Assembly: GCA_016207165.1 (NCBI GenBank)
Contig: JACQQD010000005.1
Coordinates: 98,736-162,735, forward strand
Source of the DNA: Candidatus Micrarchaeota archaeon
Lineage (GTDB): Archaea > Micrarchaeota > Micrarchaeia > Norongarragalinales > Norongarragalinaceae
Reading direction: 5' to 3'
Length of the DNA stretch: 64,000 nt
The translations under genes and the position numbers were made by a program. Shown piece by piece: positions 1 to 64,000 of the stretch. How positions within the stretch are numbered: the stretch's first letter is position 1; every line of letters starts with the position of its first letter. The notes under the pieces are model-generated. The model had not been told where the DNA came from and did no database searches. It saw only the letters and a list, made by a program, of their open reading frames with translations.

Positions 1-220
1 CCTGCGGAAAGGCGGTTACCGCACGCCCAAAAGCGTGTTGATTGTTTACGCCAAAGACCAAGGCATTCACAAAGCCGCAAGAAACCTGCCCGGTGTGGAC
101 GTGGTTTCCGTCAAGGAGCTCAACGCGGAATTGTTGGCTCCCGGCGGTCAAGCCGGCCGGCTGATTGTCTGGACGCAAGACGCCTTGGATGAATTGCAGC
201 AGGCGAAACTCTTCGAGTGA
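1..220 (+). CDS. rpl4: 50S ribosomal protein uL4 (L4), C-terminal fragment running off the window start
   Basis: ORF tail ...[29 protein letters not shown]...[12 protein letters not shown] resembles the uL4 C-terminus; followed by L23-L2-S19 in canonical order. Confidence 0.85.
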
Positions 221-474
221 TTTGCATGGCCGTGAAATACGCATTGACGACGGAAAAGGCGGTGGCCCGCATCGACAAAGACAACGAGTTGGTCTTCGTC
301 GTGGACGAGAAGGCCACCAAGCCGGAAATCAAAAGCGAACTGGAGGCGTCCTATCAGGAGAAAATCCGTTCGGTCCGCACCCTCCACGACATGCACGGAA
401 AAAAGAAGGCCATTGTGTTGTTTGAACGAAAAGGCGCGGCCGCGGACTTGGCCGCCAAACTCAAAGTGATTTAG
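217..474 (+). CDS. rpl23: 50S ribosomal protein uL23 (L23)
   Basis: 85 aa, ...[10 protein letters not shown]...[15 protein letters not shown]...; canonical position; ATGA overlap with L4 stop. Confidence 0.9.
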
Positions 475-476
475 AC

Positions 477-1214
477 ATGGGCACACGCTTGATTCCCCAA
501 CGCCGAGGCAAGGGCGGTCCGACGTTCCGCACCCCCAAGCACCGCTTCTTTGGCGCCGCCCAGTACCTCGCCCCCACGCCAGAAACGCTCAACGGCGAAG
601 TCATCGGTCTTTTGTCCAGTCCCGCGCATTCCGCGGTCATGGCCGACGTCTTGCTGGAAAACGGCGGGCGCATGGCGTATTTGGCTCCCGAAGGCCTGCG
701 CAAAGGCGCCTTGGTTTCCGTGGGCCCGCAGGCGAAAATCCAAGTCGGTAACGTGCTTCCCATTGGACAAATTCCCGAAGGCGTGTACGTCTTCAACGTG
801 GAACTCATGCCGGGCGATGGGGGCCGCATGACGCGCGCCTCGGGTTCTTCGGCTCTGGTGGTGGGTCACGACGAGGACACCGGTCAAACGGTGGTCCGGT
901 TGTCGTCCAAGCGCCTCAAGACGCTCTCTCCGGAGTGCCGCGCCACCATCGGCGTTTCCAGCGCTGGGGGCCGAAAGGAAAAGCCCTTCCAGAAAGCGGG
1001 CAATCATTTTTATGCCATGAAGGCGCGAAACAAGTACTGGCCCATTGTGCGGGGAACGGCCAAGAGCGCGTACGACCACCCCCATGGTGGCCGAAGCTTT
1101 GGCAAGTCTTCGTCCGTAGCCCGCAACACGCCGCCGGGCCGCAAAGTCGGCCACATCGCTTCCCGGCGCACGGGACGGCGGCGCGGACGCATTCGCGTAC
1201 AACAGGATGAATAG
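477..1214 (+). CDS. rpl2: 50S ribosomal protein uL2 (L2)
   Basis: 245 aa, MGTRLIPQRRGKGGPTFR...GGRSFGKSS...; uL2 signature. Confidence 0.95.
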   Translation: MGTRLIPQRRGKGGPTFRTPKHRFFGAAQYLAPTPETLNGEVIGLLSSPAHSAVMADVLLENGGRMAYLAPEGLRKGALVSVGPQAKIQVGNVLPIGQIPEGVYVFNVELMPGDGGRMTRASGSSALVVGHDEDTGQTVVRLSSKRLKTLSPECRATIGVSSAGGRKEKPFQKAGNHFYAMKARNKYWPIVRGTAKSAYDHPHGGRSFGKSSSVARNTPPGRKVGHIASRRTGRRRGRIRVQQDE

Positions 1215-1216
1215 TT

Positions 1217-1603
1217 ATGGTTCGAGTCACCACATACCACGGTAAAAACCTGGAACAGCTCCAGGCGCTCTCCTTGGAGGAGTTCGTCGAGCTGTTGCCT
1301 TCCAAGCCGAAGCGCACCATGAAGCGCATGGGCATGCAAGCCAAGCGGTTCCTCAAGTCATTCCGCAAGAAATCCAAGAAGAAGGCGCCCATCAAGACGC
1401 ACTTCCGCGACATGGTCGTCTTGCCGGAGATGGTGGGCCACCGCTTCCAAGTCTACAACGGGAAACAGTACGTCGACGTGTCCGTGGAATTGGCCATGCT
1501 GGGCCACCGCCTCGGCGAGTTTTCCAACCCCGTGCAGATGGTCAAGCACTCCGGTCCGGGCATCGGCGCCACGCGCGGAAGCAAGGCCGTGGAACTGAAG
1601 TGA
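1217..1603 (+). CDS. rps19: 30S ribosomal protein uS19 (S19)
   Basis: 128 aa, ...HFRDMVVLPEMVGHRFQVYNGKQYVDV...; canonical S19 motif. Confidence 0.95.
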   Translation: MVRVTTYHGKNLEQLQALSLEEFVELLPSKPKRTMKRMGMQAKRFLKSFRKKSKKKAPIKTHFRDMVVLPEMVGHRFQVYNGKQYVDVSVELAMLGHRLGEFSNPVQMVKHSGPGIGATRGSKAVELK

Positions 1604-1610
1604 TTTTTGA

Positions 1611-2306
1611 ATGGGTTTGTACAAGTATTCATTGAAGCCCGCCGCCGCGGTTGGAAAAGCCCAAGGCCATGATTGGGACGCGTCCTACAAGGACCTTACC
1701 CAGGTCTGCCGGGCCATCCGGGGCTTGCCGGTCAAGAAAGCCTTCCATGTCATGCAAGACGCCATCAACCAAACGCGTGCCATTCAATACGTGCGTTTTG
1801 CCAAGGGCGCCGGCCACCGCTCCAACCTCGGCGGAAAACAGGGACGCTACCCCAAGAAGGAATGCCGTCTCATGACCAAACTCCTTCGAAACGCCGTGAA
1901 CAACGCCGTCCAAAACGGGCTGGACGAATCCTCCTTGGTGGTAAAACACGCGTCGGCCAACAAGCAGAACGTTTTTCGAAGATACCGCCAATTCTGGGTC
2001 TCCGGCACGGTGCTGGGCTACGGCAAGCACGCGACGTGGGCCAACTACGTCACCGCCCGAGCCGAAATCGTGTTGCGCGGAAAGACGGCGTCTGAAGAAA
2101 AAACGGAGAAGCCAAAGAAAGCCAAAACCAAGAAAGCCACGGAGAAACAATCCGAACCCAGGGCATCCCCGGAAAAAAACGTTCAGGACGCCGAGGAAAA
2201 AACCGGTTCCAAACCCGAAAAATCCGCCAAGCCCCAAACCCAAAAACCGCCGTCCAAGATTGAAACTCCCGCTTTTCAAGAGAACGTCGCGGAAGAAAAG
2301 AAGTGA
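1611..2306 (+). CDS. rpl22: 50S ribosomal protein uL22 (L22) with long Lys/Glu-rich C-terminal extension
   Basis: N-terminal 150 aa match uL22 (...GRYPKKECRLMTKLLRNAVNNAVQNGLD...); C-terminal ~80 aa low-complexity KKAKTKKATEK... Confidence 0.9.
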   Translation: MGLYKYSLKPAAAVGKAQGHDWDASYKDLTQVCRAIRGLPVKKAFHVMQDAINQTRAIQYVRFAKGAGHRSNLGGKQGRYPKKECRLMTKLLRNAVNNAVQNGLDESSLVVKHASANKQNVFRRYRQFWVSGTVLGYGKHATWANYVTARAEIVLRGKTASEEKTEKPKKAKTKKATEKQSEPRASPEKNVQDAEEKTGSKPEKSAKPQTQKPPSKIETPAFQENVAEEKK

Positions 2307-2312
2307 CACGAA

Positions 2313-3137
2313 ATGGCCATTGAAAAGAAATTCATCCAACAAGCGCTGGCCGACCTCCAGATCAAGACCCTGCTGAACAAGGAATTGGACAAGGCGGGCG
2401 TCTCGGAAATTCTCATCCAAAAAACGCCGATTGCCACCCGCATCACCGTACGCGTGCGTCGGCCGGGCCTCGTGGTGGGAAAGAAAGGAAAAGCCATCAA
2501 GGAACTCTGTGAACTGCTGGAGCGCCGCTTTGCCATCGAGAACCCGCAGTTTGAAGTCATTGAAGTGGCGCAACCCAGTTTGGACGCCCGGCTGATGGCC
2601 GAAAAAATCGGCCGCCGCCTGGAAATGCGTCCCAACGCCAAGCCCATCATGCGCATGGCCTTGAGAGAAATCATGGACGCTGGCGCCTTGGGCGCCGAGC
2701 TGCAGGCCGCCGGAAAAATCGTGGGCAAAGGCGGCAAAGCCAAGACGTTGCGCATGCGCGCCGGTTACCTCAAAAAGTCCGGTGAGCCTACCAAATGGGT
2801 GCGCAAAGGCCACTTCGTCGCGTACCTGAAGGCCGGGGCGGTGGGCATCAGCGTCAAAATCGTGCCCCCCGACGCCGTGTTTCCCGACTCCATCAAAATT
2901 CCCGCGACCATCCCCGAAAAAGTGCCGGTTCAACCCGTGGAAGAAACCGTGGCCGCCGAAGCCAACGCGGTTGACGCCCTCGAGGCAAAGCCGGACGCCG
3001 AGGAAAAACCCAAGAAAACCCGCAAGGCGCCCAAACCCAAGAAACAAAAAGCGCTGGAGCCTGCCGAAGCAGCCGTCCCCGTTCCGCCTGCTTCAGATTC
3101 CCAATCGCCTGTCAGCGAAGAAAAAATCGGTGAATGA
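2313..3137 (+). CDS. rps3: 30S ribosomal protein uS3 (S3), KH domain, Pro/Lys-rich C-terminal tail
   Basis: 274 aa; KH motif ...VRRPGLVVGKKGKAIKEL...; tail EEKPKKTRKAPKPKKQK. Confidence 0.93.
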   Translation: MAIEKKFIQQALADLQIKTLLNKELDKAGVSEILIQKTPIATRITVRVRRPGLVVGKKGKAIKELCELLERRFAIENPQFEVIEVAQPSLDARLMAEKIGRRLEMRPNAKPIMRMALREIMDAGALGAELQAAGKIVGKGGKAKTLRMRAGYLKKSGEPTKWVRKGHFVAYLKAGAVGISVKIVPPDAVFPDSIKIPATIPEKVPVQPVEETVAAEANAVDALEAKPDAEEKPKKTRKAPKPKKQKALEPAEAAVPVPPASDSQSPVSEEKIGE

Positions 3138-3391
3138 CCATGGCACTGATTTCCAAGAAGAAGCTCAAGGACATGACGGTGGACGACTTGAAGGCGGAGC
3201 TTTTGAAGGTCCGCTCCGAGTACCGCGTCGAATCCGGGTCGCGCGCGACCACGGGCAAACCCAACAACCCCGGACGCTACAAACAATTGCGGCGCCTCAA
3301 CGCGCGGCTGTTGACCCTGTTGAGGCAAAAAGGCGTAAAAATTGGAACCGAAGGCCGAACGGCGTCGACGGAGCGCTCAGAAGCTATTTAA
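3134..3391 (+). CDS. rpl29: 50S ribosomal protein uL29 (L29)
   Basis: 85 aa, ...MTVDDLKAELLKVRSEYR...; ATGA overlap with S3. Confidence 0.9.
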   Translation: MTMALISKKKLKDMTVDDLKAELLKVRSEYRVESGSRATTGKPNNPGRYKQLRRLNARLLTLLRQKGVKIGTEGRTASTERSEAI

Positions 3392-3445
3392 ACCGAAGGC
3401 GGTAGAATGTACTTCCGCGAAAACGAGGATTGAATTCAAAAACAA

Positions 3446-3748
3446 ATGTCAGAGATTTGTCCGACGTGTGGCTTGCCCAAGGAAATCTGCGCCTGCCAGA
3501 CGATCGAAAAGCAAACGACAACCAAAATCAAGGTGTACACCACCAAGAAGCGTTTCAACAAGTTGGTCACCATGGTGGAAGGCCTCCAAGGTGAAGAGCT
3601 GGACGTGGCCGCCAAGGAGCTGAAACGCAAATTGGCGTGCGGCGGAAACGCAAAAGACGGCGTGGTCGTCTTGCAGGGAGATCACCTGAAAAAGACCATA
3701 GAGTACCTGGTGAAACTGGGTTACCCCCGGGACATCATCAAAACGTAA
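3446..3748 (+). CDS. sui1: translation initiation factor SUI1 (aSUI1/eIF1 family)
   Basis: 100 aa; N-terminal CPTCGLPKEICAC zinc ribbon plus SUI1 fold ...KRFNKLVTMVEGL...GGNAKDGVVVLQGDH...; sits at the L29/S17 junction as in many archaea. Confidence 0.85.
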   Translation: MSEICPTCGLPKEICACQTIEKQTTTKIKVYTTKKRFNKLVTMVEGLQGEELDVAAKELKRKLACGGNAKDGVVVLQGDHLKKTIEYLVKLGYPRDIIKT

Positions 3749-3842
3749 GCGGGATTGTTTGCCTGCGCGGGCGTGAAAGCGAAAAGAAAAAGCATTTTCG
3801 CATAACGCGCCGCCCGCAAGAAGCCCGCAACAAAAAAAGTGC

Positions 3843-3851
3843 GCATCGCGC
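3843..3851 (+). promoter_or_regulatory. putative TATA-like element (attaaaaac) about 25 nt upstream of the rps17 start; internal promoter, leaderless transcript
   Basis: 125-nt spacer between sui1 and rps17 with A/T box at archaeal TATA spacing. Confidence 0.3.
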
Positions 3852-3874
3852 ATTAAAAACGAACAGAATGAACC

Positions 3875-4144
3875 ATGTCTGAAAAACAAAAGCAGCCCCT
3901 CCGCATCCGGGGCGCCATCGTCGAAGGCGTCGTGGTCAGCACCCGCCCCAAGAAAACCGCCATCATCCAAATCGCGTACACCAAATCCGTTCCCAAGTAC
4001 GAGCGCCTCGAAAAACGCAAATCCCGCATCGCCGTCCACGTGCCGGACGGCATGAACGTGCAGGTCGGCCAACGCGTGCAGGCCGGCGAAACCCGCAAAA
4101 TCAGCAAGACCAAGTCGTTCTTGCTGATCAAAGTATTGCCATGA
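3875..4144 (+). CDS. rps17: 30S ribosomal protein uS17 (S17)
   Basis: 89 aa, ...GVVVSTRPKKTAIIQIAYTK... Confidence 0.9.
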   Translation: MSEKQKQPLRIRGAIVEGVVVSTRPKKTAIIQIAYTKSVPKYERLEKRKSRIAVHVPDGMNVQVGQRVQAGETRKISKTKSFLLIKVLP

Positions 4145-4148
4145 GTGT

Positions 4149-4550
4149 TTGAACATGCTTGGACTCTCCGCGAAAATCACCAAGGGCATCATCACCGGCA
4201 CCCGGCTTTGGTGCGACGACAACTCGGGCGCCAAGATCGTGCAAGTCATCGGCGTCAAGGGCTTCCGCGCCCGCCTTCGAAGGTACCCGCGGGCCGGCGT
4301 CGGCGACATCGTGTTTGTCTCCGTCAAGAAAGGCAAGCCTGACATCATCAAGAAAAAAGAAAAGGCCGTTATCATCCGCCAACGCCGCGAGTTCCGCCGC
4401 GGCACGCAGCGCGTCAAGTTCGAGGACAACGCGTGTATTTTAATCGACGACGCGGGCCTGCCCAAGGGCACGGAAATCAAGGGCTGTGTTGCCAGAGAAA
4501 TCGCGGACCGCTTCCCCAAAGTCGTCGGCATCGCCTCCAGCGTGGTCTAA
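4149..4550 (+). CDS. rpl14: 50S ribosomal protein uL14 (L14)
   Basis: 133 aa, ...CDDNSGAKIVQVIGVKG...DIVFVSVKKG... Confidence 0.95.
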   Translation: MNMLGLSAKITKGIITGTRLWCDDNSGAKIVQVIGVKGFRARLRRYPRAGVGDIVFVSVKKGKPDIIKKKEKAVIIRQRREFRRGTQRVKFEDNACILIDDAGLPKGTEIKGCVAREIADRFPKVVGIASSVV

Positions 4551-4877
4551 ATGTCAAGCCAACCAAGAAAACAGCGAAAAGCGTTGTATACCGCTTCCCT
4601 CCACCAACGCCAAGCCATGGTGCACGCGCACCTAAGCCGGGACTTGCGCGCCCAAAAGAAAAAACGGGCGCTGCCGGTTCGAAAAGGGGACACCGTCAAA
4701 GTCGTGCGCGGCAAGTTCCGCGGACGCAGCGGGAAAGTCACGCACGTCAACCTCAAGAAGACGTTCATCTCCGTTGAAGGCATGGTCCTCAAGAAGCAAT
4801 CCGGCAAGGAAGTGCTTGCCAAGATTCACCCGTCCAACCTCGTCATCACCGCGCTCTCGGAGCGAAAAGGAGAATAA
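4551..4877 (+). CDS. rpl24: 50S ribosomal protein uL24 (L24), KOW
   Basis: 108 aa, ...VRKGDTVKVVRGKFRGRSGKV... Confidence 0.9.
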   Translation: MSSQPRKQRKALYTASLHQRQAMVHAHLSRDLRAQKKKRALPVRKGDTVKVVRGKFRGRSGKVTHVNLKKTFISVEGMVLKKQSGKEVLAKIHPSNLVITALSERKGE

Positions 4878-4883
4878 TTACTT

Positions 4884-5597
4884 ATGGCATCCCATGGATC
4901 AAGCCGACACGTCAAGCGCCTCAACGCCCCCAACGCCGCCGGCATTGCCCGCAAGTCCTCCAAATGGTTCAGGAAGCCGGACGCTGGCGCGCACAACGCC
5001 CGCGAGTCGCTGAGCCTGGGCACTTTATTGGTGGAACGCCTGCGCGTCTGCGAGAACCAACGCGAAGCCAAGAAGCTCTGCGGCGCAGGCCTGGTGCGGG
5101 TGGACGGCCGGCCCGTGAAAAAGCCTTCCTTTTCCGTCGGCCTCATGGACATCATCTCGATTCCCAAGCTTTCCCTGAACGTCGTCTTGGTTTTCAAGCA
5201 CGACGTTCTGCAACCCCTGCCCCTGGATTCAAAGCATGCGGCGACGAAGCTCTGCCGCGTCGTGGGCAAAACCAAGGTTTTGGGAGGCCAAGTCCAGTTG
5301 GGCTTGCATGACGGACGCACGCTTTTAGTCCCGCCAACCGACGCCAGCATCTCGCCCGGCGACACCCTCCAGGTCTCGGTTCCCAACCAGAAAATTCAAG
5401 GCGTGCTGAAACTGGTCAAAGGCGCCACGGCCTTGGTGGTCCGCGGACGCCACGCCGGACAAGTCGCCTCCGTGGAAGAACTCATGCCTCAAATGGGCAA
5501 AAAGAAACCCGAAGCCAAGCTGACGGCCAACGGCGAGTCCCTCATCACGCTGAAGGACTACGTGTTCGTGGTCCAACCCGGGTTCTCGGTGACCTAA
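4884..5597 (+). CDS. rps4e: 30S ribosomal protein eS4 (S4e)
   Basis: 237 aa, MASHGSSRHVKRLNAP...; archaea/eukaryote-specific. Confidence 0.9.
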   Translation: MASHGSSRHVKRLNAPNAAGIARKSSKWFRKPDAGAHNARESLSLGTLLVERLRVCENQREAKKLCGAGLVRVDGRPVKKPSFSVGLMDIISIPKLSLNVVLVFKHDVLQPLPLDSKHAATKLCRVVGKTKVLGGQVQLGLHDGRTLLVPPTDASISPGDTLQVSVPNQKIQGVLKLVKGATALVVRGRHAGQVASVEELMPQMGKKKPEAKLTANGESLITLKDYVFVVQPGFSVT

Positions 5598-5601
5598 ATT
5601 C

Positions 5602-6099
5602 ATGAAGCACGTCCACCTCGAAAAAGTCACGGTCAACATCGGCGTCGGCCAAGGCGGACAGGCCTTGGAGAACGCGCGCGAGCTGTTGACGCGCCTGACG
5701 CAGCGCAAGCCCGCCAACACCTTGTCCCGCACCCGCAACCCCACGTTCGGGCTGCGGAAAGGAGAGGCCATCGGCGCCAAGGTCACGCTGCGCGGAAAAC
5801 CCGCCGCCGAATTCATCAAAAAAGCATTGACGGCCCGGGAGCAGACCATCAAGGCCACCAGTTTTGACTCGACCGGCAACGTCTCGTTTGGCGTTCCCGA
5901 ATACATTGATTTTCCGGGCATGAAGTACGACCCGGCCATCGGCATTATCGGCTTTGACGTGTGCGTGACGCTCTCCAAGCCCGGTTTGCGCGTCAAGCAC
6001 CGCAAAATCGCTTCGCGAAAACTCCCCCGAAAACAGCGCGTGACCCGGGACGAAGCCATCGCCTTCATGAAAGACCAATTCTCGGTGAACTTCGCGTGA
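5602..6099 (+). CDS. rpl5: 50S ribosomal protein uL5 (L5)
   Basis: 165 aa, ...[11 protein letters not shown]...[19 protein letters not shown]... Confidence 0.93.
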
Positions 6100-6254
6100 G
6101 CCTGAAACTGGAAACCAAGTACAAAAAGCGCATCATGCGCCGATGCCGTTTCTGCGGTGGCACCAAGGGCCTTATCCGGAAATACGGCCTCTACGTGTGC
6201 CGCAAGTGTTTCCGCGAACGCGCCGAGGAAATCGGATTCAAGAAATACTCGTGA
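6096..6254 (+). CDS. rps14: 30S ribosomal protein uS14 type Z (zinc-binding), GTG start overlapping the rpl5 stop
   Basis: 52 aa [52 protein letters not shown]; CxxC...CxxC. Confidence 0.85.
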
Positions 6255-6260
6255 GATTGC

Positions 6261-6644
6261 ATGGATTTGCTGGCTAACGCATTGAACCAAATCAAGATTG
6301 CCGAACGAAAGGGACTGCGCACGGTACGCATCGAGCCCACCAACAAACTGGTGCGCGACGTTCTCAACGTGCTGAAAAGCGCGGGCTACATTGCCGACGC
6401 CGAGTTTAGCGACGACGCGCGCGGCGGCCGCTTCGTCGTCACGCTCAACGGCGCGATTAACGAATGCGGCGTCATCAAACCGCGTTTCCCCGTTGGGAAA
6501 AAGACGTGGGAAAAATTCGAGCAGCGCTTCTTGCCCTCCAAGGACATCGGTGTCCTCATCGTGACTACGCCCCAAGGCGTGGTCACGCACAACGCCGCCA
6601 AGGAGAAACTCGTGGGCGGACGCCTTTTGGCGTACGCGTTTTAG
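6261..6644 (+). CDS. rps8: 30S ribosomal protein uS8 (S8)
   Basis: 127 aa, ...LANALNQIKIAERKG... Confidence 0.93.
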   Translation: MDLLANALNQIKIAERKGLRTVRIEPTNKLVRDVLNVLKSAGYIADAEFSDDARGGRFVVTLNGAINECGVIKPRFPVGKKTWEKFEQRFLPSKDIGVLIVTTPQGVVTHNAAKEKLVGGRLLAYAF

Positions 6645-6653
6645 TGAATTCTT

Positions 6654-7157
6654 ATGAAGTTACCCGACGGCGTCAACGTTTCCGTGGACCAAGGCACCAT
6701 TTCCGTCAAGGGTCCGAAAGGCCAGCTGTCGCGCGTCTTTGACCCCCAACGAATCATTGTGGACGTCCAGGGAACGGACGTGACTGTTTCGCCCAACGCC
6801 AAGAAAGCCACCCGCGAACTGAAGTCCCTGGCCGGCACTTTCCAGTCCCACATCGCCAACATGGCGCAAGGCGTGGTCCACGGCTTTGAAGTCAAACTCC
6901 AGCTGGTCTACTCGCATTTCCCCGTCAGCCTTGAAGTCAAGGGGCAGACGGTGGCCATCAAGAACTTCCTCGGGGAGAAAAACCCGCGGCACGCCAAAGT
7001 CGTTGGTTCAACCCAAGTCGACGTCAAGTCCCAGTCCATCACGGTTTCAGGCATCGACAAGGAAGCCGTGGGCCAGACGGCCGCGAACCTGATTTCCGCC
7101 ACGGGCGTCGGGCACCGGGACGAGCGCGTCTTCCAGGACGGCATTTACTACGCGTGA
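6654..7157 (+). CDS. rpl6: 50S ribosomal protein uL6 (L6)
   Basis: 167 aa; duplicated L6 alpha/beta domains. Confidence 0.9.
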   Translation: MKLPDGVNVSVDQGTISVKGPKGQLSRVFDPQRIIVDVQGTDVTVSPNAKKATRELKSLAGTFQSHIANMAQGVVHGFEVKLQLVYSHFPVSLEVKGQTVAIKNFLGEKNPRHAKVVGSTQVDVKSQSITVSGIDKEAVGQTAANLISATGVGHRDERVFQDGIYYA

Positions 7158-7158
7158 T

Positions 7159-7497
7159 TTGCATTCCATGATCAAAAAACACCCCTCATTCGTGCGGCAG
7201 AACAAGCGCTACAAAAAGCGCGTCCACGCCACCGGCTGGAGAAAACCCCGGGGCATCGACAACAAGCAACGCATTTCGCGCAAGAGCACGGGCGCGTTAC
7301 CGAAGATCGGCTACGGCGTCCCAAAAATTGAACGCCACCACCACCCCCACGCCGGAAAGGAAGTGTTGGTGCAAAACGCTTCGGATTTGTCCCGCGTGAC
7401 CACCCAAGCCGTGCGCTTTTCGGGTACCCTCGGCCGCAAGAAATACGACGCCCTCAAAAAAATCGCTGAAGAACGAAAACTCAAGGTGCTCAACTAA
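7159..7497 (+). CDS. rpl32e: 50S ribosomal protein eL32 (L32e)
   Basis: 112 aa, ...HPSFVRQNKRYKKRVHATGWRKPRGIDNK... Confidence 0.9.
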   Translation: MHSMIKKHPSFVRQNKRYKKRVHATGWRKPRGIDNKQRISRKSTGALPKIGYGVPKIERHHHPHAGKEVLVQNASDLSRVTTQAVRFSGTLGRKKYDALKKIAEERKLKVLN

Positions 7498-7501
7498 AAC
7501 C

Positions 7502-7939
7502 ATGTCCATGCAAACCGTCCGCCGCATCGCCTCCCGCCTCTTGGGCGTCGGAAAGAGCCGCATCCGCATCTTGGACGAGGAAAAAGCCCAAAAAGCCATC
7601 ACGTCCGACGACGTGCGCGACCTTTTCTCCCAAGGCGCGTTGGTGGTCGTACCCGCGAAAGCCAACAGCCGCGCCAAAGCCCGCTTCAAGCAATCCCGCA
7701 AAGTCGCCGGACGCCGCCGCGGACCCGGATCCACGCGCGGCGCGTACTACGCCAAACATCCCCGAAAGACGCGCTGGATGGCGCAAGTCCGCTCCCAGCG
7801 CGCGTTTCTCTCTGCCGTGAAAGGCCAACTCAAGGACGGCGCGTACGCCCAACTCTACCGGAAAGTCAAAGGCAACGCCTTCCGAAGCCGTAAAATCCTC
7901 AAGCAACACATCGATGAAAACAAGTTGTGGGCATCATGA
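7502..7939 (+). CDS. rpl19e: 50S ribosomal protein eL19 (L19e)
   Basis: 145 aa, MSMQTVRRIASRLLGVGKSRIRILDEE... Confidence 0.9.
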   Translation: MSMQTVRRIASRLLGVGKSRIRILDEEKAQKAITSDDVRDLFSQGALVVVPAKANSRAKARFKQSRKVAGRRRGPGSTRGAYYAKHPRKTRWMAQVRSQRAFLSAVKGQLKDGAYAQLYRKVKGNAFRSRKILKQHIDENKLWAS

Positions 7940-8439
7940 CGAAAGCAACCGGACCCCTGTTCCAAGTGCATTTCCGCCGCCGCCGCGAGGGCCGCACCGA
8001 CTACCAAAAAAGGCTCGCGCTTTTGAAAAGCGGCAAGCCCAGGTTGGTGGTGCGCAAGACGAACCGTTACGTCATCGTCCAGCTCGTCACGTTTTCGCCG
8101 CAAGGCGACCGCGTCATCGCGTCCGCCACGTCCAAGGACCTCAACGCATTTAACTTCACCGGGAAATGCAACACGCCGTCGGCGTACCTGACCGGACTCT
8201 TGGTTGGAACCCGCGCCAAGGCCAAGGGCGTCAAGGACTTCGTGCTGGACATCGGCCTTCACGCCCCCACGCAGGGAAGCCTGGTTTTCGCCGGCCTCAA
8301 GGGCGCCGTGGACGCCGGCCTGACGGCGCCGCACTCCAACGAGCGCTTCCCGGATGAAGCACGCATGAACGGCGAACACATTCAACTCAAGGAAGCCGTT
8401 TTAAGCGCGAAGCAAAAGATTCTAGGCGGTGCAACATGA
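7936..8439 (+). CDS. rpl18: 50S ribosomal protein uL18 (L18); ATG 7936 (ATGA overlap with rpl19e) preferred over upstream ATG 7927
   Basis: MTKATGPLFQVHFRRRREGRTDYQKRLALLKSGKPRLVVRKTNRYVIVQLV... Confidence 0.9.
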   Translation: MTKATGPLFQVHFRRRREGRTDYQKRLALLKSGKPRLVVRKTNRYVIVQLVTFSPQGDRVIASATSKDLNAFNFTGKCNTPSAYLTGLLVGTRAKAKGVKDFVLDIGLHAPTQGSLVFAGLKGAVDAGLTAPHSNERFPDEARMNGEHIQLKEAVLSAKQKILGGAT

Positions 8440-9104
8440 AATTCCGCGGCCGATTCGGCAAAGAACAACGAAAAAAAGACGACAAGCACTTGGAGTCCTG
8501 GGTGCCCAAAACCAGCCTCGGAAAGAGCGTGCGCGCCGGCGAAATCAATTCGTATGACGCGCTCTTGGCCACACAAAAACCCATTCTCGAACCGGAAATC
8601 ATCGATGTCCTGCTTCCCGACCTCATCGAGGACGTCCTGGAAATCCGCAGCACCCAACGCATGACGTCCTACGGCCGCAAACAACAAATGCGTGCCGTGG
8701 TCCTCGTCGGCAACAAGAAAGGAGTGTTGGGCGTCGGCATCGGCAAAGCCGCGGAAGTGCGCGACGCGATTGCCGAAGGCGTCAAGGACGCCAAAAAACA
8801 CTTGATTTGCGTGCCGTTTGGCTCCGGGTCCTGGGAAGACATTGCCGGACTTCAAAATTCGCTGCCCACGCAAGTCATTGGCAAAAGCGGCTCGACGACC
8901 ATCGTCATCAAGCCCGCGCCCCGCGGCGTGGGACTGGTGGCCGGAAAAGTCTCCAAGCAAGTCCTGGAGTTGGCCGGACTCAAGGACGCGTGGACGTTCA
9001 CCAAGGGCCGCACCCGAAACGTGTTGAACGTCGTGTTGGCGACCATGGACGCCCTGGATACGCTCAACCACCAAAAGAAAGGCGTGAAAGTCTCGGCATC
9101 CTGA
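8436..9104 (+). CDS. rps5: 30S ribosomal protein uS5 (S5)
   Basis: 222 aa, ...VVLVGNKKGVLGVGIGKAAEVRDAI... Confidence 0.93.
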   Translation: MKFRGRFGKEQRKKDDKHLESWVPKTSLGKSVRAGEINSYDALLATQKPILEPEIIDVLLPDLIEDVLEIRSTQRMTSYGRKQQMRAVVLVGNKKGVLGVGIGKAAEVRDAIAEGVKDAKKHLICVPFGSGSWEDIAGLQNSLPTQVIGKSGSTTIVIKPAPRGVGLVAGKVSKQVLELAGLKDAWTFTKGRTRNVLNVVLATMDALDTLNHQKKGVKVSAS

Positions 9105-9114
9105 AAGAGCAAAC

Positions 9115-9459
9115 GTGATTCATTCCATGTTGGTTTTGGTACTGGTTCGCGGACTGCGCAACGTGCGCATGCCCGTCAAAGACGCCTTGGCGCAATTGGG
9201 TTTGACGCGCCGCTACCACGCGGTACTGGTTGACGACTCCCAAAACGTCCAAGGCATTCTTAAGAAAGCCGAGCACCTCGTGGCCTGGGGCCCGGCTTCC
9301 GAAAAGACGGTTTCCGCATTGAAAAACAAGGGCCTTGCCCCGTACCGCTTGCACGCGCCCAAAAACGGTTTGCCGCCCGTCAAGCGCCGCTTCCCCCATG
9401 GCGCGTACGGCAACTGGAGCGAAGGCATCAACGCCCTGATTGAAGGCATGGTGGCATAA
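9115..9459 (+). CDS. rpl30: 50S ribosomal protein uL30 (L30)
   Basis: 114 aa, ...LVLVRGLRNVRMPVKDALAQLGLTRRYHAVLV... Confidence 0.88.
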   Translation: MIHSMLVLVLVRGLRNVRMPVKDALAQLGLTRRYHAVLVDDSQNVQGILKKAEHLVAWGPASEKTVSALKNKGLAPYRLHAPKNGLPPVKRRFPHGAYGNWSEGINALIEGMVA

Positions 9460-9465
9460 CGATTT

Positions 9466-9885
9466 ATGGCTCGACGCATCCGATCCCGAAAATTCCGGCA
9501 CCGCGGCAACCGCACCCACGGCGGCGGCAACACGAAGAACCGCCGCGGCAAAGGCAACAAAGGCGGCGTGGGCCGCGCCGGCTACCACAAGCACCGACGG
9601 CTCTACTTCATCAAGTTCGAGGGAAGCACCAAGCGCGACAAGGGACTTCACGGCTTTACCAACCCCGCCAAGAAAGTCTACGCCACCATTTCCCTGGACC
9701 AACTCCAGGACGCCATCGGGAAATTCCCCCAAAACGACCAAGGCGTCTACCAAGTCGTGATCCCCCAGACGAAAGTGCTTTCCGGCGGACAACTTTCCGC
9801 GAAAGCCCACGTCAAGGCCTACGGCTTCTCGGCGAAAGCCAAGGAAAAAATCGAGAAAGCCGGCGGCACGACGGCCACCTCCTGA
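9466..9885 (+). CDS. rpl15: 50S ribosomal protein uL15 (L15)
   Basis: 139 aa, MARRIRSRKFRHRGNRTHGGGNTKNRRGKG... Confidence 0.93.
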   Translation: MARRIRSRKFRHRGNRTHGGGNTKNRRGKGNKGGVGRAGYHKHRRLYFIKFEGSTKRDKGLHGFTNPAKKVYATISLDQLQDAIGKFPQNDQGVYQVVIPQTKVLSGGQLSAKAHVKAYGFSAKAKEKIEKAGGTTATS

Positions 9886-9945
9886 CTTTTTTCCCTTTGC
9901 GCCCCTCCGCCGGTTCCACAACCTTTTTATTAAAACCTTCGCTGA

Positions 9946-11400
9946 ATGGATAGGAAACTCATTATGGGATTACTGGATATTTTTCGCCCCATAGCCCGCG
10001 TTCTGCCGGAAGTCCAAAAACCGGACCGCGCCCCGCCCCTAAAAGACAAATTGCTTTGGACTCTGGCCGGGCTTTTGATCTTCTTTTTATTGGGCCAGAT
10101 TTTCCCGATTGGTTCTGACCCCAGCCAAATCCAGCAGACGTTCGCGCGGCTGGACATTTTGTTGGGTTCGTCCACGGGGTCGCTCATTACCGCCGGCATC
10201 GGCCCCATCGTCTTGGCCTCCATCTTCCTGCAGTTGGCCGTCGGCTCCAAGCTCTTGAACATCGACTTGTCGGTTCCCGAAAACAAGCAGTTCTTTCAAG
10301 GCCTGCAAAAGATTTTGGCCATTGCCCTGAGTTTCTTTGAAGCCGGCATCTTCGCGTTCTCCGGCTACATCCCCATTTCTTCCACGCATTTGTTCGGAAG
10401 CCTTTTCGCCACCCAGTTCATCGTCATGACGCAAATCGCGTTGGGCGCCATCCTCTTGATTTACTTGGACGAAGTCGTGCAAAAATACGGCATCGGCTCC
10501 GGCATTTCGCTTTTCATCGCCGCCGGCGTGTCGAAAGCCGTGTTCGTCGGCGCTTTCAGCTTCATCGCCTTGGGTGCCACCGGCGAGCCGGCGGGCCTGA
10601 TTCCCCGCTTTTTCTGGAACCTCATCAACCCCGCGGGCTCGGTGTCCACCGCGTTTTGGTCCTTGATTCCCGTCCTGTTTACCATCGTCATTTTCTTGAT
10701 CACCGTCTACGCGGAAGGCATGAAAATCGAACTGCCTTTAGCCTACGGCCGGGCCCGGGGTCTCGGAGCGCGTTACCCCATCAAGTTCTTGTACGTCTCC
10801 AACATCCCCGTGATCTTGGCTTCCGCCATTTTGTTGAACATCCAATTGTTGGGAGCGTTCACGGCCGCCCCCATTCCCGACCAGCCTGGACTCAAGGCAG
10901 GAATTTTTGGCACCTACCAAGGCAACCAGCCCGTCGACGGCTTCTCGTACTACATCAACGCCTTACCCAACCCCTTGTTGTTGGGCGGATACGAGCAGTA
11001 CCTCCAATTCATTTTGCAACCCCAGGAAATTCTACACGCCTTGACCTACGGCATTGCCTTGATTGTCTTGTGCGTGATTTTCGGGTGGTTTTGGATCGAG
11101 TCCACCGGAATGGGGCCCTCCGATGTCGCCAAGCAATTGGAGCGCTCCGGACTTCAAATCCCAGGCTTCCGGCAAGACCCCCGCATCACGCAAGGAATCC
11201 TCGAGCGCTACATCCCAATGATCACGATTTTGGGAAGCCTGTTCGTGGGCCTTCTGGCGTGGTTTGCCGACATTACCGGGGCGCTGGGCACCGGCACCGG
11301 AATTCTTCTCACCGTAGGCATCGTCTACCGCTTCTACGAGGATTTGGCCCGGCAACAACTCTTTGAAATGTATCCCGTGCTCAAAAGCATCGTCCAGTGA
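9946..11400 (+). CDS. secY: preprotein translocase subunit SecY (Sec61alpha)
   Basis: 484 aa, 10 predicted TM segments; follows rpl15 as in all archaea; start could be the downstream ATG 9964. Confidence 0.93.
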   Translation: MDRKLIMGLLDIFRPIARVLPEVQKPDRAPPLKDKLLWTLAGLLIFFLLGQIFPIGSDPSQIQQTFARLDILLGSSTGSLITAGIGPIVLASIFLQLAVGSKLLNIDLSVPENKQFFQGLQKILAIALSFFEAGIFAFSGYIPISSTHLFGSLFATQFIVMTQIALGAILLIYLDEVVQKYGIGSGISLFIAAGVSKAVFVGAFSFIALGATGEPAGLIPRFFWNLINPAGSVSTAFWSLIPVLFTIVIFLITVYAEGMKIELPLAYGRARGLGARYPIKFLYVSNIPVILASAILLNIQLLGAFTAAPIPDQPGLKAGIFGTYQGNQPVDGFSYYINALPNPLLLGGYEQYLQFILQPQEILHALTYGIALIVLCVIFGWFWIESTGMGPSDVAKQLERSGLQIPGFRQDPRITQGILERYIPMITILGSLFVGLLAWFADITGALGTGTGILLTVGIVYRFYEDLARQQLFEMYPVLKSIVQ

Positions 11401-11407
11401 TTCCGAA

Positions 11408-11911
11408 ATGGTTGAAGCCCTTCACGTGGTTTTGGTCCTCGCCGTGGCCTACTCCCTTTTTTCCCTCCTCCTCCAATTCACGTTGGGCAACCGCGTCCGC
11501 GTCAAGGGCATCCAAAAAGAAATGGCCGACCTCCAAAAAAAAATCCAGAAGGCCTCGGAATCCAAAGACGAAAAAGAAGTCAAGAAACTCCAGGAAACCC
11601 AGTCCCACATGACCGGCTTGATGTTCGAGTCCATGAAGTACCAATTCAAACCCCTGTTGGTCGTCTTGCCAGTGTTCATCGCATTGTTTGGAGGCTTCGG
11701 CTTCAACGGGTTCTTGATGGATTGGTACTCCGGCTTCCGAATCGTCCTGCCCTTTGACTTGCACTTGCCCGCGCTTTTCAGCTTCAACATCCTGACCGAC
11801 GGCGTCTACGGCGTGCGCGGCTTCTTCCTGGTCGGCGTCTTGTTCTCCGGCTTGCTCATCCAGCTCGTCTTGTCTCCACTCATCGAAAGGTTTTTCAACA
11901 AACAGCCGTAG
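11408..11911 (+). CDS. DUF106/EMC3/TMCO1-family membrane protein (archaeal YidC/Oxa1-like insertase)
   Basis: 3 TM segments plus coiled-coil (...MADLQKKIQKASESKDEKEVKKLQETQ...); conserved position after secY; upstream in-frame ATG 11363 overlaps secY, so 11408 preferred. Confidence 0.7.
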   Translation: MVEALHVVLVLAVAYSLFSLLLQFTLGNRVRVKGIQKEMADLQKKIQKASESKDEKEVKKLQETQSHMTGLMFESMKYQFKPLLVVLPVFIALFGGFGFNGFLMDWYSGFRIVLPFDLHLPALFSFNILTDGVYGVRGFFLVGVLFSGLLIQLVLSPLIERFFNKQP

Positions 11912-11935
11912 GAATTCTTGGAAAGGTGACTATTC

Positions 11936-12256
11936 ATGAAACGCTCCGTTTACCGACTCAAGAAACGCCAACGCAAGACGCCTTCCGGCAACCATTCCCA
12001 AATCCGGAAAAACAAGAAGCCCACTCCCGCCACCTGCGCTTTGTGCCGCCAGCGCCTCAACGCCGTCTTGAACCATTCCCGCGCCTTGATCAGAAAAACC
12101 GCGGCCACCGCCCGCCGTCCCCAACGCGTGTTCGGCGGCGTTCTGTGCGCCAACTGCACGCGCCACGTCGTCAAAACCAAAACCCGTCTAGCCCACGGCG
12201 CCGACGAGAAAGCCGTGCCGTTGACCCTGCTCAAATACGTCCGCATGCTCAAGTAG
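11936..12256 (+). CDS. rpl34e: 50S ribosomal protein eL34 (L34e), C4 zinc ribbon
   Basis: 106 aa, ...CALCRQ...CANC...; basic; position after DUF106. Confidence 0.8.
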   Translation: MKRSVYRLKKRQRKTPSGNHSQIRKNKKPTPATCALCRQRLNAVLNHSRALIRKTAATARRPQRVFGGVLCANCTRHVVKTKTRLAHGADEKAVPLTLLKYVRMLK

Positions 12257-12290
12257 GAATCTTTTAAACCCCGCATTCCTGTACTGGGTA

Positions 12291-12863
12291 ATGCGCATCG
12301 CCATTTCCAGCCTTTCCGGCTGCGGCAACTCCACGGTCTCCCGCATCGTGGCCAAAAAACTTGGACTTGAGTTCATCAACTACACGTTCCGCAACCTAGC
12401 CCGCGACACCAACGTCCTTTTTGAAACCATTCAATCCGAGTCCCTGAAAACCCCGAACTACGACTACGAGGTCGACCGCCGACAAATCGCCTTGATCCAA
12501 CAACATGACCACTGCGTGGTCGGAAGCCGCCTGGCGGTGTGGCTGGACGACGAAAAAATCCGCAAAAAAATCGCGGTCAAAGCCCCCGACTTCGACTTCA
12601 AAGTCTGGATTTACGCGCCATTAAAAGAAAGAGCGGCGCGCATCGCCCGCCGCGAGCACGCCCCCGTTCCCCAAGTGCTATCCGCCACGAAACTCCGCGA
12701 CGCGCAAAACGAGTTGCGGTACCGGAAATTGTATGGCATTGACGTGGAACGATTCCCCAAAGCCGTGGACCTCACCATCAACACGGAACGCTTTTCCGCC
12801 GAACAAGTCGCCGCTTTGATCATTTCCTCGGCAAGGAAAGTCAAATCCCTGAAATCCCGTTAG
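12291..12863 (+). CDS. cmk: cytidylate kinase (archaeal type)
   Basis: 190 aa; degenerate P-loop ISSLSGCGNST; lid ...RIARRE...; conserved rpl34e-cmk-rpl14e neighbourhood. Confidence 0.75.
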   Translation: MRIAISSLSGCGNSTVSRIVAKKLGLEFINYTFRNLARDTNVLFETIQSESLKTPNYDYEVDRRQIALIQQHDHCVVGSRLAVWLDDEKIRKKIAVKAPDFDFKVWIYAPLKERAARIARREHAPVPQVLSATKLRDAQNELRYRKLYGIDVERFPKAVDLTINTERFSAEQVAALIISSARKVKSLKSR

Positions 12864-12925
12864 ACCAAAGCCTTGAAAAACCCCTTTTCCCACCGTTTCA
12901 TTCCTCAATTTTAAGGTGATTACTC

Positions 12926-13093
12926 ATGGCTGCCATCGACATTGGACGCAAATGCGTCAAGCTCCGCGGACGGAAAACCGGCGAGACGGTGACGGTTTCA
13001 AAAAAAATCGACTCCAACTTCGTGGAAGTCACCGACTCGAAAGGAAAAACCAAGCGCTGCAACATCCGGCATTTGGAACCGTTGCCGGCGTGA
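12926..13093 (+). CDS. rpl14e: 50S ribosomal protein eL14 (L14e), minimal 55-aa KOW-only form (below the ORF-track length cutoff)
   Basis: MAAIDIGRKCVKLRGRKTGETVTVSKKIDSNFVEVTDSKGKTKRCNIRHLEPLPA resembles archaeal L14e (IEVGRICVKTRGREAGKKCVIV...NILHLEP); conserved position after cmk. Confidence 0.75.
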   Translation: MAAIDIGRKCVKLRGRKTGETVTVSKKIDSNFVEVTDSKGKTKRCNIRHLEPLPA

Positions 13094-13136
13094 GACGGAA
13101 ACTTGATTAATTCGTCCCGCTCTTTTACGGTGTGCC

Positions 13137-14135
13137 ATGAGCATCGCCCCGTTTGAACACCGTCGATTTCGCATCAACGGAATCAACGAAGAACGCTATC
13201 CCACGATCAAACGTGATTTAAACGGCATCATTTCCACGCCGGGCCGCGTCCGCACCGAGTTGGAAGAAAAGCTCACCAGCGAATACGTTTATCCCGCCAT
13301 TTTCAAGCCCATCCCTCACCCTCCAGACCTGGTAGGTTACCCGCGTCACGGCACAGACCGGCCCTTCCGAGCCATGCATTTTGCGGCGCTGGCCGATTTC
13401 ATGCGAGCGCTTCAACGAGAGCCTCCCACCGGAAAACTTGAAAAACCCGGGTCCTGGCTTTCCGGATTCCGCCAACAAGTCCTCGCCATGGTCGAGGAAT
13501 TGGCGGCGCTTTCCATGGATTTCCGCATCCGCCGGACGCCTCATGCCACCCTGGGCGCGTCGCTTGTTCAATCCCGCAACCTGGCCGAGACCGCCCACCA
13601 CAACCACGTGGCCCACGCCAACGTATGGGGCCGGTTGTGCCAAGGCATCACCCGTGTGACGCTTCGAGATGGGGAAGCCCAGCGCGAATCCATCGGCATC
13701 CACGCCTCGCAGATCGGATTGGTTCCCCTTACCGTGAGTCAAATCGCCCAGCACTACCTTGGCTTTGCCCTTCCCAAGACTCGTCTTTCCCGCGGTAACC
13801 GCGACGCGCGTTTCATTCCCGACGCGACTTCCTTTTCGTTCGGCAGGCAAGACGTCGCCCACTGGACGGGTTCTCACTTGTCTGCCGTGGAACTGGGGCA
13901 AAACAAGGAGAAGTTCGAGAAACTGGATGCCGACTTGAACGCCCACGTGGCGGCGCTGAAAGCTGCCGCTTCATTTGACTTGGGTGACCGCGTCCACCTC
14001 CATTACGGCTTGTACCTGGCCCAACAACTCACCGATGAAAAAAAGCGTGCGGAGTGTCTCCAAAGGCAAGTCCGTCGCGTACTTACCGTACTTTCCGAAA
14101 AATTGCCGGAGTCATATCGCAATCCCCGAAAGTAA
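13137..14135 (+). CDS. hypothetical protein (332 aa, no recognisable domain) inserted between rpl14e and cbf5
   Basis: long ORF with period-3 GC3 bias; no motif I can assign; an antisense ORF 13218..13946 also exists. Confidence 0.55.
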   Translation: MSIAPFEHRRFRINGINEERYPTIKRDLNGIISTPGRVRTELEEKLTSEYVYPAIFKPIPHPPDLVGYPRHGTDRPFRAMHFAALADFMRALQREPPTGKLEKPGSWLSGFRQQVLAMVEELAALSMDFRIRRTPHATLGASLVQSRNLAETAHHNHVAHANVWGRLCQGITRVTLRDGEAQRESIGIHASQIGLVPLTVSQIAQHYLGFALPKTRLSRGNRDARFIPDATSFSFGRQDVAHWTGSHLSAVELGQNKEKFEKLDADLNAHVAALKAAASFDLGDRVHLHYGLYLAQQLTDEKKRAECLQRQVRRVLTVLSEKLPESYRNPRK

Positions 14136-14185
14136 CCCGACGAAATAGTCGGGGTTTGCTATAACTGACGTAATTCTCTGTAAAT

Positions 14186-15214
14186 TTGGTTAAGCGTGAT
14201 GTCCGCCATTTTTTCCACGACTCGATTCTTCTTGGCCTTCATTTAAATCCTCGGAAGAAAATAATTCAACTCCGCGATGATTATATGATTACCCTTCACT
14301 CGGAAGAATCCACCTGGGGAAAGACCATGGATGAGAAGACCGTCGACGAAATCCTCCCCTATTCTTTGGTGGTCATCGACAAGCCCTGCGGCCCCTCCTC
14401 GCATGAAGTCTCCGCCTACGTGAAAAAGATTTTGGGCGTGACCAAGACCGGCCACTCCGGAACGCTTGATCCGGAAGTCTCCGGCGTCCTGCCGGTTTTG
14501 TTGGGCGAGGCGACGAAAGCCGCCGGTTTTTTGCTTCGCGAACGCAAGACGTACGTGGCCGTCATGAAACTCCGAGACCCGCAAACCGACGAACAGCTCG
14601 AAGACGCGTTCCAACGCTTCCGCGGCAAAATCTACCAGAAGCCCCCGAAAAAGTCGGCGGTCAAGCGGGAACTGCGCATCCGCGAGGTTTACTCGCTGAA
14701 ACTGCTTCAAAACGCCGGCCAATTCGTTGTTTTTGAATCCGAAGTCCAGGCTGGCACCTACATCCGAAAACTCTGCTACGATTTAGGCGAATACCTTGGG
14801 TGCGGAGGGTTGATGGCCGAACTCCGCCGCATCAATGCCGCCGGCTTTCCTGAAAACCAAGCCCACCCCCTCCAGCACTTGTCCGACGCCGTGTGGCTGT
14901 GGAAGGAGAAAGGCGACGACTCCGAAATCAAGAAAATCCTGGTGCCCATCGAAAACGCCATCCAACTCAAAAAAGTCGTGGTCTCCGATGGAGCCATCAA
15001 ACCCATTACTACCGGCGCCAACTTGGCCATTCCCGGCATTTTGTCTTTGGACGAAGGTATCCGGAAAGACGAACCCGTCCAAATTTTGTCCGGCAAAGGC
15101 GAACTGCTTTGCTTTGCCAAAGCCCTCAAGGACTCGGAAGAAATCCAATCCAAAAAGAAGGGCATCGCCTTTGACATCGAACGCGTGATTCGAGCGCACA
15201 ACGCGTACGGTTGA
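14186..15214 (+). CDS. cbf5: tRNA/rRNA pseudouridine synthase Cbf5 (TruB catalytic domain + PUA)
   Basis: ...LVVIDKPCGPSSHEVSAYVKKILGVTKTGHSGTLDPEVSGVLPVLL... (catalytic Asp motif GTLDP); N-terminus MVKRDVRH resembles Pyrococcus Cbf5 MARDEVRR; alternative starts 14285 and 14327. Confidence 0.88.
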   Translation: MVKRDVRHFFHDSILLGLHLNPRKKIIQLRDDYMITLHSEESTWGKTMDEKTVDEILPYSLVVIDKPCGPSSHEVSAYVKKILGVTKTGHSGTLDPEVSGVLPVLLGEATKAAGFLLRERKTYVAVMKLRDPQTDEQLEDAFQRFRGKIYQKPPKKSAVKRELRIREVYSLKLLQNAGQFVVFESEVQAGTYIRKLCYDLGEYLGCGGLMAELRRINAAGFPENQAHPLQHLSDAVWLWKEKGDDSEIKKILVPIENAIQLKKVVVSDGAIKPITTGANLAIPGILSLDEGIRKDEPVQILSGKGELLCFAKALKDSEEIQSKKKGIAFDIERVIRAHNAYG

Positions 15215-15273
15215 TTTTGAATCAACCGCGCGTTTTAATACCTCGGGCTCGACAACTGGTTTGAGGGTATGAA

Positions 15274-15492
15274 ATGGCTGAAATTACGCTCAACGACATG
15301 TACGCGGAACTAAAATGCCTGCACCAGGATGTGGAATACCTCAAGCGCCGCATGGACGAAAAAGAAGGAAAACCCGCCGACGATGAACCTCTTTCCGATT
15401 CGGAAGTCAAGCGCATGGAGGAGTTGATTGAGAAATCCATTAAGACCGGGCGCATCGTTTCCGAAGAAGAACTCTTTTCCTCCTTGAAGTGA
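15274..15492 (+). CDS. putative antitoxin (small acidic coiled-coil protein) of a type II TA pair
   Basis: 72 aa, 7-nt gap to downstream RelE/ParE-like ORF; possible RHH-like N-terminus MAEITLNDMYAELK. Confidence 0.5.
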   Translation: MAEITLNDMYAELKCLHQDVEYLKRRMDEKEGKPADDEPLSDSEVKRMEELIEKSIKTGRIVSEEELFSSLK

Positions 15493-15498
15493 ACTCCC

Positions 15499-15861
15499 GT
15501 GGAGTATTCGCTTTTCTCCACGGCCTTCTTCAAAACCCAGTTTGACTCTTTGCCCATCGACGAACGCCGGAAAATCCGCGACCGGCTTTTGCTGGCTAAA
15601 GCCAACCCGTTCCGCAACAAGGCCATCCACTCCAACCGCTTCAAGCGCTTGTTCCGAATCCGCTTGGACGTCCAAGGCGTTTCCATACGCTTGGTTTACG
15701 CGGTACTGGGCTCGAAAATCGTTGTGGCCGGCTTCATCCCCCGGGACAACGATTACCGGGATTTGGACTCGCTTCTCTCCAAAATGCAGCGGGAACTTGA
15801 AACCCAGACTGAGGCTGGCTTTTCTTTGGAGCCACCCGATTCAAAGCACGAAAAGGCCTAG
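15499..15861 (+). CDS. RelE/ParE-superfamily toxin (mRNA interferase-like)
   Basis: 120 aa; FFKTQFDSLPIDERRKIRDRLLLAKANPF...RFKRLFRIRLDVQGVSIRLVYAVLGSKIVVAGFIPRDNDY matches the RelE/ParE pattern (L..NP...k.l.g.l.g.yRiRvgdyRiiY). Confidence 0.7.
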   Translation: MEYSLFSTAFFKTQFDSLPIDERRKIRDRLLLAKANPFRNKAIHSNRFKRLFRIRLDVQGVSIRLVYAVLGSKIVVAGFIPRDNDYRDLDSLLSKMQRELETQTEAGFSLEPPDSKHEKA

Positions 15862-15882
15862 TACGCCCCCCGCGTAAAAGCG

Positions 15883-15889
15883 TTTAAAT
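15883..15889 (+). promoter_or_regulatory. TATA box (tttaaat) with purine-rich BRE-like aaaagcg upstream, ~24 nt before the ATG of the murein-hydrolase gene (leaderless)
   Basis: consensus archaeal TATA at canonical spacing. Confidence 0.45.
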
Positions 15890-15912
15890 CCCGATTCCGC
15901 CTCTTTTTGTTC

Positions 15913-18900
15913 ATGCGTGCCGTCTTTTCCCTTTCCATACTCGTCCTGCTTGTTTCGGCTTTCTCTATTTCCGCGGCAGGCAACTTGCTTGTCTTAAACA
16001 AGCAAGCCATTGCTTTTCAGCCTCCCTCGGATTGCTCGGGCAACCTGGCGTTGGAAGCCAGCATGGCCTGCGCCGCCAAAAACTCGGTTTTGGCGTCAGA
16101 CGGCCTGCGCTTGGATGTCCACGTGGGCTCCGATTTCGTCCAAAAATTGTCGGGCGCCAACACGCGTCTGACGTGGTTCACCGGCGAGGGCCCGGTAATC
16201 TCGGATGCCCTCTCGTTTCCTTTGACCGGCGAAGGCTTCAGCGTCATTCATTTCGACGGCCGCCAGCTTCACGTCTACGCGAGTACCTCGGACACGGAAG
16301 CCGCTGCGGCGCTCGGCCAATATCTTTTTGATGAACGGAAGAATTTGGCGTTCAACAAGGATTGCCGCCTCTCCGTTTCCAGTAACGGCGACGCCATTGC
16401 CTTCAAGAAGTGCGTGCCGACCAACCTGCCTACCAAATCCTCTTTTCAAACTCAGTCATTGGGCTCCCAAGCGTACGATGACTTTTTCGTCTACGATGCC
16501 GCGCAAGGCGGCGTTTCAGCGGGAGCTTTGCCGGAGTTGGGTGACTGTAGCAAGGTTGCGTTCTCCAAATGGCCCACGCCTTCCAAGGAAGTCATCGACA
16601 AGTTCAACGTGGCCGGACTTGGAGGTTACGATTCCGGTCATCGCACGCACAAGGGCATCGACATTTCCATTGCGGAGAACGACCCCGTCTACTCCGTTCT
16701 GCCCGGAAAAATCCTCGACATTTACTCGGCGTGTCCGGCTTACTCAACCCCCGCCGACTACGGTTGCGGCGGCGGCTTCGGAAACTTGGTGAAAGTCGTC
16801 CACGGAACGTGTACCTACGACGGACAGAAAAGCTACTTCATGACGCAATACAACCATTTGGCCAAGGCGGCCGACGGCCTCAAGATTGGAGACGGCGTTG
16901 CCGCTGGCCAGAAAATCGCGTTGGGCGGCAGCTCGGGAAGGTCCACAGGCCCCCACTTGCATTTCGGGGCCGCGTTAATCGACTCGCTGAAAACCGGTCA
17001 ATCCACGGATTCGGACTCCAACGTCGTGTTGAACCCATCGCCGGCCTTAACCGTGGCCTCGTTGCCTGCAGGCTCCGTTCCCGGCCCCGTTCAAGCGCGC
17101 CCGCAATCCATTTTGGATTTTGCGGAAGAAGGTAAAATCAAGACTTCAGTCAAAAACGGCGAAACCGGGATCCTAGCCATCACGCCTTCCGTCAACGGCC
17201 AATGCAGTCAACCGCCCCAAACACCCTATCTACTTGGGCAAGCCCAGGAACTTTCGTCCCCCATTTGCGTCTATTACCAGCTTAGCGCGGAGCACGCGGC
17301 GGCCGTGCAAGACATCGCCTTTGCCGGTTATAGCGAACGTTCCGGCAGTTACTTTACCGTCCGATCCGCCATTCCAAAGGACTCCTCCATCCAGTACCCG
17401 GAAGACTATGAATCGCAAGTCAACATCGGGAAACCACTTTCCGCTTCGGGCCAGCCATCCGCCGGTGTCGCCGTCGCCGCACTGCCTGTGCTTAAACCCG
17501 GTGACTCGTATCCGGGAGGCCTGCACTTGAACATGTATTTGCGCACGGAATTAATTTCTCCTTCAACGGAAGTCAGTGCGAATGCCAAGGCCCCGGGAAT
17601 TTCCCGCGTGAAAGTCGGTGAAATCAACGTCGGCCTCCTGAAAAGCAATTACATCAAGAACGTTCCAGGCTCGCTTCAAGGCAAGACCTTCGTCATCGAT
17701 CCCGGCCATGGCGGGCCGGACGGGTTGGGTTCCTACGTGGGCGCCGACGAGAAAACCACGCCCCGCCACGAACGCACCATCACGCTGGCTGTTTCCAAAG
17801 AACTCCGAGAGCTTCTCTCTGGCGCCGGCGCCAAGGTGGTCATGACGCGCGAAACCGACGTGGACGTCGATTTGTCAGACCGGGCGGACCTGGCGGACAG
17901 CCAGAACGCGGATGCGTTCGTCAGCGTCCACGTCAACTGCGACCGGGAAAAAGCGATTCGAGAAACGCAGGGAATCACCCAGTTTGCCGGCATCAAGAAA
18001 ACCGATCCTGAACTTTGCTCTGCGGGCGTGATCTATCCCAAAGTGGGAGGCGCGCAAGAGAAAAACAGCATTGGGTTGGCGCAAGCCATTGCCAAGTCCA
18101 TGTCCCTGGATTCCCTTCCGTCGTTTGGCGTGTACTTTGACGGCCCCGGTTCGACGTTCGTGGGCACGTATTACGCCGGAAAAATCTACAAGCCCACGCC
18201 GTTAGGCGTCCTTCGCGGCACTACCAAGACGGCGGTGCTGGTGGAAATGGGGCCCATCGACGACGATCGGCTGGATGACTCCAATTACCAGCAGCAATTG
18301 GCGCAACAGATTTACGGTGGGATTCTTCAGAAGTTTGGTACAAGTTCCACGCCGACTTCGGGTGCTTTCAATGTCCAATTGCATGCATGCACACAGGGGC
18401 AGGTCAACAACGGGGATTATTCGCTGACTTTTGAAGAACTTGACCCACTGATTACCGAAGCCTCCCAAAAGTATGGCGTTGAAAAGGCGCTCATCAAGGC
18501 CATCATTTCCCAGGAAAGCGGCCGCCGCCCCTGTGTCATTTCCTTTTACAAGGACTGCTGTTTTGGCTTGATGCAATTGAATCGGCTCAACGGCGATGAA
18601 ACCGGCTATAGTTTGGCGACCAGCACCGCCGGCGTCTTGCAACAGCAAACCGGGTTTGCTTGTTTTGATAAGCCCCTGGATCCCCGCAACAACATCATGT
18701 GTGGCGCCAAGCACTTGGCGGATTTGGTGCGTTTTTATGGCAACAAGTATCCTGGTCAGGACTCCATTAAAATCGTGGCCGCGGCCTACAACGCCGGCGG
18801 CGGAAACGTGGAAAAGTACGGCGGCGTGCCCCCGTTTGGCGAAACGCAAAACTACGTCGTTGAAGTCCGCAAGTTTTACGACCAGTACCGCACGGCGTAA
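15913..18900 (+). CDS. secreted multidomain peptidoglycan hydrolase: signal peptide + M23/LytM endopeptidase + Amidase_3 (MurNAc-L-Ala amidase) + C-terminal SLT lytic transglycosylase
   Basis: signal MRAVFSLSILVLLVSAFS; M23 motifs HKGIDIS...D...YNHL...GSSGRSTGPHLHFG; Amidase_3 KTFVIDPGHGGPDG...ADAFVSVHVNC; SLT ...LIKAIISQESGRRP...FGLMQLN...AAAYNAGGGNV; track ORF starts at TTG 15907, ATG 15913 preferred. Confidence 0.8.
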   Translation: MRAVFSLSILVLLVSAFSISAAGNLLVLNKQAIAFQPPSDCSGNLALEASMACAAKNSVLASDGLRLDVHVGSDFVQKLSGANTRLTWFTGEGPVISDALSFPLTGEGFSVIHFDGRQLHVYASTSDTEAAAALGQYLFDERKNLAFNKDCRLSVSSNGDAIAFKKCVPTNLPTKSSFQTQSLGSQAYDDFFVYDAAQGGVSAGALPELGDCSKVAFSKWPTPSKEVIDKFNVAGLGGYDSGHRTHKGIDISIAENDPVYSVLPGKILDIYSACPAYSTPADYGCGGGFGNLVKVVHGTCTYDGQKSYFMTQYNHLAKAADGLKIGDGVAAGQKIALGGSSGRSTGPHLHFGAALIDSLKTGQSTDSDSNVVLNPSPALTVASLPAGSVPGPVQARPQSILDFAEEGKIKTSVKNGETGILAITPSVNGQCSQPPQTPYLLGQAQELSSPICVYYQLSAEHAAAVQDIAFAGYSERSGSYFTVRSAIPKDSSIQYPEDYESQVNIGKPLSASGQPSAGVAVAALPVLKPGDSYPGGLHLNMYLRTELISPSTEVSANAKAPGISRVKVGEINVGLLKSNYIKNVPGSLQGKTFVIDPGHGGPDGLGSYVGADEKTTPRHERTITLAVSKELRELLSGAGAKVVMTRETDVDVDLSDRADLADSQNADAFVSVHVNCDREKAIRETQGITQFAGIKKTDPELCSAGVIYPKVGGAQEKNSIGLAQAIAKSMSLDSLPSFGVYFDGPGSTFVGTYYAGKIYKPTPLGVLRGTTKTAVLVEMGPIDDDRLDDSNYQQQLAQQIYGGILQKFGTSSTPTSGAFNVQLHACTQGQVNNGDYSLTFEELDPLITEASQKYGVEKALIKAIISQESGRRPCVISFYKDCCFGLMQLNRLNGDETGYSLATSTAGVLQQQTGFACFDKPLDPRNNIMCGAKHLADLVRFYGNKYPGQDSIKIVAAAYNAGGGNVEKYGGVPPFGETQNYVVEVRKFYDQYRTA

Positions 18901-18982
18901 CCCCCCGAATCCTTTTTAAACCCGTTTGGGCATGGTTAGTAGCCTGGAAGCTCAGTTAGCGGTTTTGTTTTCCGGAGATTCG

Positions 18983-18990
18983 TTTAAATA
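18983..18990 (+). promoter_or_regulatory. TATA box (tttaaata) 30 nt upstream of the tRNA-Ser 5' end
   Basis: consensus archaeal TATA at canonical distance from the mature tRNA 5' end. Confidence 0.45.
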
Positions 18991-19020
18991 CGATCGATTC
19001 AAAGAATTTGTTCTTTGAAT

Positions 19021-19249
19021 GCCGGGATGGCAGAACGGTAATGCGCAACCCTGGAAACCCGATTCCTGTCAAGGAGGGACCTCAGGAGCATGCGATGGTT
19101 GGAAGGCAACCATCGCTTCGCTGAATAGGTCGTCATCGGGCCGTTAAGGTTGTGGGCGCAAGCCCTTCTGAGTTCGAAACGAAGAAACGCCTCGAAAGGG
19201 GTTGCGATTGACGGAGTCAATTGCTTCGCTGAAAATCTCAGTCCCGGCG
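19021..19249 (+). tRNA. tRNA-Ser(GGA) precursor with two introns: canonical 37/38 intron (19057-19146, 90 nt, contains a 10-bp hairpin) and a T-loop 59/60 intron (19179-19235, 57 nt)
   Basis: hand-folded: acceptor GCCGGGA/TCCCGGC + G73; D-arm GCA-GAACGGTAA-TGC; anticodon stem CAACC/GGTTG with loop CUGGAA|intron|A; variable arm GGGC-GCAA-GCCC (class II); T-arm CTGAG-TTCGAA|intron|T-CTCAG; followed by TTTTTGTTTT. Confidence 0.6.
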
Positions 19250-19273
19250 TTTTTGTTTTAAAAAGTTGATTCA

Positions 19274-19921
19274 ATGGCTGCCCGAGAAGAAGAACAGGAA
19301 GAAAAAAAGGAGAAGGCCAAGTTCGGCCGCGCGCAGGCAGGCAAAACCGAGGCCAAGGAAAAGCCGAAGGCAAGGCTCCAGCAAAAAATCGACGTCAAGA
19401 AGACGGGCAAAGAAAAAGAGCATTTCCGGGGCATCGTGCGCATCGTCGGCAAAGACCTCAAAGGCCATGTCACCGTGAAAAACGCGTTGCGCCAAGTGCC
19501 GGGCATCGGCCACAACCTGGCGGCTTCCTTGATTCGGGGCGTCATGAAGAACGCGGATTTTGCTTCCGACGAGTTGGTCGGCAACTTGTCGGATGAACAA
19601 CTCTCCCAATTCGAGGTCGTCATCAAGGACCCCCAGAAATTCGGGGTTCCCGCATACCTTTTGAATCGACCGTTGGACCCGGAGACCGGAAAACCGGTGC
19701 ACCGCGTCATGGCGGAACTGACTTTTTCGGTGCGCCAGGACATCAACAAGGAAAAAGACTTGCGTTCGTATCGTGGCTGGCGCCACCAAATGGGCCAGAA
19801 AGTCCGCGGCCAGCGCACCCGCTCGACTGGAAGAACCGGCATGAGCGTGGGCGTGTTGAAGAAGGCGGCGGCCAAGAAGGGCGCCGTACCGGCGGAAGGC
19901 GCCAAGGAAGAAAAGAAGTGA
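19274..19921 (+). CDS. rps13: 30S ribosomal protein uS13 (S13) with Lys/Glu-rich N-terminal extension
   Basis: 215 aa; core ...[33 protein letters not shown]...; N-terminal 45 aa [11 protein letters not shown]... Confidence 0.9.
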
Positions 19922-19925
19922 TGGC

Positions 19926-20552
19926 ATGGGCGACCCTAAGAGAAACCGCAAGCAATTCGAGGGCCCCAAGCGGTTGTGGGACAAGAAGCGCATCGACGAA
20001 GAAAAGGCGTTGCGCGAGGAATTCGGCCTCAAAAACGCGCGCGAGCTTTGGAAGATGCAGACGATTCTGCGCCGCATCCGGCGCGAAGCCAGGCGGCTGT
20101 TGTCGAAAAAAGGCGCGGACTTGGACCGGCGCACCAATCAACTCATGGGCCGCGCCAAGCGCTTCCTCATTTCCAATCCTGCCGCGACGGTGGACGACGT
20201 GTTGTTGCTGACGCCCCGCGACATTTTGTCCCGGCGCTTGCAGACCATCGTCGTCCGCAAGCACTTGGCCCGCACCAACCGCCAAGCCCGCCAATTCATC
20301 GTGCACGGCCACATTTCCGTCCAGGGCCAGCGCGTCACCGCCCCGTCGTACTTGGTGAGCTTCCAAGAGGAAGACCAAATCAATTGGTACAAGCACCCGT
20401 TGCAGACCGCGCCAGCGACTTCGGACCAAAGCGCCACCGAAGAAAACGGCGAAAAACAAAAGACGGCCAAGGCCACGCCCGTGCAAGACGTTCAACCCAC
20501 ACCTACCGGGGACGAAGCCGAGCCGGCTGAACCCGAAGCGGAGGCGGCTTGA
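19926..20552 (+). CDS. rps4: 30S ribosomal protein uS4 (S4) with acidic C-terminal tail
   Basis: 208 aa; ...[12 protein letters not shown]...S4 domain...; tail [12 protein letters not shown]. Confidence 0.9.
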
Positions 20553-21034
20553 TCATGGCAGACGACGAACAGAGAACGCCAAGCGGCCCGCCGCGCCGAC
20601 GCGGCCCATTCCACCACCGCGACGACCAGCCGAGAAAAGTCTTGCCCAAGGAAGGAAAATGGGGCATTGCGTACCTGTATTCCTCGAAGAACGACACGAT
20701 CATTACTGTCACGGATTTAAGCGGAGCCGAAACCATTGCGAAAGCCTCTGGAGGCATGGTCGTGAAAAGCTCGCGCGAGAAGGGCTCGCCGTACGCCGCC
20801 ATGCAGTCCGCGTTTCTCGTCGCCAACAAGGCCAAGGAGCGGGGCTTGTCCGGCATCCACATCCGTGTGCGCGCCCCCGGCGGCCACGGGTCCAAGACTC
20901 CGGGTTCCGGTGCCCAAGCGGCGATTCGCGCCTTGGCGCGCAGCGGCTTGCGCGTGGGACGGATTGAAGACGTGACTCCCATTCCAACGGATTCGACGAA
21001 GCGTCCGGGCGGAAAACGAGGTCGGCGCGTGTGA
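20549..21034 (+). CDS. rps11: 30S ribosomal protein uS11 (S11)
   Basis: 161 aa, ...[33 protein letters not shown]...[11 protein letters not shown]... Confidence 0.93.
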
Positions 21035-21693
21035 ACATTCAACTCTTGGATGAAAAGGAGCGGAAAGCCTGGTTTTTGGTCTCCGGCGCCTCCACGTCCT
21101 TGCTTAACGCACTGCGGCGCGCGGTTATCTCCGAGTTGCCGGCGTTCGCCATCGAGGAAGTCCAGTTCTACGAAAACACGTCGCCCATGTTCAACGAGTA
21201 CGTGGCCGCCCGCCTGGGCTTGGTGCCGTTGACGTTTGAAGAGTCTTCGTCGACGTCGCAGGTGTCCTTGTCGTTGGACGCCGAGGCCGTCGAGGAACCC
21301 AAGACCGTGTACAGCGGTGACTTGATTTCCCAGGACGAGGCCATCAAGCCCTCGTTTCTGCACGTTCCCATCATGAAACTGGGCAAGGGCCAGCGTCTCC
21401 GATTTGAAGCCATTGCCGTGGTGGGCACCGGAAAAAAGCACGCCAAGTTCCAGTCGGCGTTGGCGAGCTTTTCATCCGTCCAGGAGTACTTGGATGAGGA
21501 AAAAGAGCGCAAGGCCGGTGAAGTCGGTGCTTCCCGGCACGCCTTTGCCGGTAAATTGCCTGGGGACGTCAAGAAAAACGAGTCCGTTTTTTATGTGGAG
21601 ACCTTCAACAACGTGGCCGCCCGGGAACAATTGTACCGGGCCGTGCGGGTGGTGGAGGCCCAATTGGATCGCGTCGTGGAGCTAGTCAAATGA
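21031..21693 (+). CDS. rpoD: DNA-directed RNA polymerase subunit D (Rpo3)
   Basis: 220 aa, ...[43 protein letters not shown]...; canonical S13-S4-S11-rpoD order. Confidence 0.85.
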
Positions 21694-21977
21694 GGGTGCG
21701 CGTGATTCCCAACGCCAAAACGCCCGCGCTTTTGTGGCGCGAAAGCGGATGGGTGTTGCGGGTGCGCGCCAAGCCCATGGACGGGAAAGCCAACGCGGAA
21801 GCGGAAAAACTGCTTTCGACGCTGGCGAAATGCCGCGTGCGCGTGGTCTCCGGCCAAAAAAGCCGGGTCAAAGTCGTTGCCGCGGAAGGAATTACGGAAA
21901 AGAATTTACATGAACGCGTGTGTGCAGGGGTGGCGGAGCTTGGTCAAACGTGCAGGATTGAGGTTCCTGTTCCCTAG
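21690..21977 (+). CDS. DUF167 (YggU/UPF0235) family protein; 3' end overlaps the tRNA-Leu 5' exon by 54 nt
   Basis: 95 aa, ...LRVRAKPMDGKANAEAEKLLSTLAKCRVRVVSGQKSRVKVV... matches DUF167 pattern (P.dGkAN..l...la......v.i..G..sr.K.v.i). Confidence 0.7.
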   Translation: MRVRVIPNAKTPALLWRESGWVLRVRAKPMDGKANAEAEKLLSTLAKCRVRVVSGQKSRVKVVAAEGITEKNLHERVCAGVAELGQTCRIEVPVP

Positions 21978-22059
21978 TGGATGCCTGGGTTCGAATCTCG
22001 AGCGAAGCGGTTGCTGTTTGTCAACGATCGCCGCCTCCGCGAAAATCCCAGCCCCTGCA
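21924..22059 (+). tRNA. tRNA-Leu(GAG) precursor with a ~50-nt non-canonical intron in the T-loop (59/60; 21997-22046)
   Basis: hand-folded: acceptor GCAGGGG/CCCCTGC + A73; D-arm GCG-GAGCTTGGTCAAA-CGT; anticodon arm CAGGA-UUGAGGU-TCCTG (GAG); variable arm; T-arm CTGGG-TTCGAAT|intron|CCCAG. Confidence 0.7.
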
Positions 22060-22076
22060 CTTTTTGGTGACTTGAA

Positions 22077-22427
22077 ATGAAAGGCCGAGAAAGTTTGACT
22101 CGAAAAAGGCTGCTGAACGCCCTGCGCAAAGCCGGCGTCCAGCGTCCAGTCTGGAAGCGCGTGCGCGAAATTTTGTCGGGCGCCAGCCGTCGCGAGCCCA
22201 GCGTCAACTTGTACCGCCTCAGCCGGCTCACGAAAAAAGGCGACGTCGTCGTCGTGCCCGGAAAACTCTTGGGCGTGGGCTCATTAAGCCACCCGCTCAC
22301 CGTCGCCTACGTGGACGCGTCCAAGCCGGCGCTCTTGGGCCTCAAGCAAAGCCAAAGCCAGGCCGTGCCGTTGGAAGCCTTTTTGAAGGACCACGCCAAC
22401 GAGAAACACATCAAGATCGTGATTTGA
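22077..22427 (+). CDS. rpl18e: 50S ribosomal protein eL18 (L18e)
   Basis: 116 aa, ...KKGDVVVVPGKLLGVGSLSHPLTVAY... Confidence 0.85.
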   Translation: MKGRESLTRKRLLNALRKAGVQRPVWKRVREILSGASRREPSVNLYRLSRLTKKGDVVVVPGKLLGVGSLSHPLTVAYVDASKPALLGLKQSQSQAVPLEAFLKDHANEKHIKIVI

Positions 22428-22428
22428 T

Positions 22429-22866
22429 ATGCTAGTCATTGACGCCAAAGGTGCCATTGCGGGGCGGTTATCCGCTTTCGTCGCCAAAAAACTCCTTGAG
22501 CACGAAGACGTCGTCATCGTCAACGCCGAAAAAGCCGTGATTTCAGGCAAGCCCCGCGAAGTCGTCGACGTCTACCGCCGGCGCCTGACAATGACGGACA
22601 AGGCCAACCCCGAACTGGGCGCCAAGTGGCCGCGCCGGCCGGACTTGATGCTGCGCCGCATCATCCGCGGCATGCTGCCCAAGCGCGCGTACCGCCAAGC
22701 CACGGCACTCAAGCGCTTGCGCGTGCACATGGGCCAACCCGCTGGAGTCGAAAACGGCCAAGCGTTTGGAAACCAGGCTCGGGATTTGTCGGACCGCTTC
22801 ATTGAATTGGGCCAAGTATGCGCGGAACTGGGTTGGACCCCGCACACGCTTCCGGCCGCGAAGTGA
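22429..22866 (+). CDS. rpl13: 50S ribosomal protein uL13 (L13)
   Basis: 145 aa, MLVIDAKGAIAGRLSAFVAKKLLEHEDVVIVNAEKAVISG... Confidence 0.9.
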   Translation: MLVIDAKGAIAGRLSAFVAKKLLEHEDVVIVNAEKAVISGKPREVVDVYRRRLTMTDKANPELGAKWPRRPDLMLRRIIRGMLPKRAYRQATALKRLRVHMGQPAGVENGQAFGNQARDLSDRFIELGQVCAELGWTPHTLPAAK

Positions 22867-22874
22867 TACGGATT

Positions 22875-23291
22875 ATGGTTGTTAAAAAGAAGAAGAAAGC
22901 CAAAAAAACGGGTGTGGTGCGTGGCAAGCGAAAGGAAGCCACGGCCCGCGCCAAAGTCACGCCGGGCACCGGCCGCATCTATTTCAACGGGTCGGGCCTC
23001 AACGCATTGTCCTCGCCGTACGTGCGCCTGGTCATCCAGGAACCGTTGCGGTACGTCGACGCGTCCAAGTACGACGTGTTCCTCAACGTGCAGGGCGGGG
23101 GAGTCATGGGACAAGCCCAAGCCGCCCGAGTCGCCATCGCCAACGCCTTGGTCCAAGAAGAAGGCGACGCGTTAAAGGAAAAAATGATGAAGGAAGACCG
23201 CTCGCTCTTGGTGGAAGACAGCCGACGAGTGGAACCCAAAAAGTTCCGCGGCCCCAAAGCCCGCGCGCGGTTTACCAAGTCATACAGGTGA
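22875..23291 (+). CDS. rps9: 30S ribosomal protein uS9 (S9); ATG 22875 preferred over the longer track ORF starting 22818
   Basis: MVVKKKKKAKKTGVVRGKRKEATARAKVTPGTGRIYFNG...FRGPKARARFTKSYR. Confidence 0.9.
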   Translation: MVVKKKKKAKKTGVVRGKRKEATARAKVTPGTGRIYFNGSGLNALSSPYVRLVIQEPLRYVDASKYDVFLNVQGGGVMGQAQAARVAIANALVQEEGDALKEKMMKEDRSLLVEDSRRVEPKKFRGPKARARFTKSYR

Positions 23292-23296
23292 TGTGA

Positions 23297-23512
23297 ATGC
23301 TTATTCCAGTACGCTGTTTTACGTGCGGCAACCCCGTGAGCGAGTGGCACGACGAATTCAAGAAGCGCACCAAGTCCCACGAGGAAGGGGGACAAGCCGA
23401 AGACGCGGCCAAAGTCCTCACCGACTTGGGCGTCGAACGCGTGTGCTGCCGCCGAGTCATGCTTTCCAACGTGGACCTCATCGACGAAATCCTGCCGTAC
23501 GGCCGCTACTAA
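23297..23512 (+). CDS. rpoN: DNA-directed RNA polymerase subunit N (Rpo10)
   Basis: 71 aa, MLIPVRCFTCGNPVSEW...RVCCRRVMLSNVDLIDEIL; zinc-ribbon CFTC...CC. Confidence 0.9.
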   Translation: MLIPVRCFTCGNPVSEWHDEFKKRTKSHEEGGQAEDAAKVLTDLGVERVCCRRVMLSNVDLIDEILPYGRY

Positions 23513-23599
23513 CCCGCCCCCGGGGGTTTCAAGGACTTTCTTTTTCATGTCCAGCCCAGGGCTCGTTAAACGGCAAAGCCAGCAAGTAAAACGATGAAG

Positions 23600-23725
23600 T
23601 GGGGGATCTGCGATTCGAACGCAGGACACCAGCTCTTCTGCCTTAGCCCATGGGTTGACGTCAAACGACAACCACTTCGCTTAAGGTCCCAAAGCTGGTA
23701 GGATGCCAGGCTACCCCAATCCCCC
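23600..23725 (-). tRNA. intron-containing tRNA, anticodon UGG (Pro) preferred, UUG (Gln) possible; ~53-nt intron at 37/38
   Basis: minus strand GGGGGAU...acceptor 7 bp + A73; D-arm GGGU-AGCCUGGC-AUCC; anticodon stem with loop containing UUUGGG; T-arm CUGCG-UUCGAAU-CGCAG. Confidence 0.6.
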
Positions 23726-23805
23726 GGATTAAGCAAAAAACAGAATCGGGATATTTTTTTTGGGTGATTCGCTCTTAAAAGCCCCTTCTTGGGCACTTGC
23801 CTTTT

Positions 23806-25290
23806 TCACTGGGGCGCGTTGGGCTTCATTTTCTTGAAGTACCACAGTGTCCCGCCCAACGCGAGAATCAGCACGAGCACGCCGCCGATGATGACGAAGT
23901 CCACGTCGTTTCCTTTCGGTGGAAGCGTTCCCGCCCGGTTGGCCAGTTGCGAGGCTTGCGTTTGAACGGCTTCAAATCCGGCTTGTCCAGCGGCGGCGCC
24001 CGACGTGCCCAAAACGGATATGGACGACGTGAGGTTGGCGTTGAGTCCATCCAGTTCTTTCTTCATTTCCTGGACGCGGGCATCGGATTCCCCGTATTTG
24101 CGCTGGGCTTCCGTGACGTTGGCGTCTGCGGCGGCGATGGCCGATACGGCGAGCCGAAATTGCGTGGAAGCGGACTCGAAAGCCAAAACCAATGCGTCCA
24201 GTTCCGCGTACTTGGCGTCAAAGCTTTCCGTCGCGCCGCTTTGCTGGACGGTTTGCAGTTCCTGTTTCAAGGCGTCTTTCTTGGCGGTGATTGCCGTGAG
24301 GTTCACGCTGCCGCCAGCGCTGTACTCGGCGGTGAGGTTGGCGATGCGGGCCTCGATTTTCGTGGTTTTTTCCGCGCGAAGGGCTCCAGCCGCTCCTTTT
24401 TGCGCGCCTTCCAGGCGGGCGACCGTCTCCGTGAAGACGACGTCGACGAGTTGGTCTGCGGAGCGCAACGCCTTGTTGGAGAACGTGTTTTGGATTACGG
24501 AAAGCGCGGTGCTGGCGTTCGCGACAAAATCGCACGTGTGCGGCGTTCCGGACTTGTAGAACGTGGCTTTCAGGATGAACGAGAAATCGCCGCTGGCGTT
24601 CAACGTGGCGTACGCTGAAGACACCGTCGTGTACTCGCGGCTAAGCGTGGCCGCGCTGTCGCGCAGCACGCCGACGGATGCCAGGATGGCGTCGCGGTTG
24701 CCTTGCGCCACGGTTTCGTTGAACGTGCCGGCTTTCTCCGCGAATTGGTCGTAAGCCGCCGCGTAAGCGGGAAACGAGTTGTTGATTTGCTGGATGGCTT
24801 GGTATTCGGATTTGTACGTGTCGCTTTTGCCTTCCTCTCCATTGGATCGCTCAATCAGGTAGTACAAGCCGATGTTGGCTTTCCCGATGCGGATCGTGCG
24901 GCGGGTAATGCTTTCCACAAACGTGTCGGCTCCAATGCGGCAGTCGCCGAGGACTTCGCGGATGATGGCTTCATTGGTGGACGCGGTGGCCGCGTGCTGG
25001 GCGAAGTCTTGGTCGTCAAAGAGCTTTTGCGCGTACGCGTCCAGGATGGGCTTCAATTGCGTTTTTTCTTTGACTGGCTCGAATGTGCCGTCGGCGGGTT
25101 TCAGTACCACGGACGGCGTGCCGTCGATTTTAAGCACGCTGTACGTCGTGCCCCCAACGCCGATTTCGTCAATGACCTTGCTTTCGCCGGTCTTGACGTA
25201 GTGCTCGGAAACTTGCACGGCGGTTAAGCCGAACGCGGTGGCGGATGCGAAAACCAATATTAAAAGTGCTGAATTGAGTCGGATGTCCAT
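23806..25290 (-). CDS. secreted surface protein: signal peptide, Ala/Thr/Gln-rich coiled-coil region with multiple N-x-S/T sequons, C-terminal TM anchor + KKMK
   Basis: MDIRLNSALLILVFASATAFG signal; ...DFVIIGGVLVLILALGGTLWYFKKMK C-terminal anchor; track ORF extends to TTG 25347 abutting tRNA-Tyr. Confidence 0.6.
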   Translation of the reverse strand: MDIRLNSALLILVFASATAFGLTAVQVSEHYVKTGESKVIDEIGVGGTTYSVLKIDGTPSVVLKPADGTFEPVKEKTQLKPILDAYAQKLFDDQDFAQHAATASTNEAIIREVLGDCRIGADTFVESITRRTIRIGKANIGLYYLIERSNGEEGKSDTYKSEYQAIQQINNSFPAYAAAYDQFAEKAGTFNETVAQGNRDAILASVGVLRDSAATLSREYTTVSSAYATLNASGDFSFILKATFYKSGTPHTCDFVANASTALSVIQNTFSNKALRSADQLVDVVFTETVARLEGAQKGAAGALRAEKTTKIEARIANLTAEYSAGGSVNLTAITAKKDALKQELQTVQQSGATESFDAKYAELDALVLAFESASTQFRLAVSAIAAADANVTEAQRKYGESDARVQEMKKELDGLNANLTSSISVLGTSGAAAGQAGFEAVQTQASQLANRAGTLPPKGNDVDFVIIGGVLVLILALGGTLWYFKKMKPNAPQ

Positions 25291-25348
25291 AAGGCTTAAT
25301 AAAACGGGGAATCCCTTATAATGCTTGCGCAAATTGCGGTTGCGCAAT

Positions 25349-25497
25349 CCCGCTGTAGCTCAACCTGGCAGAGCACCTGACTGTAGGACTGCGGACCGTT
25401 TTTGTAGGTACGTTTTCCGGTTACAGCCTGCTCTGTCTTTAGAGACAGATTCCTGAAAGAAATCAGGGTGTTGCCAGTTCAAATCTGGCCAGCGGGA
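25349..25497 (+). tRNA. tRNA-Tyr(GUA) precursor with ~75-nt canonical 37/38 intron (25387-25461)
   Basis: acceptor CCCGCTG/CAGCGGG + A73; D-arm GCTC-AACCTGGCA-GAGC; anticodon stem CCTGA/TCAGG with loop CUGUAG|intron; variable GTGTT; T-arm GCCAG-TTCAAAT-CTGGC. Confidence 0.75.
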
Positions 25498-25507
25498 CTT
25501 TCTCTTT

Positions 25508-27189
25508 TTATGGACTTTTGGGTCCGAATTTTTGTATGGCTTTGGTTACGCCTTGTTCTACTGACGTCACCAAATCCTCTTTGGTCAAGTATTCCATGGC
25601 GGCCGAGTGCAAGATTTTGTTCTTGACCCGCGGGTTGGTCACCGCCAAGTACACGTCGCCGCCGGCTTTCTTGCGGCTTTCCACGATGCCATCCAAGATG
25701 GCAACCGCGGAAGAGTCCATGTAGTCCACGTCCAGCAAGTCCAACACCAATACCTTGCATGTTTCCCTCGGCGTTTCGTCCGAGATTCTTTCCAGCCGGT
25801 ACGCTGAACCAAAGAACAGGGGGCCGCTGACGCGGTAGGTGCGCGCGATGCCGGACACGTCCGGCGCCAGAGTCGAGATTGTGACGGCCGGTGCCGGCGC
25901 GGGTACCAACTTGATTTCCACGTTCTCGCTCATTTTCTTGATGAAGACCAGACCCGCCAACGTGAATCCGATGAGGATGGCGGTCGTCAATTCCAGAAAC
26001 ACGGTGGCCGTCACCGTGGCCAGAAAGACGAGTACGTCGCTTTTGCTGTCGGACAAAAAGTGCTTCAACGCGTCAAAGTCCATGAGGTGGACGGCTGTAA
26101 ACGTCAAGATGCCGGCCAGAACCGCCATGGGAATGAATTGGGCCAGCGGCGCTAACGCCAACAGCACCAATACCAAGAGCCCCGAATGCACTACCGCGGA
26201 GAGCCGCGTTTTGGCGCCGTTTTTAACGTTGGTTGCCGAACGCACGATGACGCCGGTGGCCGCAATGCCGCTGAAAAACGGCACCACGGCATTGGCCATT
26301 CCCTGTCCAACGAGCTCCTTGCTGGAGTTGTGTTTGGTGCCCGTCATGCCATCCAAGGACACGGCGGACACTAGGCTTTCGATGCTGGCAAGCAATGCGA
26401 TGGCCAATGCGGAAGGAAAAAGTTCGTTTAGTTGCGAGAGTGGAAAGTCAGGCACCGCAAAACCCGGGAGACTGGATGGAATGGTGCCGATGTGCGCCAC
26501 GTCCAAGAAAAAATCACGGAAACCCCGGTGGCGGTCACCAGCGCCACAAAGGAAGCGGGAATTTTGTGCGTGAGCCTTGGAATTCCCCAAAGCACGGCCA
26601 AGGTCGTCGCCGACAAAGCCAACGCCGCGAGACTGGCTTGGTTGAGGTGGGAAATCAGTGCAGCCATTTGCGCCAGGGCACCCTCGGCGCTCACAGCTAC
26701 TCCCGACAAGTTGCCCAGTTGTCCTAAAATGATCAGCAAGCCGATGCCGGTCGTGAATCCCACCACTACAGTGTATGGAATGAATTTCACCACCCGGCCG
26801 ATGCCGGAAATGCCCATGGCTATCTGCAGGATGCCTGCCAAAAACCCGGCCATCAACAGTCCTTGGACGCCGAACTTTGCCGCCACGCTATACAACAACA
26901 CGGTCATGGCCGCTGCCGGTCCCGCGACTCCCAATTCCGTGCCGCCGAACACGGCGACAATGGCTCCGCCAATGATGGCGGTGTAAAGACCGTACGCCGG
27001 CGGCACTCCGGAGGCCACGGCGAGAGCCAGACAAAGAGGAATCGCCACCACGGTCACAATGGTGCCAGCGATCACGTCGTGCTTCCAGTGGCGCAGCGAG
27101 AGTTTGGCGGGACGGAAGAGCCCCAGCAAGCCGGAAAGCAATTTCCGGCTGACATAAACGGCCATAGCGGGTCTTAACGGGAGGTGCAT
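25508..27189 (-). pseudogene. SulP-family sulfate/anion permease with C-terminal STAS domain, interrupted by a frameshift in an A6/T6 homopolymer near 26508-26513
   Basis: two overlapping ORFs (26428..27189 N-terminal TM part; 25508..26590 C-terminal TM + STAS ...VLVLDLLDVDYMDSSAVAILDGIVESRKKAGG...); adding one T restores ...GVSVIFFLDVAHIGTIPSSLPGF... Confidence 0.7.
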
Positions 27190-27331
27190 GGCAGCGGAAA
27201 ACCGCCGTCAAAACAAGATTCCGTATTTTTCCGTTAGGATACTCCTCTTTTTAAGCGCATTTGGTGGACTGGTTTTCTGCGGGCCCACCCAAATCCATTA
27301 AAAACGGTTGCCCCACAAGCATTTCTCTTGC

Positions 27332-27403
27332 GCCTTGATGGTGTAGCGGTTAGCATTCGGGCTTGTCGAGCCCGCGACCCGGGTTCGATTCCCGGTCAAG
27401 GCG
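27332..27403 (+). tRNA. tRNA-Asp(GUC), no intron
   Basis: GCCTTGA...acceptor; anticodon arm CGGGC-UUGUCGA-GCCCG; T-arm CCGGG-TTCGATT-CCCGG; G73. Confidence 0.85.
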
Positions 27404-27683
27404 TATCGCATTTTTCTGGATGGGGTTGGCGTTTTTGCTCCCGCTGTCGCTGGCCATGTCGCCGCTGCCCTTGTAAGCGCAATTCTTTTTAACGCGCGCC
27501 GCTCCAAGGGGGTTCATCCGTTTCAGTCACAAGAGGCTGAAGAGTCAAACCTATGAATGAAGGCATGCTGACCGCCGTTTTGGCGGGTCTGGTCCTCGTC
27601 GTCGCCCTTGGGGGCGCTGGCTTGGAGTGGCTGGGCCTGGGCGCCGCCGGGTTGTTCTTTTTGGGCAACCAGGGTGGCGGCCA

Positions 27684-28268
27684 CTAAGGCTTGACGGCGA
27701 CAAATCCCTGCACGTCATCGGCCCAGCGGATGCCTTGAAACCCCGCGTGCGAGAGGCGTTCCTGGACGCCGCGCGCCACGTTTTTCCCGCCTTTTTTTCC
27801 AGGGCTTCCCACGTAGTGAAACAGTTTTCCCCTGCGCTTAAGCACGCGGAACAGTTCCCGGTAAAACGCTTCGGCGTACAGTTCTCCGGCCAAGGAAAGC
27901 CGGGGCGGGTCATGCGAGACGGCGTGGAATGACGCGTCCGGCAACGTCTTGACGAATTCGGCCGCATCCCCCAAAAAGCGTTGGATGTTTTCGTTGTTGA
28001 AAAGCCGCATGGAATCCGGGTTTTTCTTCGAGATGTCCACCACGTCCGCATCGATTTCAATGGTCGTCACGAGCGCACCTTTTTTGGACATTTCAATGGC
28101 GCAATACCCCAGGCCCGTGCACACGTCTAGTGCCTTCATTCCGGGGTGAACGCCCAAGCGCTTGACTTTGTCTTCGGCGTCTTTTAGCGGCGACTTGTTT
28201 TTGGTTTGGTGCATGCGGATGCCGTCGATTTCCAGGGTGCCGTCCACCAGCTTGTAATGCGAAGGCAT
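27684..28268 (-). CDS. class I SAM-dependent methyltransferase (small amino-methyltransferase-like; DPPR motif IV)
   Basis: 194 aa; motif I ...ALDVCTGLGYCAIEM...; motif IV ...FHAVSHDPPRL... Confidence 0.6.
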   Translation of the reverse strand: MPSHYKLVDGTLEIDGIRMHQTKNKSPLKDAEDKVKRLGVHPGMKALDVCTGLGYCAIEMSKKGALVTTIEIDADVVDISKKNPDSMRLFNNENIQRFLGDAAEFVKTLPDASFHAVSHDPPRLSLAGELYAEAFYRELFRVLKRRGKLFHYVGSPGKKGGKNVARGVQERLSHAGFQGIRWADDVQGFVAVKP

Positions 28269-28544
28269 GCACTGCTTTGTGGAGGGCGCAAAGAAAAACC
28301 CCCATGTGTTAAAATAACAACGGTTTTGTTCTATTTAGAAAAGTATTTATTTTTGGCGTGCGTTCCGTTTCGGGGGGAAGGAAAACAAGTGGATGAATGG
28401 ACGCCAGCCTTGGCGGTGCTGGTGCTATTGGCCGTCGTTTCGGACGTGGTGTTCGGAGCCGGAGGGTGGGCACTGATTCCGGTTTTGGGCGTCCTGGTGC
28501 CGGTCATGTTTTTGACCGTGGACTCCGCCGAGGCATTTTGAGGT

Positions 28545-29651
28545 TCACGCCGTGACGCGCAGGGCTTGATTCAGCGTCTGGTCCACCAACCCGTCGGGAA
28601 GCCGTTCTTCCAGTTTCTCCAAGTGCCGCGCGTCGGTGCGCGTGGCCGGATGCCGGCTGACCAGGCTCTGGCAACAATCCAGATACGGCTGGCGCGACAA
28701 ATCGTATGTACCGATTTTTTCCGCGATGCCGATGATTTCCTTTTTGTCGTACGTCAACAACGGCCGAAGCATGGGTAATTTCACGGCATCCTGTATTGAC
28801 CCTAAGTTTGACAACGTCTGCGACGAGACTTGGGCGAGGTTTTCGCCGGTGGCAATGCCTTCCGCGTTTTCTTGGACCGCAATTTGTTGGGCCACGCGTG
28901 CCATGAACCGCCGGAAAACGGGGAGAGCGAATCGTTCCGGAACATCCAAGGCCGCCAAGGTGAACTCGTTGTACGGCACCAGGTAAACGGTGTTGGCCAG
29001 CGTCCACGGCTTGAGCTGGCGGGCGAGGTTGAGGATTTTGAGCGACTTTTCCTCCACGTTTTCACGGTGCGGGTGGAAGTGCACGTACACGTTCTTGATG
29101 CCGCGCTTGGCCATGAGCCACGCGGCCACCGGCGAGTCAAACCCACCGCTTAAAAGTGTGACCACCTTTCCGGAGACGCCCACCGGCAAACCCCCGAGTC
29201 CCGCGTGCTTTCCGCCGTACGCTACCGCCTTGTCTCTGAGCACGTCGACGTGTACCACGGCTTTGGGGTTTTTCACAGCCAACGCCACGCCCCGTTTTTC
29301 CAGGCGGCGCGTGAGTTGGCGCACGATTTCCGGGGACTGAAATTCAAACGACTTGTCGGAGCGGTTTACTTCCACTTTGACGGGGCCGCCCGCGCTTTCG
29401 GCCAGGCGCGCCACGGCGTCTTCCATGCCGGACAAACTCCGCTTTGCGTCGAGGCACTCGGCAAACCATGACACGCCAAAGACTTTCTCGATTTTCGGTA
29501 ACGCGGACGCGTCGGCATCCAGAAAGAACCGGTGTTCGACGAGTTTGGCTTTGACGTCCGTGGCGTTCTCCAGGTTGCGCTGCAGCTGCCGCTGGAACAC
29601 GGGCCTGTTTCGGCCCTTGGTGAACAGTTCTCCGTAGTGGACGACGATCAT
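28545..29651 (-). CDS. thiI: tRNA 4-thiouridine synthase ThiI (THUMP + PP-loop ATP pyrophosphatase)
   Basis: 368 aa; PP-loop ...VVTLLSGGFDSPVAAWLM...; N-terminal THUMP region. Confidence 0.85.
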   Translation of the reverse strand: MIVVHYGELFTKGRNRPVFQRQLQRNLENATDVKAKLVEHRFFLDADASALPKIEKVFGVSWFAECLDAKRSLSGMEDAVARLAESAGGPVKVEVNRSDKSFEFQSPEIVRQLTRRLEKRGVALAVKNPKAVVHVDVLRDKAVAYGGKHAGLGGLPVGVSGKVVTLLSGGFDSPVAAWLMAKRGIKNVYVHFHPHRENVEEKSLKILNLARQLKPWTLANTVYLVPYNEFTLAALDVPERFALPVFRRFMARVAQQIAVQENAEGIATGENLAQVSSQTLSNLGSIQDAVKLPMLRPLLTYDKKEIIGIAEKIGTYDLSRQPYLDCCQSLVSRHPATRTDARHLEKLEERLPDGLVDQTLNQALRVTA

Positions 29652-29743
29652 TTCTTCTCACCGGGTGTGAGGCGGACTAAGCGCCAGGGGGCGGAGCCCC
29701 CGGGGCTTAGGTGCAACAGTTCTCCGTAGTGGACAACGATCAT
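29623..29743. repeat. short hairpin insertion (29652-29714) flanked by a 29-bp direct duplication of the thiI start region (aacagttctccgtagtggacRacgatcat at 29623-29651 and 29715-29743)
   Basis: direct inspection; the inserted core gaggcggacTaagcgccagggggcggagcccccggggctt shares its ends with a second element at 39399-39476. Confidence 0.6.
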
Positions 29744-29800
29744 GAGGCCCCTTGTGGTCTGGAAAGGGTTTATAGGCTTTCATCGGCACCCAAAAATCCT

Positions 29801-30808
29801 ATGGCCATCGTGTTGGGGTTGACGGGAGAGAATTGTGCGGGTAAGGGGACCGTCGCCGAATACTTGGAACGAAAAGGATTCCACTATTACTCCTTGTCCG
29901 ACGTCATCCGCGAGGAACTCGCGGCGGAAGGCGCGGAGATCACGCGCGAGGCCCTCATTGAAAAAGGCAATCTGTTGCGGGAGACGCAGGGTTCCGACGT
30001 TCTGGCCCGCAAAACCATGGACAAGCTCTCCCACGAGAGGAACTTTGTCGTTGACTCGTTTCGCAACCCCCACGAAGTCAAGGCGTTCAAGAACAAAAAC
30101 AAGAACTTTTTCTTGTTGTACGTCACCGCTTTGCCGGAAGTACGCTTTGAGCGCATGAAGGCCCGCGGCCGCGAGTCGGACCCCAAGACGTTTGACGCGT
30201 TTGAGCGCATCGAAAAAAAAGAGCGGGAAAGCGCGTCGGAACAGCACCAAAGCATTTCCGCTTGCATCGGGCTTGCCGACCGCACCATTGAAAACAACGC
30301 CGACTTTTCGGCGTTGTACGACGCCGTGGACCGAACGCTCGCCGATCTTTCCAAGGAGTTTTCGGTGGACCGGCCATCTTGGGACGAGTACTTCATGGGC
30401 ATCGCAAAGATGGCGTCCACGAGGTCCAACTGCATCAAGCGCAAGGTGGCCGCGGTCATCGTCAAGGACAAGCGCATCATTTCCACGGGCTACAACGGCA
30501 CCCCCCGGGGAACGAGGAATTGCAACGAAGGGGGTTGTCCGCGCTGCAACAACTTCTCGCCGTCCGGCGCTTCCCTGGAGGAATGCTTGTGCTCGCACGC
30601 GGAGGAGAACGCCATCGTCCAAAGCTCGTACCACGGCGTGTCCATTGCCGGGTCCACGATTTACTCGACGTTTTCGCCTTGCCTATTGTGCGCGAAAATG
30701 ATCGTCAATGCGGGAATTCGGGAAGTCGTGTACGTAGCCGAATACAGCGTGTCGGATACCGCGAAAAAAATGTTGCAGGAAGCCGGCGTGCAGCTGAGGA
30801 AAGTCTAG
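29801..30808 (+). CDS. fusion of N-terminal P-loop nucleotide/nucleoside kinase domain and C-terminal dCMP/cytidine deaminase (zinc CDA fold)
   Basis: MAIVLGLTGENCAGKGTVAEYL Walker A at the N-terminus; deaminase motifs ...CIKRKVAAVIVKD...TGYNG...HAEENAI...YSTFSPCLLCAKMIVNAGI...; track ORF begins at GTG 29711 inside the duplicated repeat, ATG 29801 preferred. Confidence 0.7.
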   Translation: MAIVLGLTGENCAGKGTVAEYLERKGFHYYSLSDVIREELAAEGAEITREALIEKGNLLRETQGSDVLARKTMDKLSHERNFVVDSFRNPHEVKAFKNKNKNFFLLYVTALPEVRFERMKARGRESDPKTFDAFERIEKKERESASEQHQSISACIGLADRTIENNADFSALYDAVDRTLADLSKEFSVDRPSWDEYFMGIAKMASTRSNCIKRKVAAVIVKDKRIISTGYNGTPRGTRNCNEGGCPRCNNFSPSGASLEECLCSHAEENAIVQSSYHGVSIAGSTIYSTFSPCLLCAKMIVNAGIREVVYVAEYSVSDTAKKMLQEAGVQLRKV

Positions 30809-30835
30809 TTTCTACTCGTCCGGTGGCCTTTAATT

Positions 30836-31822
30836 CTACCGCGTCAGCACGATTTTTCCGAACCCCTTTCCTTCCGACAATTGCTGGAAGGCTTTTTTCG
30901 CTTCGGAGAGCGGGTACGTCGACTCGATGACCGGTTCAATGGCGCCTTCTTCCGCCCAGCGGATGACTTGCTTGAATTCCTCGAGGGTTCCTTGTTTGGA
31001 GCCGATGAACCGGATTTGGTTGGAGTACAGCCAGCGAAGGGGCACCACGACGTCCGGCCCGGAGACCGCTCCGCATGTCACGATGGCGCCGCCCTTCCGC
31101 ACGGACGGCATGGACGCGTTCCACGTCGCGGGGCCCACCAATTCCACCACGACGTCCACGCCTCGTCCTTGAGTTAATTCCCGCACGCGTTCGGATACGT
31201 CTTCGGTTTTGTAGTCAATCACGGGCACGCCAAAGCGTTTCTCCGCGTGGCCTTTTTTTTCCGTGGACGCGGTGGTGATCACTTTGCATTCCAGGTGCTT
31301 TGCGATTTGGATGGCGTAGGAGCCCACGGAACTGGCGGCGCCCCAAACCAACACACTTTGTCCGGCTTTCAACTCGGCGCGCTTGAGCATGTGGTACGCG
31401 GTGACGGCGGCCACGGACAAGCTCCCCGCTTTTTGGGGGTCCAGCGTGGTGGGAACCGCGTTTGGCTTCGGCACGCTGACGTATTCGGCGTGCGTGCCGT
31501 CGCGTTGCGCGCCCAGCGTGGTCGTCACGTCGCAGGAGCTGGTCAATCCCCGAAGGCACGCGTCGCATTTTCCGCAGAACGTGGACGAGAACAAAGCGAC
31601 GCGCGCGCCGGTTTCCTCCAGGATTCCGGCGCCGTCGGACCCCAGCACGCGCGGGTATTGGGTTTTGTAGGAGGGGTGTCCGCGGGCAATCCACAAGTCC
31701 AAGTGGTTCAGGGCCGAGGCGTCCAGTTTGACGAGGACTTCCCCGTTTTGGGGCTTCGGTTCGGGCAAATCCATGTAGCCGCAGTTTTCCAATCCTGGGG
31801 CTTTGGCGGCAAACGCTTTCAT
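30836..31822 (-). CDS. medium-chain dehydrogenase/reductase (quinone oxidoreductase-like, NADPH-dependent)
   Basis: ...VLGSDGAGILEETG...GQSVLVWGAASSVGSYAIQIAK... Rossmann GxxSxxG; longer track ORF to 31969, start at MKAFAAK preferred. Confidence 0.65.
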   Translation of the reverse strand: MKAFAAKAPGLENCGYMDLPEPKPQNGEVLVKLDASALNHLDLWIARGHPSYKTQYPRVLGSDGAGILEETGARVALFSSTFCGKCDACLRGLTSSCDVTTTLGAQRDGTHAEYVSVPKPNAVPTTLDPQKAGSLSVAAVTAYHMLKRAELKAGQSVLVWGAASSVGSYAIQIAKHLECKVITTASTEKKGHAEKRFGVPVIDYKTEDVSERVRELTQGRGVDVVVELVGPATWNASMPSVRKGGAIVTCGAVSGPDVVVPLRWLYSNQIRFIGSKQGTLEEFKQVIRWAEEGAIEPVIESTYPLSEAKKAFQQLSEGKGFGKIVLTR

Positions 31823-31975
31823 GAACGCAACGTGCCCCGCAGGGTTTTTCTTTGTTGCGCGGTTTTTCGCCCCAATGCTTTTATCCATTAAGCGCGCAAT
31901 GTAATTGGTTGCGTTTTCTTTCGGTTTTGTGACTAACCGGCAAATGGTTGTTTCCGTTTTTTTTCCCACGCGGCG

Positions 31976-32761
31976 TCAGGGGGTTTTGGTTGGGGCCGTA
32001 AACTTCTTTTTCTTGCCCGTCAGCTTGACGGCCAGCTGGTAAGCGGATTCGGCAAGGTTTTCCGCGAGTTCGTGGACCTGGTTTTCCGCGATGCGTTCGT
32101 CGTCCAATTCGGTTTGTTCGTCGGAGGGCCCCGTGTAGTAACACATGCAGTGCTTGGGGATGGTCCAACCCATGTTGGACATGGTAATGGCCATCAGGCC
32201 GGCGGTGTTTTGCGCCCCGTCCTCGTGGCCGATGACGACGAATCCGGCGACTTTGTCCTGGATGAGGTTCACGCCGAACACGCTTTGCATGTTCTCGATG
32301 CAGTTCATCCGCTCGATGATTTTCTTGAACAACGCGGAATACATGCCCCACCGGACCGGCGTGGCCCAAATGACGACGTCGTTCTCCAACAGCGCCCGGT
32401 ACACGTTTTTCATGGCGTCGTCCTGGCGGGCAATGGAGGTTTTGCAGGGAAAAATGCATTCGGTTTGTCCCCGCGAATAATACCCAGCACACTCGTAGAT
32501 GTTCAGTGTTTTGGCGTCAATCAGACTCGTCTCGGCACCCAAGGCGCCCAGCTTATCCATGACTTCGGAAAGAATTTTCTTGGAGTGCGAGGACTTGCCG
32601 CCGTACTCGGGCCGAGACGACGTGGAGATGCCGACGGCTTTGACGTGGTCGGCGGGCGTAAAGTTGAAGATGGCGTCCATGAGCGAAGGCGACATGATTT
32701 TGGAGTTGACGCCCTTGGCTTCCAATGCGTCCAACGTCTGCTGGTGCAAGGGAATCGGCAT
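31976..32761 (-). CDS. flavodoxin-like NAD(P)H-dependent FMN reductase family protein (possible iron-sulfur flavoprotein)
   Basis: 261 aa; ...VKAVGISTSSRPEYGGKS... FMN-binding loop; Cys cluster CAGYYSRGQTECIFPC. Confidence 0.55.
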   Translation of the reverse strand: MPIPLHQQTLDALEAKGVNSKIMSPSLMDAIFNFTPADHVKAVGISTSSRPEYGGKSSHSKKILSEVMDKLGALGAETSLIDAKTLNIYECAGYYSRGQTECIFPCKTSIARQDDAMKNVYRALLENDVVIWATPVRWGMYSALFKKIIERMNCIENMQSVFGVNLIQDKVAGFVVIGHEDGAQNTAGLMAITMSNMGWTIPKHCMCYYTGPSDEQTELDDERIAENQVHELAENLAESAYQLAVKLTGKKKKFTAPTKTP

Positions 32762-33241
32762 TTATTTTTTCCCTCCGGCTTTGGGTGCCAACAGGGCCCC
32801 GGCGTCGCCGGGTTTTCCCCGAGTCAAAAAGACGTGCACGTCCCGCAACATGGCTTTGAAGGCCTGTCGTGTGGAGTCGTGGCCTGAAAACACGCGTTGG
32901 AGTTCCTTGAGTGTTTTTGCCGTCAAGGCGTCTTTGAGGTCCGACACTTTCAGGGGTTGTTCCAAGACAAATCCGGATTTCGCCATGTCCCACGCCACGC
33001 CTTGGGCTTCTTCCTTGACGGCGTCGGATTGCAGGAAGCTGGAGTTGACCACGCGGTACAAAAGCATTCCGTGTTCGTGGGGCTTGCGGTAGGGGTGTTC
33101 CTTGATTTGAAGCGAAATGGAGACTCCCGGTTTTTTTTGGAGCCGGTACTCGATCATGCTGCCCATGAACTGGGAGGAAAAACCAATGCCAGCCAAGTGG
33201 TCGTGGACGCGTTGGATGTCTTGTAGGACGCTGGCCGGCAT
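32762..33241 (-). CDS. hypothetical protein (159 aa), co-oriented and abutting the flavoprotein gene
   Basis: ORF only; no motif recognised. Confidence 0.4.
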   Translation of the reverse strand: MPASVLQDIQRVHDHLAGIGFSSQFMGSMIEYRLQKKPGVSISLQIKEHPYRKPHEHGMLLYRVVNSSFLQSDAVKEEAQGVAWDMAKSGFVLEQPLKVSDLKDALTAKTLKELQRVFSGHDSTRQAFKAMLRDVHVFLTRGKPGDAGALLAPKAGGKK

Positions 33242-33333
33242 ACGCGTTTTTCAACGGTTCCCGACGTTTTATAGGTTTGGCCCCGTGGAAAACGCAAGGG
33301 GTATTAAACGAGTTTTTTCAGCAGTTCTGGTGC

Positions 33334-34506
33334 ATGACGGTTTACGACGTCCTGATCATTGGCGCGGGGCCAGCCGGCGGCTCCACGGCGTTCCACGCCG
33401 CCAAAAACGGGCTTAAGACGCTGGTGCTGGAAGAGCATAAGGCCATCGGCGAACCGGTGCACTGCGGCGAGTGCCTCAGCGAACTGGCGATCCGCCGCAT
33501 GGGGTGGAGCTTGCCGGATGAGGTAGTCGCCTTGGACGTGCAAGGCGTGCGCGTCCTGTTTCCAGGCGACACGCAAACCAAGTTGTCGGAACCCGGCTAC
33601 GTCTTGGACAAGCACCTCTTTGAGCAGTGGATCATGGCCCAGGCGCAATCCCATGGCGCCCAGCTGCAGTTGTCCAAGAAAGTCGTCTCCCTTTCCAAAG
33701 CCAGCGGCGTGTGGACGGTGGCGTGCGCGGACAACACGTCTTACCAAGCCCACGTTTTGGTGGATGCTTCCGGCGTGGCGGCAATCGTGTCGCGGCTGTT
33801 GGGCCTCAATGAACGCTTCCAAAGCGTGATTGGCATGCAATACGAAATGCTGGACATTCCCACGGACGGGTACCTGGATTTCTACATTTGGCCGGACTTG
33901 GCGCCGCACGGCTATTTGTGGATGATTCCCAAGAACGACGGCCGCGCCAACGTGGGGCTGGTGACCAACCAGAACACGAAAGCCAAACCCTTTCTAGACG
34001 AATTCGTCCGCAAGATGGGCTGGCAGGACAAGAAAGTCGTCAAGACTTTTGGCGGACTCATTCCCTCTTCGGGTCCCTTGAAAAACACGGTGGCTGACGG
34101 CTTGATGTTGGTGGGGGATGCCGCCGGCTTTACGTCGCCACTTTTTGAAGGGGGCACGCACTTGGGCCTCATGTCGGGCCGCTTTGCCGCGCAAGTGGCC
34201 CAAGAGGCGCTGGAGAAAAACGACGTGTCCCTGGCGGCCTTGAAAAAATACGACGCCTTGTGGCAGGCCGAGTTTCCCGATTACAACAAGCTCATTCAAG
34301 GCAAGATGGCCCTCTACGATTTTTCCGACGAGGAATTGAGTGCGTTGGGTGGCTTGATGCCGCCTGAATTGGCCCACTTGGGTTTTTCGCCGAAAGCCAA
34401 GTTCGCCGTCGACGTGTTGACGAGGAAACCCGGTTTACTGAAAAAGAACCTGTTCTCAGCGCTCAAGGCGTTTGGGTACTCGAGGGCAGAATACTACGGA
34501 TGGTAG
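33334..34506 (+). CDS. geranylgeranyl reductase family FAD-dependent oxidoreductase (archaeal lipid/prenyl saturase-like)
   Basis: MTVYDVLIIGAGPAGGSTAFHAAKNGLKTLVLEE dinucleotide-binding motif; ...GDAAGFTSPLFEGG...; ~390 aa typical of GGR. Confidence 0.7.
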   Translation: MTVYDVLIIGAGPAGGSTAFHAAKNGLKTLVLEEHKAIGEPVHCGECLSELAIRRMGWSLPDEVVALDVQGVRVLFPGDTQTKLSEPGYVLDKHLFEQWIMAQAQSHGAQLQLSKKVVSLSKASGVWTVACADNTSYQAHVLVDASGVAAIVSRLLGLNERFQSVIGMQYEMLDIPTDGYLDFYIWPDLAPHGYLWMIPKNDGRANVGLVTNQNTKAKPFLDEFVRKMGWQDKKVVKTFGGLIPSSGPLKNTVADGLMLVGDAAGFTSPLFEGGTHLGLMSGRFAAQVAQEALEKNDVSLAALKKYDALWQAEFPDYNKLIQGKMALYDFSDEELSALGGLMPPELAHLGFSPKAKFAVDVLTRKPGLLKKNLFSALKAFGYSRAEYYGW

Positions 34507-34509
34507 CCG

Positions 34510-34878
34510 ATGGAAGCCCTGCTCCGCGATTTGAAGCCACTTTTCGAGGAAACCATTGCCCCGGAACGGCTTTCCAAGGGAACGCGAATCGCCATCAACT
34601 CGGACCACAACCGTTTTTTCCGGACGTCGGAACTGGACGGTTTTGCTACCTCCACGCCGGAGACCAAATCCGGGGTCACCCTTTGCGGCAAGCTGCGGAG
34701 AGGATTTTCCGCCGACGACGTCAAGGTGGTTTTTCAACGCCATCAGGCGGCCCTGGTTTCGGGTCCCCATGAAACGTCGGCGTATCACCACGACGGCTAC
34801 GTCGGCATTCAAGTGACCGGCCCCCGCCGGCACGACCGGTTGTATCAACGTCTCCACGAATCGTGGTACTCCCGTTGA
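34510..34878 (+). CDS. hypothetical protein (122 aa)
   Basis: ORF only, 4 nt downstream of GGR-like gene. Confidence 0.3.
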   Translation: MEALLRDLKPLFEETIAPERLSKGTRIAINSDHNRFFRTSELDGFATSTPETKSGVTLCGKLRRGFSADDVKVVFQRHQAALVSGPHETSAYHHDGYVGIQVTGPRRHDRLYQRLHESWYSR

Positions 34879-34987
34879 TTTTTGGGCGCCACGCATCCCT
34901 CGTGGGCACTTCGTCGTCCGTCGGCTGGGTCTTGGTTTTTATTCCTTTTCGTGGTCAAGCACTCTCTGGAGTTGGATGTTCGTGGGC

Positions 34988-36922
34988 ATGAACTTGACGC
35001 ACAAAATCATTTCCGAGCACCTCGTCGACGGCCAAATGGTGGTGGGCGAGGAAATCGGCATCAAAGTGGACCAGACCCTCACCCAGGATGCCACGGGCAC
35101 CATGTCGTTTTTGCAGTTTGAAGCTCTGGGCCTGCCCCGCGTCCAAACCGAAGTGGCCGTTTCCTACGTCGACCACAACATGCTTCAGACGAGTTTCGAG
35201 AACGCCGACGACCACCGGTACTTGCAAAGCGTGGCCCAAAAGTACGGCGTGTACTTTTCACGCCCCGGAAACGGCATCTGCCACCAAGTGCACTTGGAGC
35301 GCTTTTCCGTTCCTGGCAAATTCATGCTGGGTTCCGACTCGCATACCCCCACGTGCGGCGGCATGGGGATGCTTGCCATTGGGGCCGGCGGCTTGGATGT
35401 CGCTGTAGCCATGGGCGGCGGACCGTTTTACACCAAAATGCCGAAAGTCCTGGGCATCCAGTTGAAAGGCAAGCTCCAACGCCACGTGGCCGCCAAAGAC
35501 ATCATCCTGGAGGTACTCCGACGGCTGACTGTCAAGGGAGGCGTGGGGAAAGTCATCGAGTACTACGGCGAAGGCGTCAAGTCGCTGGACGTGTACCAGC
35601 GCTCCACCATCACCAACATGGGCGCGGAACTGGGTTCCACCACTTCGATTTTTCCGACGGACGAAAAAACGCGGGAGTTCCTCAAGCGCCAAGGTCGTGA
35701 AGACGCCTACCAGGAAGTTGGCCCCGACGCCGATGCGACGTACGATGAGCATCTTGAAATCGACTTGAACACCTTGGAGCCCCTTATCGCCAAGCCGCAA
35801 AGCCCGGACAACGTTGTTCCGGTTCGGGAAGTAGAAGGCTTGGCCGTCCAGCAGGTGCTCGTCGGCTCCTGCACGAATTCCTCTTTGAAGGACCTCATGA
35901 CTGTAGCGACGTATTTGAAGGGCAAGAAAGTGCATTCCGACGTCTCCATGGCCCTCTCACCGGGCTCCAAACAGGTCTTCCAGGAAATCGCGCGCAACGG
36001 CGCTTTGGCGGATTTCATCAACGCCGGCGTCCGCGTTCTGGAAAGCGCGTGCGGTCCCTGCATCGGCATGGGACAAGCTCCTGGAAGTGACATGGTTTCC
36101 CTGCGAACATTCAACCGCAACTTCGCCGGACGCTCCGGCACCAAGAACGACAAAGTGTACTTGTGTTCGCCGGAGGTCGCCGTCGCGTCAGCCATCACCG
36201 GCAAAGTCACGGACCCCCGAAGCCTTCCGGACCTCGCCATCCACGTGCCCACCGAGATTGTGATTGACGACTCCATGATTCTGGCGCCGTCGGACGACCC
36301 CGACTCCGTGGAAGTCTTGCGCGGCCCCAACATCAAGCCCGTGCCCCTCAAGGAGCCCGTAACCAATGCGTTGGATGGCGTGGTGCTCATCAAGACGGGC
36401 GACAACGTCACCACGGACCACATCATGCCTGCCGGCGCCAAAATCCTTCCCTTGCGCTCCAACGTGCCCGCGATTTCCGAATTCGTGTTCTGCAACGTGG
36501 ACGCCGATTTCGTCAAACGCGCCAAGGAAAACCACGGCGGTTTCATCGTCGGCGGCGAAAACTACGGACAGGGGTCCTCCCGCGAGCACGCGGCCCTGGC
36601 GCCGATGTACTTGGGTGTCAAGGCCGTGTTCGCCAAGAACTTCGCCCGCATCCACAAGGACAATTTGGTGAACTTCGGCATCGTTCCCCTTGAAATTGAC
36701 GGGAGCACGTACGACGACCTCCAGCAAGGGCACGTGTTGTCCATGGAGGGCGTGCGCGAGGCCCTAGAGTTGGGGTCCACCAGCGTGGAATTGGCCAACT
36801 CGTCAAGCAAGAAGAAATACGCCGCGAAACTCAACTTGACGCCGCGCCAGCGCCACATCATCCTGGCGGGCGGCACACTGAACTGGACGCGGGCAAACGC
36901 GCCCCAAGCCAGCCTGGCGTGA
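34988..36922 (+). CDS. acn: aconitate hydratase (aconitase family; Fe-S ligand motifs ...GSCTNSS... and ...ACGPCIGMGQ...)
   Basis: ~645 aa; ...SDSHTPTCGGMGMLAIGAGGLD...; swivel domain ...GENYGQGSSREHAA... Confidence 0.75.
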   Translation: MNLTHKIISEHLVDGQMVVGEEIGIKVDQTLTQDATGTMSFLQFEALGLPRVQTEVAVSYVDHNMLQTSFENADDHRYLQSVAQKYGVYFSRPGNGICHQVHLERFSVPGKFMLGSDSHTPTCGGMGMLAIGAGGLDVAVAMGGGPFYTKMPKVLGIQLKGKLQRHVAAKDIILEVLRRLTVKGGVGKVIEYYGEGVKSLDVYQRSTITNMGAELGSTTSIFPTDEKTREFLKRQGREDAYQEVGPDADATYDEHLEIDLNTLEPLIAKPQSPDNVVPVREVEGLAVQQVLVGSCTNSSLKDLMTVATYLKGKKVHSDVSMALSPGSKQVFQEIARNGALADFINAGVRVLESACGPCIGMGQAPGSDMVSLRTFNRNFAGRSGTKNDKVYLCSPEVAVASAITGKVTDPRSLPDLAIHVPTEIVIDDSMILAPSDDPDSVEVLRGPNIKPVPLKEPVTNALDGVVLIKTGDNVTTDHIMPAGAKILPLRSNVPAISEFVFCNVDADFVKRAKENHGGFIVGGENYGQGSSREHAALAPMYLGVKAVFAKNFARIHKDNLVNFGIVPLEIDGSTYDDLQQGHVLSMEGVREALELGSTSVELANSSSKKKYAAKLNLTPRQRHIILAGGTLNWTRANAPQASLA

Positions 36923-36976
36923 CGGGCGGTTCACGGTTAAAGCAAAGCAACGGTTAGGGAGTGTGGGATTGAACGC

Positions 36977-38179
36977 ATGGCTGAAAAAATAACGGTGAAC
37001 AACGGCATTCTGAACGTTCCGGACCACCCCATCATTCCCCTCATTGAGGGCGACGGCGTGGGCGTGGACATTACGCCGGTCATGACGACCGTCGTTGACG
37101 CGGCCGTGGCCAAGGCTTCCGGCGGCAAGAAGAAAATTGAATGGAAGCCGATTCTGGCCGGCGAGAAAGCCATTGCCAAGACCAATGAACTGTTGCCCCA
37201 GGAAAGCATTGACGCCATCCAGGAGTACGTCGTCTCCATCAAGGGTCCCCTGACCACGCCGGTTGGCGGCGGGTTCCGGAGCCTGAACGTAACGCTTCGC
37301 CAGGTGCTGGACTTGTACGCGTGCGTGCGGCCCGTCAAGTGGTATCCCGGCATTCCCAACCCCATGAAGCAACCGGAGAAGTTGAACGTCAAAATCTTCC
37401 GCGAGAACACGGAAGACGTGTACGCTGGCATCGAGTGGGATGCCGGCAGTGCCGAAGCCAACAAGCTCATTGAATTTGTCGCCTCCATGGGAAAGAAAAT
37501 CCGGCCCAACTCGGCGGTGGGCATCAAACCCATCTCGGAATTCGGCTCCAAGCGCATCGTTCGCGCGGCCATTCACAACGCCATGAAGTACGGCTTGAGC
37601 AAGGTCACTTTGGTGCACAAGGGCAACATCATGAAGTTCACCGAAGGCGGATTCCGGAAGTGGGGCTACGAGGCCGCCAAGGAGTTTTCCAACACGGTTA
37701 CGGAAGAGGAAGTCGCCAAAGGCGCGTCCGCGGAAGGAAAAATCATCGTCAACGACCGCATTGCTGACTCCATGTTCCAACAACTTTTGCTCCGCCCCGA
37801 TGAATACCAGGTGTTGGCGACCATGAACCTCAACGGCGACTACTTGTCGGACGCCGCCGCGGCGCAAACCGGGGGCCTGGGCATCGCGCCGGGCGCCAAC
37901 ATCAACTACCAGACCGGCGTCGCGTTGTTTGAAGCCACGCACGGAACCGCTCCGAAGTACGCGGGCCAGGACAAAGTCAACCCCGGTTCGCTGTTGTTGT
38001 CCGCCGTCATGATGCTGCGCTACATGGACTGGAAAACAGCCGCCGACTTGGTGGAAAACGCGTTCCAGAAAACCATCGACCAGAAAATCGTTACCTACGA
38101 TCTTTCCCGGCAGATGGAAGGCGCCCAAGAAGTTCGGTGCTCGGAATTCGGGGACGCCATCATCCGGAACATGGATTGA
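36977..38179 (+). CDS. icd: NADP-dependent isocitrate dehydrogenase (prokaryotic homodimeric type)
   Basis: 400 aa; ...[15 protein letters not shown]...[18 protein letters not shown]... Confidence 0.85.
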
Positions 38180-38183
38180 TCGT

Positions 38184-39398
38184 ATGGCTCAACGCGCAAT
38201 CCGTGAAATCGACGCCAAAAACATTTTGGTCCACGCCGGCGTGGCGAAATGGCACGGCGTCTTGGTGGACGGGCAAACGGACTGGAAGACGCTTTCCAAA
38301 GACCACCCGTGGCTGTTGAAGGAAAAGCTGGTGGTCAAGCCCGACCAATGCTTTGGCCAACGAGGCAAGCACGGCTTGGTTTTGTTGAACGCCGATTTGA
38401 AGGGCGTCGAGCAATTCGTGCGGAAAAACATGAACCGGGTCGTTGAATTAAACGGCGTGAAAGGCCCCTTGACGCACTTCTTGATCGAGCCGTTTGTCCC
38501 GCATCAAGCCGAGTACTACGCCGCCATCCAGACCGAGAAAGACCACGACGTGGTTTTTTTCTCCTTGAAAGGCGGCGTGGACGTGGAGGAAAACTGGGAC
38601 CGCATCCAACCATTCAAAGTCGGAGTCCTTGACGACTTGGATTCGGTGTCCTTTGGCTTGCCCAAGATGCCGGAGCGCGACGCGGTCCACGCGTTTCTCA
38701 AGAAACTCTACCGCGTCTTTGCCGAGAACGACTTTTCGTTTTTGGAGTTGAACCCTTTTTGCATGGTGGACGGAAAGCCGGTGCTGCTGGATGCCGTGGC
38801 GCGGCTGGACGACACGGCGGCCTTCAAAGGCAAGTGGAACGTCGAGTTCCCGGCGCCTTTTGGCCGGACGTTGTCCAAGGAGGAAGCCTACATCAAGTCG
38901 TTGGACGAGAAAACCGGTGCGTCATTGAAGCTGACCGTCTTGAACCCGAAGGGAAAAATCTGGACGCTGGTCGCCGGCGGCGGAGCGTCCGTGGTGTACG
39001 CCGACACCATCGTCGACTTGGGCTTCCAAAAAGAGCTGGCCAACTACGGAGAGTATTCCGGCAATCCCAACGACGAAGAAACCTACCTTTACACCAAAAC
39101 CGTGCTGGAATTGTTGGTCAAAGGAAACGGGCAGATTCTTTTGATTGGCGGCGGCATCGCCAACTTCACCGACGTGGCCAAGACCTTCAAAGGCATCATC
39201 CAGGCGCTGAGCGAATTTGCGCCGGCGCTCAAGAAAAAAGGCGTGAAAATATACGTTCGCCGCGGGGGTCCCAACTACCAGCAAGGCTTGGAACACATGC
39301 GGCAACTGGGCGAGAAAACGGGTTTGTCCATCCAAGTCTTTGGCCCGGAAACGCATATGACGAAGATCGTTCCCATGGCGCTTGAGGAGCTGAAATGA
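38184..39398 (+). CDS. aclB: ATP-citrate lyase small subunit AclB-like (ATP-grasp, succinyl-CoA synthetase beta-like)
   Basis: 404 aa; ...EIDAKNIL...VVKPDQCFGQRGKHGLV...; CoA-ligase fold; immediately upstream of aclA-like gene. Confidence 0.75.
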   Translation: MAQRAIREIDAKNILVHAGVAKWHGVLVDGQTDWKTLSKDHPWLLKEKLVVKPDQCFGQRGKHGLVLLNADLKGVEQFVRKNMNRVVELNGVKGPLTHFLIEPFVPHQAEYYAAIQTEKDHDVVFFSLKGGVDVEENWDRIQPFKVGVLDDLDSVSFGLPKMPERDAVHAFLKKLYRVFAENDFSFLELNPFCMVDGKPVLLDAVARLDDTAAFKGKWNVEFPAPFGRTLSKEEAYIKSLDEKTGASLKLTVLNPKGKIWTLVAGGGASVVYADTIVDLGFQKELANYGEYSGNPNDEETYLYTKTVLELLVKGNGQILLIGGGIANFTDVAKTFKGIIQALSEFAPALKKKGVKIYVRRGGPNYQQGLEHMRQLGEKTGLSIQVFGPETHMTKIVPMALEELK

Positions 39399-39521
39399 AT
39401 GCGTTTACATGAGTTTAGGGAAAGGGGCGAGGCGGAGCAAGCGCCAGGGGAAAACCGTAGGTTTGCCCCGGGGCTTGCATGCACGAAGATCGTTCCCATG
39501 GCGCTTGAGGAGCTGAAGTGA
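39352..39521. repeat. second copy of the hairpin insertion (39399-39476) flanked by a ~40-45-bp direct duplication of the aclB 3' end/aclA start region (gcatRtgacgaagatcgttcccatggcgcttgaggagctgaaRtga)
   Basis: direct inspection: 39352-39397 and 39475-39521 nearly identical; core ...gaggcggagCaagcgccagggg-aaaaccgtaggtttg-ccccggggcttgcatgc. Confidence 0.6.
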
Positions 39522-41335
39522 AAAAGTTTATGACTCTTTTCGACGAAAACACGCAGGCCATCATCTTCGGCATGCAAGCCCAAGTCGTCCAACGCATGCT
39601 GGATTTCGACTTCATGTGCGGCCGGAAAACCCCGTCGGTGGCCGCCGTGGTCAACCCTTCGGACACTCGGATGCTGGCCGTCTTTTTCGGTTCCAAGCAA
39701 GTCTTGGTTCCTGTGTACGCGTCCACGAAAGAAGCCTTTCAAAAACATCCCGTTGCCTCGGTGTTCATCAACTTTGCTTCGTTCCGCTCCGCGTTTGACA
39801 CCACGTGGGATGCCTTGGATTTGCCGCAAGTTTTGTCCGTGGCCGTGATTGCCGAAGGCATGCCTGAGCGCGACACCCGGAGGCTTGCGGCGAAAGCCAA
39901 AAAACTTTCCAAGCCCTTCATCGGCCCGGCCACCGTCGGCGGCCTGACGGCGGGTTGCTTCAAGATTGGCAACACCGGCGGTGCCGTGGACGCCATGATC
40001 GACGCGAAACTCTACCGCTCCGGCTCCGTGGGATTCGTTTCCAAGTCCGGCGGCATGTCCAACGAATTGTTCAACCTGCTTTCCCACCACACCGACGGCG
40101 TCTGCGAAGGCATCGCCATCGGCGGCGACCGCTTCCCCGGCACCACGCTTTACGACCACGTGCAACGGTTCGAGAAGGATCCCAAAATCAAGCTCATCGT
40201 CGTCTTGGGTGAATTGGGGGGAACCGACGAGTACGACATCGCCGACGCGGTGGCGAAAAAGAAGATCAAAAAGCCGGTGGTGGCCTGGGTCACCGGCACC
40301 TGCGCGGCGCTTTTTGCCACCGAAGTCCAATTCGGCCATGCGGGCGCCAAGAGCGGTTCCAAGAAGGAAAGTGCGCAAGAAAAAAACGAGGCCCTAAAAA
40401 AAGCGGGGGTCTTCGTTCCGAAAAGCTACGACGACTTCGGTGAACTCATCCAAAAAGTATTCGAGAAGCACGTGGGAAAAATTCCCGCGGAAACGCAAAA
40501 CCCCCCCGTCATTCCGGAAGACTTTTCCGTGGCGGTAAAGAAAAACCGAGTCCGCCGGCCCGCCTCCATCGTGTCCAGCATCTCGGATGACCGCGGCGAA
40601 GACGTGCTGTACCACGGCGAGACCCTGACTTCCCTTCTGGAAAGAAAAGCCAGCCTGGGGGACGTCATCGCTTTGTTGTGGTTCAAAAAGAAGCTTCCCG
40701 CCTGGGCCACTGAGTTTATGGAAATGACGCTCAAAATCACGGCCGACCACGGGCCCGCTGTTTCCGGGGCGCACAACGCCATCGTCGCCTCGCGCGCCGG
40801 CAAGGACTTGGTTTCGTGCCTGGCTTCGGGTTTGTTGACCATCGGCCCCCGTTTTGGAGGCGCCATTGACGATGCGGCCCGCTACTGGCAAGCGGCCGTC
40901 TCTCAAGGACAGGCGCCCAAGGCGTTCGTGGATGAAATGAAAGCCAAGAACGTCTTGATTCCCGGCATTGGCCACCGCGTCAAATCCATCCAAAACCCCG
41001 ACGCCCGCGTGGCCGCGCTCAAGGCCTACGCCCAAAAGCATTTCCCGTCCACCCAGCACCTGCAATTCGCCTTGGACGTCGAGAAACTGACCACCCAGAA
41101 GAAAGGCAACCTGATTCTCAACGTGGACGGCTGCATTGCCGCCTTGTTTCTGGACCTTTTCGATTCCTGCCCCGAGTTTTCCGGCGAGGAAAAAAGACAG
41201 CTGGTGGACATTGGGGTCCTGAATGCCTTTTTTGCTTTGGGGCGAAGCATTGGCATGATTGGGCACGCCATCGACCAAAAACGCCTGCAACAGCCCTTGT
41301 ACCGGCACGACTGGGACGACGTGCTGTACCTCTAA
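39518..41335 (+). CDS. aclA: ATP-citrate lyase large subunit AclA-like (succinyl-CoA synthetase alpha-like CoA-binding + citrate-synthase-like domain)
   Basis: 605 aa; ...SKSGGMSNELFNLLS...VQFGHAGAK... (phospho-His loop); C-terminal ...IPGIGHRVKS... citrate synthase-like; start GTG 39518 or ATG 39530. Confidence 0.8.
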   Translation: MKKFMTLFDENTQAIIFGMQAQVVQRMLDFDFMCGRKTPSVAAVVNPSDTRMLAVFFGSKQVLVPVYASTKEAFQKHPVASVFINFASFRSAFDTTWDALDLPQVLSVAVIAEGMPERDTRRLAAKAKKLSKPFIGPATVGGLTAGCFKIGNTGGAVDAMIDAKLYRSGSVGFVSKSGGMSNELFNLLSHHTDGVCEGIAIGGDRFPGTTLYDHVQRFEKDPKIKLIVVLGELGGTDEYDIADAVAKKKIKKPVVAWVTGTCAALFATEVQFGHAGAKSGSKKESAQEKNEALKKAGVFVPKSYDDFGELIQKVFEKHVGKIPAETQNPPVIPEDFSVAVKKNRVRRPASIVSSISDDRGEDVLYHGETLTSLLERKASLGDVIALLWFKKKLPAWATEFMEMTLKITADHGPAVSGAHNAIVASRAGKDLVSCLASGLLTIGPRFGGAIDDAARYWQAAVSQGQAPKAFVDEMKAKNVLIPGIGHRVKSIQNPDARVAALKAYAQKHFPSTQHLQFALDVEKLTTQKKGNLILNVDGCIAALFLDLFDSCPEFSGEEKRQLVDIGVLNAFFALGRSIGMIGHAIDQKRLQQPLYRHDWDDVLYL

Positions 41336-41562
41336 ATCCTAGGCCCACTCGGAAAAAAAGTTTCCATTCATCGACGGTCTCATCTACGTTCTTGCCGTTC
41401 AATTGGATTAGCCTCTTTTGTCGGGTAGTGGGCTTCGGTTCTGATGGTTCAAGGACAAGCCCCCTCCGAGGCGATACCTTTAAAAGGGTTTTGTGCTATA
41501 AGGAGTAATCCGGTCGGAACCTTCTTGGTTTAGTGGTCGCCTTGGCGAATTTTAGCGGTGGG

Positions 41563-41805
41563 ATGGGTACGGATACAATCAAAACGGTCAACAACTTTTT
41601 AGTGCCTAAAGCCCAGAAGGCATCCGTTGATGACGTCAAGAAACTCTGTGACCAATTCCGCATCACGGCCCAACAACTGCCCCGCGTCCTTTCTTCAGAC
41701 CCCGGCGTGTCCGGTTTAAGCGTGCAGGAAGGCGACGTGGTGAAGTTCACGCGCAAAAGCTGGGTCACCGGAAAACCCGAGGACTATTACCGTTTGGTGA
41801 TCTAG
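41563..41805 (+). CDS. rpoH: DNA-directed RNA polymerase subunit H (Rpo5)
   Basis: ...DPGVSGLSVQEGDVVKFTRKSWVTGKPEDYYRLVI; conserved position before rpoB; track ORF from GTG 41533. Confidence 0.85.
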   Translation: MGTDTIKTVNNFLVPKAQKASVDDVKKLCDQFRITAQQLPRVLSSDPGVSGLSVQEGDVVKFTRKSWVTGKPEDYYRLVI

Positions 41806-41810
41806 GGTAA

Positions 41811-43277
41811 ATGGTGTACCTCGAACTCACGGAAAGCTACCTGCGCCAGAAAAGCCTGGTCCAGCAGAACTTGGACTCCTACAACCGCTTTCTTGAAGAA
41901 AAAATGCAGGAAATCGTGGAAGCCCAAGGGCAAATCGAGCCCCAAGTGGAAGGCTACCTCATCAAACTCGGCAAGATTCGCGCCGAAAAACCCATGGTCA
42001 CCGAAGCCGACGGTTCCCGTCGCCCCCTGCTTCCCATGGAGGCCCGCATGCGCGACTTGTCCTACACGGCGCCCTTGTTTTTGGAAATGACGCAGGTCGT
42101 CAACGGCGTTGAAAAGCGTCCGGAAGACGTGTTCATCGGCGAATTGCCCGTCATGCTGAAAAGCAAGTTGTGCTACCTGCACGGCAAAAACCACTCGGAA
42201 TTGGAGTTGGCCGGCGAGGACGCCAAGGACTCGGGCGGGTACTTCATCATCAACGGCACCGAAAAAAGTTTGATGACGCTGGAAGACTTGGCGCCCAACC
42301 GCATCATGGTCTCCCGCGAAAAAGACAAGGAAGTCGTGCAAGGCAAGATTTTTTCCACCCGCACGGGTTTCCGCGGACGCTGTACCGTGGACCGCTCCCG
42401 CGAAGGCAAGCTCACCGTGACGTTGCCTTCCTACAACAAGTCCCTGGAACTCATCTTGGTGTTGTACGCCTTGGGCTTGGACTCCGAGGAGAAAGTCGTC
42501 TCCGCTTTCGGAAAAGAAAAGGAAGTCCACAACGATTTGCTTTTGAATTTCGAACTCAACCCCGTCAAAAACAAGAAAGACGCCCTGGAGACCATCGGCA
42601 AACGCGCGGCGCCCGGCCAACCCGTCGACTACCAGCTCAAACGCGCCGAATTGTTGTTGGACCGCTACTTGTTGCCGCACATCGGCGTGACGCAAAAAGA
42701 CCGCCTCAGCAAGGCGTACTTCTTGTCCCGCATGTCGGAACGCGTGATTTTGGTTGCGCACAAGAAACGCGCGGTGGAAGACAAGGACCACTACGCCAAC
42801 AAACGCCTCAAGATCGCCGGCAAACTCATGGAGGAACTCTTCCGCTACGCCTTCGGATTTCTCGTCAAGGACGTCGCCTACCAAATCGAGCGCGCCAACG
42901 TCCGAGGACGTCGGATGAGCATGTTCGCCTTGGTCCGTCCCGACGCGTTAACCGACCGCATCAAGTACGCCATGGCCACCGGCAACTGGGTGGGAGGCCA
43001 CACCGGCGTGTCCCAACCCATGGACCGCTACAACTTCATTTCCGCCGCTTCATTCTTAAAGCGCGTCACGTCGCCTTTGGCCAAAAAACACCCGCACTAC
43101 AAGGCCCGCGACCTGAACGGCACGCACTGGGGGCGCCTGGATCCCAACGAGACGCCGGAAGGCCCCAACTGCGGCCTGGTCAAAAACCTCGCGCTGTACT
43201 GCGAAGTCACCACCGGAATTAAAGAACAAGCCGTTGAAGCCACGCTGAAGAAAATGGGGTTGACCATGCGCGTATGA
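41811..43277 (+). CDS. rpoB2: DNA-directed RNA polymerase subunit B'' (Rpo2 N-terminal half; split rpoB)
   Basis: 488 aa; ends 43277 with ATGA overlap into B'. Confidence 0.93.
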   Translation: MVYLELTESYLRQKSLVQQNLDSYNRFLEEKMQEIVEAQGQIEPQVEGYLIKLGKIRAEKPMVTEADGSRRPLLPMEARMRDLSYTAPLFLEMTQVVNGVEKRPEDVFIGELPVMLKSKLCYLHGKNHSELELAGEDAKDSGGYFIINGTEKSLMTLEDLAPNRIMVSREKDKEVVQGKIFSTRTGFRGRCTVDRSREGKLTVTLPSYNKSLELILVLYALGLDSEEKVVSAFGKEKEVHNDLLLNFELNPVKNKKDALETIGKRAAPGQPVDYQLKRAELLLDRYLLPHIGVTQKDRLSKAYFLSRMSERVILVAHKKRAVEDKDHYANKRLKIAGKLMEELFRYAFGFLVKDVAYQIERANVRGRRMSMFALVRPDALTDRIKYAMATGNWVGGHTGVSQPMDRYNFISAASFLKRVTSPLAKKHPHYKARDLNGTHWGRLDPNETPEGPNCGLVKNLALYCEVTTGIKEQAVEATLKKMGLTMRV

Positions 43278-53704: not shown

Positions 53705-54704
53705 TTTTCTTCTCCTTCATCTGCTCCTGGGTTTTCTGCGTCACCAAAAAGAAGACGTCGTTAAACGACGGCTCCTGCACGTCCAAGAACTCGACGCTTT
53801 CCTTGGTGGTCTTCAAGAACGCGTACACGGCGGCAATGACTTTTCTCGGCTCTTTCGCCGAAATCAGGAGCCCCTTTGGGTCCTGCACCACCGAGGAAAC
53901 CAGTTGGCTTTGCTTTAACCGAGTGGCCAGGGTTTTCAACACCAACGGGTCGCCCGGCTTGGTGGTCACGCGAATCAACTCATCCGGCACGAATTGTTGG
54001 CGGAGCGCTTGGACGGATCCCAAGGCCTTGACTTGGCCCTCGTGCAAAATCGCCACGCGGTCGCACAAACTCTCGGCCTCGAACATGTAATGCGTGGTGA
54101 ACACCACCGTCGTTTTCGTCCGCTGTAACGCCTTGATCAAGTCCCAAATGCTTTGGCGGGTGGTGGGGTCCAAGCCCACCGTCGGCTCGTCGACCAACAA
54201 AATCGGCGGTTGCGCCAAAAGCGCGAGCCACAAATTCAACCGCCTTTTTTGGCCTCCGGACAATTGTTTGGCGTAATGGTTTTCAAATCCGGTCAACCCC
54301 ACGGCTTTTCCGATGATTTCGTCCTGGTCCGCGATGTCAGCTCCGCTAAGTCCCATGAGCTTGCCGAAGTAGTCCACGTTCTCGCGCACGGTCAACTCCT
54401 CGTAAAACGAGTCGTACTGCGTGGCAAACCCGATGTCAAGCCTCCCGCGGTTCGGCGGCTTTCCCAGGATGGACAATTCCCCGGATTGCATGGAGCGAAG
54501 CCCCGTACACAAGTTCAAGAACGTGGACTTGCCGCAACCCGACGGCCCAAGCAGTCCCAGAATCTCGTTTTGCTCGACGTCCAAGGAAAAATCGCGGAGA
54601 ACGCTTTGGTCCCGGAAGGAAAAACCGATTTGGTTCGCGGAAATCACGGGGGCCATGGCGCGTCCACCATTAGGAGGCGCGCCAATAAAAACCGGTTTTT
54701 TCAA
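53697..54704 (-). CDS. ABC transporter ATP-binding protein
   Basis: Walker A GPSGCGKST; signature LSGGQKRRL; Walker B ILLVDEPTVGLD; overlaps permease start by 8 nt. Confidence 0.85.
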   Translation of the reverse strand: MKKPVFIGAPPNGGRAMAPVISANQIGFSFRDQSVLRDFSLDVEQNEILGLLGPSGCGKSTFLNLCTGLRSMQSGELSILGKPPNRGRLDIGFATQYDSFYEELTVRENVDYFGKLMGLSGADIADQDEIIGKAVGLTGFENHYAKQLSGGQKRRLNLWLALLAQPPILLVDEPTVGLDPTTRQSIWDLIKALQRTKTTVVFTTHYMFEAESLCDRVAILHEGQVKALGSVQALRQQFVPDELIRVTTKPGDPLVLKTLATRLKQSQLVSSVVQDPKGLLISAKEPRKVIAAVYAFLKTTKESVEFLDVQEPSFNDVFFLVTQKTQEQMKEKKNG

Positions 54705-54715
54705 ACAAACCCATC

Positions 54716-55624
54716 ATGCGTCACGCCTTACTGTTCATTCTGGCCATTCTGGCCGTTTCGCTGTTCTTTTCCGGGTGCCTGGAAAACGTGCTCCGCCCCG
54801 AACCCCTCGACACTCCAAAGACCGCGTCCGCCCCCAATTCACTCGCGGCAAGCCCCTTGCATTCCCCAACGCCTGTACCCAGTCCCACTTCAACGCCCGC
54901 CGTGCCTTCGGCAACAACGCCCGCCATTTTAGAGCCCTTTACGCCTTCTCCAACCGCCGCACCTCCTATCCGAGTCACAACGCCTCTGGCGATCTCCCCG
55001 TCGCCTCCCGCATCACTTGGCGCGTCTGCGACTCCCGCGGCCCTCCGCTTGGCGTTGCCGGTTTCCGAAGTCGTGTTGAAGTCCGGCGACCGCGTGGAAC
55101 TTGACCACGGCGTGACCGTCGAACTGGTGTTGATCAACGTCTTGACCGTTGACGGCGTGACCCAGCGCTCCGTTTCCCTCTTGGAATACCCCACCGGTTC
55201 TCGCCCCCAAAGCCCCACGTCCGTTCACTTGCTTTCCGGCCAAACCCAAGACTTTTCCAGCACCCGTGTTGGAGTGCTTCGCATCAGCGACCAAAATGCG
55301 GCGTTGTCCATGTACGCCAAGCCAACGTTGACCCCTTCAGCCAGCCCGGTTCCCACGCCCCTATTCTTGGAAGCCATGGCCGCAGGCCAAACCGTGACGG
55401 CCCCCAACGGCTACGAAGTCACCTTGTCCTCCATTTACTTGAACCAAACCAACTCTACGGCTACTTTCCTGATTCATGATCAAGGAGGCCGGCTCCTGGA
55501 TTCGGCGGTCCTTTTCGAACACGGCTCCTACCAAAAAAACGACCTTAAAATCGATTTGGCGTTGATACTCAGCGGCTTGGGTCCCACGAACTTCGCGCAA
55601 GTCACCCTGACGAAAATCCCGTGA
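54716..55624 (+). CDS. secreted lipoprotein with Pro/Ser/Thr-rich linker (lipobox FFSGC)
   Basis: MRHALLFILAILAVSLFFSGC signal; PT-rich low-complexity region; divergent from ABC operon. Confidence 0.55.
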   Translation: MRHALLFILAILAVSLFFSGCLENVLRPEPLDTPKTASAPNSLAASPLHSPTPVPSPTSTPAVPSATTPAILEPFTPSPTAAPPIRVTTPLAISPSPPASLGASATPAALRLALPVSEVVLKSGDRVELDHGVTVELVLINVLTVDGVTQRSVSLLEYPTGSRPQSPTSVHLLSGQTQDFSSTRVGVLRISDQNAALSMYAKPTLTPSASPVPTPLFLEAMAAGQTVTAPNGYEVTLSSIYLNQTNSTATFLIHDQGGRLLDSAVLFEHGSYQKNDLKIDLALILSGLGPTNFAQVTLTKIP

Positions 55625-55683
55625 TGCGTTTCGCACTCGTGGACCAGGAACCCTTTTTATCCGCCTTTCCCCTTTGAATTTCC

Positions 55684-56253
55684 ATGCGCATCAACCCCTG
55701 GCACACGTTCTTCACTCTCTTGTTTTTCGCGCTTCTGTACTCGTTTGCCAACGCCCCCGAAGAACTCGCCGTCCTTTTGGTGGTGGCCTACCTCTTGGCA
55801 AGACTGACGTTTTTTCCCATCAAGCGCTTTTTCTTCAGGAAAGCCGTGGCCTTTGACATGGGAGGGGTGGTGACGAAAGGCGACTTTTACACCGAGGAAC
55901 TTGTGGAAATGGAGGGAACCCGCGACTTGGTCGAGCGCCTCAAAGTCGGCCACAAAGTGGCCTTGTTGACGAACAACAACGCCCTGGCTTTCGGGGCTTT
56001 TGACCGAAAATTCGGGTTGAGCCAGTTGTTTGACGTGGTCATCGTCTCCGGAAAAGAAGGCGCCAAGAAACCCGACGAAGCTTTGTTCAAGATCGCGTTG
56101 AGAAAACTCCACGTGCGCTCCCACGACTTGTACTTCTTGGATGACGCGCCGGCCAACGTGGAAGCCGCGAAAAAGCTGGGCATCCACGGCATCGTGTTTA
56201 AAGACGCCACACAAGCGGAAGCCGAACTCAAAAAGGCGGGCCTGAGGTTCTGA
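55684..56253 (+). CDS. HAD-superfamily hydrolase with N-terminal TM segment
   Basis: motif I AFDMGGVV; ...LTNNN...; motif ...KKPD...; motif IV YFLDDAPANVEAAKKLG. Confidence 0.65.
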   Translation: MRINPWHTFFTLLFFALLYSFANAPEELAVLLVVAYLLARLTFFPIKRFFFRKAVAFDMGGVVTKGDFYTEELVEMEGTRDLVERLKVGHKVALLTNNNALAFGAFDRKFGLSQLFDVVIVSGKEGAKKPDEALFKIALRKLHVRSHDLYFLDDAPANVEAAKKLGIHGIVFKDATQAEAELKKAGLRF

Positions 56254-56501
56254 CGTATGAACAAAAAAATCGAAATTCACTTGGTCCGATTGAAAATTCT
56301 CCAGGAGCAAACCGAAATGTTCCAAAAAGGCCAACGGTATCTTTCCGAGGAAGAGGCACTGGCTTGCTACCGCGAGGCCAAGCTTTAAAAACCGTTTTTG
56401 CCATTCAAGTTAACGCTTCTTTTGCATTCCGATGCAAACCGATGGGGAGAAGGATCCGGTTCAACGCTGGATAGAGAACCATCATTCACGTGATTTCAAT
56501 T

Positions 56502-56807
56502 ATGGACATCGATCGATCCATTCGCTTGGCCGTGGACTCCGGAAAGGTTACCCTCGGCAGCCAAAAAAGCATCAAGCATGCGCTCAACGGCGACGCGAAG
56601 CTGTTGGTGTTGGCGGAAAACTGCCCGGAAACGGTAGCGGACGACGTCAAAGAGTACTGCAAGCTGTCGGAAATCCGCGTGGTGCGGTTTCCCGGCACCA
56701 GCGTCAAATTGGGCACGGTGTGCGGCAAACCGTTCCCCGTGAGCGTGTTGAGCGTGATTGAGGAAGGGGATTCCGACATTTTGAACGTGGAATCTCCAGA
56801 GGGTTAA
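56502..56807 (+). CDS. rpl30e: 50S ribosomal protein eL30 (L30e)
   Basis: MDIDRSIRLAVDSGKVTLGSQKSIKHALNGDAKLLVLAENCPETV...; L7Ae/L30e fold; position before nusA-S12-S7. Confidence 0.85.
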   Translation: MDIDRSIRLAVDSGKVTLGSQKSIKHALNGDAKLLVLAENCPETVADDVKEYCKLSEIRVVRFPGTSVKLGTVCGKPFPVSVLSVIEEGDSDILNVESPEG

Positions 56808-56811
56808 CGCA

Positions 56812-57225
56812 ATGCGCACGCTTTCGACAGCCGACTTCCAGTTGCTGAACCTGTTGGAGGACAAGACCGGTGTGAGGGCTTTGGACGTGTTCCAAGCCGA
56901 ATCCGCTTTGGTTTTCGTCGTTCCGTCCGGCAGCGCCGGAAAAGTGTTGGGCAAGCAGGGGTCCAACCGGCTTCGCTTGGAGCGCTTCGTGGGAAAATCC
57001 GTGGACGTGGTGGAACAGTCCGAAACCCTGGAGGGGTTTGCGAGAAACTGCTTCCGCCCCGCGGAAATTCGGCAAGTGGATGTGAAGGAACAAGGAAAAA
57101 AAGTCATCGTGAAAGTGGACGCTTCGCAGCGGGGGTTGGCCATTGGCCGAAGCGGTGAGCGCATCAAGCGCGCCCGCCTGCTGTTGAAGCGGTACTTTGA
57201 CGTCGACGACGTAAAACTGGTGTGA
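56812..57225 (+). CDS. nusA: archaeal NusA-like transcription termination factor (KH domains)
   Basis: 137 aa; ...GKVLGKQGSNRLRLERFVGK...; ...LAIGRSGERIKRARLLLKRYF... Confidence 0.8.
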   Translation: MRTLSTADFQLLNLLEDKTGVRALDVFQAESALVFVVPSGSAGKVLGKQGSNRLRLERFVGKSVDVVEQSETLEGFARNCFRPAEIRQVDVKEQGKKVIVKVDASQRGLAIGRSGERIKRARLLLKRYFDVDDVKLV

Positions 57226-57231
57226 ACATAT

Positions 57232-57660
57232 ATGGCTCGAGGAGAATTCGCTTCAAGAAAACTCAAGAAAGACCGCAAACGCCACCGACGGCTTGAAAAA
57301 GCGTGGAAGCGGCGCGCGTACGGCATCAAGGACCGCTACGACCCGTTGGAAGGCGCGCCCCAAGCCAGGGGCTTGGTCATCAAAAAGGAAGGCAAGGAAC
57401 AGAAACAGCCTCACTCCGGCATCGTCAAGTGCGTTCGCGTGCAGCTCGCCAAAAACGGCCGGAAAGTCTCGGCGCACGTGCCCCGCGACAAGGCCATCAC
57501 CAAGATTGACGAGCACGACGAAGTCGTCATCGAAGGACTTGGGGGAAGCCAGCGCGGCCAAATGGGTTCGATTCCCGGCGTGCGTTTCCGCGTCGTGTCG
57601 GTCAACGGCGTGTCGCTGGAAGAACTGCGTACTGGCCGAAAGGAGAAGCCGAAGAGGTAG
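57232..57660 (+). CDS. rps12: 30S ribosomal protein uS12 (S12)
   Basis: 142 aa, ...PHSGIVKCVRVQLAKNGRKVSAHVP... Confidence 0.93.
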   Translation: MARGEFASRKLKKDRKRHRRLEKAWKRRAYGIKDRYDPLEGAPQARGLVIKKEGKEQKQPHSGIVKCVRVQLAKNGRKVSAHVPRDKAITKIDEHDEVVIEGLGGSQRGQMGSIPGVRFRVVSVNGVSLEELRTGRKEKPKR

Positions 57661-57666
57661 ACGTTC

Positions 57667-58272
57667 ATGGAATTGAAATTGTTCGGAAAATACGCGTACG
57701 ACGGCGTGACGGTGAAAGACCGAAGCATGCAGCGCTATTTGAGCCTCAAGCCCGTGGTTTTGCCGCATACGTTTGCAAGGCACGCCAACCAGCCGTTCGC
57801 CAAGGCGCAAGTCAACATCGTCGAACGCTTGGCCAACAAGCTCATGCGCGGCGGAACCGGCGAAAAGATTTCCGGCAAGATTATCCGCACGCACGGAAAA
57901 CTCCAAGGCAAGAAAACCAAGGTCATCAAGGCCATTGAAACCGCGTTTGACGCCATCGCCAAGAAAACCGGCAAGAACCCCATCCAAGTCTTGGTGGACG
58001 CATTGGAAAACGTCGCGCCCCGGGAAGACATCACCCGCGTGCGCTTCGGCGGCGTGGCCTACCAAGTGGCTGTCGACATTTCCGCGCAACGCCGCCTGGA
58101 TTTGGCTCTGCACAATTTGGCCATTGCCGCGGTCTTGGCTTCGTTTGACAAAAAAGACACGTTGAGCGACGCGTTGACCAACGAAATCATTCTGGCTTCG
58201 CAGAACAACCCCGACAGCTACTCCGTCAAGCGCAAAAACGAAATCGAGCGCATGGCGCGCAGTGCCAGGTAG
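57667..58272 (+). CDS. rps7: 30S ribosomal protein uS7 (S7)
   Basis: 201 aa, ...VNIVERLANKLMRGG... Confidence 0.93.
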   Translation: MELKLFGKYAYDGVTVKDRSMQRYLSLKPVVLPHTFARHANQPFAKAQVNIVERLANKLMRGGTGEKISGKIIRTHGKLQGKKTKVIKAIETAFDAIAKKTGKNPIQVLVDALENVAPREDITRVRFGGVAYQVAVDISAQRRLDLALHNLAIAAVLASFDKKDTLSDALTNEIILASQNNPDSYSVKRKNEIERMARSAR

Positions 58273-58279
58273 TCAAGCC

Positions 58280-58474
58280 ATGCCTAAGAAACGCCTTCAC
58301 CTCTCCTCCACGGACAAGACGTTTCTTGGAGTGTGCGGTGGCCTGGCCGAATACTTGAATGCAGATCCCACCGTCGTCCGGCTGGTCTGGGTTATCGTGA
58401 CGTTGTTTACCGGCATCGTGCCCGGCATCCTGGCGTACTTTTTGGCTTGGGCCGTGATGCCTAAGAAGGGTTGA
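58280..58474 (+). CDS. PspC-domain small membrane protein inserted between rps7 and fusA
   Basis: MPKKRLHLSSTDKTFLGVCGGLAEYLNADPTVVRLVWVIVTLFTGIVPGILAYFLAWAVMP matches PspC pattern (KrL.RS..dK.i.GVCgGlAeY...dp..vRl). Confidence 0.65.
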   Translation: MPKKRLHLSSTDKTFLGVCGGLAEYLNADPTVVRLVWVIVTLFTGIVPGILAYFLAWAVMPKKG

Positions 58475-58483
58475 TGGGTATAT

Positions 58484-60673
58484 ATGGCTCGGAAAGAAGT
58501 CGTCGTGGAAGAAGTCGCCCGTCTCATGAGCAACCCCAAGAACATCCGCAACATGGGCATCGTGGCGCACGTGGACCACGGCAAGACGACTTTAAGCGAT
58601 TCGTTGGTTGCGCGGGCAGGACTGATTTCCAAGGAATTGGCTGGCGAGCAGCGCGTGCTGGATTTTGATCCCCAGGAACAAGCCCGCGGCATCACGATTA
58701 AGGCCGCCAACATTTCCCTGGGGTTCACCCACGTCGACGGCCAGGAATACTTGATCAACCTCATCGACACCCCGGGCCACGTGGATTTCGGCGGCCACGT
58801 CACGCGCGCCATGCGGGCCGTGGACGGAGCGGTGGTCGTTGTCGACTCCGTGGAAGGCATCATGCCGCAAACCGAGACGGTACTGCGCCAAGCGCTGAAA
58901 GAAAAAGTGCGGCCCGTTTTGTTCATCAACAAGATTGACCGCCTCATGAACGAACTCAAGCTGGATGCCAAAGGCATGCAAGACAAGTTTTTGAAAGTCA
59001 TGATGGGCGTCAACAAGCTCATCGAACAGTACGGCCCCGAGGAATTCAAGAAGGACTGGATGATTGAAGTCCAGAAAGGAAACGTGGCGTTCGGCTCCGG
59101 TTTTCACAAGTGGGCCCTCTCCGCGGGCACCATGAAGAAATTCGGCATCAGCTTTAAAGACATGTACGACTTGTGCGTCGCCGAAAACCACAAGGAACTC
59201 CAAACCAAGGCGCCCTTGGACGAAGTCATTTTGGGCATGGTCGTGGAACATCTTCCCTCCCCTGACCAAGCGCAAAAATACCGCATTCCCGTCATCTGGC
59301 ACGGCGACAAAGAAAGCGTTCACGGCAAAGCCATGCTGACGTGTGACCCGCAGGGCCCAGCCACGTTCATGATTACCGCCATCCAAGTGGACCCGCACGC
59401 CGGCGACGTCGCCGTGGGCCGCATCTACTCCGGCAAGCTCAAGAAAGGCTCGGAACTGTATTTGGCCTCCCAGTTCAAGTCGGAAAAAATCCAGGGCGTC
59501 GCCATCTACATGGGTCCCGACCGCGTGCTGGTCAATGAAGCCATGCCCGGAAACATCGTGGCCCTGGTCGGCCTCAAGGAGCAATACGCCGGTGAAACCC
59601 TTTCCGAAGGCGAGATGACGGCATTCGAGCAAATCAAGCACCATTCTGAGCCGGTGGTCACCAAGAGCATCGAAGCCAAGAACCCCCGAGACTTGGCCAA
59701 ACTCGTCGACGTGTTGCGCAAAATCGGTAAAGAGGATCCCACCCTTCGGGTGGAAATCAACCACGAGACCGGCGAGCACCTCATGTCCGGCATGGGCGAA
59801 TTGCATTTGGAAATCATCGAGTACAAGATCAAAAACGAGCGGGGCGTCGACATCACCACCTCGCCGCCCATCGTCGTGTACCACGAGACGATTGTCAGCG
59901 AAGGGCCGGAACTGGAAGGAAAATCGCCCAACAAGCACAACAAGTTCAAGTTGTACGTACAGCCCCTGGAGAAAAGCGTCCAGGAGGCCTTCGTGGAAGG
60001 CAAGATCACCGCCTCCATGAAAGGAAAGGACTTGGCGGACCGCCTCATCGAAGCCGGCCTTCCCCGCGACGAAGCCAAAAAGGTGCTGAAGATCTCCGGC
60101 GAAAACATTTTCATCGACGCCACCAAAGGCGTCCAGTACCTCCAGGACATCCGCGAACTCGTGGTGGAAGCCTTCGAGCAAGCCATGAAAAGCGGCCCGC
60201 TGGCCAAGGAAAATTGCGTCGGCGTCAAGGTATTGTTGACGGACGCCAACATCCACGTCGACCCCGCCCACCGCGGACCCGCGCAAATCATTCCCGCCAT
60301 CCGCCGGCCGATTTACGCCTCCATGCTGCACGCCGGCTGCGTCCTACAGGAACCCAAGCAGAAGCTCTTCGTCAGTACTCCGACCGATTACATGAGCGGC
60401 ATCATCAACTTGATTCAAGGCCGCCGAGGCCAAGTGTTGAACATGACTCAAGAGGGAGAAGCCATGCAGATCGACTCGAAAGTGCCTGTTTCAGCCATGT
60501 TCGGCTTCGCCTCCGAAATCCGGGGCGCCTCCCAAGGCCGGGCCGCGTGGTACTACGAGTACGCGGGCTACGAGCAGTTGCCCAAGTCGCTTCAAAACCA
60601 AGTCATCACGGAAATCAGGAAGCGCAAGGGCGAGCCGGAGACGCCGCCGACGGCCAGAGACTTCGTGGACTGA
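58484..60673 (+). CDS. fusA: elongation factor 2 (aEF-2)
   Basis: 729 aa; ...NMGIVAHVDHGKTTLSDSL...; diphthamide-loop region present. Confidence 0.95.
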   Translation: MARKEVVVEEVARLMSNPKNIRNMGIVAHVDHGKTTLSDSLVARAGLISKELAGEQRVLDFDPQEQARGITIKAANISLGFTHVDGQEYLINLIDTPGHVDFGGHVTRAMRAVDGAVVVVDSVEGIMPQTETVLRQALKEKVRPVLFINKIDRLMNELKLDAKGMQDKFLKVMMGVNKLIEQYGPEEFKKDWMIEVQKGNVAFGSGFHKWALSAGTMKKFGISFKDMYDLCVAENHKELQTKAPLDEVILGMVVEHLPSPDQAQKYRIPVIWHGDKESVHGKAMLTCDPQGPATFMITAIQVDPHAGDVAVGRIYSGKLKKGSELYLASQFKSEKIQGVAIYMGPDRVLVNEAMPGNIVALVGLKEQYAGETLSEGEMTAFEQIKHHSEPVVTKSIEAKNPRDLAKLVDVLRKIGKEDPTLRVEINHETGEHLMSGMGELHLEIIEYKIKNERGVDITTSPPIVVYHETIVSEGPELEGKSPNKHNKFKLYVQPLEKSVQEAFVEGKITASMKGKDLADRLIEAGLPRDEAKKVLKISGENIFIDATKGVQYLQDIRELVVEAFEQAMKSGPLAKENCVGVKVLLTDANIHVDPAHRGPAQIIPAIRRPIYASMLHAGCVLQEPKQKLFVSTPTDYMSGIINLIQGRRGQVLNMTQEGEAMQIDSKVPVSAMFGFASEIRGASQGRAAWYYEYAGYEQLPKSLQNQVITEIRKRKGEPETPPTARDFVD

Positions 60674-60679
60674 AAAGGG

Positions 60680-60707
60680 TTTTTTCCTTTTCGGTTTCTT
60701 TTTTTCA
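60680..60707. terminator. bidirectional T-rich terminator (GGGTTTTTTCCTTTTCGGTTTCTTTTTTT) between fusA (+) and a convergent hypothetical gene (-)
   Basis: poly-T tracts typical of archaeal intrinsic termination. Confidence 0.5.
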
Positions 60708-60734
60708 ATTCGTCCTGTGCAACGCCTTTGCCGC

Positions 60735-61586
60735 TTAAAACCCGCGGGTTCTCACTTCCGAGGCAATGACTCCCAGTTCCCAAGACGGCCCAAAACTGCA
60801 CATGACGTCCCGCGCTTTTTCTCCTCGGTCGCGCGCAATGAGGTGGATGCCGCTTTCGCTGCGGAACAACTCGCGGGCGTCGTCGTCTTCCAAGTCAACG
60901 CGTTGGCCTTGGGGAATGCCGAAGCGCGCGTCCGGCAAAAACCAGCGGTTTTCCGGCGGAACATTTTTTCCAGGGTTGTCCAAACCCAGGGACGGAAAAT
61001 CGTAGACGCACTTGACGTTCGTTTCGTCGGATACCGCGACGTAGACGGTGTTGCCGCGGCCGGAAGCCATTGCGAAAAAAGGTTTTCCTTGTTCGTCAAA
61101 GCCGTGTTCCAACACGAGTACGGCATTTCGTTCGTTGCGGAATGCTTCAGGCACAGGGAACTTGTACGTCGTGCCGGTCTCCGGGTCTTTGAAGGCCACG
61201 AAGCGTCCGCCTTCTTTCTTGTTGGCTTCCACGAACGATTTTCCGGGCTTGACGTACGCCACCAGCGTTCCGGTCCACACCGGAAACACGTTCTTGAGGG
61301 GATCCTGCGTGGCCGTGTCCGAACTCAACACGTGCCGGGGTTTGTCGCGTTTGGGCGGGTACTGCCACAAGTCCTCCAACAATTCGTCGACGTGCTTGTT
61401 GGAAAAAAGCGTGTACCCCATTTGGTTGGCCCTGAACAGGGCTTCTTCCATGGATAGCCTCTTTTGGCGCGCCATGGCGAACACCGTCGGCTCAAGTGCA
61501 GGCTTTTTTGGCGTTTCGCCGAGGACCTCTTTTTTGAACCAATCCGCGATTTTTTCCATGGCCTGCTTTTCCCAACGAATTTCCAT
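60735..61586 (-). CDS. hypothetical protein (~283 aa) inserted between fusA and tuf
   Basis: ORF only; divergent from 61656 ORF with shared TATA-containing spacer (ggctttaaacg). Confidence 0.45.
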   Translation of the reverse strand: MEIRWEKQAMEKIADWFKKEVLGETPKKPALEPTVFAMARQKRLSMEEALFRANQMGYTLFSNKHVDELLEDLWQYPPKRDKPRHVLSSDTATQDPLKNVFPVWTGTLVAYVKPGKSFVEANKKEGGRFVAFKDPETGTTYKFPVPEAFRNERNAVLVLEHGFDEQGKPFFAMASGRGNTVYVAVSDETNVKCVYDFPSLGLDNPGKNVPPENRWFLPDARFGIPQGQRVDLEDDDARELFRSESGIHLIARDRGEKARDVMCSFGPSWELGVIASEVRTRGF

Positions 61587-61655
61587 GACGCCCTGCACCT
61601 ACTTAAGCCCGCGTTTGCGAAGGCTTTAAACGAAGTTTCGCCGTTGTCTTTCCGT

Positions 61656-62351
61656 ATGGACCATCTTGCTTCCTCCATCCGCGGCAAACTTTCAGACCTC
61701 GGCTTGTTCCGATCCCCCAATTCCAGCAATCCAGCGCGCGGCGGCACGCTGGCGCTTCTTTCCAAGCATCACTTGGCCATCCAGGAAGCCGGTGGCCCCT
61801 TTCAGTTGAACAACGACTTGCGCCGCAACTTGCGGGACCGCGGCGTGGTACTCACTGAAGAAAGCGGTCAGACTTACTTGTACTTGCACGGGCTATCCCT
61901 CTTGAAGGGAGCGTCTTTCAAGGAGGCGAGAACCGATTTTCTTTCAAACGCGTTGAGGCTGAAGGAACTGTTGGCCGCGTCCGGCCTAGAAGCGCACGTG
62001 CACGCGTCGACGTACCGCACCACGGAAGAAAACGAGTTGTCCTCGTTGATGGGACGCCACTTCGACGGCTTCTGGAAGGCGTTGACCCGGTACGCCCGCC
62101 ATTTCACCGGAGTGCACTCTCTGGTCTTGCGCGTCCAAGTCCCCTCCGAATCGGCCCCGGCCTTAGAGCAGGCCCTCCGAAGCTGGAGGGACACCGCGTC
62201 GCTTAAAAACCGTCAACGCGACCTGGGCCTCCACACGCTCTTGTCGTGCCTGGTTTCCACGCCCACGCGTGTGTCCGAGCGCCGCGGAGACGTTCACGTG
62301 CAAGTCACGCCGCGCCGGAGGCGTTTTCGGCGAAGGGGCGCGTCCGCCTAG
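61656..62351 (+). CDS. hypothetical protein (~231 aa), Arg-rich C-terminus
   Basis: ORF only; track ORF from 61464 overlaps the opposite gene, so internal ATG 61656 preferred. Confidence 0.4.
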   Translation: MDHLASSIRGKLSDLGLFRSPNSSNPARGGTLALLSKHHLAIQEAGGPFQLNNDLRRNLRDRGVVLTEESGQTYLYLHGLSLLKGASFKEARTDFLSNALRLKELLAASGLEAHVHASTYRTTEENELSSLMGRHFDGFWKALTRYARHFTGVHSLVLRVQVPSESAPALEQALRSWRDTASLKNRQRDLGLHTLLSCLVSTPTRVSERRGDVHVQVTPRRRRFRRRGASA

Positions 62352-62495
62352 GAAAACCTTTAAAAGAGGTTGAAACACCACTTTAGATACGTCAGCTGAC
62401 AGGCTTACCATGGCTGCTTTTGCGTGGATTTGAACCGCTTTTCAGGCGCTTAATTCCGCGGTTGGAAACAATTTGTTTAAATGGAGGAATGAAGA

Positions 62496-63767
62496 ATGGC
62501 TGCGAAACCACACTTGAACTTGATTTTTGCGGGTCACGTCGACCACGGCAAATCCACGCTGGTCGGCCGCGTGCTTTACGACACCGGCGCGTTAAGCGAA
62601 AACGACTTGCGCAAGCTCAAGGAAGAGGCGGCCAAAGTCGGCAAACAAACGTTTGAATTCGCGTTCGCCATGGACTCCCTGAAAGAGGAACGCGAGCGCG
62701 GCGTGACCATCGACATTGCGCACAAGGACTTCAACACGCAGAAGTATTACTTCACCATCATTGACGCGCCCGGCCACAAAGACTTCGTCAAGAACATGAT
62801 TACCGGCGCGTCGCAGGCCGACGCCGCCGTTTTGGTTTGTAGCGCAAAAGAAGGCGTGCAGGCGCAGACCATCGAGCACGCCTTTTTGTTGAAAGTGTTG
62901 GGCGTGGGACAGTTCATCGTCGCCATCAACAAGATGGATTCCGTGAACTACGACCAAGCCAAATACAAGGAAACCGTGGACGCGCTGACGGCCAAAATCA
63001 AGCCCATGGGTTACCCCGTGGACAAAATCTCGTTCATCCCCACGTCGGCGTACATGGGCGACAACATCGCCAAGAAATCCGCCAAGACGCCGTGGTACAA
63101 CGGCCCCTGCCTCGTGGAGGCCTTTGACAACCTCATTGAACCCAAAAAGCCGTTGGACAAGCCGCTGCGCTTGCCCATCCAGGAAGTCTTCACCATCACG
63201 GGCCAGGGAACGGTTCCGGTGGGCCGCGTGGAAGCCGGCGTCATGAAGCCGGGCCAAGCCATCATCATCATGCCGGAAGGCGTGGCGGGCGAAGTCAAGA
63301 GCATTGAAATGCACCACCAGCAACTCGCTGAGGCTGTACCCGGTGACAACGTCGGCTTTGCGCTTAAAAACGTGGACAAGAAAGCCATCAAGCGGGGAAG
63401 CGTGGTCGGCGACCCCGCCAAGCCGCCGACGGTGGCCGAGGAATTCAAGGCCCAAATCGTTGTGCTGAACCACCCCACCGCCATCGGCAAAAACTACACG
63501 CCCGTCTTCCACTTGCACACCGCCCAGTTGGCGTGCACGATCACGGAAATTTTGGAAAAGAAGGACCCCAAGACGGGCCAGACGGCGCAAGCCAACCCCG
63601 ACTTTTTGAAGACCGGTGACGTGGCGATCGTCAAGATCAAGCCGACCCGTCCTGTTGTCGCGGAGAAATACCAGGACTTTCCGGCGTTGGGCCGGTTTGC
63701 CATGCGCGACATGGGCCAGACGGTGGCCGCCGGCGTGATTTTGGAAGTCACGCCGCGCAAGGCTTAA
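62496..63767 (+). CDS. tuf: elongation factor 1-alpha (aEF-1alpha/EF-Tu)
   Basis: [29 protein letters not shown]...; TATA-like tttaaat ~20 nt upstream (leaderless). Confidence 0.95.
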
Positions 63768-63834
63768 AAGCGGTTGACGGCACTCTAGGGGATACTCCCC
63801 ATTTACATTTTATTTTTTCAAAGGGTTTTTTTTC

Positions 63835-64000
63835 ATGACGAAGGCGCGCATCAAGCTGGAAAGCAAGGACGTCAAGGAGCTAGACGAAGTCTGCGTCAGC
63901 ATCAAGGACATTTCCAGCAAGGCGGGACTTCCCATGAAGGGACCCGTTCCGTTACCGACCAAGAGGCTCCGCATTTCCACGCGGAAAACCCCGTGCGGCG
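63835..64000 (+). CDS. rps10: 30S ribosomal protein uS10 (S10), N-terminal fragment running off the window
   Basis: MTKARIKLESKDVKELDEVCVSIKDISSKAGLPMKGPVPLPTKRLRISTRKTP...; conserved tuf-rps10 linkage; start coordinate +/-2. Confidence 0.8.
   Translation, partial: MTKARIKLESKDVKELDEVCVSIKDISSKAGLPMKGPVPLPTKRLRISTRKTPCG

Follow-up and report, generated by a model that had tools for sequence, protein, structure and literature searches.

The L34e-L14e-Cbf5 gene string lies beside S13-S4-S11 in archaea (PMC10833476). In the window analysed here (the whole stretch of 64,000 nucleotides, from a Candidatus Micrarchaeota genome), a 332-codon open reading frame, ORF332, stands between the genes for L14e and Cbf5, at a junction referred to below as the slot. 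The features of the region are as follows:

11936-12256, L34e (Pfam, E=1.5e-12)
12291-12863, cmk (NCBIfam cyt_kin_arch, E=2e-29)
12926..13093, plus strand, rpl14e (L14e), 55 aa, upstream border of the slot (NCBIfam PRK04333, E=5e-17)
13103..13113, plus strand, TATA-like box TTGATTAATTC, putative own promoter of ORF332, read from the sequence
13129..13132, plus strand, putative Shine-Dalgarno-like GGTG, 4 nt before the ORF332 start
13137..14135, plus strand, ORF332, orphan protein-coding gene (ORF listing, coding statistics, self-matches only)
13218..13946, minus strand, 242-aa antisense ORF, read as a shadow of ORF332 (codon score, no family match)
14136..14153, plus strand, 6-bp GC-rich hairpin CCCGAC-GAAATA-GTCGGG, directly after the ORF332 TAA
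14209..14214, plus strand, T6 tract, candidate archaeal termination signal of the ORF332 transcript
14257..14270, plus strand, promoter-like motif GAAAATAATTCAAC, 15-28 nt upstream of the cbf5 ATG
14285..15214, plus strand, cbf5, downstream border of the slot (NCBIfam Cbf5, E=7e-109)
15274..15861, plus strand, orf72 and orf120, possible antitoxin/RelE-like pair in the cbf5-S13 slot (weak orf120 matches)
15907..18900, plus strand, 997-aa secreted peptidoglycan hydrolase with M23, Amidase_3 and SLT domains (Pfam)

The L14e match to PRK04333 covers positions 1-54 of 88, and the window's L14e is 69-82% identical to the 55-aa L14e genes of relatives in the clade. The likely start of cbf5 is ATG 14285 because the gene is publicly annotated with 309 aa, which disfavours the longest-ORF TTG at 14186; the MITL sequence also opens the Cbf5 proteins of the relatives. 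L14e and cbf5 are thus 1191 nt apart, in place of the adjacency (a gap of 0 to about 200 nt) seen at other loci. Between them, the ORF listing recovered the 332-aa ORF of the original prediction at the same coordinates, with an ATG start and a TAA stop; ATG 13137 is the first possible start, given an in-frame stop at 13104-13106.

Several sequence signals surround ORF332. The TATA-like box lies 24-34 nt upstream of its ATG, and a comparable TATA-like CTGATATTTATTG occurs about 35 nt upstream of a 307-aa slot ORF in a related genome (locus L030). The GGTG has the same layout as the start of the S5 gene at 8436 (GGCGGTGCAAC-ATG), and a (G)GTGA motif precedes many genes in the window. Together, the TATA-like box and the GGTG suggest that ORF332 may be translated, whether its message is a short-leader transcript of its own or read-through from L14e. 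Downstream, the hairpin that had been predicted after the ORF is present as a single copy in the window (0.06 expected by chance), and as a fold it is not statistically unusual (z=-1.1 in a 71-nt context). Archaeal terminators are oligo-T runs, and the T6 tract follows the hairpin. ORF332 does not overlap cbf5, from which it is separated by a 149-nt spacer that includes the hairpin. The promoter-like motif before cbf5 occurs once in the window and recurs upstream of cbf5 in the nearest relatives, L021 and L022, as GAAAATAAATCAAC; the shared form is GAAAATAA(A/T)TCAAC.

Coding signal and product of ORF332

The coding signal of ORF332 was measured against composition-matched random sequence. Its period-3 power was 6.64, compared with a null of 0.67 +/- 0.39 (z=15.4), and its codon log-likelihood was +0.17 bit per codon, compared with -0.34 +/- 0.08 (z=6.6), bearing out the genuine coding periodicity that had been claimed for it. 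The remaining two plus-strand frames scored -0.49 and -0.74, a pattern like that of bona fide genes, and each contains 7 internal stops, as opposed to none in the ORF332 frame. In Markov-1 sequences with the composition of the insert the longest stop-free run averaged ~335 codons per 64 kb, so that length alone is weak evidence of coding, although only 5 of 2000 random sequences of 1191 nt had a run of at least 332 codons; it is the coding statistics that decide the matter. With a codon score of about 0.17-0.20 bit per codon, ORF332 ranks near the bottom of the window's 71 likely genes; core genes reach 0.5-0.6 and the hydrolase 0.27. Foreign origin, weak constraint and a young gene would fit this low score equally well.

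The 242-aa antisense ORF, which the original prediction had named as a possible real gene, is the weaker candidate: it is shorter, has no family match and scores 0.07-0.09 bit per codon, compared with +0.20 in the sense frame. A mild signal of this kind is also found opposite real genes (0.14 in cbf5 antisense), and the antisense frame contains 3 stops across the insert. No antisense or out-of-frame ORF of the insert matched Pfam, PHROGs or PADLOC, and the antisense ORF behaves like a shadow ORF. No match to an Rfam covariance model was found at E<=1 across positions 12000-16000, which speaks against a structured RNA gene.

The ORF332 product is a protein of 37.5 kDa with a pI of 9.8, rich in Arg, Ala and Leu and containing 4.8% His. 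It is already deposited at NCBI as MBI4360661.1, 'hypothetical protein HY572_02705 [Candidatus Micrarchaeota archaeon]', a singleton cluster from one 204-kb contig. As originally described, it has no recognisable motif: neither a P-loop nor a CxxC was present, and the Kyte-Doolittle profile over a 19-residue window peaked at 1.19, with no transmembrane segment.

Homology searches returned ORF332 itself and nothing else. Among 5.8 billion clusters it matched itself alone, and an exhaustive phmmer search over 1.84 billion representatives gave only the self-match; no relatives were found in viral contigs, metagenome contigs, phage records or plasmid records. Nothing credible emerged from Pfam, NCBIfam, PHROGs, PADLOC or PDB (best PDB sequence match E=1.6), and sub-threshold matches to an Isd linker (E=0.097) and phrog_24398 (E=0.067) were taken as noise. 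An AbiEii toxin was also rejected, as the PADLOC match (E=0.013) comprised 28 residues in the wrong part of the profile (ORF332 residues 264-291 against positions 82-109 of 294), with no full-length match including the N-terminal nucleotidyltransferase motifs and no match to Pfam AbiEii. A TetR regulator, the best PDB match of a profile built from four slot proteins (E=0.037), was judged to be a chance hit. The insert has no paralogue or DNA repeat elsewhere in the window beyond chance.

AlphaFold2 models of the protein were of low confidence (pLDDT 38 from the single sequence, 42 from a 3-sequence alignment), with helices throughout and a C-terminal helical hairpin that alone reaches about 70-80. 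Foldseek comparison of the model with PDB gave only generic helical bundles, at E 0.28 or higher. ORF332 combines two marks of an orphan gene, having no homologue outside its own genome in the databases searched and showing statistical evidence of coding. The original prediction had counted absence from all relatives, coupled with a lack of expression, against the gene; ORF332 is absent or unrecognisable in all relatives sampled.

Two variable junctions around cbf5

Close relatives of the window were found by a Cbf5 search, which gave ten with Cbf5 67-82% identical to that of the window; a further Cbf5 scan of metagenomes added no closer ones, yielding distant relatives alone (about 45% identity). 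The identities listed here are of Cbf5 against the window, taken from a pairwise matrix, and BLAST-based values are 1-3 points higher. The slot contents in these relatives are:

L021, nearest relative, Cbf5 82%: contig ends 60 nt upstream of cbf5, short of the slot
L022/L023, Cbf5 79%: 70-aa minus-strand ORF
L024, Cbf5 75%: 402-bp gap, no ORF
L026, Cbf5 75%: PIN and MazE, minus strand
L025, L027, L029, Cbf5 71-76%: slot empty, about 100 nt
L028, Cbf5 70%: 295-aa plus-strand ORF, 6117-7004, overlapping the cbf5 ATG
L030, same sample as the window, Cbf5 67%: 307-aa plus-strand ORF, 1066-1989, overlapping the cbf5 ATG

The L14e-cbf5 junction of this clade is therefore a slot of variable content, for which ORF332 is one alternative occupant among several. 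The 70-aa ORF in L022 resembles orf72 of the window (pairwise E=6e-4), and about 285 bp between it and L14e are free of ORFs. Neither this gap nor that of L024 contained remnants of ORF332 or of the 295- and 307-aa ORFs, at the DNA or protein level. In a neighbour-joining tree of Cbf5, L030 is basal, the window groups with L021 and L022, and L028 falls in another subclade; with this topology, a slot occupant of ~300 aa requires either three losses or three gains.

The adjacency of L14e and cbf5 is intact in L003, L014-L017, L019, L025, L027, L029 and L031, and cbf5 directly follows L14e in distant loci of Micrarchaeota, 'Nanobdellati' and Bathyarchaeia (Cbf5 about 45% identical). The rpl14e-cbf5 junction that the original prediction called universally conserved is intact in these distant lineages, but 'universally' was an overstatement: in the Nitrosopumilaceae loci examined, cmk adjoins cbf5 with no L14e detectable between them.

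A second variable slot lies on the other side of cbf5. In the window it holds orf72 and orf120, whose homologues occupy the same place in L021 (83% and 79% identical). The description of this pair as a toxin-antitoxin module has weak backing from sub-threshold matches of orf120 to Gp49 (E=0.002, below the curated cut-off) and to a RelE-like PHROG (E=0.009); no RelE-type match of orf120 was found in PDB. HEPN/MNT pairs are present in this slot in L021 and L030, and in L025 a pair of one of these kinds is followed by a duplicated cbf5 3' fragment, which suggests integration events. A large hydrolase occurs in the cbf5-S13 slot of every clade relative whose sequence reaches it (L021, L025-L029). 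These proteins are 918-1473 aa long and combine M23 with amidase, SLT, YkuD or similar domains, and their sequences have diverged to about 27% identity.

ORF332, the orf72-orf120 pair and the hydrolase had been proposed to form a single accessory insertion of ~5.7 kb, a view that the relatives do not support. Since cbf5 stands between the accessory stretches, there are two separate slots, and since the hydrolase is found in every clade relative that reaches the region, it is a clade-level feature and not a recent insertion.

Origin and role of ORF332

The ORFs of ~300 aa in the window, L030 and L028 share their slot position and strand and are similar in length, and their products (ORF332; L030_307, P0124/P0125; L028_295, P0122/P0126) were compared for common ancestry. 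All are hydrophilic, with 4-5.5% His and similar hydropathy, and L030_307 and L028_295 have no Pfam domain. BLASTP among them was not significant (E=0.02-0.6 in single comparisons), nor was hhalign (probability 1.6%). Smith-Waterman scores for the three pairs (z=4.4, 2.2 and 2.5) all fell in the upper tail of the shuffles, the highest being that of ORF332 with L030_307, which was equalled in 2 of 400 shuffles. Twelve control pairs were mostly near 0 (range -1.0 to +2.1), with two of them at 1.9-2.1, close to the values of the two L028 pairs.

Profile comparisons were likewise mixed. When ORF332 was scored with an L030_307 HMM, 2 to 7 of 2000 locally shuffled decoys did as well, and an HMM of ORF332, L028_295 and P0122 scored against L030_307 was equalled by 0 to 1 of 2000; shuffle-based p values were about 0.001-0.004 for L030_307. 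L028-based HMMs gave p of about 0.03-0.06 against ORF332, and the reversed ORF332 sequence outscored the real one. MAFFT alignment of ORF332 with P0122 had 84 identical columns versus 69.8 +/- 5.3 expected, and the identity of ORF332 with L030_307 fell below the null. A collinear motif (KFEKLDADLNAHVAALKAA, KIESLLVDLTRHVNGLSHA and RLELLQSRLTRYIHGLDSA) is present in all three, some 60 residues ahead of the C-terminus. Weak matches of L030_307 to JetA (E=0.006, 0.023) were judged not credible.

Between two close genomes the L028 slot protein is 89% identical and Cbf5 96%, a rate of change about 3 times higher in the slot protein. As a rough estimate, a clock-like 3-fold rate predicts ~25-35% identity among homologous slot proteins, a level that would have been detected. 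The ATGA overlap with the cbf5 start, by which the ~300-aa slot protein would be translationally coupled to cbf5 in L030 and L028, is not shared by ORF332. The similarity among the three proteins is weak and inconsistent (p about 0.001 to 0.04), and whether they are diverged homologues is a close call that we would place slightly on the negative side. A more specific proposal, namely that the slot ORFs form one clade-specific, fast-evolving, His-rich alpha-helical family, co-transcribed with and ancestrally translationally coupled to Cbf5, acting as a partner or regulator of H/ACA pseudouridylation or ribosome biogenesis and lost or replaced several times, appears improbable. If true, the proteins of such a family would be candidate lineage-specific RNA-modification or ribosome-biogenesis factors.

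The interpretation that we favour, with reasonable if limited confidence, is that ORF332 is a genuine, taxonomically restricted coding gene in a hypervariable rpl14e-cbf5 accessory slot of one Micrarchaeota clade. Its expression would start at a TATA-like box of its own, ~30 nt upstream, or depend on L14e read-through, with the GGTG as its putative ribosome-binding site; its transcript would probably end at the hairpin and T-tract, and cbf5 may be driven by its own conserved promoter-like motif. The product is predicted to be soluble, basic, rich in His and all-alpha, with a helical hairpin at its C-terminus; it has no catalytic motif. Given this predicted architecture and the lack of such a motif, its most likely mode of action is to bind a protein or nucleic-acid partner, and not catalysis. 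Cbf5 and RNA are candidate partners, and the protein may also have a selfish or defence role like that of the toxin-antitoxin cassettes in this slot. Because the slot is empty in three relatives, ORF332 appears to be dispensable. As to its origin, the reading that we favour, at a little under even odds, is descent from a ~300-aa plus-strand slot protein, of which ORF332 would be a strongly diverged local version.

Alternatively, ORF332 could have been acquired recently from a mobile element or virus that has not been sampled, for example as a solitary toxin or a defence or anti-defence gene, and be unrelated to the other ~300-aa slot ORFs. The traffic through both junctions would be consistent with this explanation, including PIN/MazE and the orf72-like ORF in the slots of L026 and L022, HEPN/MNT (L021, L030) and orf72/orf120 (window, L021) in the neighbouring cbf5-S13 slot, and the duplicated cbf5 fragment in L025, as would the atypical codon usage of ORF332 and its own promoter-like and terminator-like signals. 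However, direct and inverted repeats in the flanks were at chance level only, and there was no integrase or transposase and no tRNA target nearby, so that the usual signs of an integrated mobile element are lacking here. Viral contigs, phages, plasmids and PHROGs gave no match, and PADLOC only the 28-residue AbiEii hit; the GC3 of ORF332 (0.66) is host-like, and a 332-aa protein with no partner gene is unlike a type II toxin-antitoxin component. We regard an origin as mobile cargo as unlikely but not implausible.

It is rather improbable that ORF332 is a neutral ORF, either a young one born de novo where an intergenic region had expanded, or a degenerating gene that has stayed open by luck. 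The singleton status of ORF332, the ORF-free gaps in L024 and L022, its low codon score, and an insert composition in which long stop-free runs are fairly common would all be compatible with such an ORF. Nevertheless, its periodicity and codon usage are far above those of non-coding sequence, its frame is free of the stops that interrupt each other plus-strand frame, and it resembles the gaps of the relatives in neither DNA nor protein sequence. That the real feature is the antisense ORF or a structured non-coding RNA is scarcely conceivable, since the existence of a long antisense ORF and a regional GC of 0.61, slightly above the flanks, are outweighed by a shadow-level codon signal usual here, an antisense product with no family match and the absence of any Rfam match.

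ORF332, then, is an unremarkable accessory gene restricted to its lineage. DPANN genomes contain many hypothetical orphan proteins, and on its own another one is of little consequence. Of broader interest is its location: both junctions flanking cbf5 in this Micrarchaeota clade are hot spots inside the ribosomal superoperon, where toxin-antitoxin cassettes and orphan ORFs have accumulated along with a giant secreted peptidoglycan hydrolase. Accessory cargo is tolerated even within the most conserved gene string of archaea, probably because it obtains strong constitutive transcription.

Compared with the canonical archaeal L34e-(cmk)-L14e-Cbf5 cluster beside S13-S4-S11 (PMC10833476), the window matches in gene order and in all flanking genes, but 1191 bp separate its L14e from cbf5, which are neighbours in that cluster. 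The type II toxin-antitoxin cassettes beside cbf5 (PIN/MazE, HEPN/MNT, RelE-like) resemble ORF332 in being accessory cargo of patchy distribution. Such a module consists of two small adjacent genes with a family match, whereas ORF332 stands alone at 332 aa and none of Pfam, PHROG and PADLOC links it to a toxin or antitoxin family, and this assignment was rejected. The 307-aa and 295-aa ORFs of L030 and L028 have the slot, the strand, a similar length and a His-rich hydrophilic composition in common with ORF332, but they run into the cbf5 start (ATGA), whereas ORF332 is followed by the hairpin and the 149-nt spacer. Like the orphan genes of DPANN variable islets, ORF332 has no homologue at E<=0.001 in very large databases, is coding and sits at a position whose content varies among close relatives; the difference is that its islet lies not in a peripheral island but inside the otherwise conserved L34e-cmk-L14e-cbf5-S13 string of the ribosomal superoperon.

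A peptidoglycan hydrolase between cbf5 and S13

Our analysis of the cbf5 loci of clade relatives (L021 to L030) revealed that the interval between cbf5 and S13, within the ribosomal superoperon, houses a giant secreted peptidoglycan hydrolase, found in the window and in all relatives with a contig covering this region:

window 15907-18900, giant hydrolase between cbf5 and S13
L021 3285-6041, the same
L025 8746-13074, the same
L026 7973-12355, the same
L027 2095-6516, the same
L028 7974-10781, the same
L029 3159-7046, the same

These proteins combine an M23 domain with a changing set drawn from Amidase_3, Amidase_2, SLT, YkuD, GDSL and GH3, and the identity among them is only about 27%.

Small cassettes and variable slots around cbf5

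In L025, the intact cbf5 is followed by a pair of genes for 65 and 88 aa and then by a second but incomplete copy of its 3' end (8493-8685; residues 241-305, 58-75% identical). The position of this partial copy downstream of the gene pair suggests that the 65-aa/88-aa cassette was inserted and that the cbf5 3' end was duplicated in the process. A further small gene was located in the L14e-cbf5 slot of another relative:

L022 1397-1609, minus strand, 70-aa ORF

The N-terminus of its product is similar to that of orf72 (window 15274-15492), the first gene of the small pair in the cbf5-S13 slot, sharing a TL-D-Y-EL motif (pairwise E=6e-4); on this resemblance, different genomes appear to carry related small cassettes on opposite sides of cbf5.

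The contig of L021, the closest relative, is 24 kb long and stops 60 nt upstream of cbf5 (L021 1-60), exactly at the variable slot, which may represent a break in the assembly arising from heterogeneity among strains at this position.

The cmk-L14e junction is a second variable slot in the clade, and in several relatives it contains one of two fast-evolving families of basic ORFs (114-137 aa and 186 aa), with no Pfam domain detected in either:

L024 2719-3063, cmk-L14e slot ORF, family of 114-137 aa
L025 6208-6621, the same
L026 5591-5944, the same
L029 1401-1811, the same
L027 172-732, cmk-L14e slot ORF, family of 186 aa
L028 4891-5451, the same

This slot is empty in the window (a gap of 62 nt) and likewise, judged by gene calls, in L030 and L022.

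Insertions upstream of SecY and other atypical features

The region upstream of SecY likewise carries inserted extra ORFs in relatives; in the window, L15 adjoins SecY.

L028 409-1491, 360-aa DUF8203 protein between L15 and SecY
L025 162-2595, three unannotated ORFs upstream of SecY

Two more long ORFs in the window score below ORF332, the orphan gene between L14e and cbf5, in codon usage (0.09 and 0.12 bit per codon), and may be further atypical or orphan genes:

window 48576-49616, minus strand, long ORF with low codon score
window 54716-55624, plus strand, the same

An Rfam tRNA match at window 25349-25497 (50.6 bits), not reported by ARAGORN, covers 149 nt against the 71 positions of the model, implying that this tRNA contains an intron.

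The cbf5 start and the short L14e

The longest cbf5 ORF in the window begins with TTG at 14186. According to the public gene call, and to the MITL start conserved in relatives, cbf5 starts at ATG 14285, and the 99 nt at 14186-14284 are therefore probably promoter and leader, not coding sequence.

Across the clade, L14e is 55 aa long (window 12926-13093; L14e genes of L022 to L030) and aligns to positions 1-54 of an NCBIfam model with 88 positions, lacking the C-terminal third of the canonical L14e.

Follow-up and report, generated by a model that had tools for sequence, protein, structure and literature searches.

The two short genes that lie between cbf5 and a murein hydrolase gene in the chromosome of this Micrarchaeota member, a DPANN archaeon, probably constitute a type II toxin–antitoxin operon of the RelBE kind. 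Within the 64,000-nucleotide stretch of DNA analysed here (the window), the upstream ORF (15274–15492, plus strand, ATG start) encodes an acidic protein of 72 amino acids (pI 4.68), and the downstream ORF (15499–15861, plus strand, GTG start) encodes a 120-amino-acid protein of RelE/ParE fold (pI 9.84, or 10.7 without its C-terminal tail). The two genes are adjacent on the same strand and separated by 6 nt (ACTCCC, 15493–15498), which, together with the pairing of an acidic and a basic partner, is the layout of type II toxin–antitoxin systems. A first-pass annotation had placed both ORFs at precisely these coordinates, had described the small product as acidic and had proposed a type II pair. 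The proposal is borne out by the fold of the larger protein and by the conservation of an upstream partner gene at 12 of 13 loci, and the spacer, given as 7 nt, has to be shortened by one nucleotide.

Both ORFs are real genes and not chance reading frames, as indicated by their orthologues in a related contig, L001 (83% identity for the antitoxin and 79% for the toxin), and by low dN/dS values. Compared with L001, the antitoxin gene has a dN/dS of 0.275 overall, its N-terminal helix standing at 0.20 and its C-terminal part at 0.15, with the linker between them at 1.15; the corresponding values for the toxin are 0.16 for residues 1–98 and 0.46 for the C-terminal tail. The structured parts of both genes, at 0.15–0.2, are thus under purifying selection, and the values imply that both genes are expressed and constrained. 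L001 also keeps the gene order, the 6-nt spacing and the promoter region of the pair. The GTG start of the toxin is backed by the alignment of its N-terminus (MEYSL...) with those of its homologues. Two minus-strand ORFs of 154 and 121 amino acids that run across the pair were rejected as shadows of the coding strand. Identical copies of the two proteins are deposited at NCBI as HY572_02715 and HY572_02720, hypothetical proteins encoded on a 204-kb contig of Candidatus Micrarchaeota archaeon, so that our reading would provide a functional assignment for both.

The signals upstream of the pair, as read from the sequence, comprise a TATA-box-like element, TTTTAATA (15233–15240, plus strand), 34 nt before the antitoxin ATG, which is a putative archaeal promoter, and a Shine–Dalgarno-like GAGGGT (15263–15268, plus strand), 5 nt before the same ATG. 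The two genes are presumably co-transcribed and translationally coupled. A resembling element, GCGTTTAAATCC, precedes the hydrolase gene. Overlapping the cbf5 stop codon (15212–15214) is an inverted repeat without strand assignment (15200–15234), with a stem of 15 bp and a perfect 9-bp palindromic core, CGGTTGATT-ttg-AATCAACCG. It occurs once in the window and, folded as RNA, reaches a ΔG of −18 kcal/mol (z = −3.98), which none of 200 shuffled sequences equalled. The repeat could be the terminator hairpin of cbf5, an operator, or both; lying beside the TATA-like box, it is the sole candidate operator of the pair. L001 shares the palindrome, the TATA-like box and most of the leader at 100% identity but has diverged in the cbf5-derived part to the left of the palindrome; its Shine–Dalgarno-like element differs by one base (GAGGAT) and is immediately preceded by unchanged sequence. 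A scan of the window for sigma-70 promoters and terminators was uninformative, the models being bacterial and the DNA archaeal.

The toxin family and its likely activity

Taken as single sequences, neither the toxin nor the antitoxin matched any Pfam, NCBIfam or PADLOC model at its cut-off. The Pfam models that the first-pass annotation had suggested as a check on the toxin remained below threshold, the sole Pfam match being to Gp49 (PF05973) with E = 0.002 and 18.4 bits, short of the cut-off of 23.9 bits. PHROG 1213, annotated as a RelE-like toxin, matched over the full length with E = 0.009. Single-sequence matches to acetate kinase in the PDB were dismissed as chance. A word-indexed search of 5.8 billion sequences returned three homologues of the toxin, and it took an exhaustive search with a profile of four toxin sequences against 1.84 billion cluster representatives to uncover the family. 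This search yielded 146 clusters at E ≤ 1e-3, 76 of them at E ≤ 1e-10, with nearly all members 90–105 amino acids long. In a collection of species-representative genomes the family was found at 11 loci, all in archaeal metagenome-assembled genomes (MAGs) and mostly in DPANN lineages, labelled Woesearchaeota, Nanoarchaeota/Nanoarchaeia, 'Methanosarcinales' or simply archaeon; a scan of viral contigs found no relatives. We came across nothing in the literature specific to this family or to toxin–antitoxin modules of Micrarchaeota. The toxin defines a small, divergent RelE subfamily, archaeal as far as seen here, which escapes the current models of Pfam, NCBIfam and PADLOC.

The relationship of this subfamily to RelE becomes apparent once its members are considered together. 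Among 69 homologues, individual sequences matched PF05016 (16 members, best E = 3.6e-9), ParE-like_toxin (10) or Gp49 (9). The profile of the 69 members, compared with solved structures, matched E. coli RelE best, with E = 3.6e-6 and over the full length, followed by YoeB, the archaeal RelE (aRelE) of P. horikoshii, M. tuberculosis RelE and M. jannaschii RelE3. Pairwise comparison of the 69-sequence alignment with hhalign gave E = 4.4e-6 for E. coli RelE and 1.7e-5 for P. horikoshii aRelE, the latter sequence being identical to 1wmi_A.

The structural model leads to the same superfamily. AlphaFold2, run on the 69-sequence alignment, predicts with a pLDDT of 90 and a pTM of 0.77 a β1-α1-α2-β2-β3-β4-β5-α3 topology, in which the N-terminal strand, two helices and antiparallel sheet of three or four strands that characterize the RelE/ParE superfamily are all present. 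The top Foldseek matches of the model are without exception RelE, HigB2, YoeB, YafQ or ParE proteins, HigB2 ranking first. The assignment of the 120-residue protein to RelE/ParE, made earlier from the motifs NPF, RFKRLFRIRLDVQGVSIRLVYAV and IVVAGFIPRDNDY, therefore stands on the fold and on the profile matches to solved RelE structures, and all three motifs are indeed found in the protein. HigB/Gp49 (PF05973) and ParE (PF05016) share the superfamily fold with the toxin. HigBA systems, in which the gene of the toxin usually comes first, have the opposite order to that in the window.

Among the solved systems, E. coli RelE (PDB 4FXE, 4V7J/K) thus offers the best profile match and shares with the toxin both the fold (TM-score 0.76) and the arrangement of basic residues, although it belongs to a bacterial system and carries K52 and K54 where the toxin has R53 and R55. 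The aRelE–aRelB complex of P. horikoshii OT3 (PDB 1WMI) is an archaeal counterpart, but its toxin is only ~22% identical to that of the window and lacks the additional C-terminal helix (residues 89–107) that follows the catalytic tyrosine in our family. Closer relatives are the toxins of the pairs found in DPANN-type MAGs (L002–L014), which are 28–40% identical over the full length. Unlike the 120-residue window protein, these toxins measure 95–100 amino acids and have no tail. The tail (residues ~99–120) is specific to the lineage of the window and L001, poorly conserved and modelled with a pLDDT of only 61–73; it looks like a recent, weakly constrained extension.

The residues conserved in the family, R53, R55, R64, R82 and Y86, are all present in the window toxin. 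Across the 69 homologues, R64 is invariant (69/69), a basic residue (R or K) occupies position 55 in all 69 members and position 53 in 53, while position 82 is R and position 86 Y or F in 66 members each; P37, R39 and K41 are likewise strongly conserved. In the hhalign alignments, R53, R55 and R64 fall on K52, K54 and R61 of E. coli RelE, and R53, R55, R64, P81–R82 and Y86 on R58, R60, R65, P84–R85 and Y89 of aRelE. R82 and Y86 would correspond to R81 and Y87 of E. coli RelE, an equivalence drawn through the aRelE alignment. In the 2005 work of Takagi et al., the sensitive positions of archaeal RelE were reportedly R85, R58 and R65. In E. coli RelE, R61, R81 and Y87 are important for catalysis and K52 and K54 assist, and archaeal RelE likewise depends on conserved basic residues (PMC2807027). 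Since all RelE active-site residues are kept, a ribosome-dependent mRNA endonuclease is the most likely activity of the window toxin, a ParE-like activity being its main rival. By homology, the free toxin would most likely enter the ribosomal A site and cleave the mRNA codon there, using R53/R55, R64, R82 and Y86, the counterparts of the residues required in E. coli and P. horikoshii RelE.

Alternatively, the toxin might be a DNA gyrase poison of the ParE type and the module ParDE-like. We regard this as unlikely. PF05016, which part of the family matches, takes in RelE and ParE alike. In the profile search against solved structures, which retrieved RelE, YoeB and aRelE, ParE was absent at E ≤ 10, and the TM-scores of the model are 0.76–0.79 to E. 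coli and M. tuberculosis RelE as against 0.52–0.62 to ParE. ParE targets gyrase and is devoid of the RelE catalytic set, whereas the catalytic arginines and tyrosine of RelE are nearly invariant among the 69 homologues. These conserved residues favour an mRNA endonuclease of the RelE type over a gyrase poison.

The antitoxin and its partner family

For the antitoxin, searches of Pfam, NCBIfam, PADLOC, the PDB and PHROGs gave no family or structure match, and only one close homologue was found among 5.8 billion sequences. Its AlphaFold2 model, built from a shallow alignment of two sequences, shows a helix (residues 6–30), an unstructured linker (31–41) and two further helices (42–58 and 64–69), with no strand and no compact fold (pLDDT 82, pTM 0.39). 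The identity of this protein has to be sought in the company that the toxin homologues keep. At 12 of 13 loci of toxin homologues, an upstream gene of ~80 codons is present, which ends anywhere from 17 nt inside the toxin gene to 18 nt upstream of its start; a small conserved gene beside the toxin, as expected of a genuine pair, is therefore found in relatives. Ten of the partners group into a single family, the consensus of which is MNxQINLRLPxxMLxxAxxYAEKHGFxxIQEFIKETLREKLFE..ISKKELxLVKKLIExSEKxxLYGTEEELFxKLKR. The N-terminal half of the DPANN partners resembles a ribbon–helix–helix (RHH) domain, with weak matches to CopG_antitoxin (E = 3.6e-5, below threshold) and NikR (E ~ 0.06–0.1), and the partner profile matches E. 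coli RelB weakly (E = 0.42).

An HMM built from the ten RHH-type partners finds only the C-terminal 34 residues of the window antitoxin (LSDSEVKRMEELIEKSIKTGRIVSEEELFSSLK) with 17.2 bits, the maximum over 2000 shuffled sequences being 10.3 bits. Within this region the SEEELFxxLK motif is common to the window antitoxin and the upstream partners, and the partners at L002–L014 share with it the longer C-terminal motif ..LVKKLIE.SEK..LYGTEEELF.KLKR. The N-terminal 38 residues, by contrast, were not matched by the partner RHH HMM in HMMER, and aligning the antitoxin with the RHH partners in MAFFT requires a 7-residue gap in helix 1. The RHH-like segment of the L002–L014 partners (QINLRLP...YAEKHGF..IQEFIKETLREKLF) is absent from the window protein, and neither Pfam, the PDB, the partner HMM nor the AlphaFold2 model reveals a recognisable DNA-binding domain in it. 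Given the C-terminal match and the single-helix N-terminus, the predicted toxin-binding tail is homologous to that of the partners, and the DNA-binding head of the antitoxin has been replaced by, or has degenerated into, a single helix. The earlier suggestion that the antitoxin may represent a new partner family has to be narrowed: only its N-terminal helix is unusual, the C-terminal 34 residues being homologous to the RHH-type partners.

The N-terminal helix is nevertheless a conserved module. It recurs, as ..E(L/I)KCLHxDVEYLKR, in the antitoxin of another pair, L015/L016, and a metagenome scan with this module returned only the L015-type locus again. The helix is therefore common to the antitoxins of two different RelE toxins at the same chromosomal site. 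Such modularity of head and tail is typical of type II antitoxins, and the window antitoxin illustrates modular evolution in which the toxin-binding tail was kept and the RHH head was swapped for a single helix. Judging by homology, the C-terminal helices (~40–72, LSxxE..LIE.S.K....SEEELFxxLK) would contact the toxin and cover its active face, and the 25-residue N-terminal helix that takes the place of the RHH domain probably serves dimerisation. E. coli RelB, like most partners of the family, combines an RHH domain with a C-terminal segment that wraps around the toxin; the window antitoxin differs in having no RHH domain. With an antitoxin that shows no recognisable DNA-binding domain, classical autoregulation of the operon is only a possibility. 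No sequence similarity was detected between aRelB and the window antitoxin.

The peculiar structure of the antitoxin invites two readings other than an active RelBE-like operon. The pair might be a decaying or domesticated remnant, in which the RelE-fold protein is non-toxic or has taken on some other ribosome-linked role and its partner no longer regulates it. The missing RHH domain would fit such a history, as would the poorly conserved 20-residue tail of the toxin, with its dN/dS of 0.46 and low pLDDT, and the fact that a single orthologous pair is known (L001). However, all the conserved catalytic positions of the toxin are intact, both genes are under purifying selection with respect to L001, which has also kept their 6-nt coupling and promoter region. 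Nor is the lack of an RHH domain in itself a sign of decay: aRelB of P. horikoshii has no known DNA-binding motif either and yet crystallised with its toxin as (aRelB)2(aRelE)2 (PMC4803016). We consider a remnant quite improbable. It is even harder to believe that the 72-residue ORF is an unrelated neighbour and the toxin an orphan, or one neutralised by other means. The absence of the small protein from every family library and its single close homologue would be in keeping with this idea; the C-terminal match, which exceeds anything obtained with shuffled sequences, the SEEELFxxLK motif shared with the partners of homologous toxins and the preservation of gene order and spacing in L001 all speak against it.

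The cbf5–hydrolase junction in related genomes

The pair, for which a RelBE-like operon remains our preferred reading, occupies a conserved chromosomal context. Upstream lies cbf5 (14186–15214, plus strand), the product of which contains the Pfam domains TruB_N, TruB_C_2, PUA and DKCLD. Downstream, 51 nt after the toxin stop codon, begins the gene of a 997-residue hydrolase with Peptidase_M23, Amidase_3 and SLT domains (ATG at 15913). These domains agree with the naming of the two flanking genes in the first-pass annotation. The surrounding 10 kb form an archaeal cluster of ribosomal-protein, SecY, cmk, L14e and cbf5 genes, and the remainder of the window consists of housekeeping genes, among them those for RNA polymerase, EF-2, EF-1alpha and aconitase. 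The GC content dips slightly around the pair, to 0.50–0.53 as compared with 0.55–0.59 in the neighbouring genes, too weak a marker to identify the pair as foreign DNA by composition.

More telling is the comparison with nine relatives in which Cbf5 is 72–83% identical. In six of the loci (L017, L018/19, L020/21, L026/27, L028 and L029) the junction is empty, the next gene starting 23–50 nt after cbf5; it could be identified by its domains as the hydrolase in three of them (L017, L020/21 and L029). One RelE-type pair is present at the junction in L015/16, and three pairs follow one another in L001, namely a HEPN protein with a nucleotidyltransferase, a MazE-like protein with a DUF4258 protein, and the orthologue of the 72/120 pair. 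Because the junction is empty in six relatives, the window pair is a derived insertion. The data support the view that toxin–antitoxin cassettes have repeatedly been received between cbf5 and the hydrolase gene, and the idea of an insertion hotspot, first raised for the window alone, is strengthened by the six empty junctions and by the two relatives with different or additional pairs.

The L015/L016 pair, from a related Micrarchaeota contig, is composed of proteins of 65 and 88 amino acids. It lies at the same site after cbf5, and its antitoxin is 43% identical to that of the window, although the C-termini of the two antitoxins differ. Its toxin is also RelE-like (PHROG 1213, E = 1.2e-9; PF05016, E = 4e-4) but BLASTP detects no similarity between it and the window toxin.

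The relatives also carry a trace of how such insertions may occur. The 3′ end of cbf5 (15135–15214 in the window, plus strand; the last ~26 codons, ending ...KKKGIAFDIERVIRAHNAYG*) is duplicated on both flanks of their toxin–antitoxin cassettes, each of which has a leftover copy behind it. In L001 the last ~52 nt of cbf5 occur four times: the functional end lies at 934, and further copies at 1690, 2398 and 3155 follow at spacings of 756, 708 and 757 nt. Two copies are present in L015, the second of which extends over ~200 nt, lies downstream of the pair and is decayed by a stop codon and a frameshift. This decayed copy is closer to the intact end of cbf5 in L018, an empty site, than to the functional end in L015 itself. 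The cbf5 ends located directly before three of the cassette types all finish in ..YG* (TACGG[T/C]TGA), whereas ends of the ancestral type are longer, as in ..SGLPSAEKPF*. In contrast to L015, which retains the decayed old end downstream of its pair, the window has a single cbf5 3′ end, and no second copy or remnant was found in it.

On the simplest reading of these observations, an incoming cassette carries a 3′ fragment of cbf5 with it and enters by Campbell-type recombination within the gene. Such an event would restore an intact cbf5 and displace the old 3′ end downstream, and in the window the pair and a replacement cbf5 3′ end were probably acquired together. Going one step further, it is tempting to speculate that mobile toxin–antitoxin cassettes of ~700–770 bp exist in these Micrarchaeota and insert with specificity for the 3′ end of the essential gene cbf5, a proposal that we advance tentatively and consider possible at best. 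Each insertion would supply a replacement Cbf5 C-terminus (..YG*) and move the previous end further downstream, and repeated integration would produce tandem cassettes separated by remnants of the cbf5 3′ end, the window pair being the oldest cassette, whose remnant has been lost. An array of this sort would be reminiscent of integron cassette arrays or of repeated integration into tRNA genes, but differs from these in that neither an integrase nor an attC site can be seen. Of the genes called over the interval from ~10 kb before to 3.5 kb after the pair, and of 20 further window ORFs that were scanned, none belongs to an integrase-like family. Integron core sites were also considered for the palindrome upstream of the antitoxin gene and rejected, since by eye its halves, GTTGATT and AATCAAC, do not fit GTTRRRY and RYYYAAC.

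In these reduced genomes, the junction between cbf5 and the hydrolase gene is a recurrent landing site for toxin–antitoxin pairs, at which leftover cbf5 ends record the successive events. A dedicated integration mechanism, if there is one, would mean that gene cassettes of DPANN archaea can move by a new route. The pair in the window is in itself an ordinary kind of system; the cassette array of its relatives could prove to be more than that.

Cassettes between cbf5 and the murein hydrolase gene

In L001, a related locus that carries the orthologous 72/120 antitoxin–toxin pair, the interval between cbf5 and the hydrolase gene (L001:900-3300, Logan ERR14788029) holds three different toxin–antitoxin pairs: a HEPN protein with a nucleotidyltransferase; a minus-strand pair of a MazE-like and a DUF4258 protein; and the 72/120 pair itself. 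The pairs are separated by copies of the cbf5 3′ end, of which there are four; they lie at 934, 1690, 2398 and 3155, at intervals of 756, 708 and 757 nt. A different RelE-like pair, of 65 and 88 aa, occupies the same site in L015 (5981-6700) and also in L016, L022 and L023. Its antitoxin has an N-terminal helix in common with the 72-aa antitoxin of the window, and BLASTP revealed no relationship between its 88-aa toxin and the window toxin. On the 3′ side of the L015-type pair lies a decayed copy of about 200 nt of the ancestral cbf5 3′ end, bearing a stop and a frameshift, which matches the intact cbf5 end of L018, a relative in which no cassette occupies the site.

The stop codon of cbf5 in the window is overlapped by an inverted repeat (15200-15234) with a 15-bp stem and a perfect 9-bp palindromic core, which abuts a TATA-like box and occurs only once in the window. 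Its predicted fold has an energy of -18 kcal/mol (z -3.98), and L001 is identical to the window in the 9-bp core and the right arm. The repeat is a candidate terminator or operator.

Reading frame and toxin tail

The antitoxin and toxin ORFs (15274-15861) lie in one reading frame, with a TGA and two codons between them. The same arrangement is found in L001; the probability of its arising by chance is about 1 in 3. The C-terminal tail of the toxin (residues ~100-120; 15796-15861), which is absent in all other family members, is modelled with low confidence and has a dN/dS of 0.46 against the L001 orthologue. Recent read-through into formerly intergenic DNA may have produced this extension.

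Neighbouring genes

The interval between the L14e-like gene and cbf5, which in the window contains a 332-aa ORF without a Pfam match (13137-14135), also differs among relatives, where it contains ORFs of 117-295 aa. Since this interval varies, and since in L017 it harbours a PIN and MazE-like pair of the VapBC type (4218-4884), a second variable spot lies just upstream of cbf5.

A large secreted murein hydrolase (15913-18900) adjoins cbf5, in an archaeon. Its domain composition varies among close relatives: M23, Amidase_3 and SLT in the window and L029; YkuD, SLT and M23 in L001; M23, Amidase_2 and SLT in L017; M23, a GDSL lipase and SLT in L020; and a 1442-aa version in L015.

Elsewhere in the window, a 745-aa ORF (49761-51998) had no Pfam match at E<=1e-5. 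The long minus-strand ORFs 23806-25347 and 43097-45058 likewise gave no matches; they are possibly just non-coding shadows of genes on the plus strand. At 45079-48543, RNA polymerase Rpb1 domains 1 to 5 occur in a single 1154-aa ORF, which may be an unsplit form of RpoA, a protein that in archaea is usually divided into A′ and A″.

Follow-up and report, generated by a model that had tools for sequence, protein, structure and literature searches.

Bacterial-type peptidoglycan hydrolases encoded by archaea are already known, as are giant DPANN proteins with SLT domains (PMC12352652; bioRxiv 10.1101/2021.01.12.426361; PMC9723730). The first group was collected by Strock et al. (2025, PLoS Biol, PMC12352652) through a screen that asked for one or more catalytic domains together with one or more Pfam domains recognised as binding the cell wall (LysM, SPOR, PG_binding, SH3 and the like). 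Action of these enzymes on bacteria has been proposed and in part demonstrated, and killing of bacteria by haloarchaeal M23 hydrolases was obtained experimentally (PMC12352652). A supplementary table of the same work (file 3) includes three Micrarchaeota genomes with architectures other than the one described here, among them LysM+SLT and PG_binding_3+Glyco_hydro_108 (PMC12352652). The second group, the fam00969 giants, was described as unique to Woese- and Pacearchaeota, with sizes of up to 3,000 aa and SLT as the only domain named (Castelle et al. 2021; Vigneron et al. 2022), and has been interpreted as a set of tools for attaching to or attacking bacteria (bioRxiv 10.1101/2021.01.12.426361; PMC9723730). 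Among mobile elements, the SPbeta protein YomI/CwlP of Bacillus subtilis carries SLT and M23 domains on one polypeptide. In this line, the Gram-positive conjugation hydrolase PrgK of pCF10 joins LytM, SLT and CHAP, several murein-cleaving domains on a single chain.

The gene analysed here lies in a window of 64 kb, by which we mean the whole stretch of DNA under analysis, and its surroundings are archaeal, as a previous sequence-only reading had claimed. Cbf5, S13, S4, S11 and RpoD are found around it and L32e, L19e and L34e upstream, the window further encodes a split RpoB, EF-2 and EF-1alpha, and the source label of the hydrolase protein at NCBI is Candidatus Micrarchaeota. The open reading frame ends at 18900 on the forward strand and may start at 15907 (TTG) or 15913 (ATG), the 995-aa product from the ATG being the protein as held by NCBI. 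The features of the locus, in order, are:

14285..15214, + strand: Cbf5 (Pfam TruB_N + TruB_C_2 + PUA), the conserved upstream anchor
15274..15861, + strand: pair of small ORFs, of 72 aa (15274-15492) and 120 aa (15499-15861)
15876..15889, + strand: BRE/TATA-like archaeal promoter AAAAGCG TTTAAAT, 30 nt before the ATG
15913..18900, + strand: hydrolase CDS, 995 aa, ATG start
15913..15978, + strand: predicted Sec-type signal peptide, aa 1-22, with MRAVFSLSILVLLVSAFSISAA-then-G cleavage (hydropathy heuristic)
15979..16437, + strand: N module (aa ~23-175), family-specific alpha/beta domain, candidate targeting domain
16645..16968, + strand: Peptidase_M23 domain (LytM-type zinc endopeptidase), Pfam PF01551
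17110..17667, + strand: M module (aa ~400-585), family-specific beta-sandwich, candidate spacer or binding domain
17692..18327, + strand: Amidase_3 domain (MurNAc-L-alanine amidase), Pfam PF01520
18448..18831, + strand: SLT domain (family-1 lytic transglycosylase, GH23), Pfam PF01464
18913..18917, + strand: oligo-T run 13 nt past the stop codon, putative archaeal terminator
19021..19249, + strand: tRNA-Ser(GGA) with two introns, unannotated, the conserved downstream anchor
19274..21693, + strand: S13-S4-S11-RpoD housekeeping block (Pfam for S13, S4 and S11; RpoD recognised because it matches the RNA_pol_L/RNA_pol_A_bac gene at locus L002)

The tRNA gene was missed by ARAGORN and Rfam, but in-silico splicing of 19021-19249 led ARAGORN to call a tRNA-Ser(gga), and a comparison of six loci shows covariation in the anticodon stem and no variation at most positions of the exons. 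The TATA box previously proposed for the gene is present as TTTAAAT at 15883-15889, and the motif, approximately aaaagc(g/c)ttt(a/t)(a/t)a, recurs ~30 nt upstream of the hydrolase ATG at the related loci L002, L003 (first gene), L004, L006 (with the variant aaaggc) and L008. Judging from the archaeal promoter consensus, positions 15876-15889 would work as a promoter, whose distance of only 30 nt to the ATG would imply a leaderless mRNA. The adjoining toxin-antitoxin module of the sequence-only reading survives in part, since the two small ORFs are there and their identity is weak: the 120-aa ORF has a sub-threshold Gp49/HigB-like Pfam match (18.4 bits against a cut-off of 23.9, E 0.0022), its 72-aa partner matched no Pfam or NCBIfam family, and searches of NCBIfam and PDB sequences gave the pair no support. 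L008 has both ORFs (83% and 79% identical) and L004 a 37%-identical homologue of the 72-aa one, while L002, L006, L010 and L011 lack the pair. It is possibly a toxin-antitoxin pair, and it is a variable insert and no fixed part of the locus.

The mature hydrolase, of ~103 kDa, pI 5.6 and 18 Cys, carries three murein-cleaving enzyme modules with intact catalytic motifs on one chain, each above its Pfam threshold. The Peptidase_M23 match (aa 245-352, 58.4 bits against a cut-off of 28.7, E 8.6e-16) contains the HxxxD motif as H246KGID250, the central H315 and the HxH motif as H348LH350, and its PDB sequence matches include TagE, LytM, ShyA and lysostaphin (best 3e-9). The Amidase_3 match (aa 594-805, 108.7 bits against 27, E 4.5e-31) covers profile positions 2-173 of 174 in a domain ~40 residues longer than the model, with the motifs GH599GG, HE620R, SVH673VN and LVE778MG, and 4rn7, CwlV, AmiC, AmiA and LytH are among its PDB sequence matches (best E 1e-13). 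From the CwlV/AmiC-type motif pattern, H599, E620 and H673 together with E778 are presumably the zinc ligands and catalytic Glu. The SLT match (aa 846-973, 62.3 bits against 21.3, E 4e-17) shows E868-S869, with the catalytic Glu in QES, GLMQ at 885-888 and AYNAG at 958-962, and MltC as its PDB sequence match (1e-4). All the motifs quoted in the earlier reading were thus found, and they are conserved in a 43%-identical orthologue (P0002), where every M23 and Amidase_3 motif residue as well as E868, S869 and GLMQ of the SLT domain are invariant. The NCBIfam matches fall in the same families, all far below their equivalog cut-offs (CwlD 69.7 against 221.6), which indicates no orthology to any named bacterial enzyme. 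The Pfam scan of the protein gave nothing beyond the three catalytic families and no recognised cell-wall-binding domain.

About half of the hydrolase is non-catalytic and includes two conserved modules, N and M, that had escaped the earlier reading; the former has four cysteines invariant across the family alignment, and both probably position or target the enzyme. The signal peptide claimed at the outset is borne out by a heuristic of hydropathy and of n- and c-region features: aa 1-22, which are charged in the n-region and have S-A-A|G as their c-region, form the sole hydrophobic segment and the only Kyte-Doolittle stretch >1.6, the same scan showed no C-terminal anchor, and every family member has an equivalent hydrophobic N-terminus. 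Another trait of the family also supports export from the archaeal cell, which is the near absence of N-x-S/T sequons. Eleven family proteins hold a single sequon where 73 are expected, in comparison with 49 (44.5 expected) in the other 26 proteins of the window and 536 (586 expected) in 149 non-family homologues, mostly bacterial. Such avoidance fits exposure to the archaeal N-glycosylation machinery and selection to stay glycan-free, and further archaeal effectors directed against bacteria could be sought by this criterion.

We define the Cbf5-linked family by a signal peptide, an N module, an M23 domain and an M module directly downstream of Cbf5, and the alignments and contexts place the window hydrolase in it. 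The family is a small one: clustering at 50% identity leaves ~11 clusters in a set of 1.84 billion representatives, only 6 proteins of that set reach E<=1e-30, and all five of its proteins with a source name come from Candidatus Micrarchaeota (P0001 included). Its common parts are the signal peptide and, usually, the N module, M23 and an Ig/FN3-like middle (M) module; P0022 has no N module, yet it retains M23 as well as the M region and lies at the same locus. Members combine from two to four wall-active catalytic domains of different types, and the variable ones are Amidase_3, SLT, Amidase_2, GH3 (NagZ-like), CE4 deacetylase (Polysacc_deac_1) and YkuD. As every extra domain, from Amidase_2 to YkuD, is of a wall-active type, selection appears to be on murein chemistry and not on one fold.

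Cbf5 lies directly upstream of the hydrolase gene in all nine members with a recoverable context, and the usual downstream order is tRNA-Ser and then S13-S4-S11-RpoD, a block seen in the window and in five contigs (L002, L003, L006, L008 and L010). Identities among N modules do not track those of the Cbf5 proteins, which are 66-88% identical among loci (Spearman rho -0.07). L008, with the closest flanks (83-91% identity), has a different hydrolase architecture and 30-33% identity over the N module, and L003 holds two hydrolase types in tandem. Hydrolase relationships do not match those of the flanks, and the wall-active domains have been repeatedly shuffled or exchanged at the locus. We read the gene as one allele at an old locus that is restricted to Micrarchaeota and has a fixed place between Cbf5 and tRNA-Ser/S13.

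A bacterial-type gene in an archaeal contig raises the question of an assembly or binning artefact, that is, of a bacterial fragment joined into the contig, and the sole hint in this direction is a mildly lower GC (0.52-0.53) with a tetranucleotide z of ~2 at 14-16 kb, an interval that covers Cbf5 and the small ORF pair, outside the hydrolase. The gene body itself has a native composition (tetranucleotide z = -0.06; RSCU correlation with the other window genes 0.94), a separate Logan contig (run SRR12113385) is 100% identical over 5913-19049 with the upstream junction included, and eight other contigs, from other samples, hold family members at the same locus. Moreover, the promoter motif is an archaeal one conserved among relatives, and the avoidance of sequons is not shared by the non-family homologues, most of which are bacterial. 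An artefact has in our opinion a negligible probability and is effectively refuted already.

The same native composition counts against a second alternative, the lysin or entry enzyme of a virus or conjugative element integrated beside tRNA-Ser. The gene does adjoin a tRNA, TA-like modules are scattered over the interval, phage tails and Gram-positive conjugation typically involve proteins with several lysins, and the best phage match of the SLT region is the tape-measure lysin YomI/CwlP (36.7% identity over aa 796-989, 19% of the query), which was also matched on a B. subtilis plasmid record. However, phage and plasmid searches returned single-domain matches only, with <=37% identity, in the loci examined the genes called from Cbf5 to S13 include no integrase, capsid, terminase or conjugation family, and a virus of an archaeon without a murein wall would need no murein lysin, all of which makes this origin very improbable. 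The horizontal acquisition from bacteria suggested earlier holds in that the modules are of bacterial type, but not as a lone or recent event, because what we find is a lineage-specific family. A bacterial origin is plausible but ancient: the family is fixed beside Cbf5 in lineages whose Cbf5 proteins have diverged as described, so any acquisition predates their split, and with best non-family matches of <=113 bits (the only two with an organism name being from Bacillota) no donor can be identified.

On balance, we lean towards an account in which the locus, with its own promoter, Micrarchaeota-restricted and shuffled, makes a secreted ~103-kDa enzyme that acts on bacterial murein, its secretion, activity, substrate and ecological role being deduced from sequence features. 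Transcription from the archaeal BRE/TATA promoter would give the leaderless mRNA, and the product would be exported by Sec by means of its cleavable signal peptide and set free with neither glycans nor an anchor. The three active sites on one chain would then cut three bond classes of the sacculus: M23 the peptide cross-links, Amidase_3 the MurNAc-L-Ala amide bond and SLT the MurNAc-GlcNAc glycosidic bond, yielding 1,6-anhydro-muropeptides, while the N and M modules would position or target the enzyme. Its ecological use may be to kill or compete with bacteria, to open the wall of a bacterial host or to feed on wall material. We infer use against bacteria in a broad sense, be it predation, competition, episymbiotic attachment or wall scavenging, and the archaea have probably kept the hydrolase for a long time as a means to attack bacteria or feed on them.

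Rather unlikely, although to be taken seriously, is that the enzyme does nothing but scavenge, digesting free murein or necromass for the uptake of amino sugars and peptides with no living bacterium killed or contacted. This overlaps with the account we prefer, and the biochemistry would be identical. The hydrolase appears soluble and without an anchor, and one family member has added a GH3 domain, a Pfam family that includes the NagZ-type N-acetylglucosaminidases of muropeptide breakdown. The window also encodes TCA-cycle-type enzymes, and groundwater Micrarchaeota with such a metabolism have been proposed to be less host-dependent (PMC12892359). On the other hand, in none of the contexts examined does the locus adjoin a gene for the transport or catabolism of muropeptides or amino sugars, and the fast turnover of types resembles diversification driven by targets more than the breakdown of a substrate.

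Some observations count against a bacterial target. The hydrolase has no cell-wall-binding domain that Pfam recognises. To our knowledge, the cultured partners of Micrarchaeota are murein-less archaea (e.g., wall-less Thermoplasmatales), and a bacterial partner would be unprecedented for the clade. Its fixed place beside core genes is also unlike that of the patchy, plasmid-biased hydrolases used as weapons by other archaea (PMC12352652). Such a position could point to a housekeeping role instead, in which the enzyme would remodel the organism's own wall polymer or that of an archaeal host, be it pseudomurein or an uncharacterised glycopeptide, in agreement with a locus that has a fixed place among ribosomal-protein genes and occurs in all the relatives recovered, and with the association of cultured Micrarchaeota with archaea. 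SLT enzymes, however, need a free C6-OH on a beta-1,4-linked MurNAc to form the 1,6-anhydro ring, and pseudomurein has beta-1,3-linked N-acetyltalosaminuronic acid in place of MurNAc. A study of 163 Micrarchaeota genomes makes no mention of peptidoglycan, murein or cell wall, no mur-like gene occurs within the 64-kb window, and the swapping of the whole catalytic set between close relatives is unexpected for a housekeeping enzyme. We therefore regard a self or archaeal target as improbable.

Whether DPANN archaea and bacteria interact physically or as antagonists is a question that experiments have hardly been able to approach, and this locus offers several ways in. The enzyme family is defined and expressible, and its catalytic-dead controls are clear; the N and M modules are new candidates for targeting domains; and the domain-swapped alleles, gathered at a single locus, form a natural series in which target range can be compared. 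Lysins with multiple activities are also of applied interest as antibacterials. It is possible, albeit doubtful, that the groundwater and freshwater Micrarchaeota of this clade are predators or episymbionts of bacteria and do not live off archaea, with the Cbf5-tRNA-Ser locus as a core host-range determinant whose cassettes are swapped or sorted among lineages in an arms race and whose products are kept glycan-free for work in or through the bacterial envelope. If so, the locus would hold a long-standing set of secreted multi-enzyme "wall openers" against bacterial wall chemistries, and sequon avoidance would be a general mark by which archaeal proteins directed against bacteria could be searched for.

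Compared with the systems introduced above, the window hydrolase shares with those of Strock et al. its archaeal coding and bacterial-type domains and, with many of them, a signal peptide, and with the Halogranum "Woldo" protein (M23 + PG_binding_1) the M23 domain (PMC12352652). It has no cell-wall-binding Pfam domain and consequently is not a modular hydrolase in the sense of that screen, the likeness being functional, and it differs in its three catalytic domains on one chain with two family-specific modules. The Strock hydrolases are patchy and biased towards plasmids (PMC12352652) whereas the Cbf5-linked family keeps one chromosomal locus, a contrast which suggests that wall attack is a stable part of the lifestyle of the clade and no occasional weapon. 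The fam00969 giants of Woesearchaeota and Pacearchaeota are likewise large secreted DPANN proteins with a lytic-transglycosylase domain (bioRxiv 10.1101/2021.01.12.426361; PMC9723730), set apart by their description from a Micrarchaeota family with two to four wall-active domains and its own N and M modules. YomI/CwlP and PrgK are parts of a phage tail and of a conjugation apparatus that breach the wall locally, whereas we find a free-standing archaeal chromosomal gene with no element genes nearby; it has an additional Amidase_3, only its SLT region aligns to YomI, and its neighbours are Cbf5, a tRNA and ribosomal proteins, so it is no phage tape-measure or tail lysin. With the single-domain autolysins of bacteria (LytM/lysostaphin/ShyA, CwlV/AmiA-C/LytH/CwlD and MltC/Slt) it has the catalytic folds and motifs in common, and it differs from them in host, domain fusion and accessory modules. 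What is new with respect to all these systems is a Cbf5-linked family at a fixed locus, with varying wall-active domains.

The open reading frame (ORF) begins at either a TTG or an ATG codon, and its ATG-start form of 995 aa is the protein of the NCBI record 'N-acetylmuramoyl-L-alanine amidase [Candidatus Micrarchaeota archaeon]', from a contig of 204 kb. A sequence-only reading had claimed three murein hydrolase families in this ORF, and Pfam returned exactly those three, all of them well above their gathering scores:

15907 (TTG) or 15913 (ATG) to 18900, + strand: hydrolase, from the ORF call
Residues 245-352: Peptidase_M23 (Pfam, 58.4 bits; cut-off 28.7)
Residues 594-805: Amidase_3 (Pfam, 108.7 bits; cut-off 27)
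Residues 846-973: SLT (Pfam, 62.3 bits; cut-off 21.3)

The same enzyme classes were found among NCBIfam matches (CwlD, AmiA-C, MepM, ShyA, MltC), where no score came close to any equivalog cut-off, and among sequence matches in the PDB (LytM, lysostaphin, CwlV, LytH). Moreover, the motif residues for catalysis and metal binding are intact in the three domains and invariant in P0002, an orthologue of 43% identity: H246-x3-D250, H315 and H348-x-H350 in M23, H599, E620, H673 and E778 in Amidase_3, and E868-S869, GLMQ and AYNAG in SLT. The sole hydrophobic segment of the protein (aa 1-22) is laid out like a signal peptide and a C-terminal anchor is absent, so that secretion is predicted heuristically from the N-terminal layout. 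The TATA box proposed for the gene is indeed present (TTTAAAT, 15883-15889, 30 nt 5′ of the ATG), and a motif aaaagc(g/c)ttt(a/t)(a/t)a recurs, with small variations, equally far ahead of the hydrolase gene in five further loci, which indicates that a conserved archaeal-type promoter is used. The mRNA is probably leaderless.

The archaeal nature of the genome, previously deduced from its ribosomal proteins, was upheld by markers identified across the window, including L32e, L19e, L34e, SecY, Cbf5, S13-S4-S11 and RpoD, together with a split RpoB, EF-2 and EF-1alpha. A chimeric assembly, for which compositional checks had been proposed, found no backing in the tetranucleotide usage of the 3-kb interval over the hydrolase body (z = -0.06 against the full window) or in the codon usage, which correlates with that of the other window genes (r = 0.94). 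The GC content of the gene is 0.566 and its GC3 0.68, most other genes tested having a GC3 of ~0.70-0.80. A slight compositional deviation between 13 and 17 kb (z ~2) was traced to the lower-GC 14-16 kb stretch with Cbf5 and a pair of small ORFs, not to the hydrolase. A separate Logan contig (run SRR12113385) matches 5913-19049 with 100% identity and thus spans the upstream junction. On the strength of composition, codon usage, this contig and the synteny in relatives, misassembly or contamination is rejected.

Other parts of the window deserve a brief description. RpoB is encoded in two pieces (ORFs 41811-43277 and 43274-45082), and a single 1154-aa ORF (45079-48543, +) with Rpb1 domains 1-5 suggests a fusion of the RNA polymerase subunits A′ and A″. 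Aconitase, isocitrate dehydrogenase and two subunits of an ATP-citrate-lyase-like enzyme (Citrate_bind/ATP-grasp, then CoA-ligase/citrate-synthase domains) follow in a row (34976-41335, +), a central metabolism unusually rich for a DPANN archaeon. A SulP/STAS sulfate permease (25508-27189, -) occurs as two overlapping ORFs, one with the N-terminal half (26428-27189) and one with the C-terminal half and STAS (25508-26590), for which a frameshift, pseudogenisation or an error in the sequence could account.

We scanned 1.84 billion cluster representatives exhaustively with HMMER, using a profile built from two orthologues and taking the best 150 matches. The family proved restricted, as only six proteins reached E<=1e-30. 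A few large proteins align only with the N-terminal 160 residues of the profile. Pfam and alignments revealed a recurring plan made up of a signal peptide, a family-specific N module of ~155 aa, M23, a family-specific M module of ~170 aa, and a variable set of other wall-active catalytic domains.

Architectures of the family proteins
Window protein and P0002 (995 and 999 aa): N, M23, M, Amidase_3, SLT, in this order
P0009 (1136 aa): N, M23, Amidase_3, M, SLT, in this order
P0035 (918 aa): N, YkuD, M, SLT, M23, in this order
P0010 (1295 aa): two M23, GH3 and SLT by Pfam
P0013 (1442 aa): two M23 and Amidase_3 by Pfam
P0014 (1544 aa): M23, polysaccharide deacetylase and Amidase_2 by Pfam
P0017 and P0034 (1272 and 1460 aa): M23, Amidase_2 and SLT by Pfam
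P0022 (868 aa): YkuD, M23 and SLT by Pfam; N module absent

Every type of catalytic domain added in the family is known from murein metabolism and, as the best internal argument, this points to murein as the substrate under selection. The N and M modules, the former compared by fold against the PDB only, might be targeting or spacer domains in place of the absent classical wall-binding domain. All five family proteins with a source name, the window protein included, are labelled Candidatus Micrarchaeota, a taxonomic label that rests on NCBI names only. One family contig is titled 'NC_groundwater_1746_Pr3_B-0.1um_53_26', and the only other sample record naming its source is a groundwater metagenome. 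Genome contigs scanned with one narrow peptide pattern from the N-module alignment yielded a single locus.

The genomic position of these genes is fixed. Cbf5 (14285..15214 in the window) lies directly 5′ of the hydrolase in 9/9 family members with readable context, and S13-S4-S11-RpoD lie 3′ of it in the window and in five of the contigs concerned (L002, L003, L006/L007, L008 and L010). The content of the locus, on the other hand, turns over. Between the window and L002, the contig of a relative, flanking proteins are 54-83% identical and the hydrolases 43%. The flanks of L008 are the closest to those of the window (Cbf5 83%, S13 84%, S11 91%, RpoD 90%), yet its hydrolase differs in architecture and is only 30-33% identical in the N module. 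When seven loci were compared, the identity of the N modules did not follow that of Cbf5 (Spearman rho -0.07). Such a turnover may come from the differential loss of old paralogues, as supported by two family members found in tandem in L003, or lineages may have swapped cassettes through the conserved flanks. Variants of the neighbourhood were also observed: in L012 (GCA_016214445.1) another gene with an M23 domain (496 aa, 3972-5462) sits immediately 3′ of P0022 and AAA_14/DUF4143 genes replace the usual S13 block, and in L004 HATPase_c_3 genes and an IS66 transposase are found 3′ of the hydrolase instead of S13.

A fixed locus with changing content implies that, if the catalytic domains came from bacteria, they did so long ago. 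The horizontal acquisition from bacteria put forward initially could then stand as an ancient event, but a recent transfer from a recognisable donor is rejected, because the best non-family matches reach at most 113 bits and cover single domains; only two of these carry an organism name, both Bacillota. Searches of phage and plasmid collections by tblastn gave single-domain matches of at most 37% identity, the best one for SLT being YomI/CwlP of the Bacillus phage SPbeta, and no record covering 80% of the hydrolase, so a phage or plasmid origin is unsupported. That the protein serves as the lysin of a mobile element is likewise unlikely, since no element gene families occur among the genes called from Cbf5 to S13.

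Directly 5′ of the hydrolase we find a pair of ORFs of 72 and 120 aa (15274-15861), with counterparts of 83% and 79% identity in L008 (2515-3102); in L004 (9236-9717) the 72-aa ORF has a homologue at 37% identity. The pair does adjoin the hydrolase as described for a putative toxin-antitoxin (TA) module, although its TA identity was not confirmed; in other loci, different TA-type modules (PIN/MazE, HEPN/MNT, DUF4258, HigB) lie between L15 and the hydrolase. On the 3′ side, conservation and in-silico splicing uncovered an unannotated gene:

19021-19249, + strand: tRNA-Ser(GGA) interrupted by two introns, one close to position 37/38 (~19057-19146) and one in the T-loop (~19180-19236)

A separate promoter, GTTTAAATA, precedes this tRNA gene at 18982-18990, and an oligo-T tail follows it. 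ARAGORN missed it and an Rfam E-value scan of 18850-19330 was also empty; the gene was recognised by eye and by conservation, and its in-silico spliced form is called tRNA-Ser by ARAGORN. Across six loci most exon positions are invariant, the anticodon stem covaries and intron lengths vary. Elsewhere in the window, a 149-nt Rfam tRNA match (25349-25497, +; 50.6 bits), unreported by ARAGORN, spans the full 71-position model and must therefore hold extra sequence, for example an intron. Presumably it is another tRNA gene with an intron, and it counts among the archaeal marks of the window.

A further trait of the family is the avoidance of N-glycosylation sequons (N-x-S/T), with expected counts obtained from residue shuffles:

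Eleven family proteins, ~12,000 residues (window 15913-18900, P0002, P0009-P0011, P0013, P0014, P0017, P0022, P0034, P0035): 1 observed, 73 expected
Other 26 window proteins: 49 observed, 44.5 expected
149 non-family homologues, mostly bacterial: 536 observed, 586 expected

As neither comparison set avoids sequons, the avoidance is specific to the family, and the folds as such do not account for it. This fits an archaeal export and N-glycosylation route with selection to stay glycan-free, and lends support to a predicted secretion and a long residence in archaea. When zero sequons were tried as a predictor among non-family matches, the criterion picked P0020 as one candidate and P0140 (SLT + M23; L014 8001-10532) as another, of which P0140 is a further archaeal hydrolase given that its contig carries Alba, aS21, EF-1beta and FEN1. 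Two window ORFs without Pfam match also depart from expectation: a 745-aa ORF (49761-51998, +) with a lipoprotein-like start (LLLMGC) is sequon-poor (1 versus 4.5 expected), and a 512-aa ORF (23806-25347, -) is sequon-rich (8 versus 3.3) and may be a glycosylated surface protein.

We propose that the hydrolase is exported by Sec and then probably released, and that, guided by its N and M modules, it would act on bacterial sacculi by cutting cross-links, removing stem peptides and cleaving glycan strands. Candidate ecological uses are killing or competition, the opening of a bacterial host's wall, and the scavenging of wall material. An archaeal wall polymer seems an improbable target, as SLT chemistry is unfit for pseudomurein, a study of 163 Micrarchaeota genomes makes no mention of murein or cell walls, and the whole catalytic set is swapped among close relatives.

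Multi-lysin proteins are already known from phage tails, such as CwlP of SPbeta, and from Gram-positive conjugation systems. In the literature searched on Micrarchaeota murein hydrolases, we found no description of the Cbf5-linked family, of its N and M modules and range of fused activities, or of a fixed ribosomal-protein-cluster position with discordant turnover; nor was sequon avoidance met in these searches, which were aimed at murein hydrolases. Archaeal wall hydrolases that kill bacteria have been published (PMC12352652), with three Micrarchaeota genomes of other architectures in the supplementary table, and the family described here would escape that screen because it demanded a recognised wall-binding domain. 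In this line, Woese- and Pacearchaeota encode giant SLT proteins that have been published as candidate tools for attachment to bacteria (bioRxiv 10.1101/2021.01.12.426361; PMC9723730). Finally, the TCA-type genes and ~58% GC of the window resemble those of metabolically rich groundwater Micrarchaeota (PMC12892359).

Follow-up and report, generated by a model that had tools for sequence, protein, structure and literature searches.

A tRNA-Ser(GGA) gene with two predicted protein-spliced introns in a Candidatus Micrarchaeota genome and its sampled relatives

Introduction

Can a tRNA gene that is broken twice, once in the anticodon loop and once in the T-loop, still be a genuine gene, and if so, how would its pieces be joined? 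The question is raised by positions 19021-19249 of a 64,000-nt stretch of archaeal DNA (the window, to which all coordinates refer), where a tRNA-Ser(GGA) can be read only if two segments are set aside. The original prediction, made from the letters alone, took these segments for introns, one at the canonical position 37/38 and one at 59/60 in the T-loop, and regarded the layout as diagnostic of the lineage. Our answer, which we hold with a probability of about 0.93, is that the locus is a genuine gene for tRNA-Ser(GGA) and has two introns of the protein-spliced kind, their splicing being predicted from the sequence and its orthologs.

Materials and methods

Candidate splice junctions were sought by scoring all cleavage-site pairs in 18990-19280 (290 nt) for strict bulge-helix-bulge (BHB) geometry, that is, two 3-nt bulges, each cut after the second base, set apart by a 4-bp central helix (H) and flanked by outer (h) and inner (h′) helices. 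Relatives were gathered by two routes, through S13 protein homologues and the contigs that encode them, and through a pattern scan of metagenomes with the exon 1 sequence. The hairpin module described below was sought by a descriptor search with shuffled controls, covering about 300 kb, and other interrupted tRNA genes by a crude scan of the window.

Results

The spliced gene

Removing 19057-19146 and 19179-19235 leaves an 82-nt product that forms a class II cloverleaf, and ARAGORN, one of the checks put forward with the original prediction, calls this exon-only sequence tRNA-Ser(gga). The boundaries first proposed were correct for both inserts, the first having 90 nt at 37/38 and the second 57 nt at 59/60. 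All three exons lie on the + strand. Exon 1 (19021-19056), taken from the ARAGORN cloverleaf of the spliced product, holds the 5′ strand of the acceptor stem, the D-arm with its 3-bp stem, the 5′ strand of the anticodon stem and the anticodon loop up to A37, with the anticodon GGA at 19053-19055. Exon 2 (19147-19178), placed with ARAGORN and the orthologs, runs from A38 through the 3′ strand of the anticodon stem, the variable arm and the 5′ strand of the T-stem into the T-loop, where TTCGAA ends at position 59. Exon 3 (19236-19249), placed from the sequence and ARAGORN, supplies T60, the 3′ strands of the T-stem and acceptor stem, and the discriminator G73, after which CCA is not encoded.

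The ARAGORN structure of the spliced tRNA has an acceptor stem of 7 bp, a D-stem of 3 bp, an anticodon stem of 5 bp plus a G.U pair at 26:44, a variable arm of 4 bp and a T-stem of 5 bp, and its T-loop reads TTCGAAT. The features of a class II tRNA-Ser are present: a variable arm GGGC-GCAA-GCCC, a D-stem GCA/TGC, the anticodon GGA and a 3′-terminal G. Removal of one segment does not suffice. With the T-loop segment alone retained ARAGORN calls no tRNA; with the anticodon-loop segment alone retained it calls none by default, and its intron mode gives a mis-spliced tRNA-Asn(gtt). The unspliced gene is detected neither by default ARAGORN nor by the Rfam tRNA model, permissive threshold included.

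Upstream, where a TATA box had been proposed, sequence reading finds the TATA-like box TTTAAATA at 18983-18990 (+ strand), a putative promoter whose 3′ end lies 31 nt before the tRNA 5′ end. In orthologs L014, L016, L017, L022 and L048 the string (G)TTTAAATA recurs 37-39 nt ahead of the tRNA 5′ end, and most orthologs have A/T boxes at about -30 to -39. Downstream, the T-rich tract TTTTTGTTTT at 19250-19259 (+ strand) reads as a likely archaeal terminator, and a T-tract follows the discriminator in nearly all orthologs. The stretch from the TATA box to the start of the tRNA holds a palindrome, strong in the window and not general among the orthologs.

Folding at the junctions

Whether BHB motifs can form at both proposed junctions was offered with the original prediction as a check on it, and at both junctions they fold. 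The pair 19056|19146 is the top-scoring strict BHB among the site pairs in 18990-19280, with H 3/4, h 6 and h′ 6. Its central helix pairs 19052-19054 with 19141-19143 and has a mismatch at C19051 x T19144 (C32 x U); the bulges are 19055-19057 and 19145-19147, the anticodon stem serves as outer helix, and the inner helix is the 6-bp CCCGAT/ATCGGG (19058-19063 with 19135-19140). From the BHB scan and the orthologs, we class intron 1 (19057-19146, + strand, 90 nt) as a canonical 37/38 intron with a near-strict hBHBh′ motif.

Intron 2 (19179-19235, + strand, 57 nt), assigned from the BHB scan, RNAfold and the orthologs, has its junction at 19178|19235, with H 4/4 and h 5/5. The central helix pairs TTCG (19173-19176) with TGAA (19230-19233), one G.U pair included, between bulges at 19177-19179 and 19234-19236, and the outer helix is the T-stem (19168-19172 with 19237-19241). 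The inner helix, CGAAG (19180-19184) with CTTCG (19224-19228), is shifted by 1 nt because C19229 is unpaired, which makes this T-loop motif a relaxed BHB of the hBH type. Two hairpins lie within the intron, at 19189-19193/19198-19202 and 19204-19212/19216-19224.

In RNAfold, imposing the exon helices alone adds +1.8 kcal/mol to a minimum free energy of -98.9 kcal/mol, and the T-loop BHB then arises spontaneously; forcing both BHBs with open bulges adds +3.2 kcal/mol. Both introns thus carry the marks of archaeal BHB introns, namely a cloverleaf restored on removal and a strict or relaxed BHB at the junction.

Group I and group II self-splicing introns were looked for as well. Rfam gave no intron-family match at either its gathering or a permissive threshold, and the inserts have 57 and 90 nt where at least about 200 nt would be expected, so this reading fails.

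Orthologs and covariation

A syntenic split tRNA-Ser(GGA) gene stands upstream of S13 in 8/8 relatives, whose S13 identity to the host ranges from 88% to 53%, and the metagenome scan with the conserved exon 1 pattern yielded 31 further complete genes, on 31 contigs. The ortholog set comprises 40 genes and 32 distinct precursors of 134-428 nt, all split at 37/38 and 59/60. Uninterrupted copies number 0 in the 40-gene set, and wherever a sampled relative shares the 5′ exon it has both introns. Removal of the two segments yields a tRNA-Ser(gga) call for 31 of the 32 distinct orthologs. The exception, L043, has an extra 77-nt segment in the variable-arm loop, and a third removal turns it into an 87-nt tRNA-Ser.

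The exons are nearly invariant while the introns are unalignable across the set, intron 1 ranging from 37 to 97 nt and intron 2 from 15 to 298 nt. Exon 1 is almost unchanged across the 32 distinct orthologs and exon 3 is identical in 28 of them; exon 3 has TCTCGG in L038, L043, L045 and L050, with a compensating CCGAG in the T-stem. Pairing in the spliced cloverleaf reaches 99.5% of cells, against 20-44% in slid registers, and double compensatory changes occur at three pairs, two in the anticodon stem and one in the variable arm. Such pairing, with the recurrence of the split gene at the syntenic position and in metagenomes, goes well beyond chance. The anticodon stem, which encloses intron 1, covaries through CAACC/GGTTG, CAGCC/GGCTG, CAGAC/GTCTG and CACGC/GCGTG, and the variable-arm pair covaries between GC and CG.

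The junctions themselves behave in the same way. At junction 1, 76.3% of cells are paired (31-41% when slid), double changes are found in 5/5 inner-helix pairs, and the BHB geometry of intron 1 is retained in the orthologs. At junction 2 the figure is 97.6% (12-52% when slid), and the central helix taken by itself has 94.6% of cells paired across 23 distinct ortholog junctions. The intron-side tetramers that pair fully there are CGGA, CGAA, TGAA and CGAG; a random tetramer pairs with TTCG at a rate of 1/32. The T-stem is 100% paired across these 23 distinct junctions, and one compensatory change from U-A to C-G spans intron 2. The insertion point is 59/60, and not 57/58 or 58/59, because intron 2 ends in G in some orthologs (e.g. 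...GAAAG|T).

Host and lineage

The lineage inferred from the gene was right: the host belongs to Candidatus Micrarchaeota (DPANN), its S13 protein being 100% identical to a Micrarchaeota archaeon entry and 52% identical to a Micrarchaeaceae sequence. The genes adjacent to the tRNA form the archaeal S13-S4-S11-RpoD-L18e-L13 cluster. The claim that the feature is lineage-diagnostic holds for a sub-clade but not for the phylum. In Fermentimicrarchaeum limneticum the syntenic Ser(GGA) gene has only a 13-nt intron at 37/38 and an intact T-loop, so that within the phylum a 59/60 intron in Ser(GGA) is the mark of one sub-clade, albeit a large one. Micrarchaeota were already known to have interrupted tRNA genes of this type, and the feature is unsurprising for the lineage. 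Within the window, EndA and RtcB were found neither by Pfam on 20 ORFs nor by tblastn with an EndA probe, negatives that carry little information.

Other tRNA genes in the window

The crude scan found five tRNA genes in the window, 4/5 of them interrupted. Besides Ser(GGA) (19021-19249, + strand) they are Leu(GAG) (21924-22059, + strand), with a 50-nt T-loop 59/60 intron at 21996-22045 whose H pairs TTCG/CGAA at 4/4; Pro(TGG) (23600-23725, - strand), with one 53-nt anticodon-loop intron; Tyr(GTA) (25349-25497, + strand), with one 75-nt intron; and the intron-less Asp(GTC) (27331-27404, + strand). Default tools find Asp(GTC) and miss Ser(GGA), Leu(GAG) and Pro(TGG), and Tyr(GTA) is found by Rfam only. 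In relatives, Leu(GAG) varies from intron-less to multiply interrupted.

Several of the introns resemble one another. Similarity exceeds 500/500 shuffles between Ser introns 1 and 2, between Ser intron 1 and the reverse complement of the Leu intron, and between the Leu and Pro introns, and 498/500 shuffles between Ser intron 2 and the Pro intron; it is confined to about 20-40 nt, over which the introns have a palindromic hairpin and an inner-helix motif in common. Judged by sequence, common descent is the likely source of what is shared.

The insert in intron 1

A perfect 10-bp hairpin had been noticed in the first segment, and GCGATGGTTG/CAACCATCGC is indeed present at 19092-19101/19107-19116. 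It is part of an insert of about 41 nt that is related to the 3′ half of intron 2, and does not belong to the ancestral intron. Alignment with shorter orthologous introns resolves intron 1 of the window into an ancestral-type intron of about 49 nt and this lineage-specific insert in its apical hairpin loop (19086-19126, + strand), GGAGCAT-GCGATGGTTG-GAAGG-CAACCATCGC-TTCGCTGAA, which is missing from the introns of about 49 nt in L016, L017, L021 and L029. The insert's 3′ end ATCGCTTCGCTGAATA near-repeats the 3′ end of intron 2, ATTGCTTCGCTGAAAA, and 0/500 shuffles scored as high as its similarity to the 3′ half of that intron.

Over the roughly 300 kb searched, the hairpin with TYGCTTYKCT was found only in or beside tRNA-Ser genes, and in none of the shuffled windows. 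Copies lie in introns 1 and 2 of the window, in L015 intron 2 and leader (twice), and in the leaders of L021/L037 and L029/L053. The module is missing from L014, the nearest relative (88% S13 identity). One part of the shared string, AGCGAA.../...TTCGCT, is found in the relatives as the ancestral inner helix of intron 2.

Three further leads were followed and dropped. By eye the tRNA-Tyr intron seemed to carry the module (hairpin plus TTCCTGAAAGAA), and it proved unrelated in pairwise tests. The exact copy of CTTCGCTGAA at 9937 is without a hairpin and is a promoter-proximal coincidence upstream of what, by eye, is a likely SecY gene. In the Leu and Pro introns the module looks inverted, an appearance that probably stems from the symmetry of the hairpin and from the complementary inner-helix strands AGCGAAG/CTTCGCT.

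Alternative readings

The insert might itself be an intron, bounded by a BHB and nested within intron 1, and belong to a set of hairpin modules that duplicate or transpose between introns and 5′ leaders; the gene would then have three excisable segments. It sits exactly in the apical loop of the orthologous introns, which lack it, and its borders are BHB-like, with H TCAG (19082-19085) paired 4/4 with CTGA (19121-19124), 3-nt bulges at 19086-19088 and 19125-19127, and a 4-bp outer helix (h 4; 19078-19081 with 19128-19131), a nested motif that is energetically feasible in that it adds +1.8 kcal/mol beyond the two main BHBs in RNAfold. The resemblance of its end to that of intron 2, above 500/500 shuffles, and the confinement of module copies to tRNA-Ser genes or their flanks, with none in shuffles, are also consistent with a nested intron, as is the presence of AGCGAAG+GGTTG..CAAC in both the Leu and the Pro introns of the window. 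We nevertheless consider it unlikely. Several BHB-like arrangements of similar score occur in the same 290 nt, chance examples being not rare, and the inner helix is in register for 1 bp only. Cleavage at these sites would leave the mature tRNA unchanged, so that selection cannot be read out, and the evidence from similarity is weakened in two ways: relatives have part of the shared motif as their ancestral intron 2 inner helix, and a palindromic element inflates apparent similarity.

Two readings concern the introns as a whole. A function of the introns or their hairpin modules, for example as a box C/D-like guide RNA or a protein-binding hairpin, would explain why both introns are kept in 32/32 distinct orthologs while introns come and go freely in the tRNA-Leu(GAG) gene nearby, and a D-box-like CUGA does lie 3′ of the hairpin at 19121-19124 and 19229-19232, with a perfect AUGAUGA in one L021 leader copy. 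This we judge improbable: sequences and lengths are hypervariable (15-298 nt for intron 2) with conservation limited to the junction helices, the leader copies of the module are without CUGA, and L014, the relative nearest to the host, has no module at all. The box C/D form of the idea was rejected, since the C-box-like strings are degenerate (GCGAUGG, GCGAUUG) and paired in a Watson-Crick hairpin, a C′/D′ pair is absent, and a permissive Rfam scan gave 0 sRNA families. Harder still to credit is the view that two insertions have turned a former tRNA-Ser gene into a decaying pseudogene whose transcript is left unspliced, even though this view would account for the standard tRNA finders giving no call. 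Down to an S13 identity of 53%, the exons have stayed near-invariant, with compensatory changes in their stems, while the inserts have diverged beyond alignment; the splice-junction helices are kept and covary, promoter and terminator are conserved, and none of the 31 metagenomic genes that share exon 1 is uninterrupted. We therefore hold to a genuine gene with two introns that are predicted to be spliced.

Discussion

For this two-intron gene we propose the following route. A single transcript would start from the TATA box and end at the T-tract after G73, and the precursor would fold with a BHB at each junction, near-strict at 37/38 and relaxed (hBH) at 59/60. The archaeal tRNA-splicing endonuclease would cut within the four 3-nt bulges, an RtcB-type ligase would join the three exons into the 82-nt class II tRNA, and CCA would be added after ligation. 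This enzymology is modelled on in vitro work with the epsilon2 endonuclease of ARMAN-2, and a host endonuclease able to cut the relaxed BHB, together with RtcB, would be expected from the lineage (PMC3239211, PMC5829648). Architectures with that ability are epsilon2, (alpha-beta)2 and alpha4 bearing a loop.

Of the five tRNA genes in the window, default finders miss Ser(GGA) and two others. Since genes of this kind are missed, the tRNA complements and completeness estimates of Micrarchaeota and DPANN MAGs would be systematically understated, as was suspected when the incomplete tRNA sets of new DPANN genomes were read as a sign of disrupted genes still hidden there (Kaneta et al. 2018, PMC5829648). 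The orthologs also amount to a natural experiment, in which two introns have held fixed positions in every sampled relative with the same 5′ exon and their interiors have wholly turned over (15-298 nt). They reveal no new mechanism; they provide material on how BHB introns arise, persist and spread, and on the substrate range of the DPANN splicing endonuclease.

Mobility of the intron hairpin modules is possible. Should the insert be a nested intron after all, then it and the related sequences of the Leu and Pro introns and of ortholog leaders would show that modules of tRNA introns are actively duplicated or transposed in Micrarchaeota, with any removable part of a pre-tRNA as a target, other introns and leaders included. 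To our knowledge, intron transposition has so far been argued only for Thermoproteales; such a case would extend it to DPANN and would provide an 'intron-in-intron' intermediate.

Three known systems bear comparison with this gene. The tRNA-Trp intron of Haloferax volcanii encodes a box C/D guide RNA. Like intron 1, it is a long (about 100 nt), structured 37/38 intron that is removed at a BHB and has CUGA-type elements; unlike it, the introns here have no convincing C box, C′/D′ pair, conserved guide or interior conservation.

Thermoproteales have multi-intron tRNA genes and clusters of introns ascribed to 'transposition' (Sugahara et al. 2007/2008; Fujishima et al. 2010; review PMC4090602). 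There, as here, sequence is common to introns of different tRNAs and positions in one genome, and standard finders miss the genes. Those archaea belong to TACK and have an (alpha-beta)2 endonuclease, whereas the present host belongs to DPANN. The element shared here is moreover a short hairpin module that also occurs in 5′ leaders and inside another intron, settings for which we know of no description in Thermoproteales.

The closest match is ARMAN-2 (Candidatus Micrarchaeum acidiphilum), where disruption affects 56% of tRNA genes and takes forms that include introns at 59/60 and genes with two introns (Fujishima et al. 2011, NAR, PMC3239211). Its pre-tRNA-Cys(GCA) has a 59/60 intron of the hBH type, its pre-tRNA-Pro(GGG) has two introns, and its three-unit epsilon2 endonuclease cleaves both strict 37/38 and relaxed 59/60 substrates in vitro (PMC3239211). 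Our gene differs in isoacceptor, in combining 37/38 with 59/60 where the published double-intron gene combines 53/54 with 59/60, in the much greater length of its introns (57 and 90 nt here and as much as 298 nt in one ortholog, where the 59/60 intron assayed in the ARMAN-2 work has 13 nt), and in coming from a different Micrarchaeota lineage. It has in common with ARMAN-2 the phylum, the T-loop insertion at 59/60, the relaxed hBH motif whose outer helix is the T-stem, and tRNA genes with more than one intron.

Surroundings of the tRNA-Ser(GGA) gene

The gap between the TATA box and the 5′ end of the window tRNA-Ser(GGA) gene is filled by a near-perfect palindrome, TTCAAAGAA-TTTG-TTCTTTGAA (18998–19019, forward strand; z = -4.6 relative to shuffled sequences). 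Leaders at three loci of relatives (L014, L019 and L020) resemble it. The palindrome is not general, the median z over the 32 distinct ortholog precursors being -0.6, and in L015, L021/L037 and L029/L053 a longer leader carries instead, between TATA box and tRNA, the hairpin followed by TTCGCT that is also found in the window introns.

Immediately upstream, on the same strand, lies a gene for a protein of ~995 aa (15907–18900). In its syntenic homologs in relatives, Peptidase_M23 and SLT lytic transglycosylase domains are combined with either an amidase (Amidase_2/3) or a YkuD domain, and from this domain make-up we read the protein as a predicted archaeal peptidoglycan hydrolase, large and built of several domains, which would fit a DPANN lifestyle directed at bacterial cell walls. 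Further along the forward strand (36977–39398) an isocitrate/isopropylmalate dehydrogenase gene adjoins one for an ATP-citrate lyase-like subunit (Citrate_bind and ATP-grasp domains), a notable central-carbon capacity given the small DPANN genome.

Variation among tRNA-Ser(GGA) orthologs

The longest intron of the ortholog set, by a wide margin, is the 298-nt T-loop intron of the gene at L018 821–1248 (GCA_016214445.1, JACROM010000109.1); by eye it appears to consist of a hairpin unit repeated several times, with a GTCCAAAAGAAAA-like purine tract after each copy. A three-intron gene is found on the reverse strand of contig L043 (FWPU01012504.1; 2984–3294 of the reverse-complemented locus), where the variable-arm loop holds a further segment of 77 nt besides the 37/38 and 59/60 introns, and removal of all three segments leaves an 87-nt tRNA-Ser. 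The adjoining Leu gene on that contig is likewise multiply interrupted (261 nt). The syntenic gene of Candidatus Fermentimicrarchaeum limneticum (L055, CP058998.1; 2381–2480) has a 13-nt intron at 37/38 as its sole intron and an intact T-loop; with introns enabled, ARAGORN wrongly calls it tRNA-Ala(ggc).

A second hairpin module in relatives

In this module CCAAAAGAAA comes after a polypyrimidine/polypurine hairpin, CCCTTTTCTT...AAGAAAAGG; it occurs 13 times in the ~300 kb searched, with copies at L025, L027, L035, L036, L041, L050 and L052. Eight copies come immediately after either the 5′ half of a T-loop or a D-arm, which places these eight inside tRNA introns; at least two are in tRNA 3′ trailers. 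The window Ser(GGA) introns do not contain it. TATA-like A/T boxes were also seen within some of the long T-loop introns bearing the module.

Other interrupted tRNA genes

Of the tRNA genes in the 64-kb window, five in all, only tRNA-Asp(GTC) (27331–27404, forward strand) is uninterrupted. tRNA-Tyr(GTA) (25349–25497, forward strand) has a 75-nt intron and is reported by Rfam and not by default ARAGORN, while tRNA-Pro(TGG) (23600–23725, reverse strand), with a 53-nt anticodon-loop intron, is detected only by the ARAGORN intron option. The unannotated tRNA-Leu(GAG) (21924–22059, forward strand) is reported by neither default ARAGORN nor Rfam; its single 50-nt intron (21996–22045) lies at T-loop position 59/60, with a fully paired central helix at the junction (TTCG/CGAA, 4/4) and the T-stem as outer helix, and splicing in silico yields an 86-nt product that ARAGORN calls tRNA-Leu(gag). 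The Pro and Leu introns share AGCGAAG and GGTTG..CAAC (0 of 500 shuffles). The end of an ORF (21690–21977; PF1765-like in relatives) overlaps the 5′ part of the Leu gene.

Among relatives, the T-loop intron of this tRNA-Leu(GAG), downstream of RpoD, shows presence/absence polymorphism: it is missing from L017, L029, L024 and L033, and is found, at 19–50 nt, in L016, L021/L037, L039, L055 (Fermentimicrarchaeum) and the window. The variable Leu(GAG) T-loop intron contrasts with the two-intron layout of tRNA-Ser(GGA), which is fixed among the sampled relatives that share its 5′ exon.

Follow-up and report, generated by a model that had tools for sequence, protein, structure and literature searches.

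The tRNA-Leu(GAG) gene that follows rpoD in this Micrarchaeota genome is very probably a conserved archaeal gene of the post-rpoD position, carrying a 50-nt intron that is spliced out at position 59/60 of the T-loop, with the tail that it lends to the upstream DUF167 protein being incidental to genome compaction. The gene lies at 21924-22059 on the + strand of the window (the whole 64,000-nt stretch of DNA analyzed here) and consists of exons of 72 and 14 nt around a single 50-nt insert. The locus comprises the following features:

21031-21693, + strand: rpoD (RNA polymerase subunit D), the upstream neighbour; Pfam PF01000 and PF01193
21690-21977, + strand: DUF167/YggU-family ORF, 95 aa; Pfam PF02594; its ATG overlaps the rpoD stop codon (ATGA)
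21924-21995, + strand: 5′ exon of tRNA-Leu(GAG), 72 nt; acceptor 5′ strand, D-arm, anticodon arm and long variable arm, as given by ARAGORN on the spliced sequence
21960-21962, + strand: anticodon GAG, within the 5′ exon
21975-21977, + strand: variable-arm TAG, within the 5′ exon
21985-21989, + strand: 5′ strand of the T-stem, within the 5′ exon
21990-21995, + strand: T-loop nucleotides 54-59, the 3′ end of the 5′ exon
21996-22045, + strand: predicted intron at T-loop position 59/60, 50 nt, with an internal hairpin around 22002-22035
22046-22059, + strand: 3′ exon, 14 nt; U60, T-stem CCCAG (22047-22051) and acceptor CCCCTGC (22052-22058)
22061-22065, + strand: T5 run just past the tRNA, followed by GGTGA and the start of an L18e-like ORF at 22077

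Read from end to end, the gene runs GCAGGGG-UG-GCG...GAG...variable arm-CUGGG-UUCGAA, then the 50-nt insert, then U-CCCAG-CCCCUGC-A, with A22059 as the discriminator and no genome-encoded CCA. The splice joint is predicted at 59/60, joining ...GGGUUCGAA to UCCCAGCCCCUGCA. An earlier, sequence-only reading of this DNA had described the 5′ half as a class II tRNA without interruption as far as TTCGAAT, with CCCAG-CCCCTGC-A about 50 nt further on; we read the same elements at 21924-21996 and, 50 nt past the T-loop, at 22047-22059. The T5 run may provide an oligo-T context of the archaeal type for termination or processing. The rpoD product has a 100% identical counterpart at NCBI, from a Candidatus Micrarchaeota MAG.

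In silico removal of the insert restores a canonical tRNA-Leu

On the raw window, ARAGORN called tRNA-Asp only and did not call tRNA-Leu(GAG); Rfam at gathering thresholds likewise reported tRNA-Asp and the intron-containing tRNA at 25349-25497, but not the tRNA-Leu locus. A permissive local Rfam scan yielded an 18-bit partial tRNA match whose first base is exactly 21924. Once positions 21996-22045 were removed, ARAGORN called an 86-nt tRNA-Leu(gag) with a normal class II cloverleaf: a 7-bp acceptor stem, a D-arm, a 5-bp anticodon stem with a 7-nt loop and GAG at 37-39 (ARAGORN), and a variable arm (UUCCCUAGUGGAUG) drawn as paired, as expected of class II. The spliced T-arm consists of CTGGG/CCCAG and the 7-nt loop TTCGAAT, in agreement with the TTCRAAT of 12 uninterrupted Leu(GAG) orthologues (nine from Micrarchaeota, with Methanoperedens and Thermococci, all in the slot after rpoD). 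The spliced sequence aligns to these orthologues without indels, which upholds the identity first proposed for the gene. Precise in silico excision of the 50-nt intron therefore restores a canonical tRNA.

As a specificity control, we ran a crude detector of inserts flanked by pairing acceptor and T-stem strands and submitted the spliced products to ARAGORN. The real window gave 38 candidates, of which only five were called as tRNAs, all of them genuine (Ser, Leu, Pro, Tyr and Asp), while ARAGORN accepted 2 of 242 candidates from 20 shuffled windows. The free-energy fold of the whole precursor was not significant (z = -1.35) and paired the D-arm with the intron; this pairing was dropped, as it is not conserved in L003, the nearest relative among the loci that we retrieved (numbered Lnnn; 80 syntenic loci were surveyed, with the rpoD alignment as anchor). 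Default tRNA finders overlook genes such as this interrupted tRNA-Leu, and gene callers then stretch neighbouring ORFs through them.

The DUF167 reading frame ends within the tRNA gene

The DUF167 ORF matches PF02594 over residues 2-64 (E = 7.5e-13; 48.9 bits vs. a gathering cut-off of 30.9). Its conserved core extends to about residue 78. Codon 79 begins at nucleotide 1 of the tRNA (21924), and the tail formed by residues 79-95 (AGVAELGQTCRIEVPVP) is encoded, together with the TAG, by the tRNA 5′ exon; the translation across the core-to-tail joint at 21923/21924 reads ...NLHERVCAGVAELGQTCR. The overlap measures 54 nt, that is 17 sense codons (51 nt) and the TAG at 21975-21977 in the variable arm, bearing out the same-strand protein/tRNA overlap that had been claimed. 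DUF167 lacks a stop codon of its own, and ribosomes would therefore read these 51 nt of the 5′ exon before reaching the variable-arm TAG.

A word-indexed homology search with DUF167 yielded a single relative besides the protein itself; the wider set of homologues was recovered via rpoD synteny, and the ORF was found directly 3′ of rpoD in at least 35 syntenic loci. The closest homologue (L003/L004) is 81% identical, is also 95 aa long and has the same TAG arrangement. Over 78 codons, the window and L003 differ at 19 synonymous and 16 non-synonymous positions, a comparison of sequences that suggests purifying selection. The two tails differ by two substitutions, at tRNA nucleotides 32 and 38.

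We counted overlaps in the 35 loci that have both DUF167 and the tRNA, window and L003 included. In 12 of them, DUF167 terminates only within the tRNA gene, the overlap being 10-129 nt and each of the three frames being represented; the other 23 have the stop ahead of the tRNA, separated from it by 1-45 nt. The C-terminal motif KSRxKEIxFEGLSDEEAxxxL (KSRVKVVAAEGITEKNLHERVC in the window) ends before the tRNA in all 35. The overlapping frames end at the variable-arm TAG, at an anticodon-loop UGA (U33-G34-A35), at U8-A9-G10 or within a D-loop intron, and their tails of 2-42 aa are dictated by the tRNA or intron sequence (AGVAELGQ..., GGGRAWSN..., RGWQS). Across the 35 loci we found no conservation of the tail for the protein's sake, independent of the tRNA. 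Since the tails follow the tRNA sequence, their content looks incidental. The DUF167/tRNA overlap is real and recurrent across Micrarchaeota; its simplest explanation is that it is a by-product of compaction.

The sequence-only reading had proposed that homologues terminating earlier would reduce the overlap to an ORF-calling artefact. Homologues do stop earlier in 23 of the 35 loci, but 11 loci besides the window overlap as it does, and since the window has no in-frame stop between 21690 and 21975, its own overlap is not such an artefact. We propose that a DUF167 gene became wedged between rpoD and the tRNA within the Micrarchaeota lineage and was packed against the tRNA. The order rpoD-DUF167-tRNA-Leu(GAG) is a widespread Micrarchaeota synteny (35 loci of L003-L058); DUF167 is missing from the loci of Methanoperedens and Thermococci, where rpoD is followed by the tRNA.

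It should be noted that nearly all Leu(GAG) orthologues contain both the UGA (U33-G34-A35) and a variable-arm UAG (21960-21977 in the window), so that the tRNA offers a stop in two of the three frames to incoming ORFs. The overlap in 12 of 35 loci illustrates DPANN genome compaction, with a tRNA supplying the stop codon of the gene upstream, and it raises the question of competition between translation and tRNA processing. In the literature we found no description of an archaeal same-strand protein/tRNA overlap, and nothing informative on the function of DUF167.

Proposed expression of rpoD, DUF167 and the tRNA from one transcript

No positionally conserved TATA-like promoter element was seen upstream of the tRNA in 66 loci, in many of which the upstream ORF finishes 12 nt or less from the tRNA. 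In the window, TTTACATG at -19 was considered as a tRNA promoter and rejected as being too near the tRNA. With no separate promoter signal apparent, the tRNA is probably excised from the rpoD-DUF167 transcript. If so, RNase P cleavage at 21923/21924 would deprive the DUF167 message of its last 17 codons and its stop, and DUF167 and tRNA-Leu would therefore compete for one RNA molecule: from any one transcript, the cell would obtain the whole DUF167 frame or the processed tRNA, never both.

The 20 nt that precede the tRNA (21904-21923, ATTTACATGAACGCGTGTGT) are 100% identical to L003, compared to 80% for DUF167 overall. This may reflect a constraint on the 5′ leader or RNase P context, or chance (roughly 0.01); it could also point to an extra function of the junction region. 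The 9-mer AAAGAATTT occurs at both 19001-19009 and 21899-21907, 12-25 nt upstream of tRNA-Ser and tRNA-Leu, respectively.

These observations bear on whether the overlap is functional, either because DUF167 translation and RNase P/EndA maturation compete and so couple the two outputs, or because the tail aids DUF167. DUF167 comes within 45 nt of the tRNA or runs into it in all 35 loci (the 12 overlapping ones included), the arrangement is kept in the 81%-identical relative, the 20 nt ahead of the tRNA are fully conserved vs. 80% for the gene as a whole, and no separate promoter is evident. We nevertheless consider a functional overlap unlikely: the tails, at 2-42 aa, are wholly different between frames and set by tRNA or intron sequence, an ordinary stop precedes the tRNA in 23 of the 35 loci, and both tail substitutions relative to L003 are tRNA loop changes that are non-synonymous in DUF167. 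The stronger proposal that the recurrent overlap is a selected coupling device, with maturation and DUF167 translation mutually exclusive on each transcript, seems to us a shade less likely still. Were it true, DUF167 (possibly a tRNA- or ribosome-associated protein) would be tuned against the supply of tRNA-Leu(GAG), with the conserved 20-nt leader belonging to the switch.

The intron fits a relaxed splice motif at position 59/60

To return to the preferred reading, a spliced tRNA with an incidental DUF167 tail, we modelled a BHB motif at 59/60 in which the outer helix is the T-stem, one strand of the central helix is formed by nucleotides 54-57, and the bulges are A58 A59/N on the 5′ side and N N/N60 on the 3′ side (the slash marks the cut). 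The T-stem (21985-21989/22047-22051) provides the outer helix and adjoins a 3-nt bulge containing the 3′ splice site, A22044 A22045/U22046, followed by CCCAG. All four central-helix pairs can form between UUCG (21990-21993, U54-G57) and CGAA at the 3′ end of the intron (22040-22043). The T-stem, the 3-nt bulge and the 4-bp central helix all fit this register, in line with the T-loop intron at 59/60 that had been proposed. The same four pairs and AA/U bulge are found in the window's tRNA-Leu and tRNA-Ser and in L003, L005, L006, L026, L028 and L050. Junctions from 57/58 to 60/61 all yield an identical mature tRNA-Leu; it is the BHB register that singles out 59/60.

The fold constrained to the BHB has a free energy of -20.8 kcal/mol, within 0.5 kcal/mol of the unconstrained minimum (-21.3 kcal/mol). 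At the 5′ site, the strict hBHBh′ arrangement fails: the inner helix has only 1 bp in register, and the constrained fold places A58 A59/U in a roughly 6x2 internal loop. A competing hairpin (GUUCGA/UCGAGC) is predicted at this site and is favoured by a two-sequence RNAalifold, a comparison that does not discriminate between the structures. Because the 5′ site lacks a proper closing inner helix, we class the motif as relaxed hBH/BHL; in the modelled fold, the 3′ half of the BHB is canonical and the 5′ half relaxed. The BHB fold by which the sequence-only reading proposed to judge the intron is thus borne out in its strict form at the 3′ site, but not in the closure of the 5′ bulge.

It had also been pointed out that the T-loop introns of tRNA-Ser and tRNA-Leu both end in GAAAAT, as a hint of a shared splice-site context. 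The Leu insert ends ...CGCGAAAAT and the 57-nt Ser insert ...GCTGAAAAT, the latter with UGAAAAU at its 3′ end (gene 19021-19249). The shared ending is there, but it decodes simply: (C/U)GAA is the strand opposite U54-U55-C56-G57, the next two letters (AA) make the 3′ bulge, and the final U becomes nucleotide 60. The BHB at 59/60 itself requires these letters, and they are not an extra splice signal.

We propose that in the precursor the T-stem would act as outer helix and the intron's CGAA would pair with U54-U55-C56-G57 to form the 4-bp central helix; AA/U would then make up the 3′ bulge, while A58 A59/U at the 5′ site would sit in a poorly closed loop, giving the relaxed hBH/BHL motif. Both sites would be cut by a broad-specificity endonuclease, presumably of the ε2 type known from Micrarchaeota, and a ligase would join the 72- and 14-nt exons into the 86-nt tRNA. 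There was no tRNA_int_endo match among 20 larger ORFs of the window, and the type of enzyme is therefore taken from relatives.

Conservation of the tRNA-Leu(GAG) locus

An identical 391-nt locus, overlap included, is present in two other, independent assemblies. Compared to L003, the 5′ exon is 97% and the 3′ exon 100% identical, vs. 77% for the intron, 80% for the DUF167 core, 84% for rpoD and 78% for the L18e-like gene. Exons that are conserved above both the intron and the flanking genes are the pattern expected of a functional spliced tRNA. L003 and L004 keep the tRNA, a 52-nt T-loop intron (vs. 50 nt in the window) and the variable-arm TAG stop alongside their DUF167 homologue, and the 3′ exon sequence is unchanged in many relatives.

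Throughout the 80-locus survey, tRNA-Leu(GAG) was found downstream of rpoD. It is uninterrupted in Methanoperedens, in one Thermococci MAG and in many Micrarchaeota. A T-loop insert alone occurs in L005 (23 nt) and L006 (25 nt), both with a perfect hBHBh′ motif, and in L026 (34 nt). Other Micrarchaeota have inserts in the D-loop and T-loop, in the D-loop and variable arm, in the D-loop alone, or of 13-16 nt in the anticodon region. Loci with D-loop, variable-arm or anticodon-region inserts are L015, L025, L028, L031, L036-L038, L041, L043-L047, L050 and L056, to which the same listing adds L066, L067, L071, L077 and L082. The D-loop inserts measure about 50-140 nt and are placed after GGUCAA, and the variable-arm inserts are those of L015 and L025; there are up to two introns per gene, and intron sequences cannot be aligned between groups. 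The T-loop inserts of L027, L031, L038, L043, L044, L047 and L056 (36-248 nt) do not fit 59/60, with one of four central-helix pairs in register. The Leu(GAG) slot after rpoD is thus a hotspot for inserts across the phylum, in the T-loop, D-loop, variable arm and anticodon region, and should be useful for studies of intron gain and loss and of ε2 endonuclease specificity.

These data also speak to whether the tRNA-Leu is a decaying pseudogene, disrupted by an insertion that is never removed. Although standard tRNA finders make no call and the 5′ splice site is without the canonical bulge-closing helix, we regard this as very improbable. Conservation is 97-100% in the exons but not in the diverging insert, the BHB has a 3′ half that is both perfect and conserved, the gene occupies the conserved archaeal Leu(GAG) slot, and inserts are found at the same place in many Micrarchaeota, textbook hBHBh′ cases included; moreover, the ARMAN-2 enzyme cleaves relaxed 59/60 introns (PMC3239211). 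Least probable of all, to the point that we set it aside, is that the 95-aa ORF is an annotation or assembly artefact, with DUF167 stopping before the tRNA or being no gene at all: the Pfam domain does end at about residue 64-66 and most homologues end ahead of the tRNA, but there is no in-frame stop from 21690 to 21975, the sequence is identical in two independent assemblies, the Pfam score exceeds the gathering cut-off, rpoD-DUF167 synteny holds in at least 35 loci, and synonymous differences from L003 outnumber non-synonymous ones (19 vs. 16 in 78 codons).

Comparison with known systems

The closest parallels to a functional, spliced tRNA-Leu come from ARMAN-2 (Candidatus Micrarchaeum acidiphilum), in which 56% of tRNA genes are disrupted; pre-tRNA-Cys(GCA) there has a 13-nt intron at 59/60, and pre-tRNA-Pro(GGG) is interrupted twice, at 53/54 and 59/60 (Fujishima et al. 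2011, PMC3239211). The ARMAN-2 ε2 endonuclease, an enzyme documented for ARMAN-1/2 only, cleaves strict and relaxed motifs in vitro (PMC3239211), and later structural studies bear out that ε2 tolerates BHL substrates (PMC12397907). Since relaxed 59/60 introns and their cleavage by ε2 are already known in ARMAN-2, the Leu intron belongs to a described class. It shares with pre-tRNA-Cys(GCA) the phylum, the 59/60 position and a relaxed hBH/BHL motif with a good 3′ site and a loose 5′ site; it differs in being located in a class II tRNA-Leu(GAG), in its length (50 vs. 13 nt) and internal hairpin, and in that cleavage is here a prediction. Micrarchaeota also offer a 59/60 T-loop case with a strict hBHBh′ motif. 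The position is the same, and multi-intron tRNAs are represented here by the window's tRNA-Ser and by the tRNA-Leu of relatives, but the window's tRNA-Leu is interrupted only once, and its 5′ site is relaxed. For the catalogue of interrupted Micrarchaeota tRNAs, the locus is a new entry: a class II tRNA whose 59/60 intron is long (50 nt) and has a relaxed motif.

Two further systems resemble the locus in part. Crenarchaeota, and Thermoproteales in particular, reportedly have non-canonical tRNA introns processed by (αβ)2 endonucleases; there too, BHB-type introns lie outside 37/38, are often relaxed (HBh′/hBH) and interrupt many tRNA genes, in another lineage and with another enzyme architecture. 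The overlap itself recalls the 'tRNA punctuation' said to operate in animal mitochondria, where protein genes abut or overlap tRNAs. In both cases compaction is extreme and a same-strand frame reaches or enters a tRNA, which is later cut out of a polycistronic RNA (as we suppose here). Unlike mitochondrial frames with incomplete stops that are completed by polyadenylation, the DUF167 ORF has a full TAG inside the tRNA, and we know of no stop-codon completion mechanism of the mitochondrial type that would apply to it, nor is one implied.

Other genes of the window

Three other tRNA genes accompany tRNA-Leu and the probable tRNA-Ser described below:

23725-23600, - strand: tRNA-Pro(UGG), with a 53-nt anticodon-loop intron
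25349-25497, + strand: tRNA-Tyr(GUA), with a 75-78-nt intron
27332-27403, + strand: tRNA-Asp(GUC), uninterrupted

Introns thus interrupt four of the five tRNA genes in this 8.4-kb stretch, consistent with the high rate of disruption in ARMAN-2. A probable tRNA-Ser(GGA) at 19021-19249 (+ strand) has two introns, of about 90 nt (anticodon loop) and 57 nt (T-loop, 59/60), and is preceded by a TTTAAATA box some 35 nt away. ARAGORN found this tRNA only once the T-loop insert was removed, and then mis-assigned its anticodon to Asn. Brute-force splicing gave Ser(GGA) among other calls, the boundaries of the second intron not being fixed by ARAGORN alone.

The window also encodes the following proteins:

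9946-11400: SecY
14186-15214, + strand: Cbf5/TruB-PUA pseudouridine synthase
28545-29651, - strand: ThiI
38184-39398, + strand: ATP-citrate-lyase-like protein (Citrate_bind and ATP-grasp)
41811-43277: RpoB′

The ATP-citrate-lyase-like protein is unexpected in a small DPANN genome.
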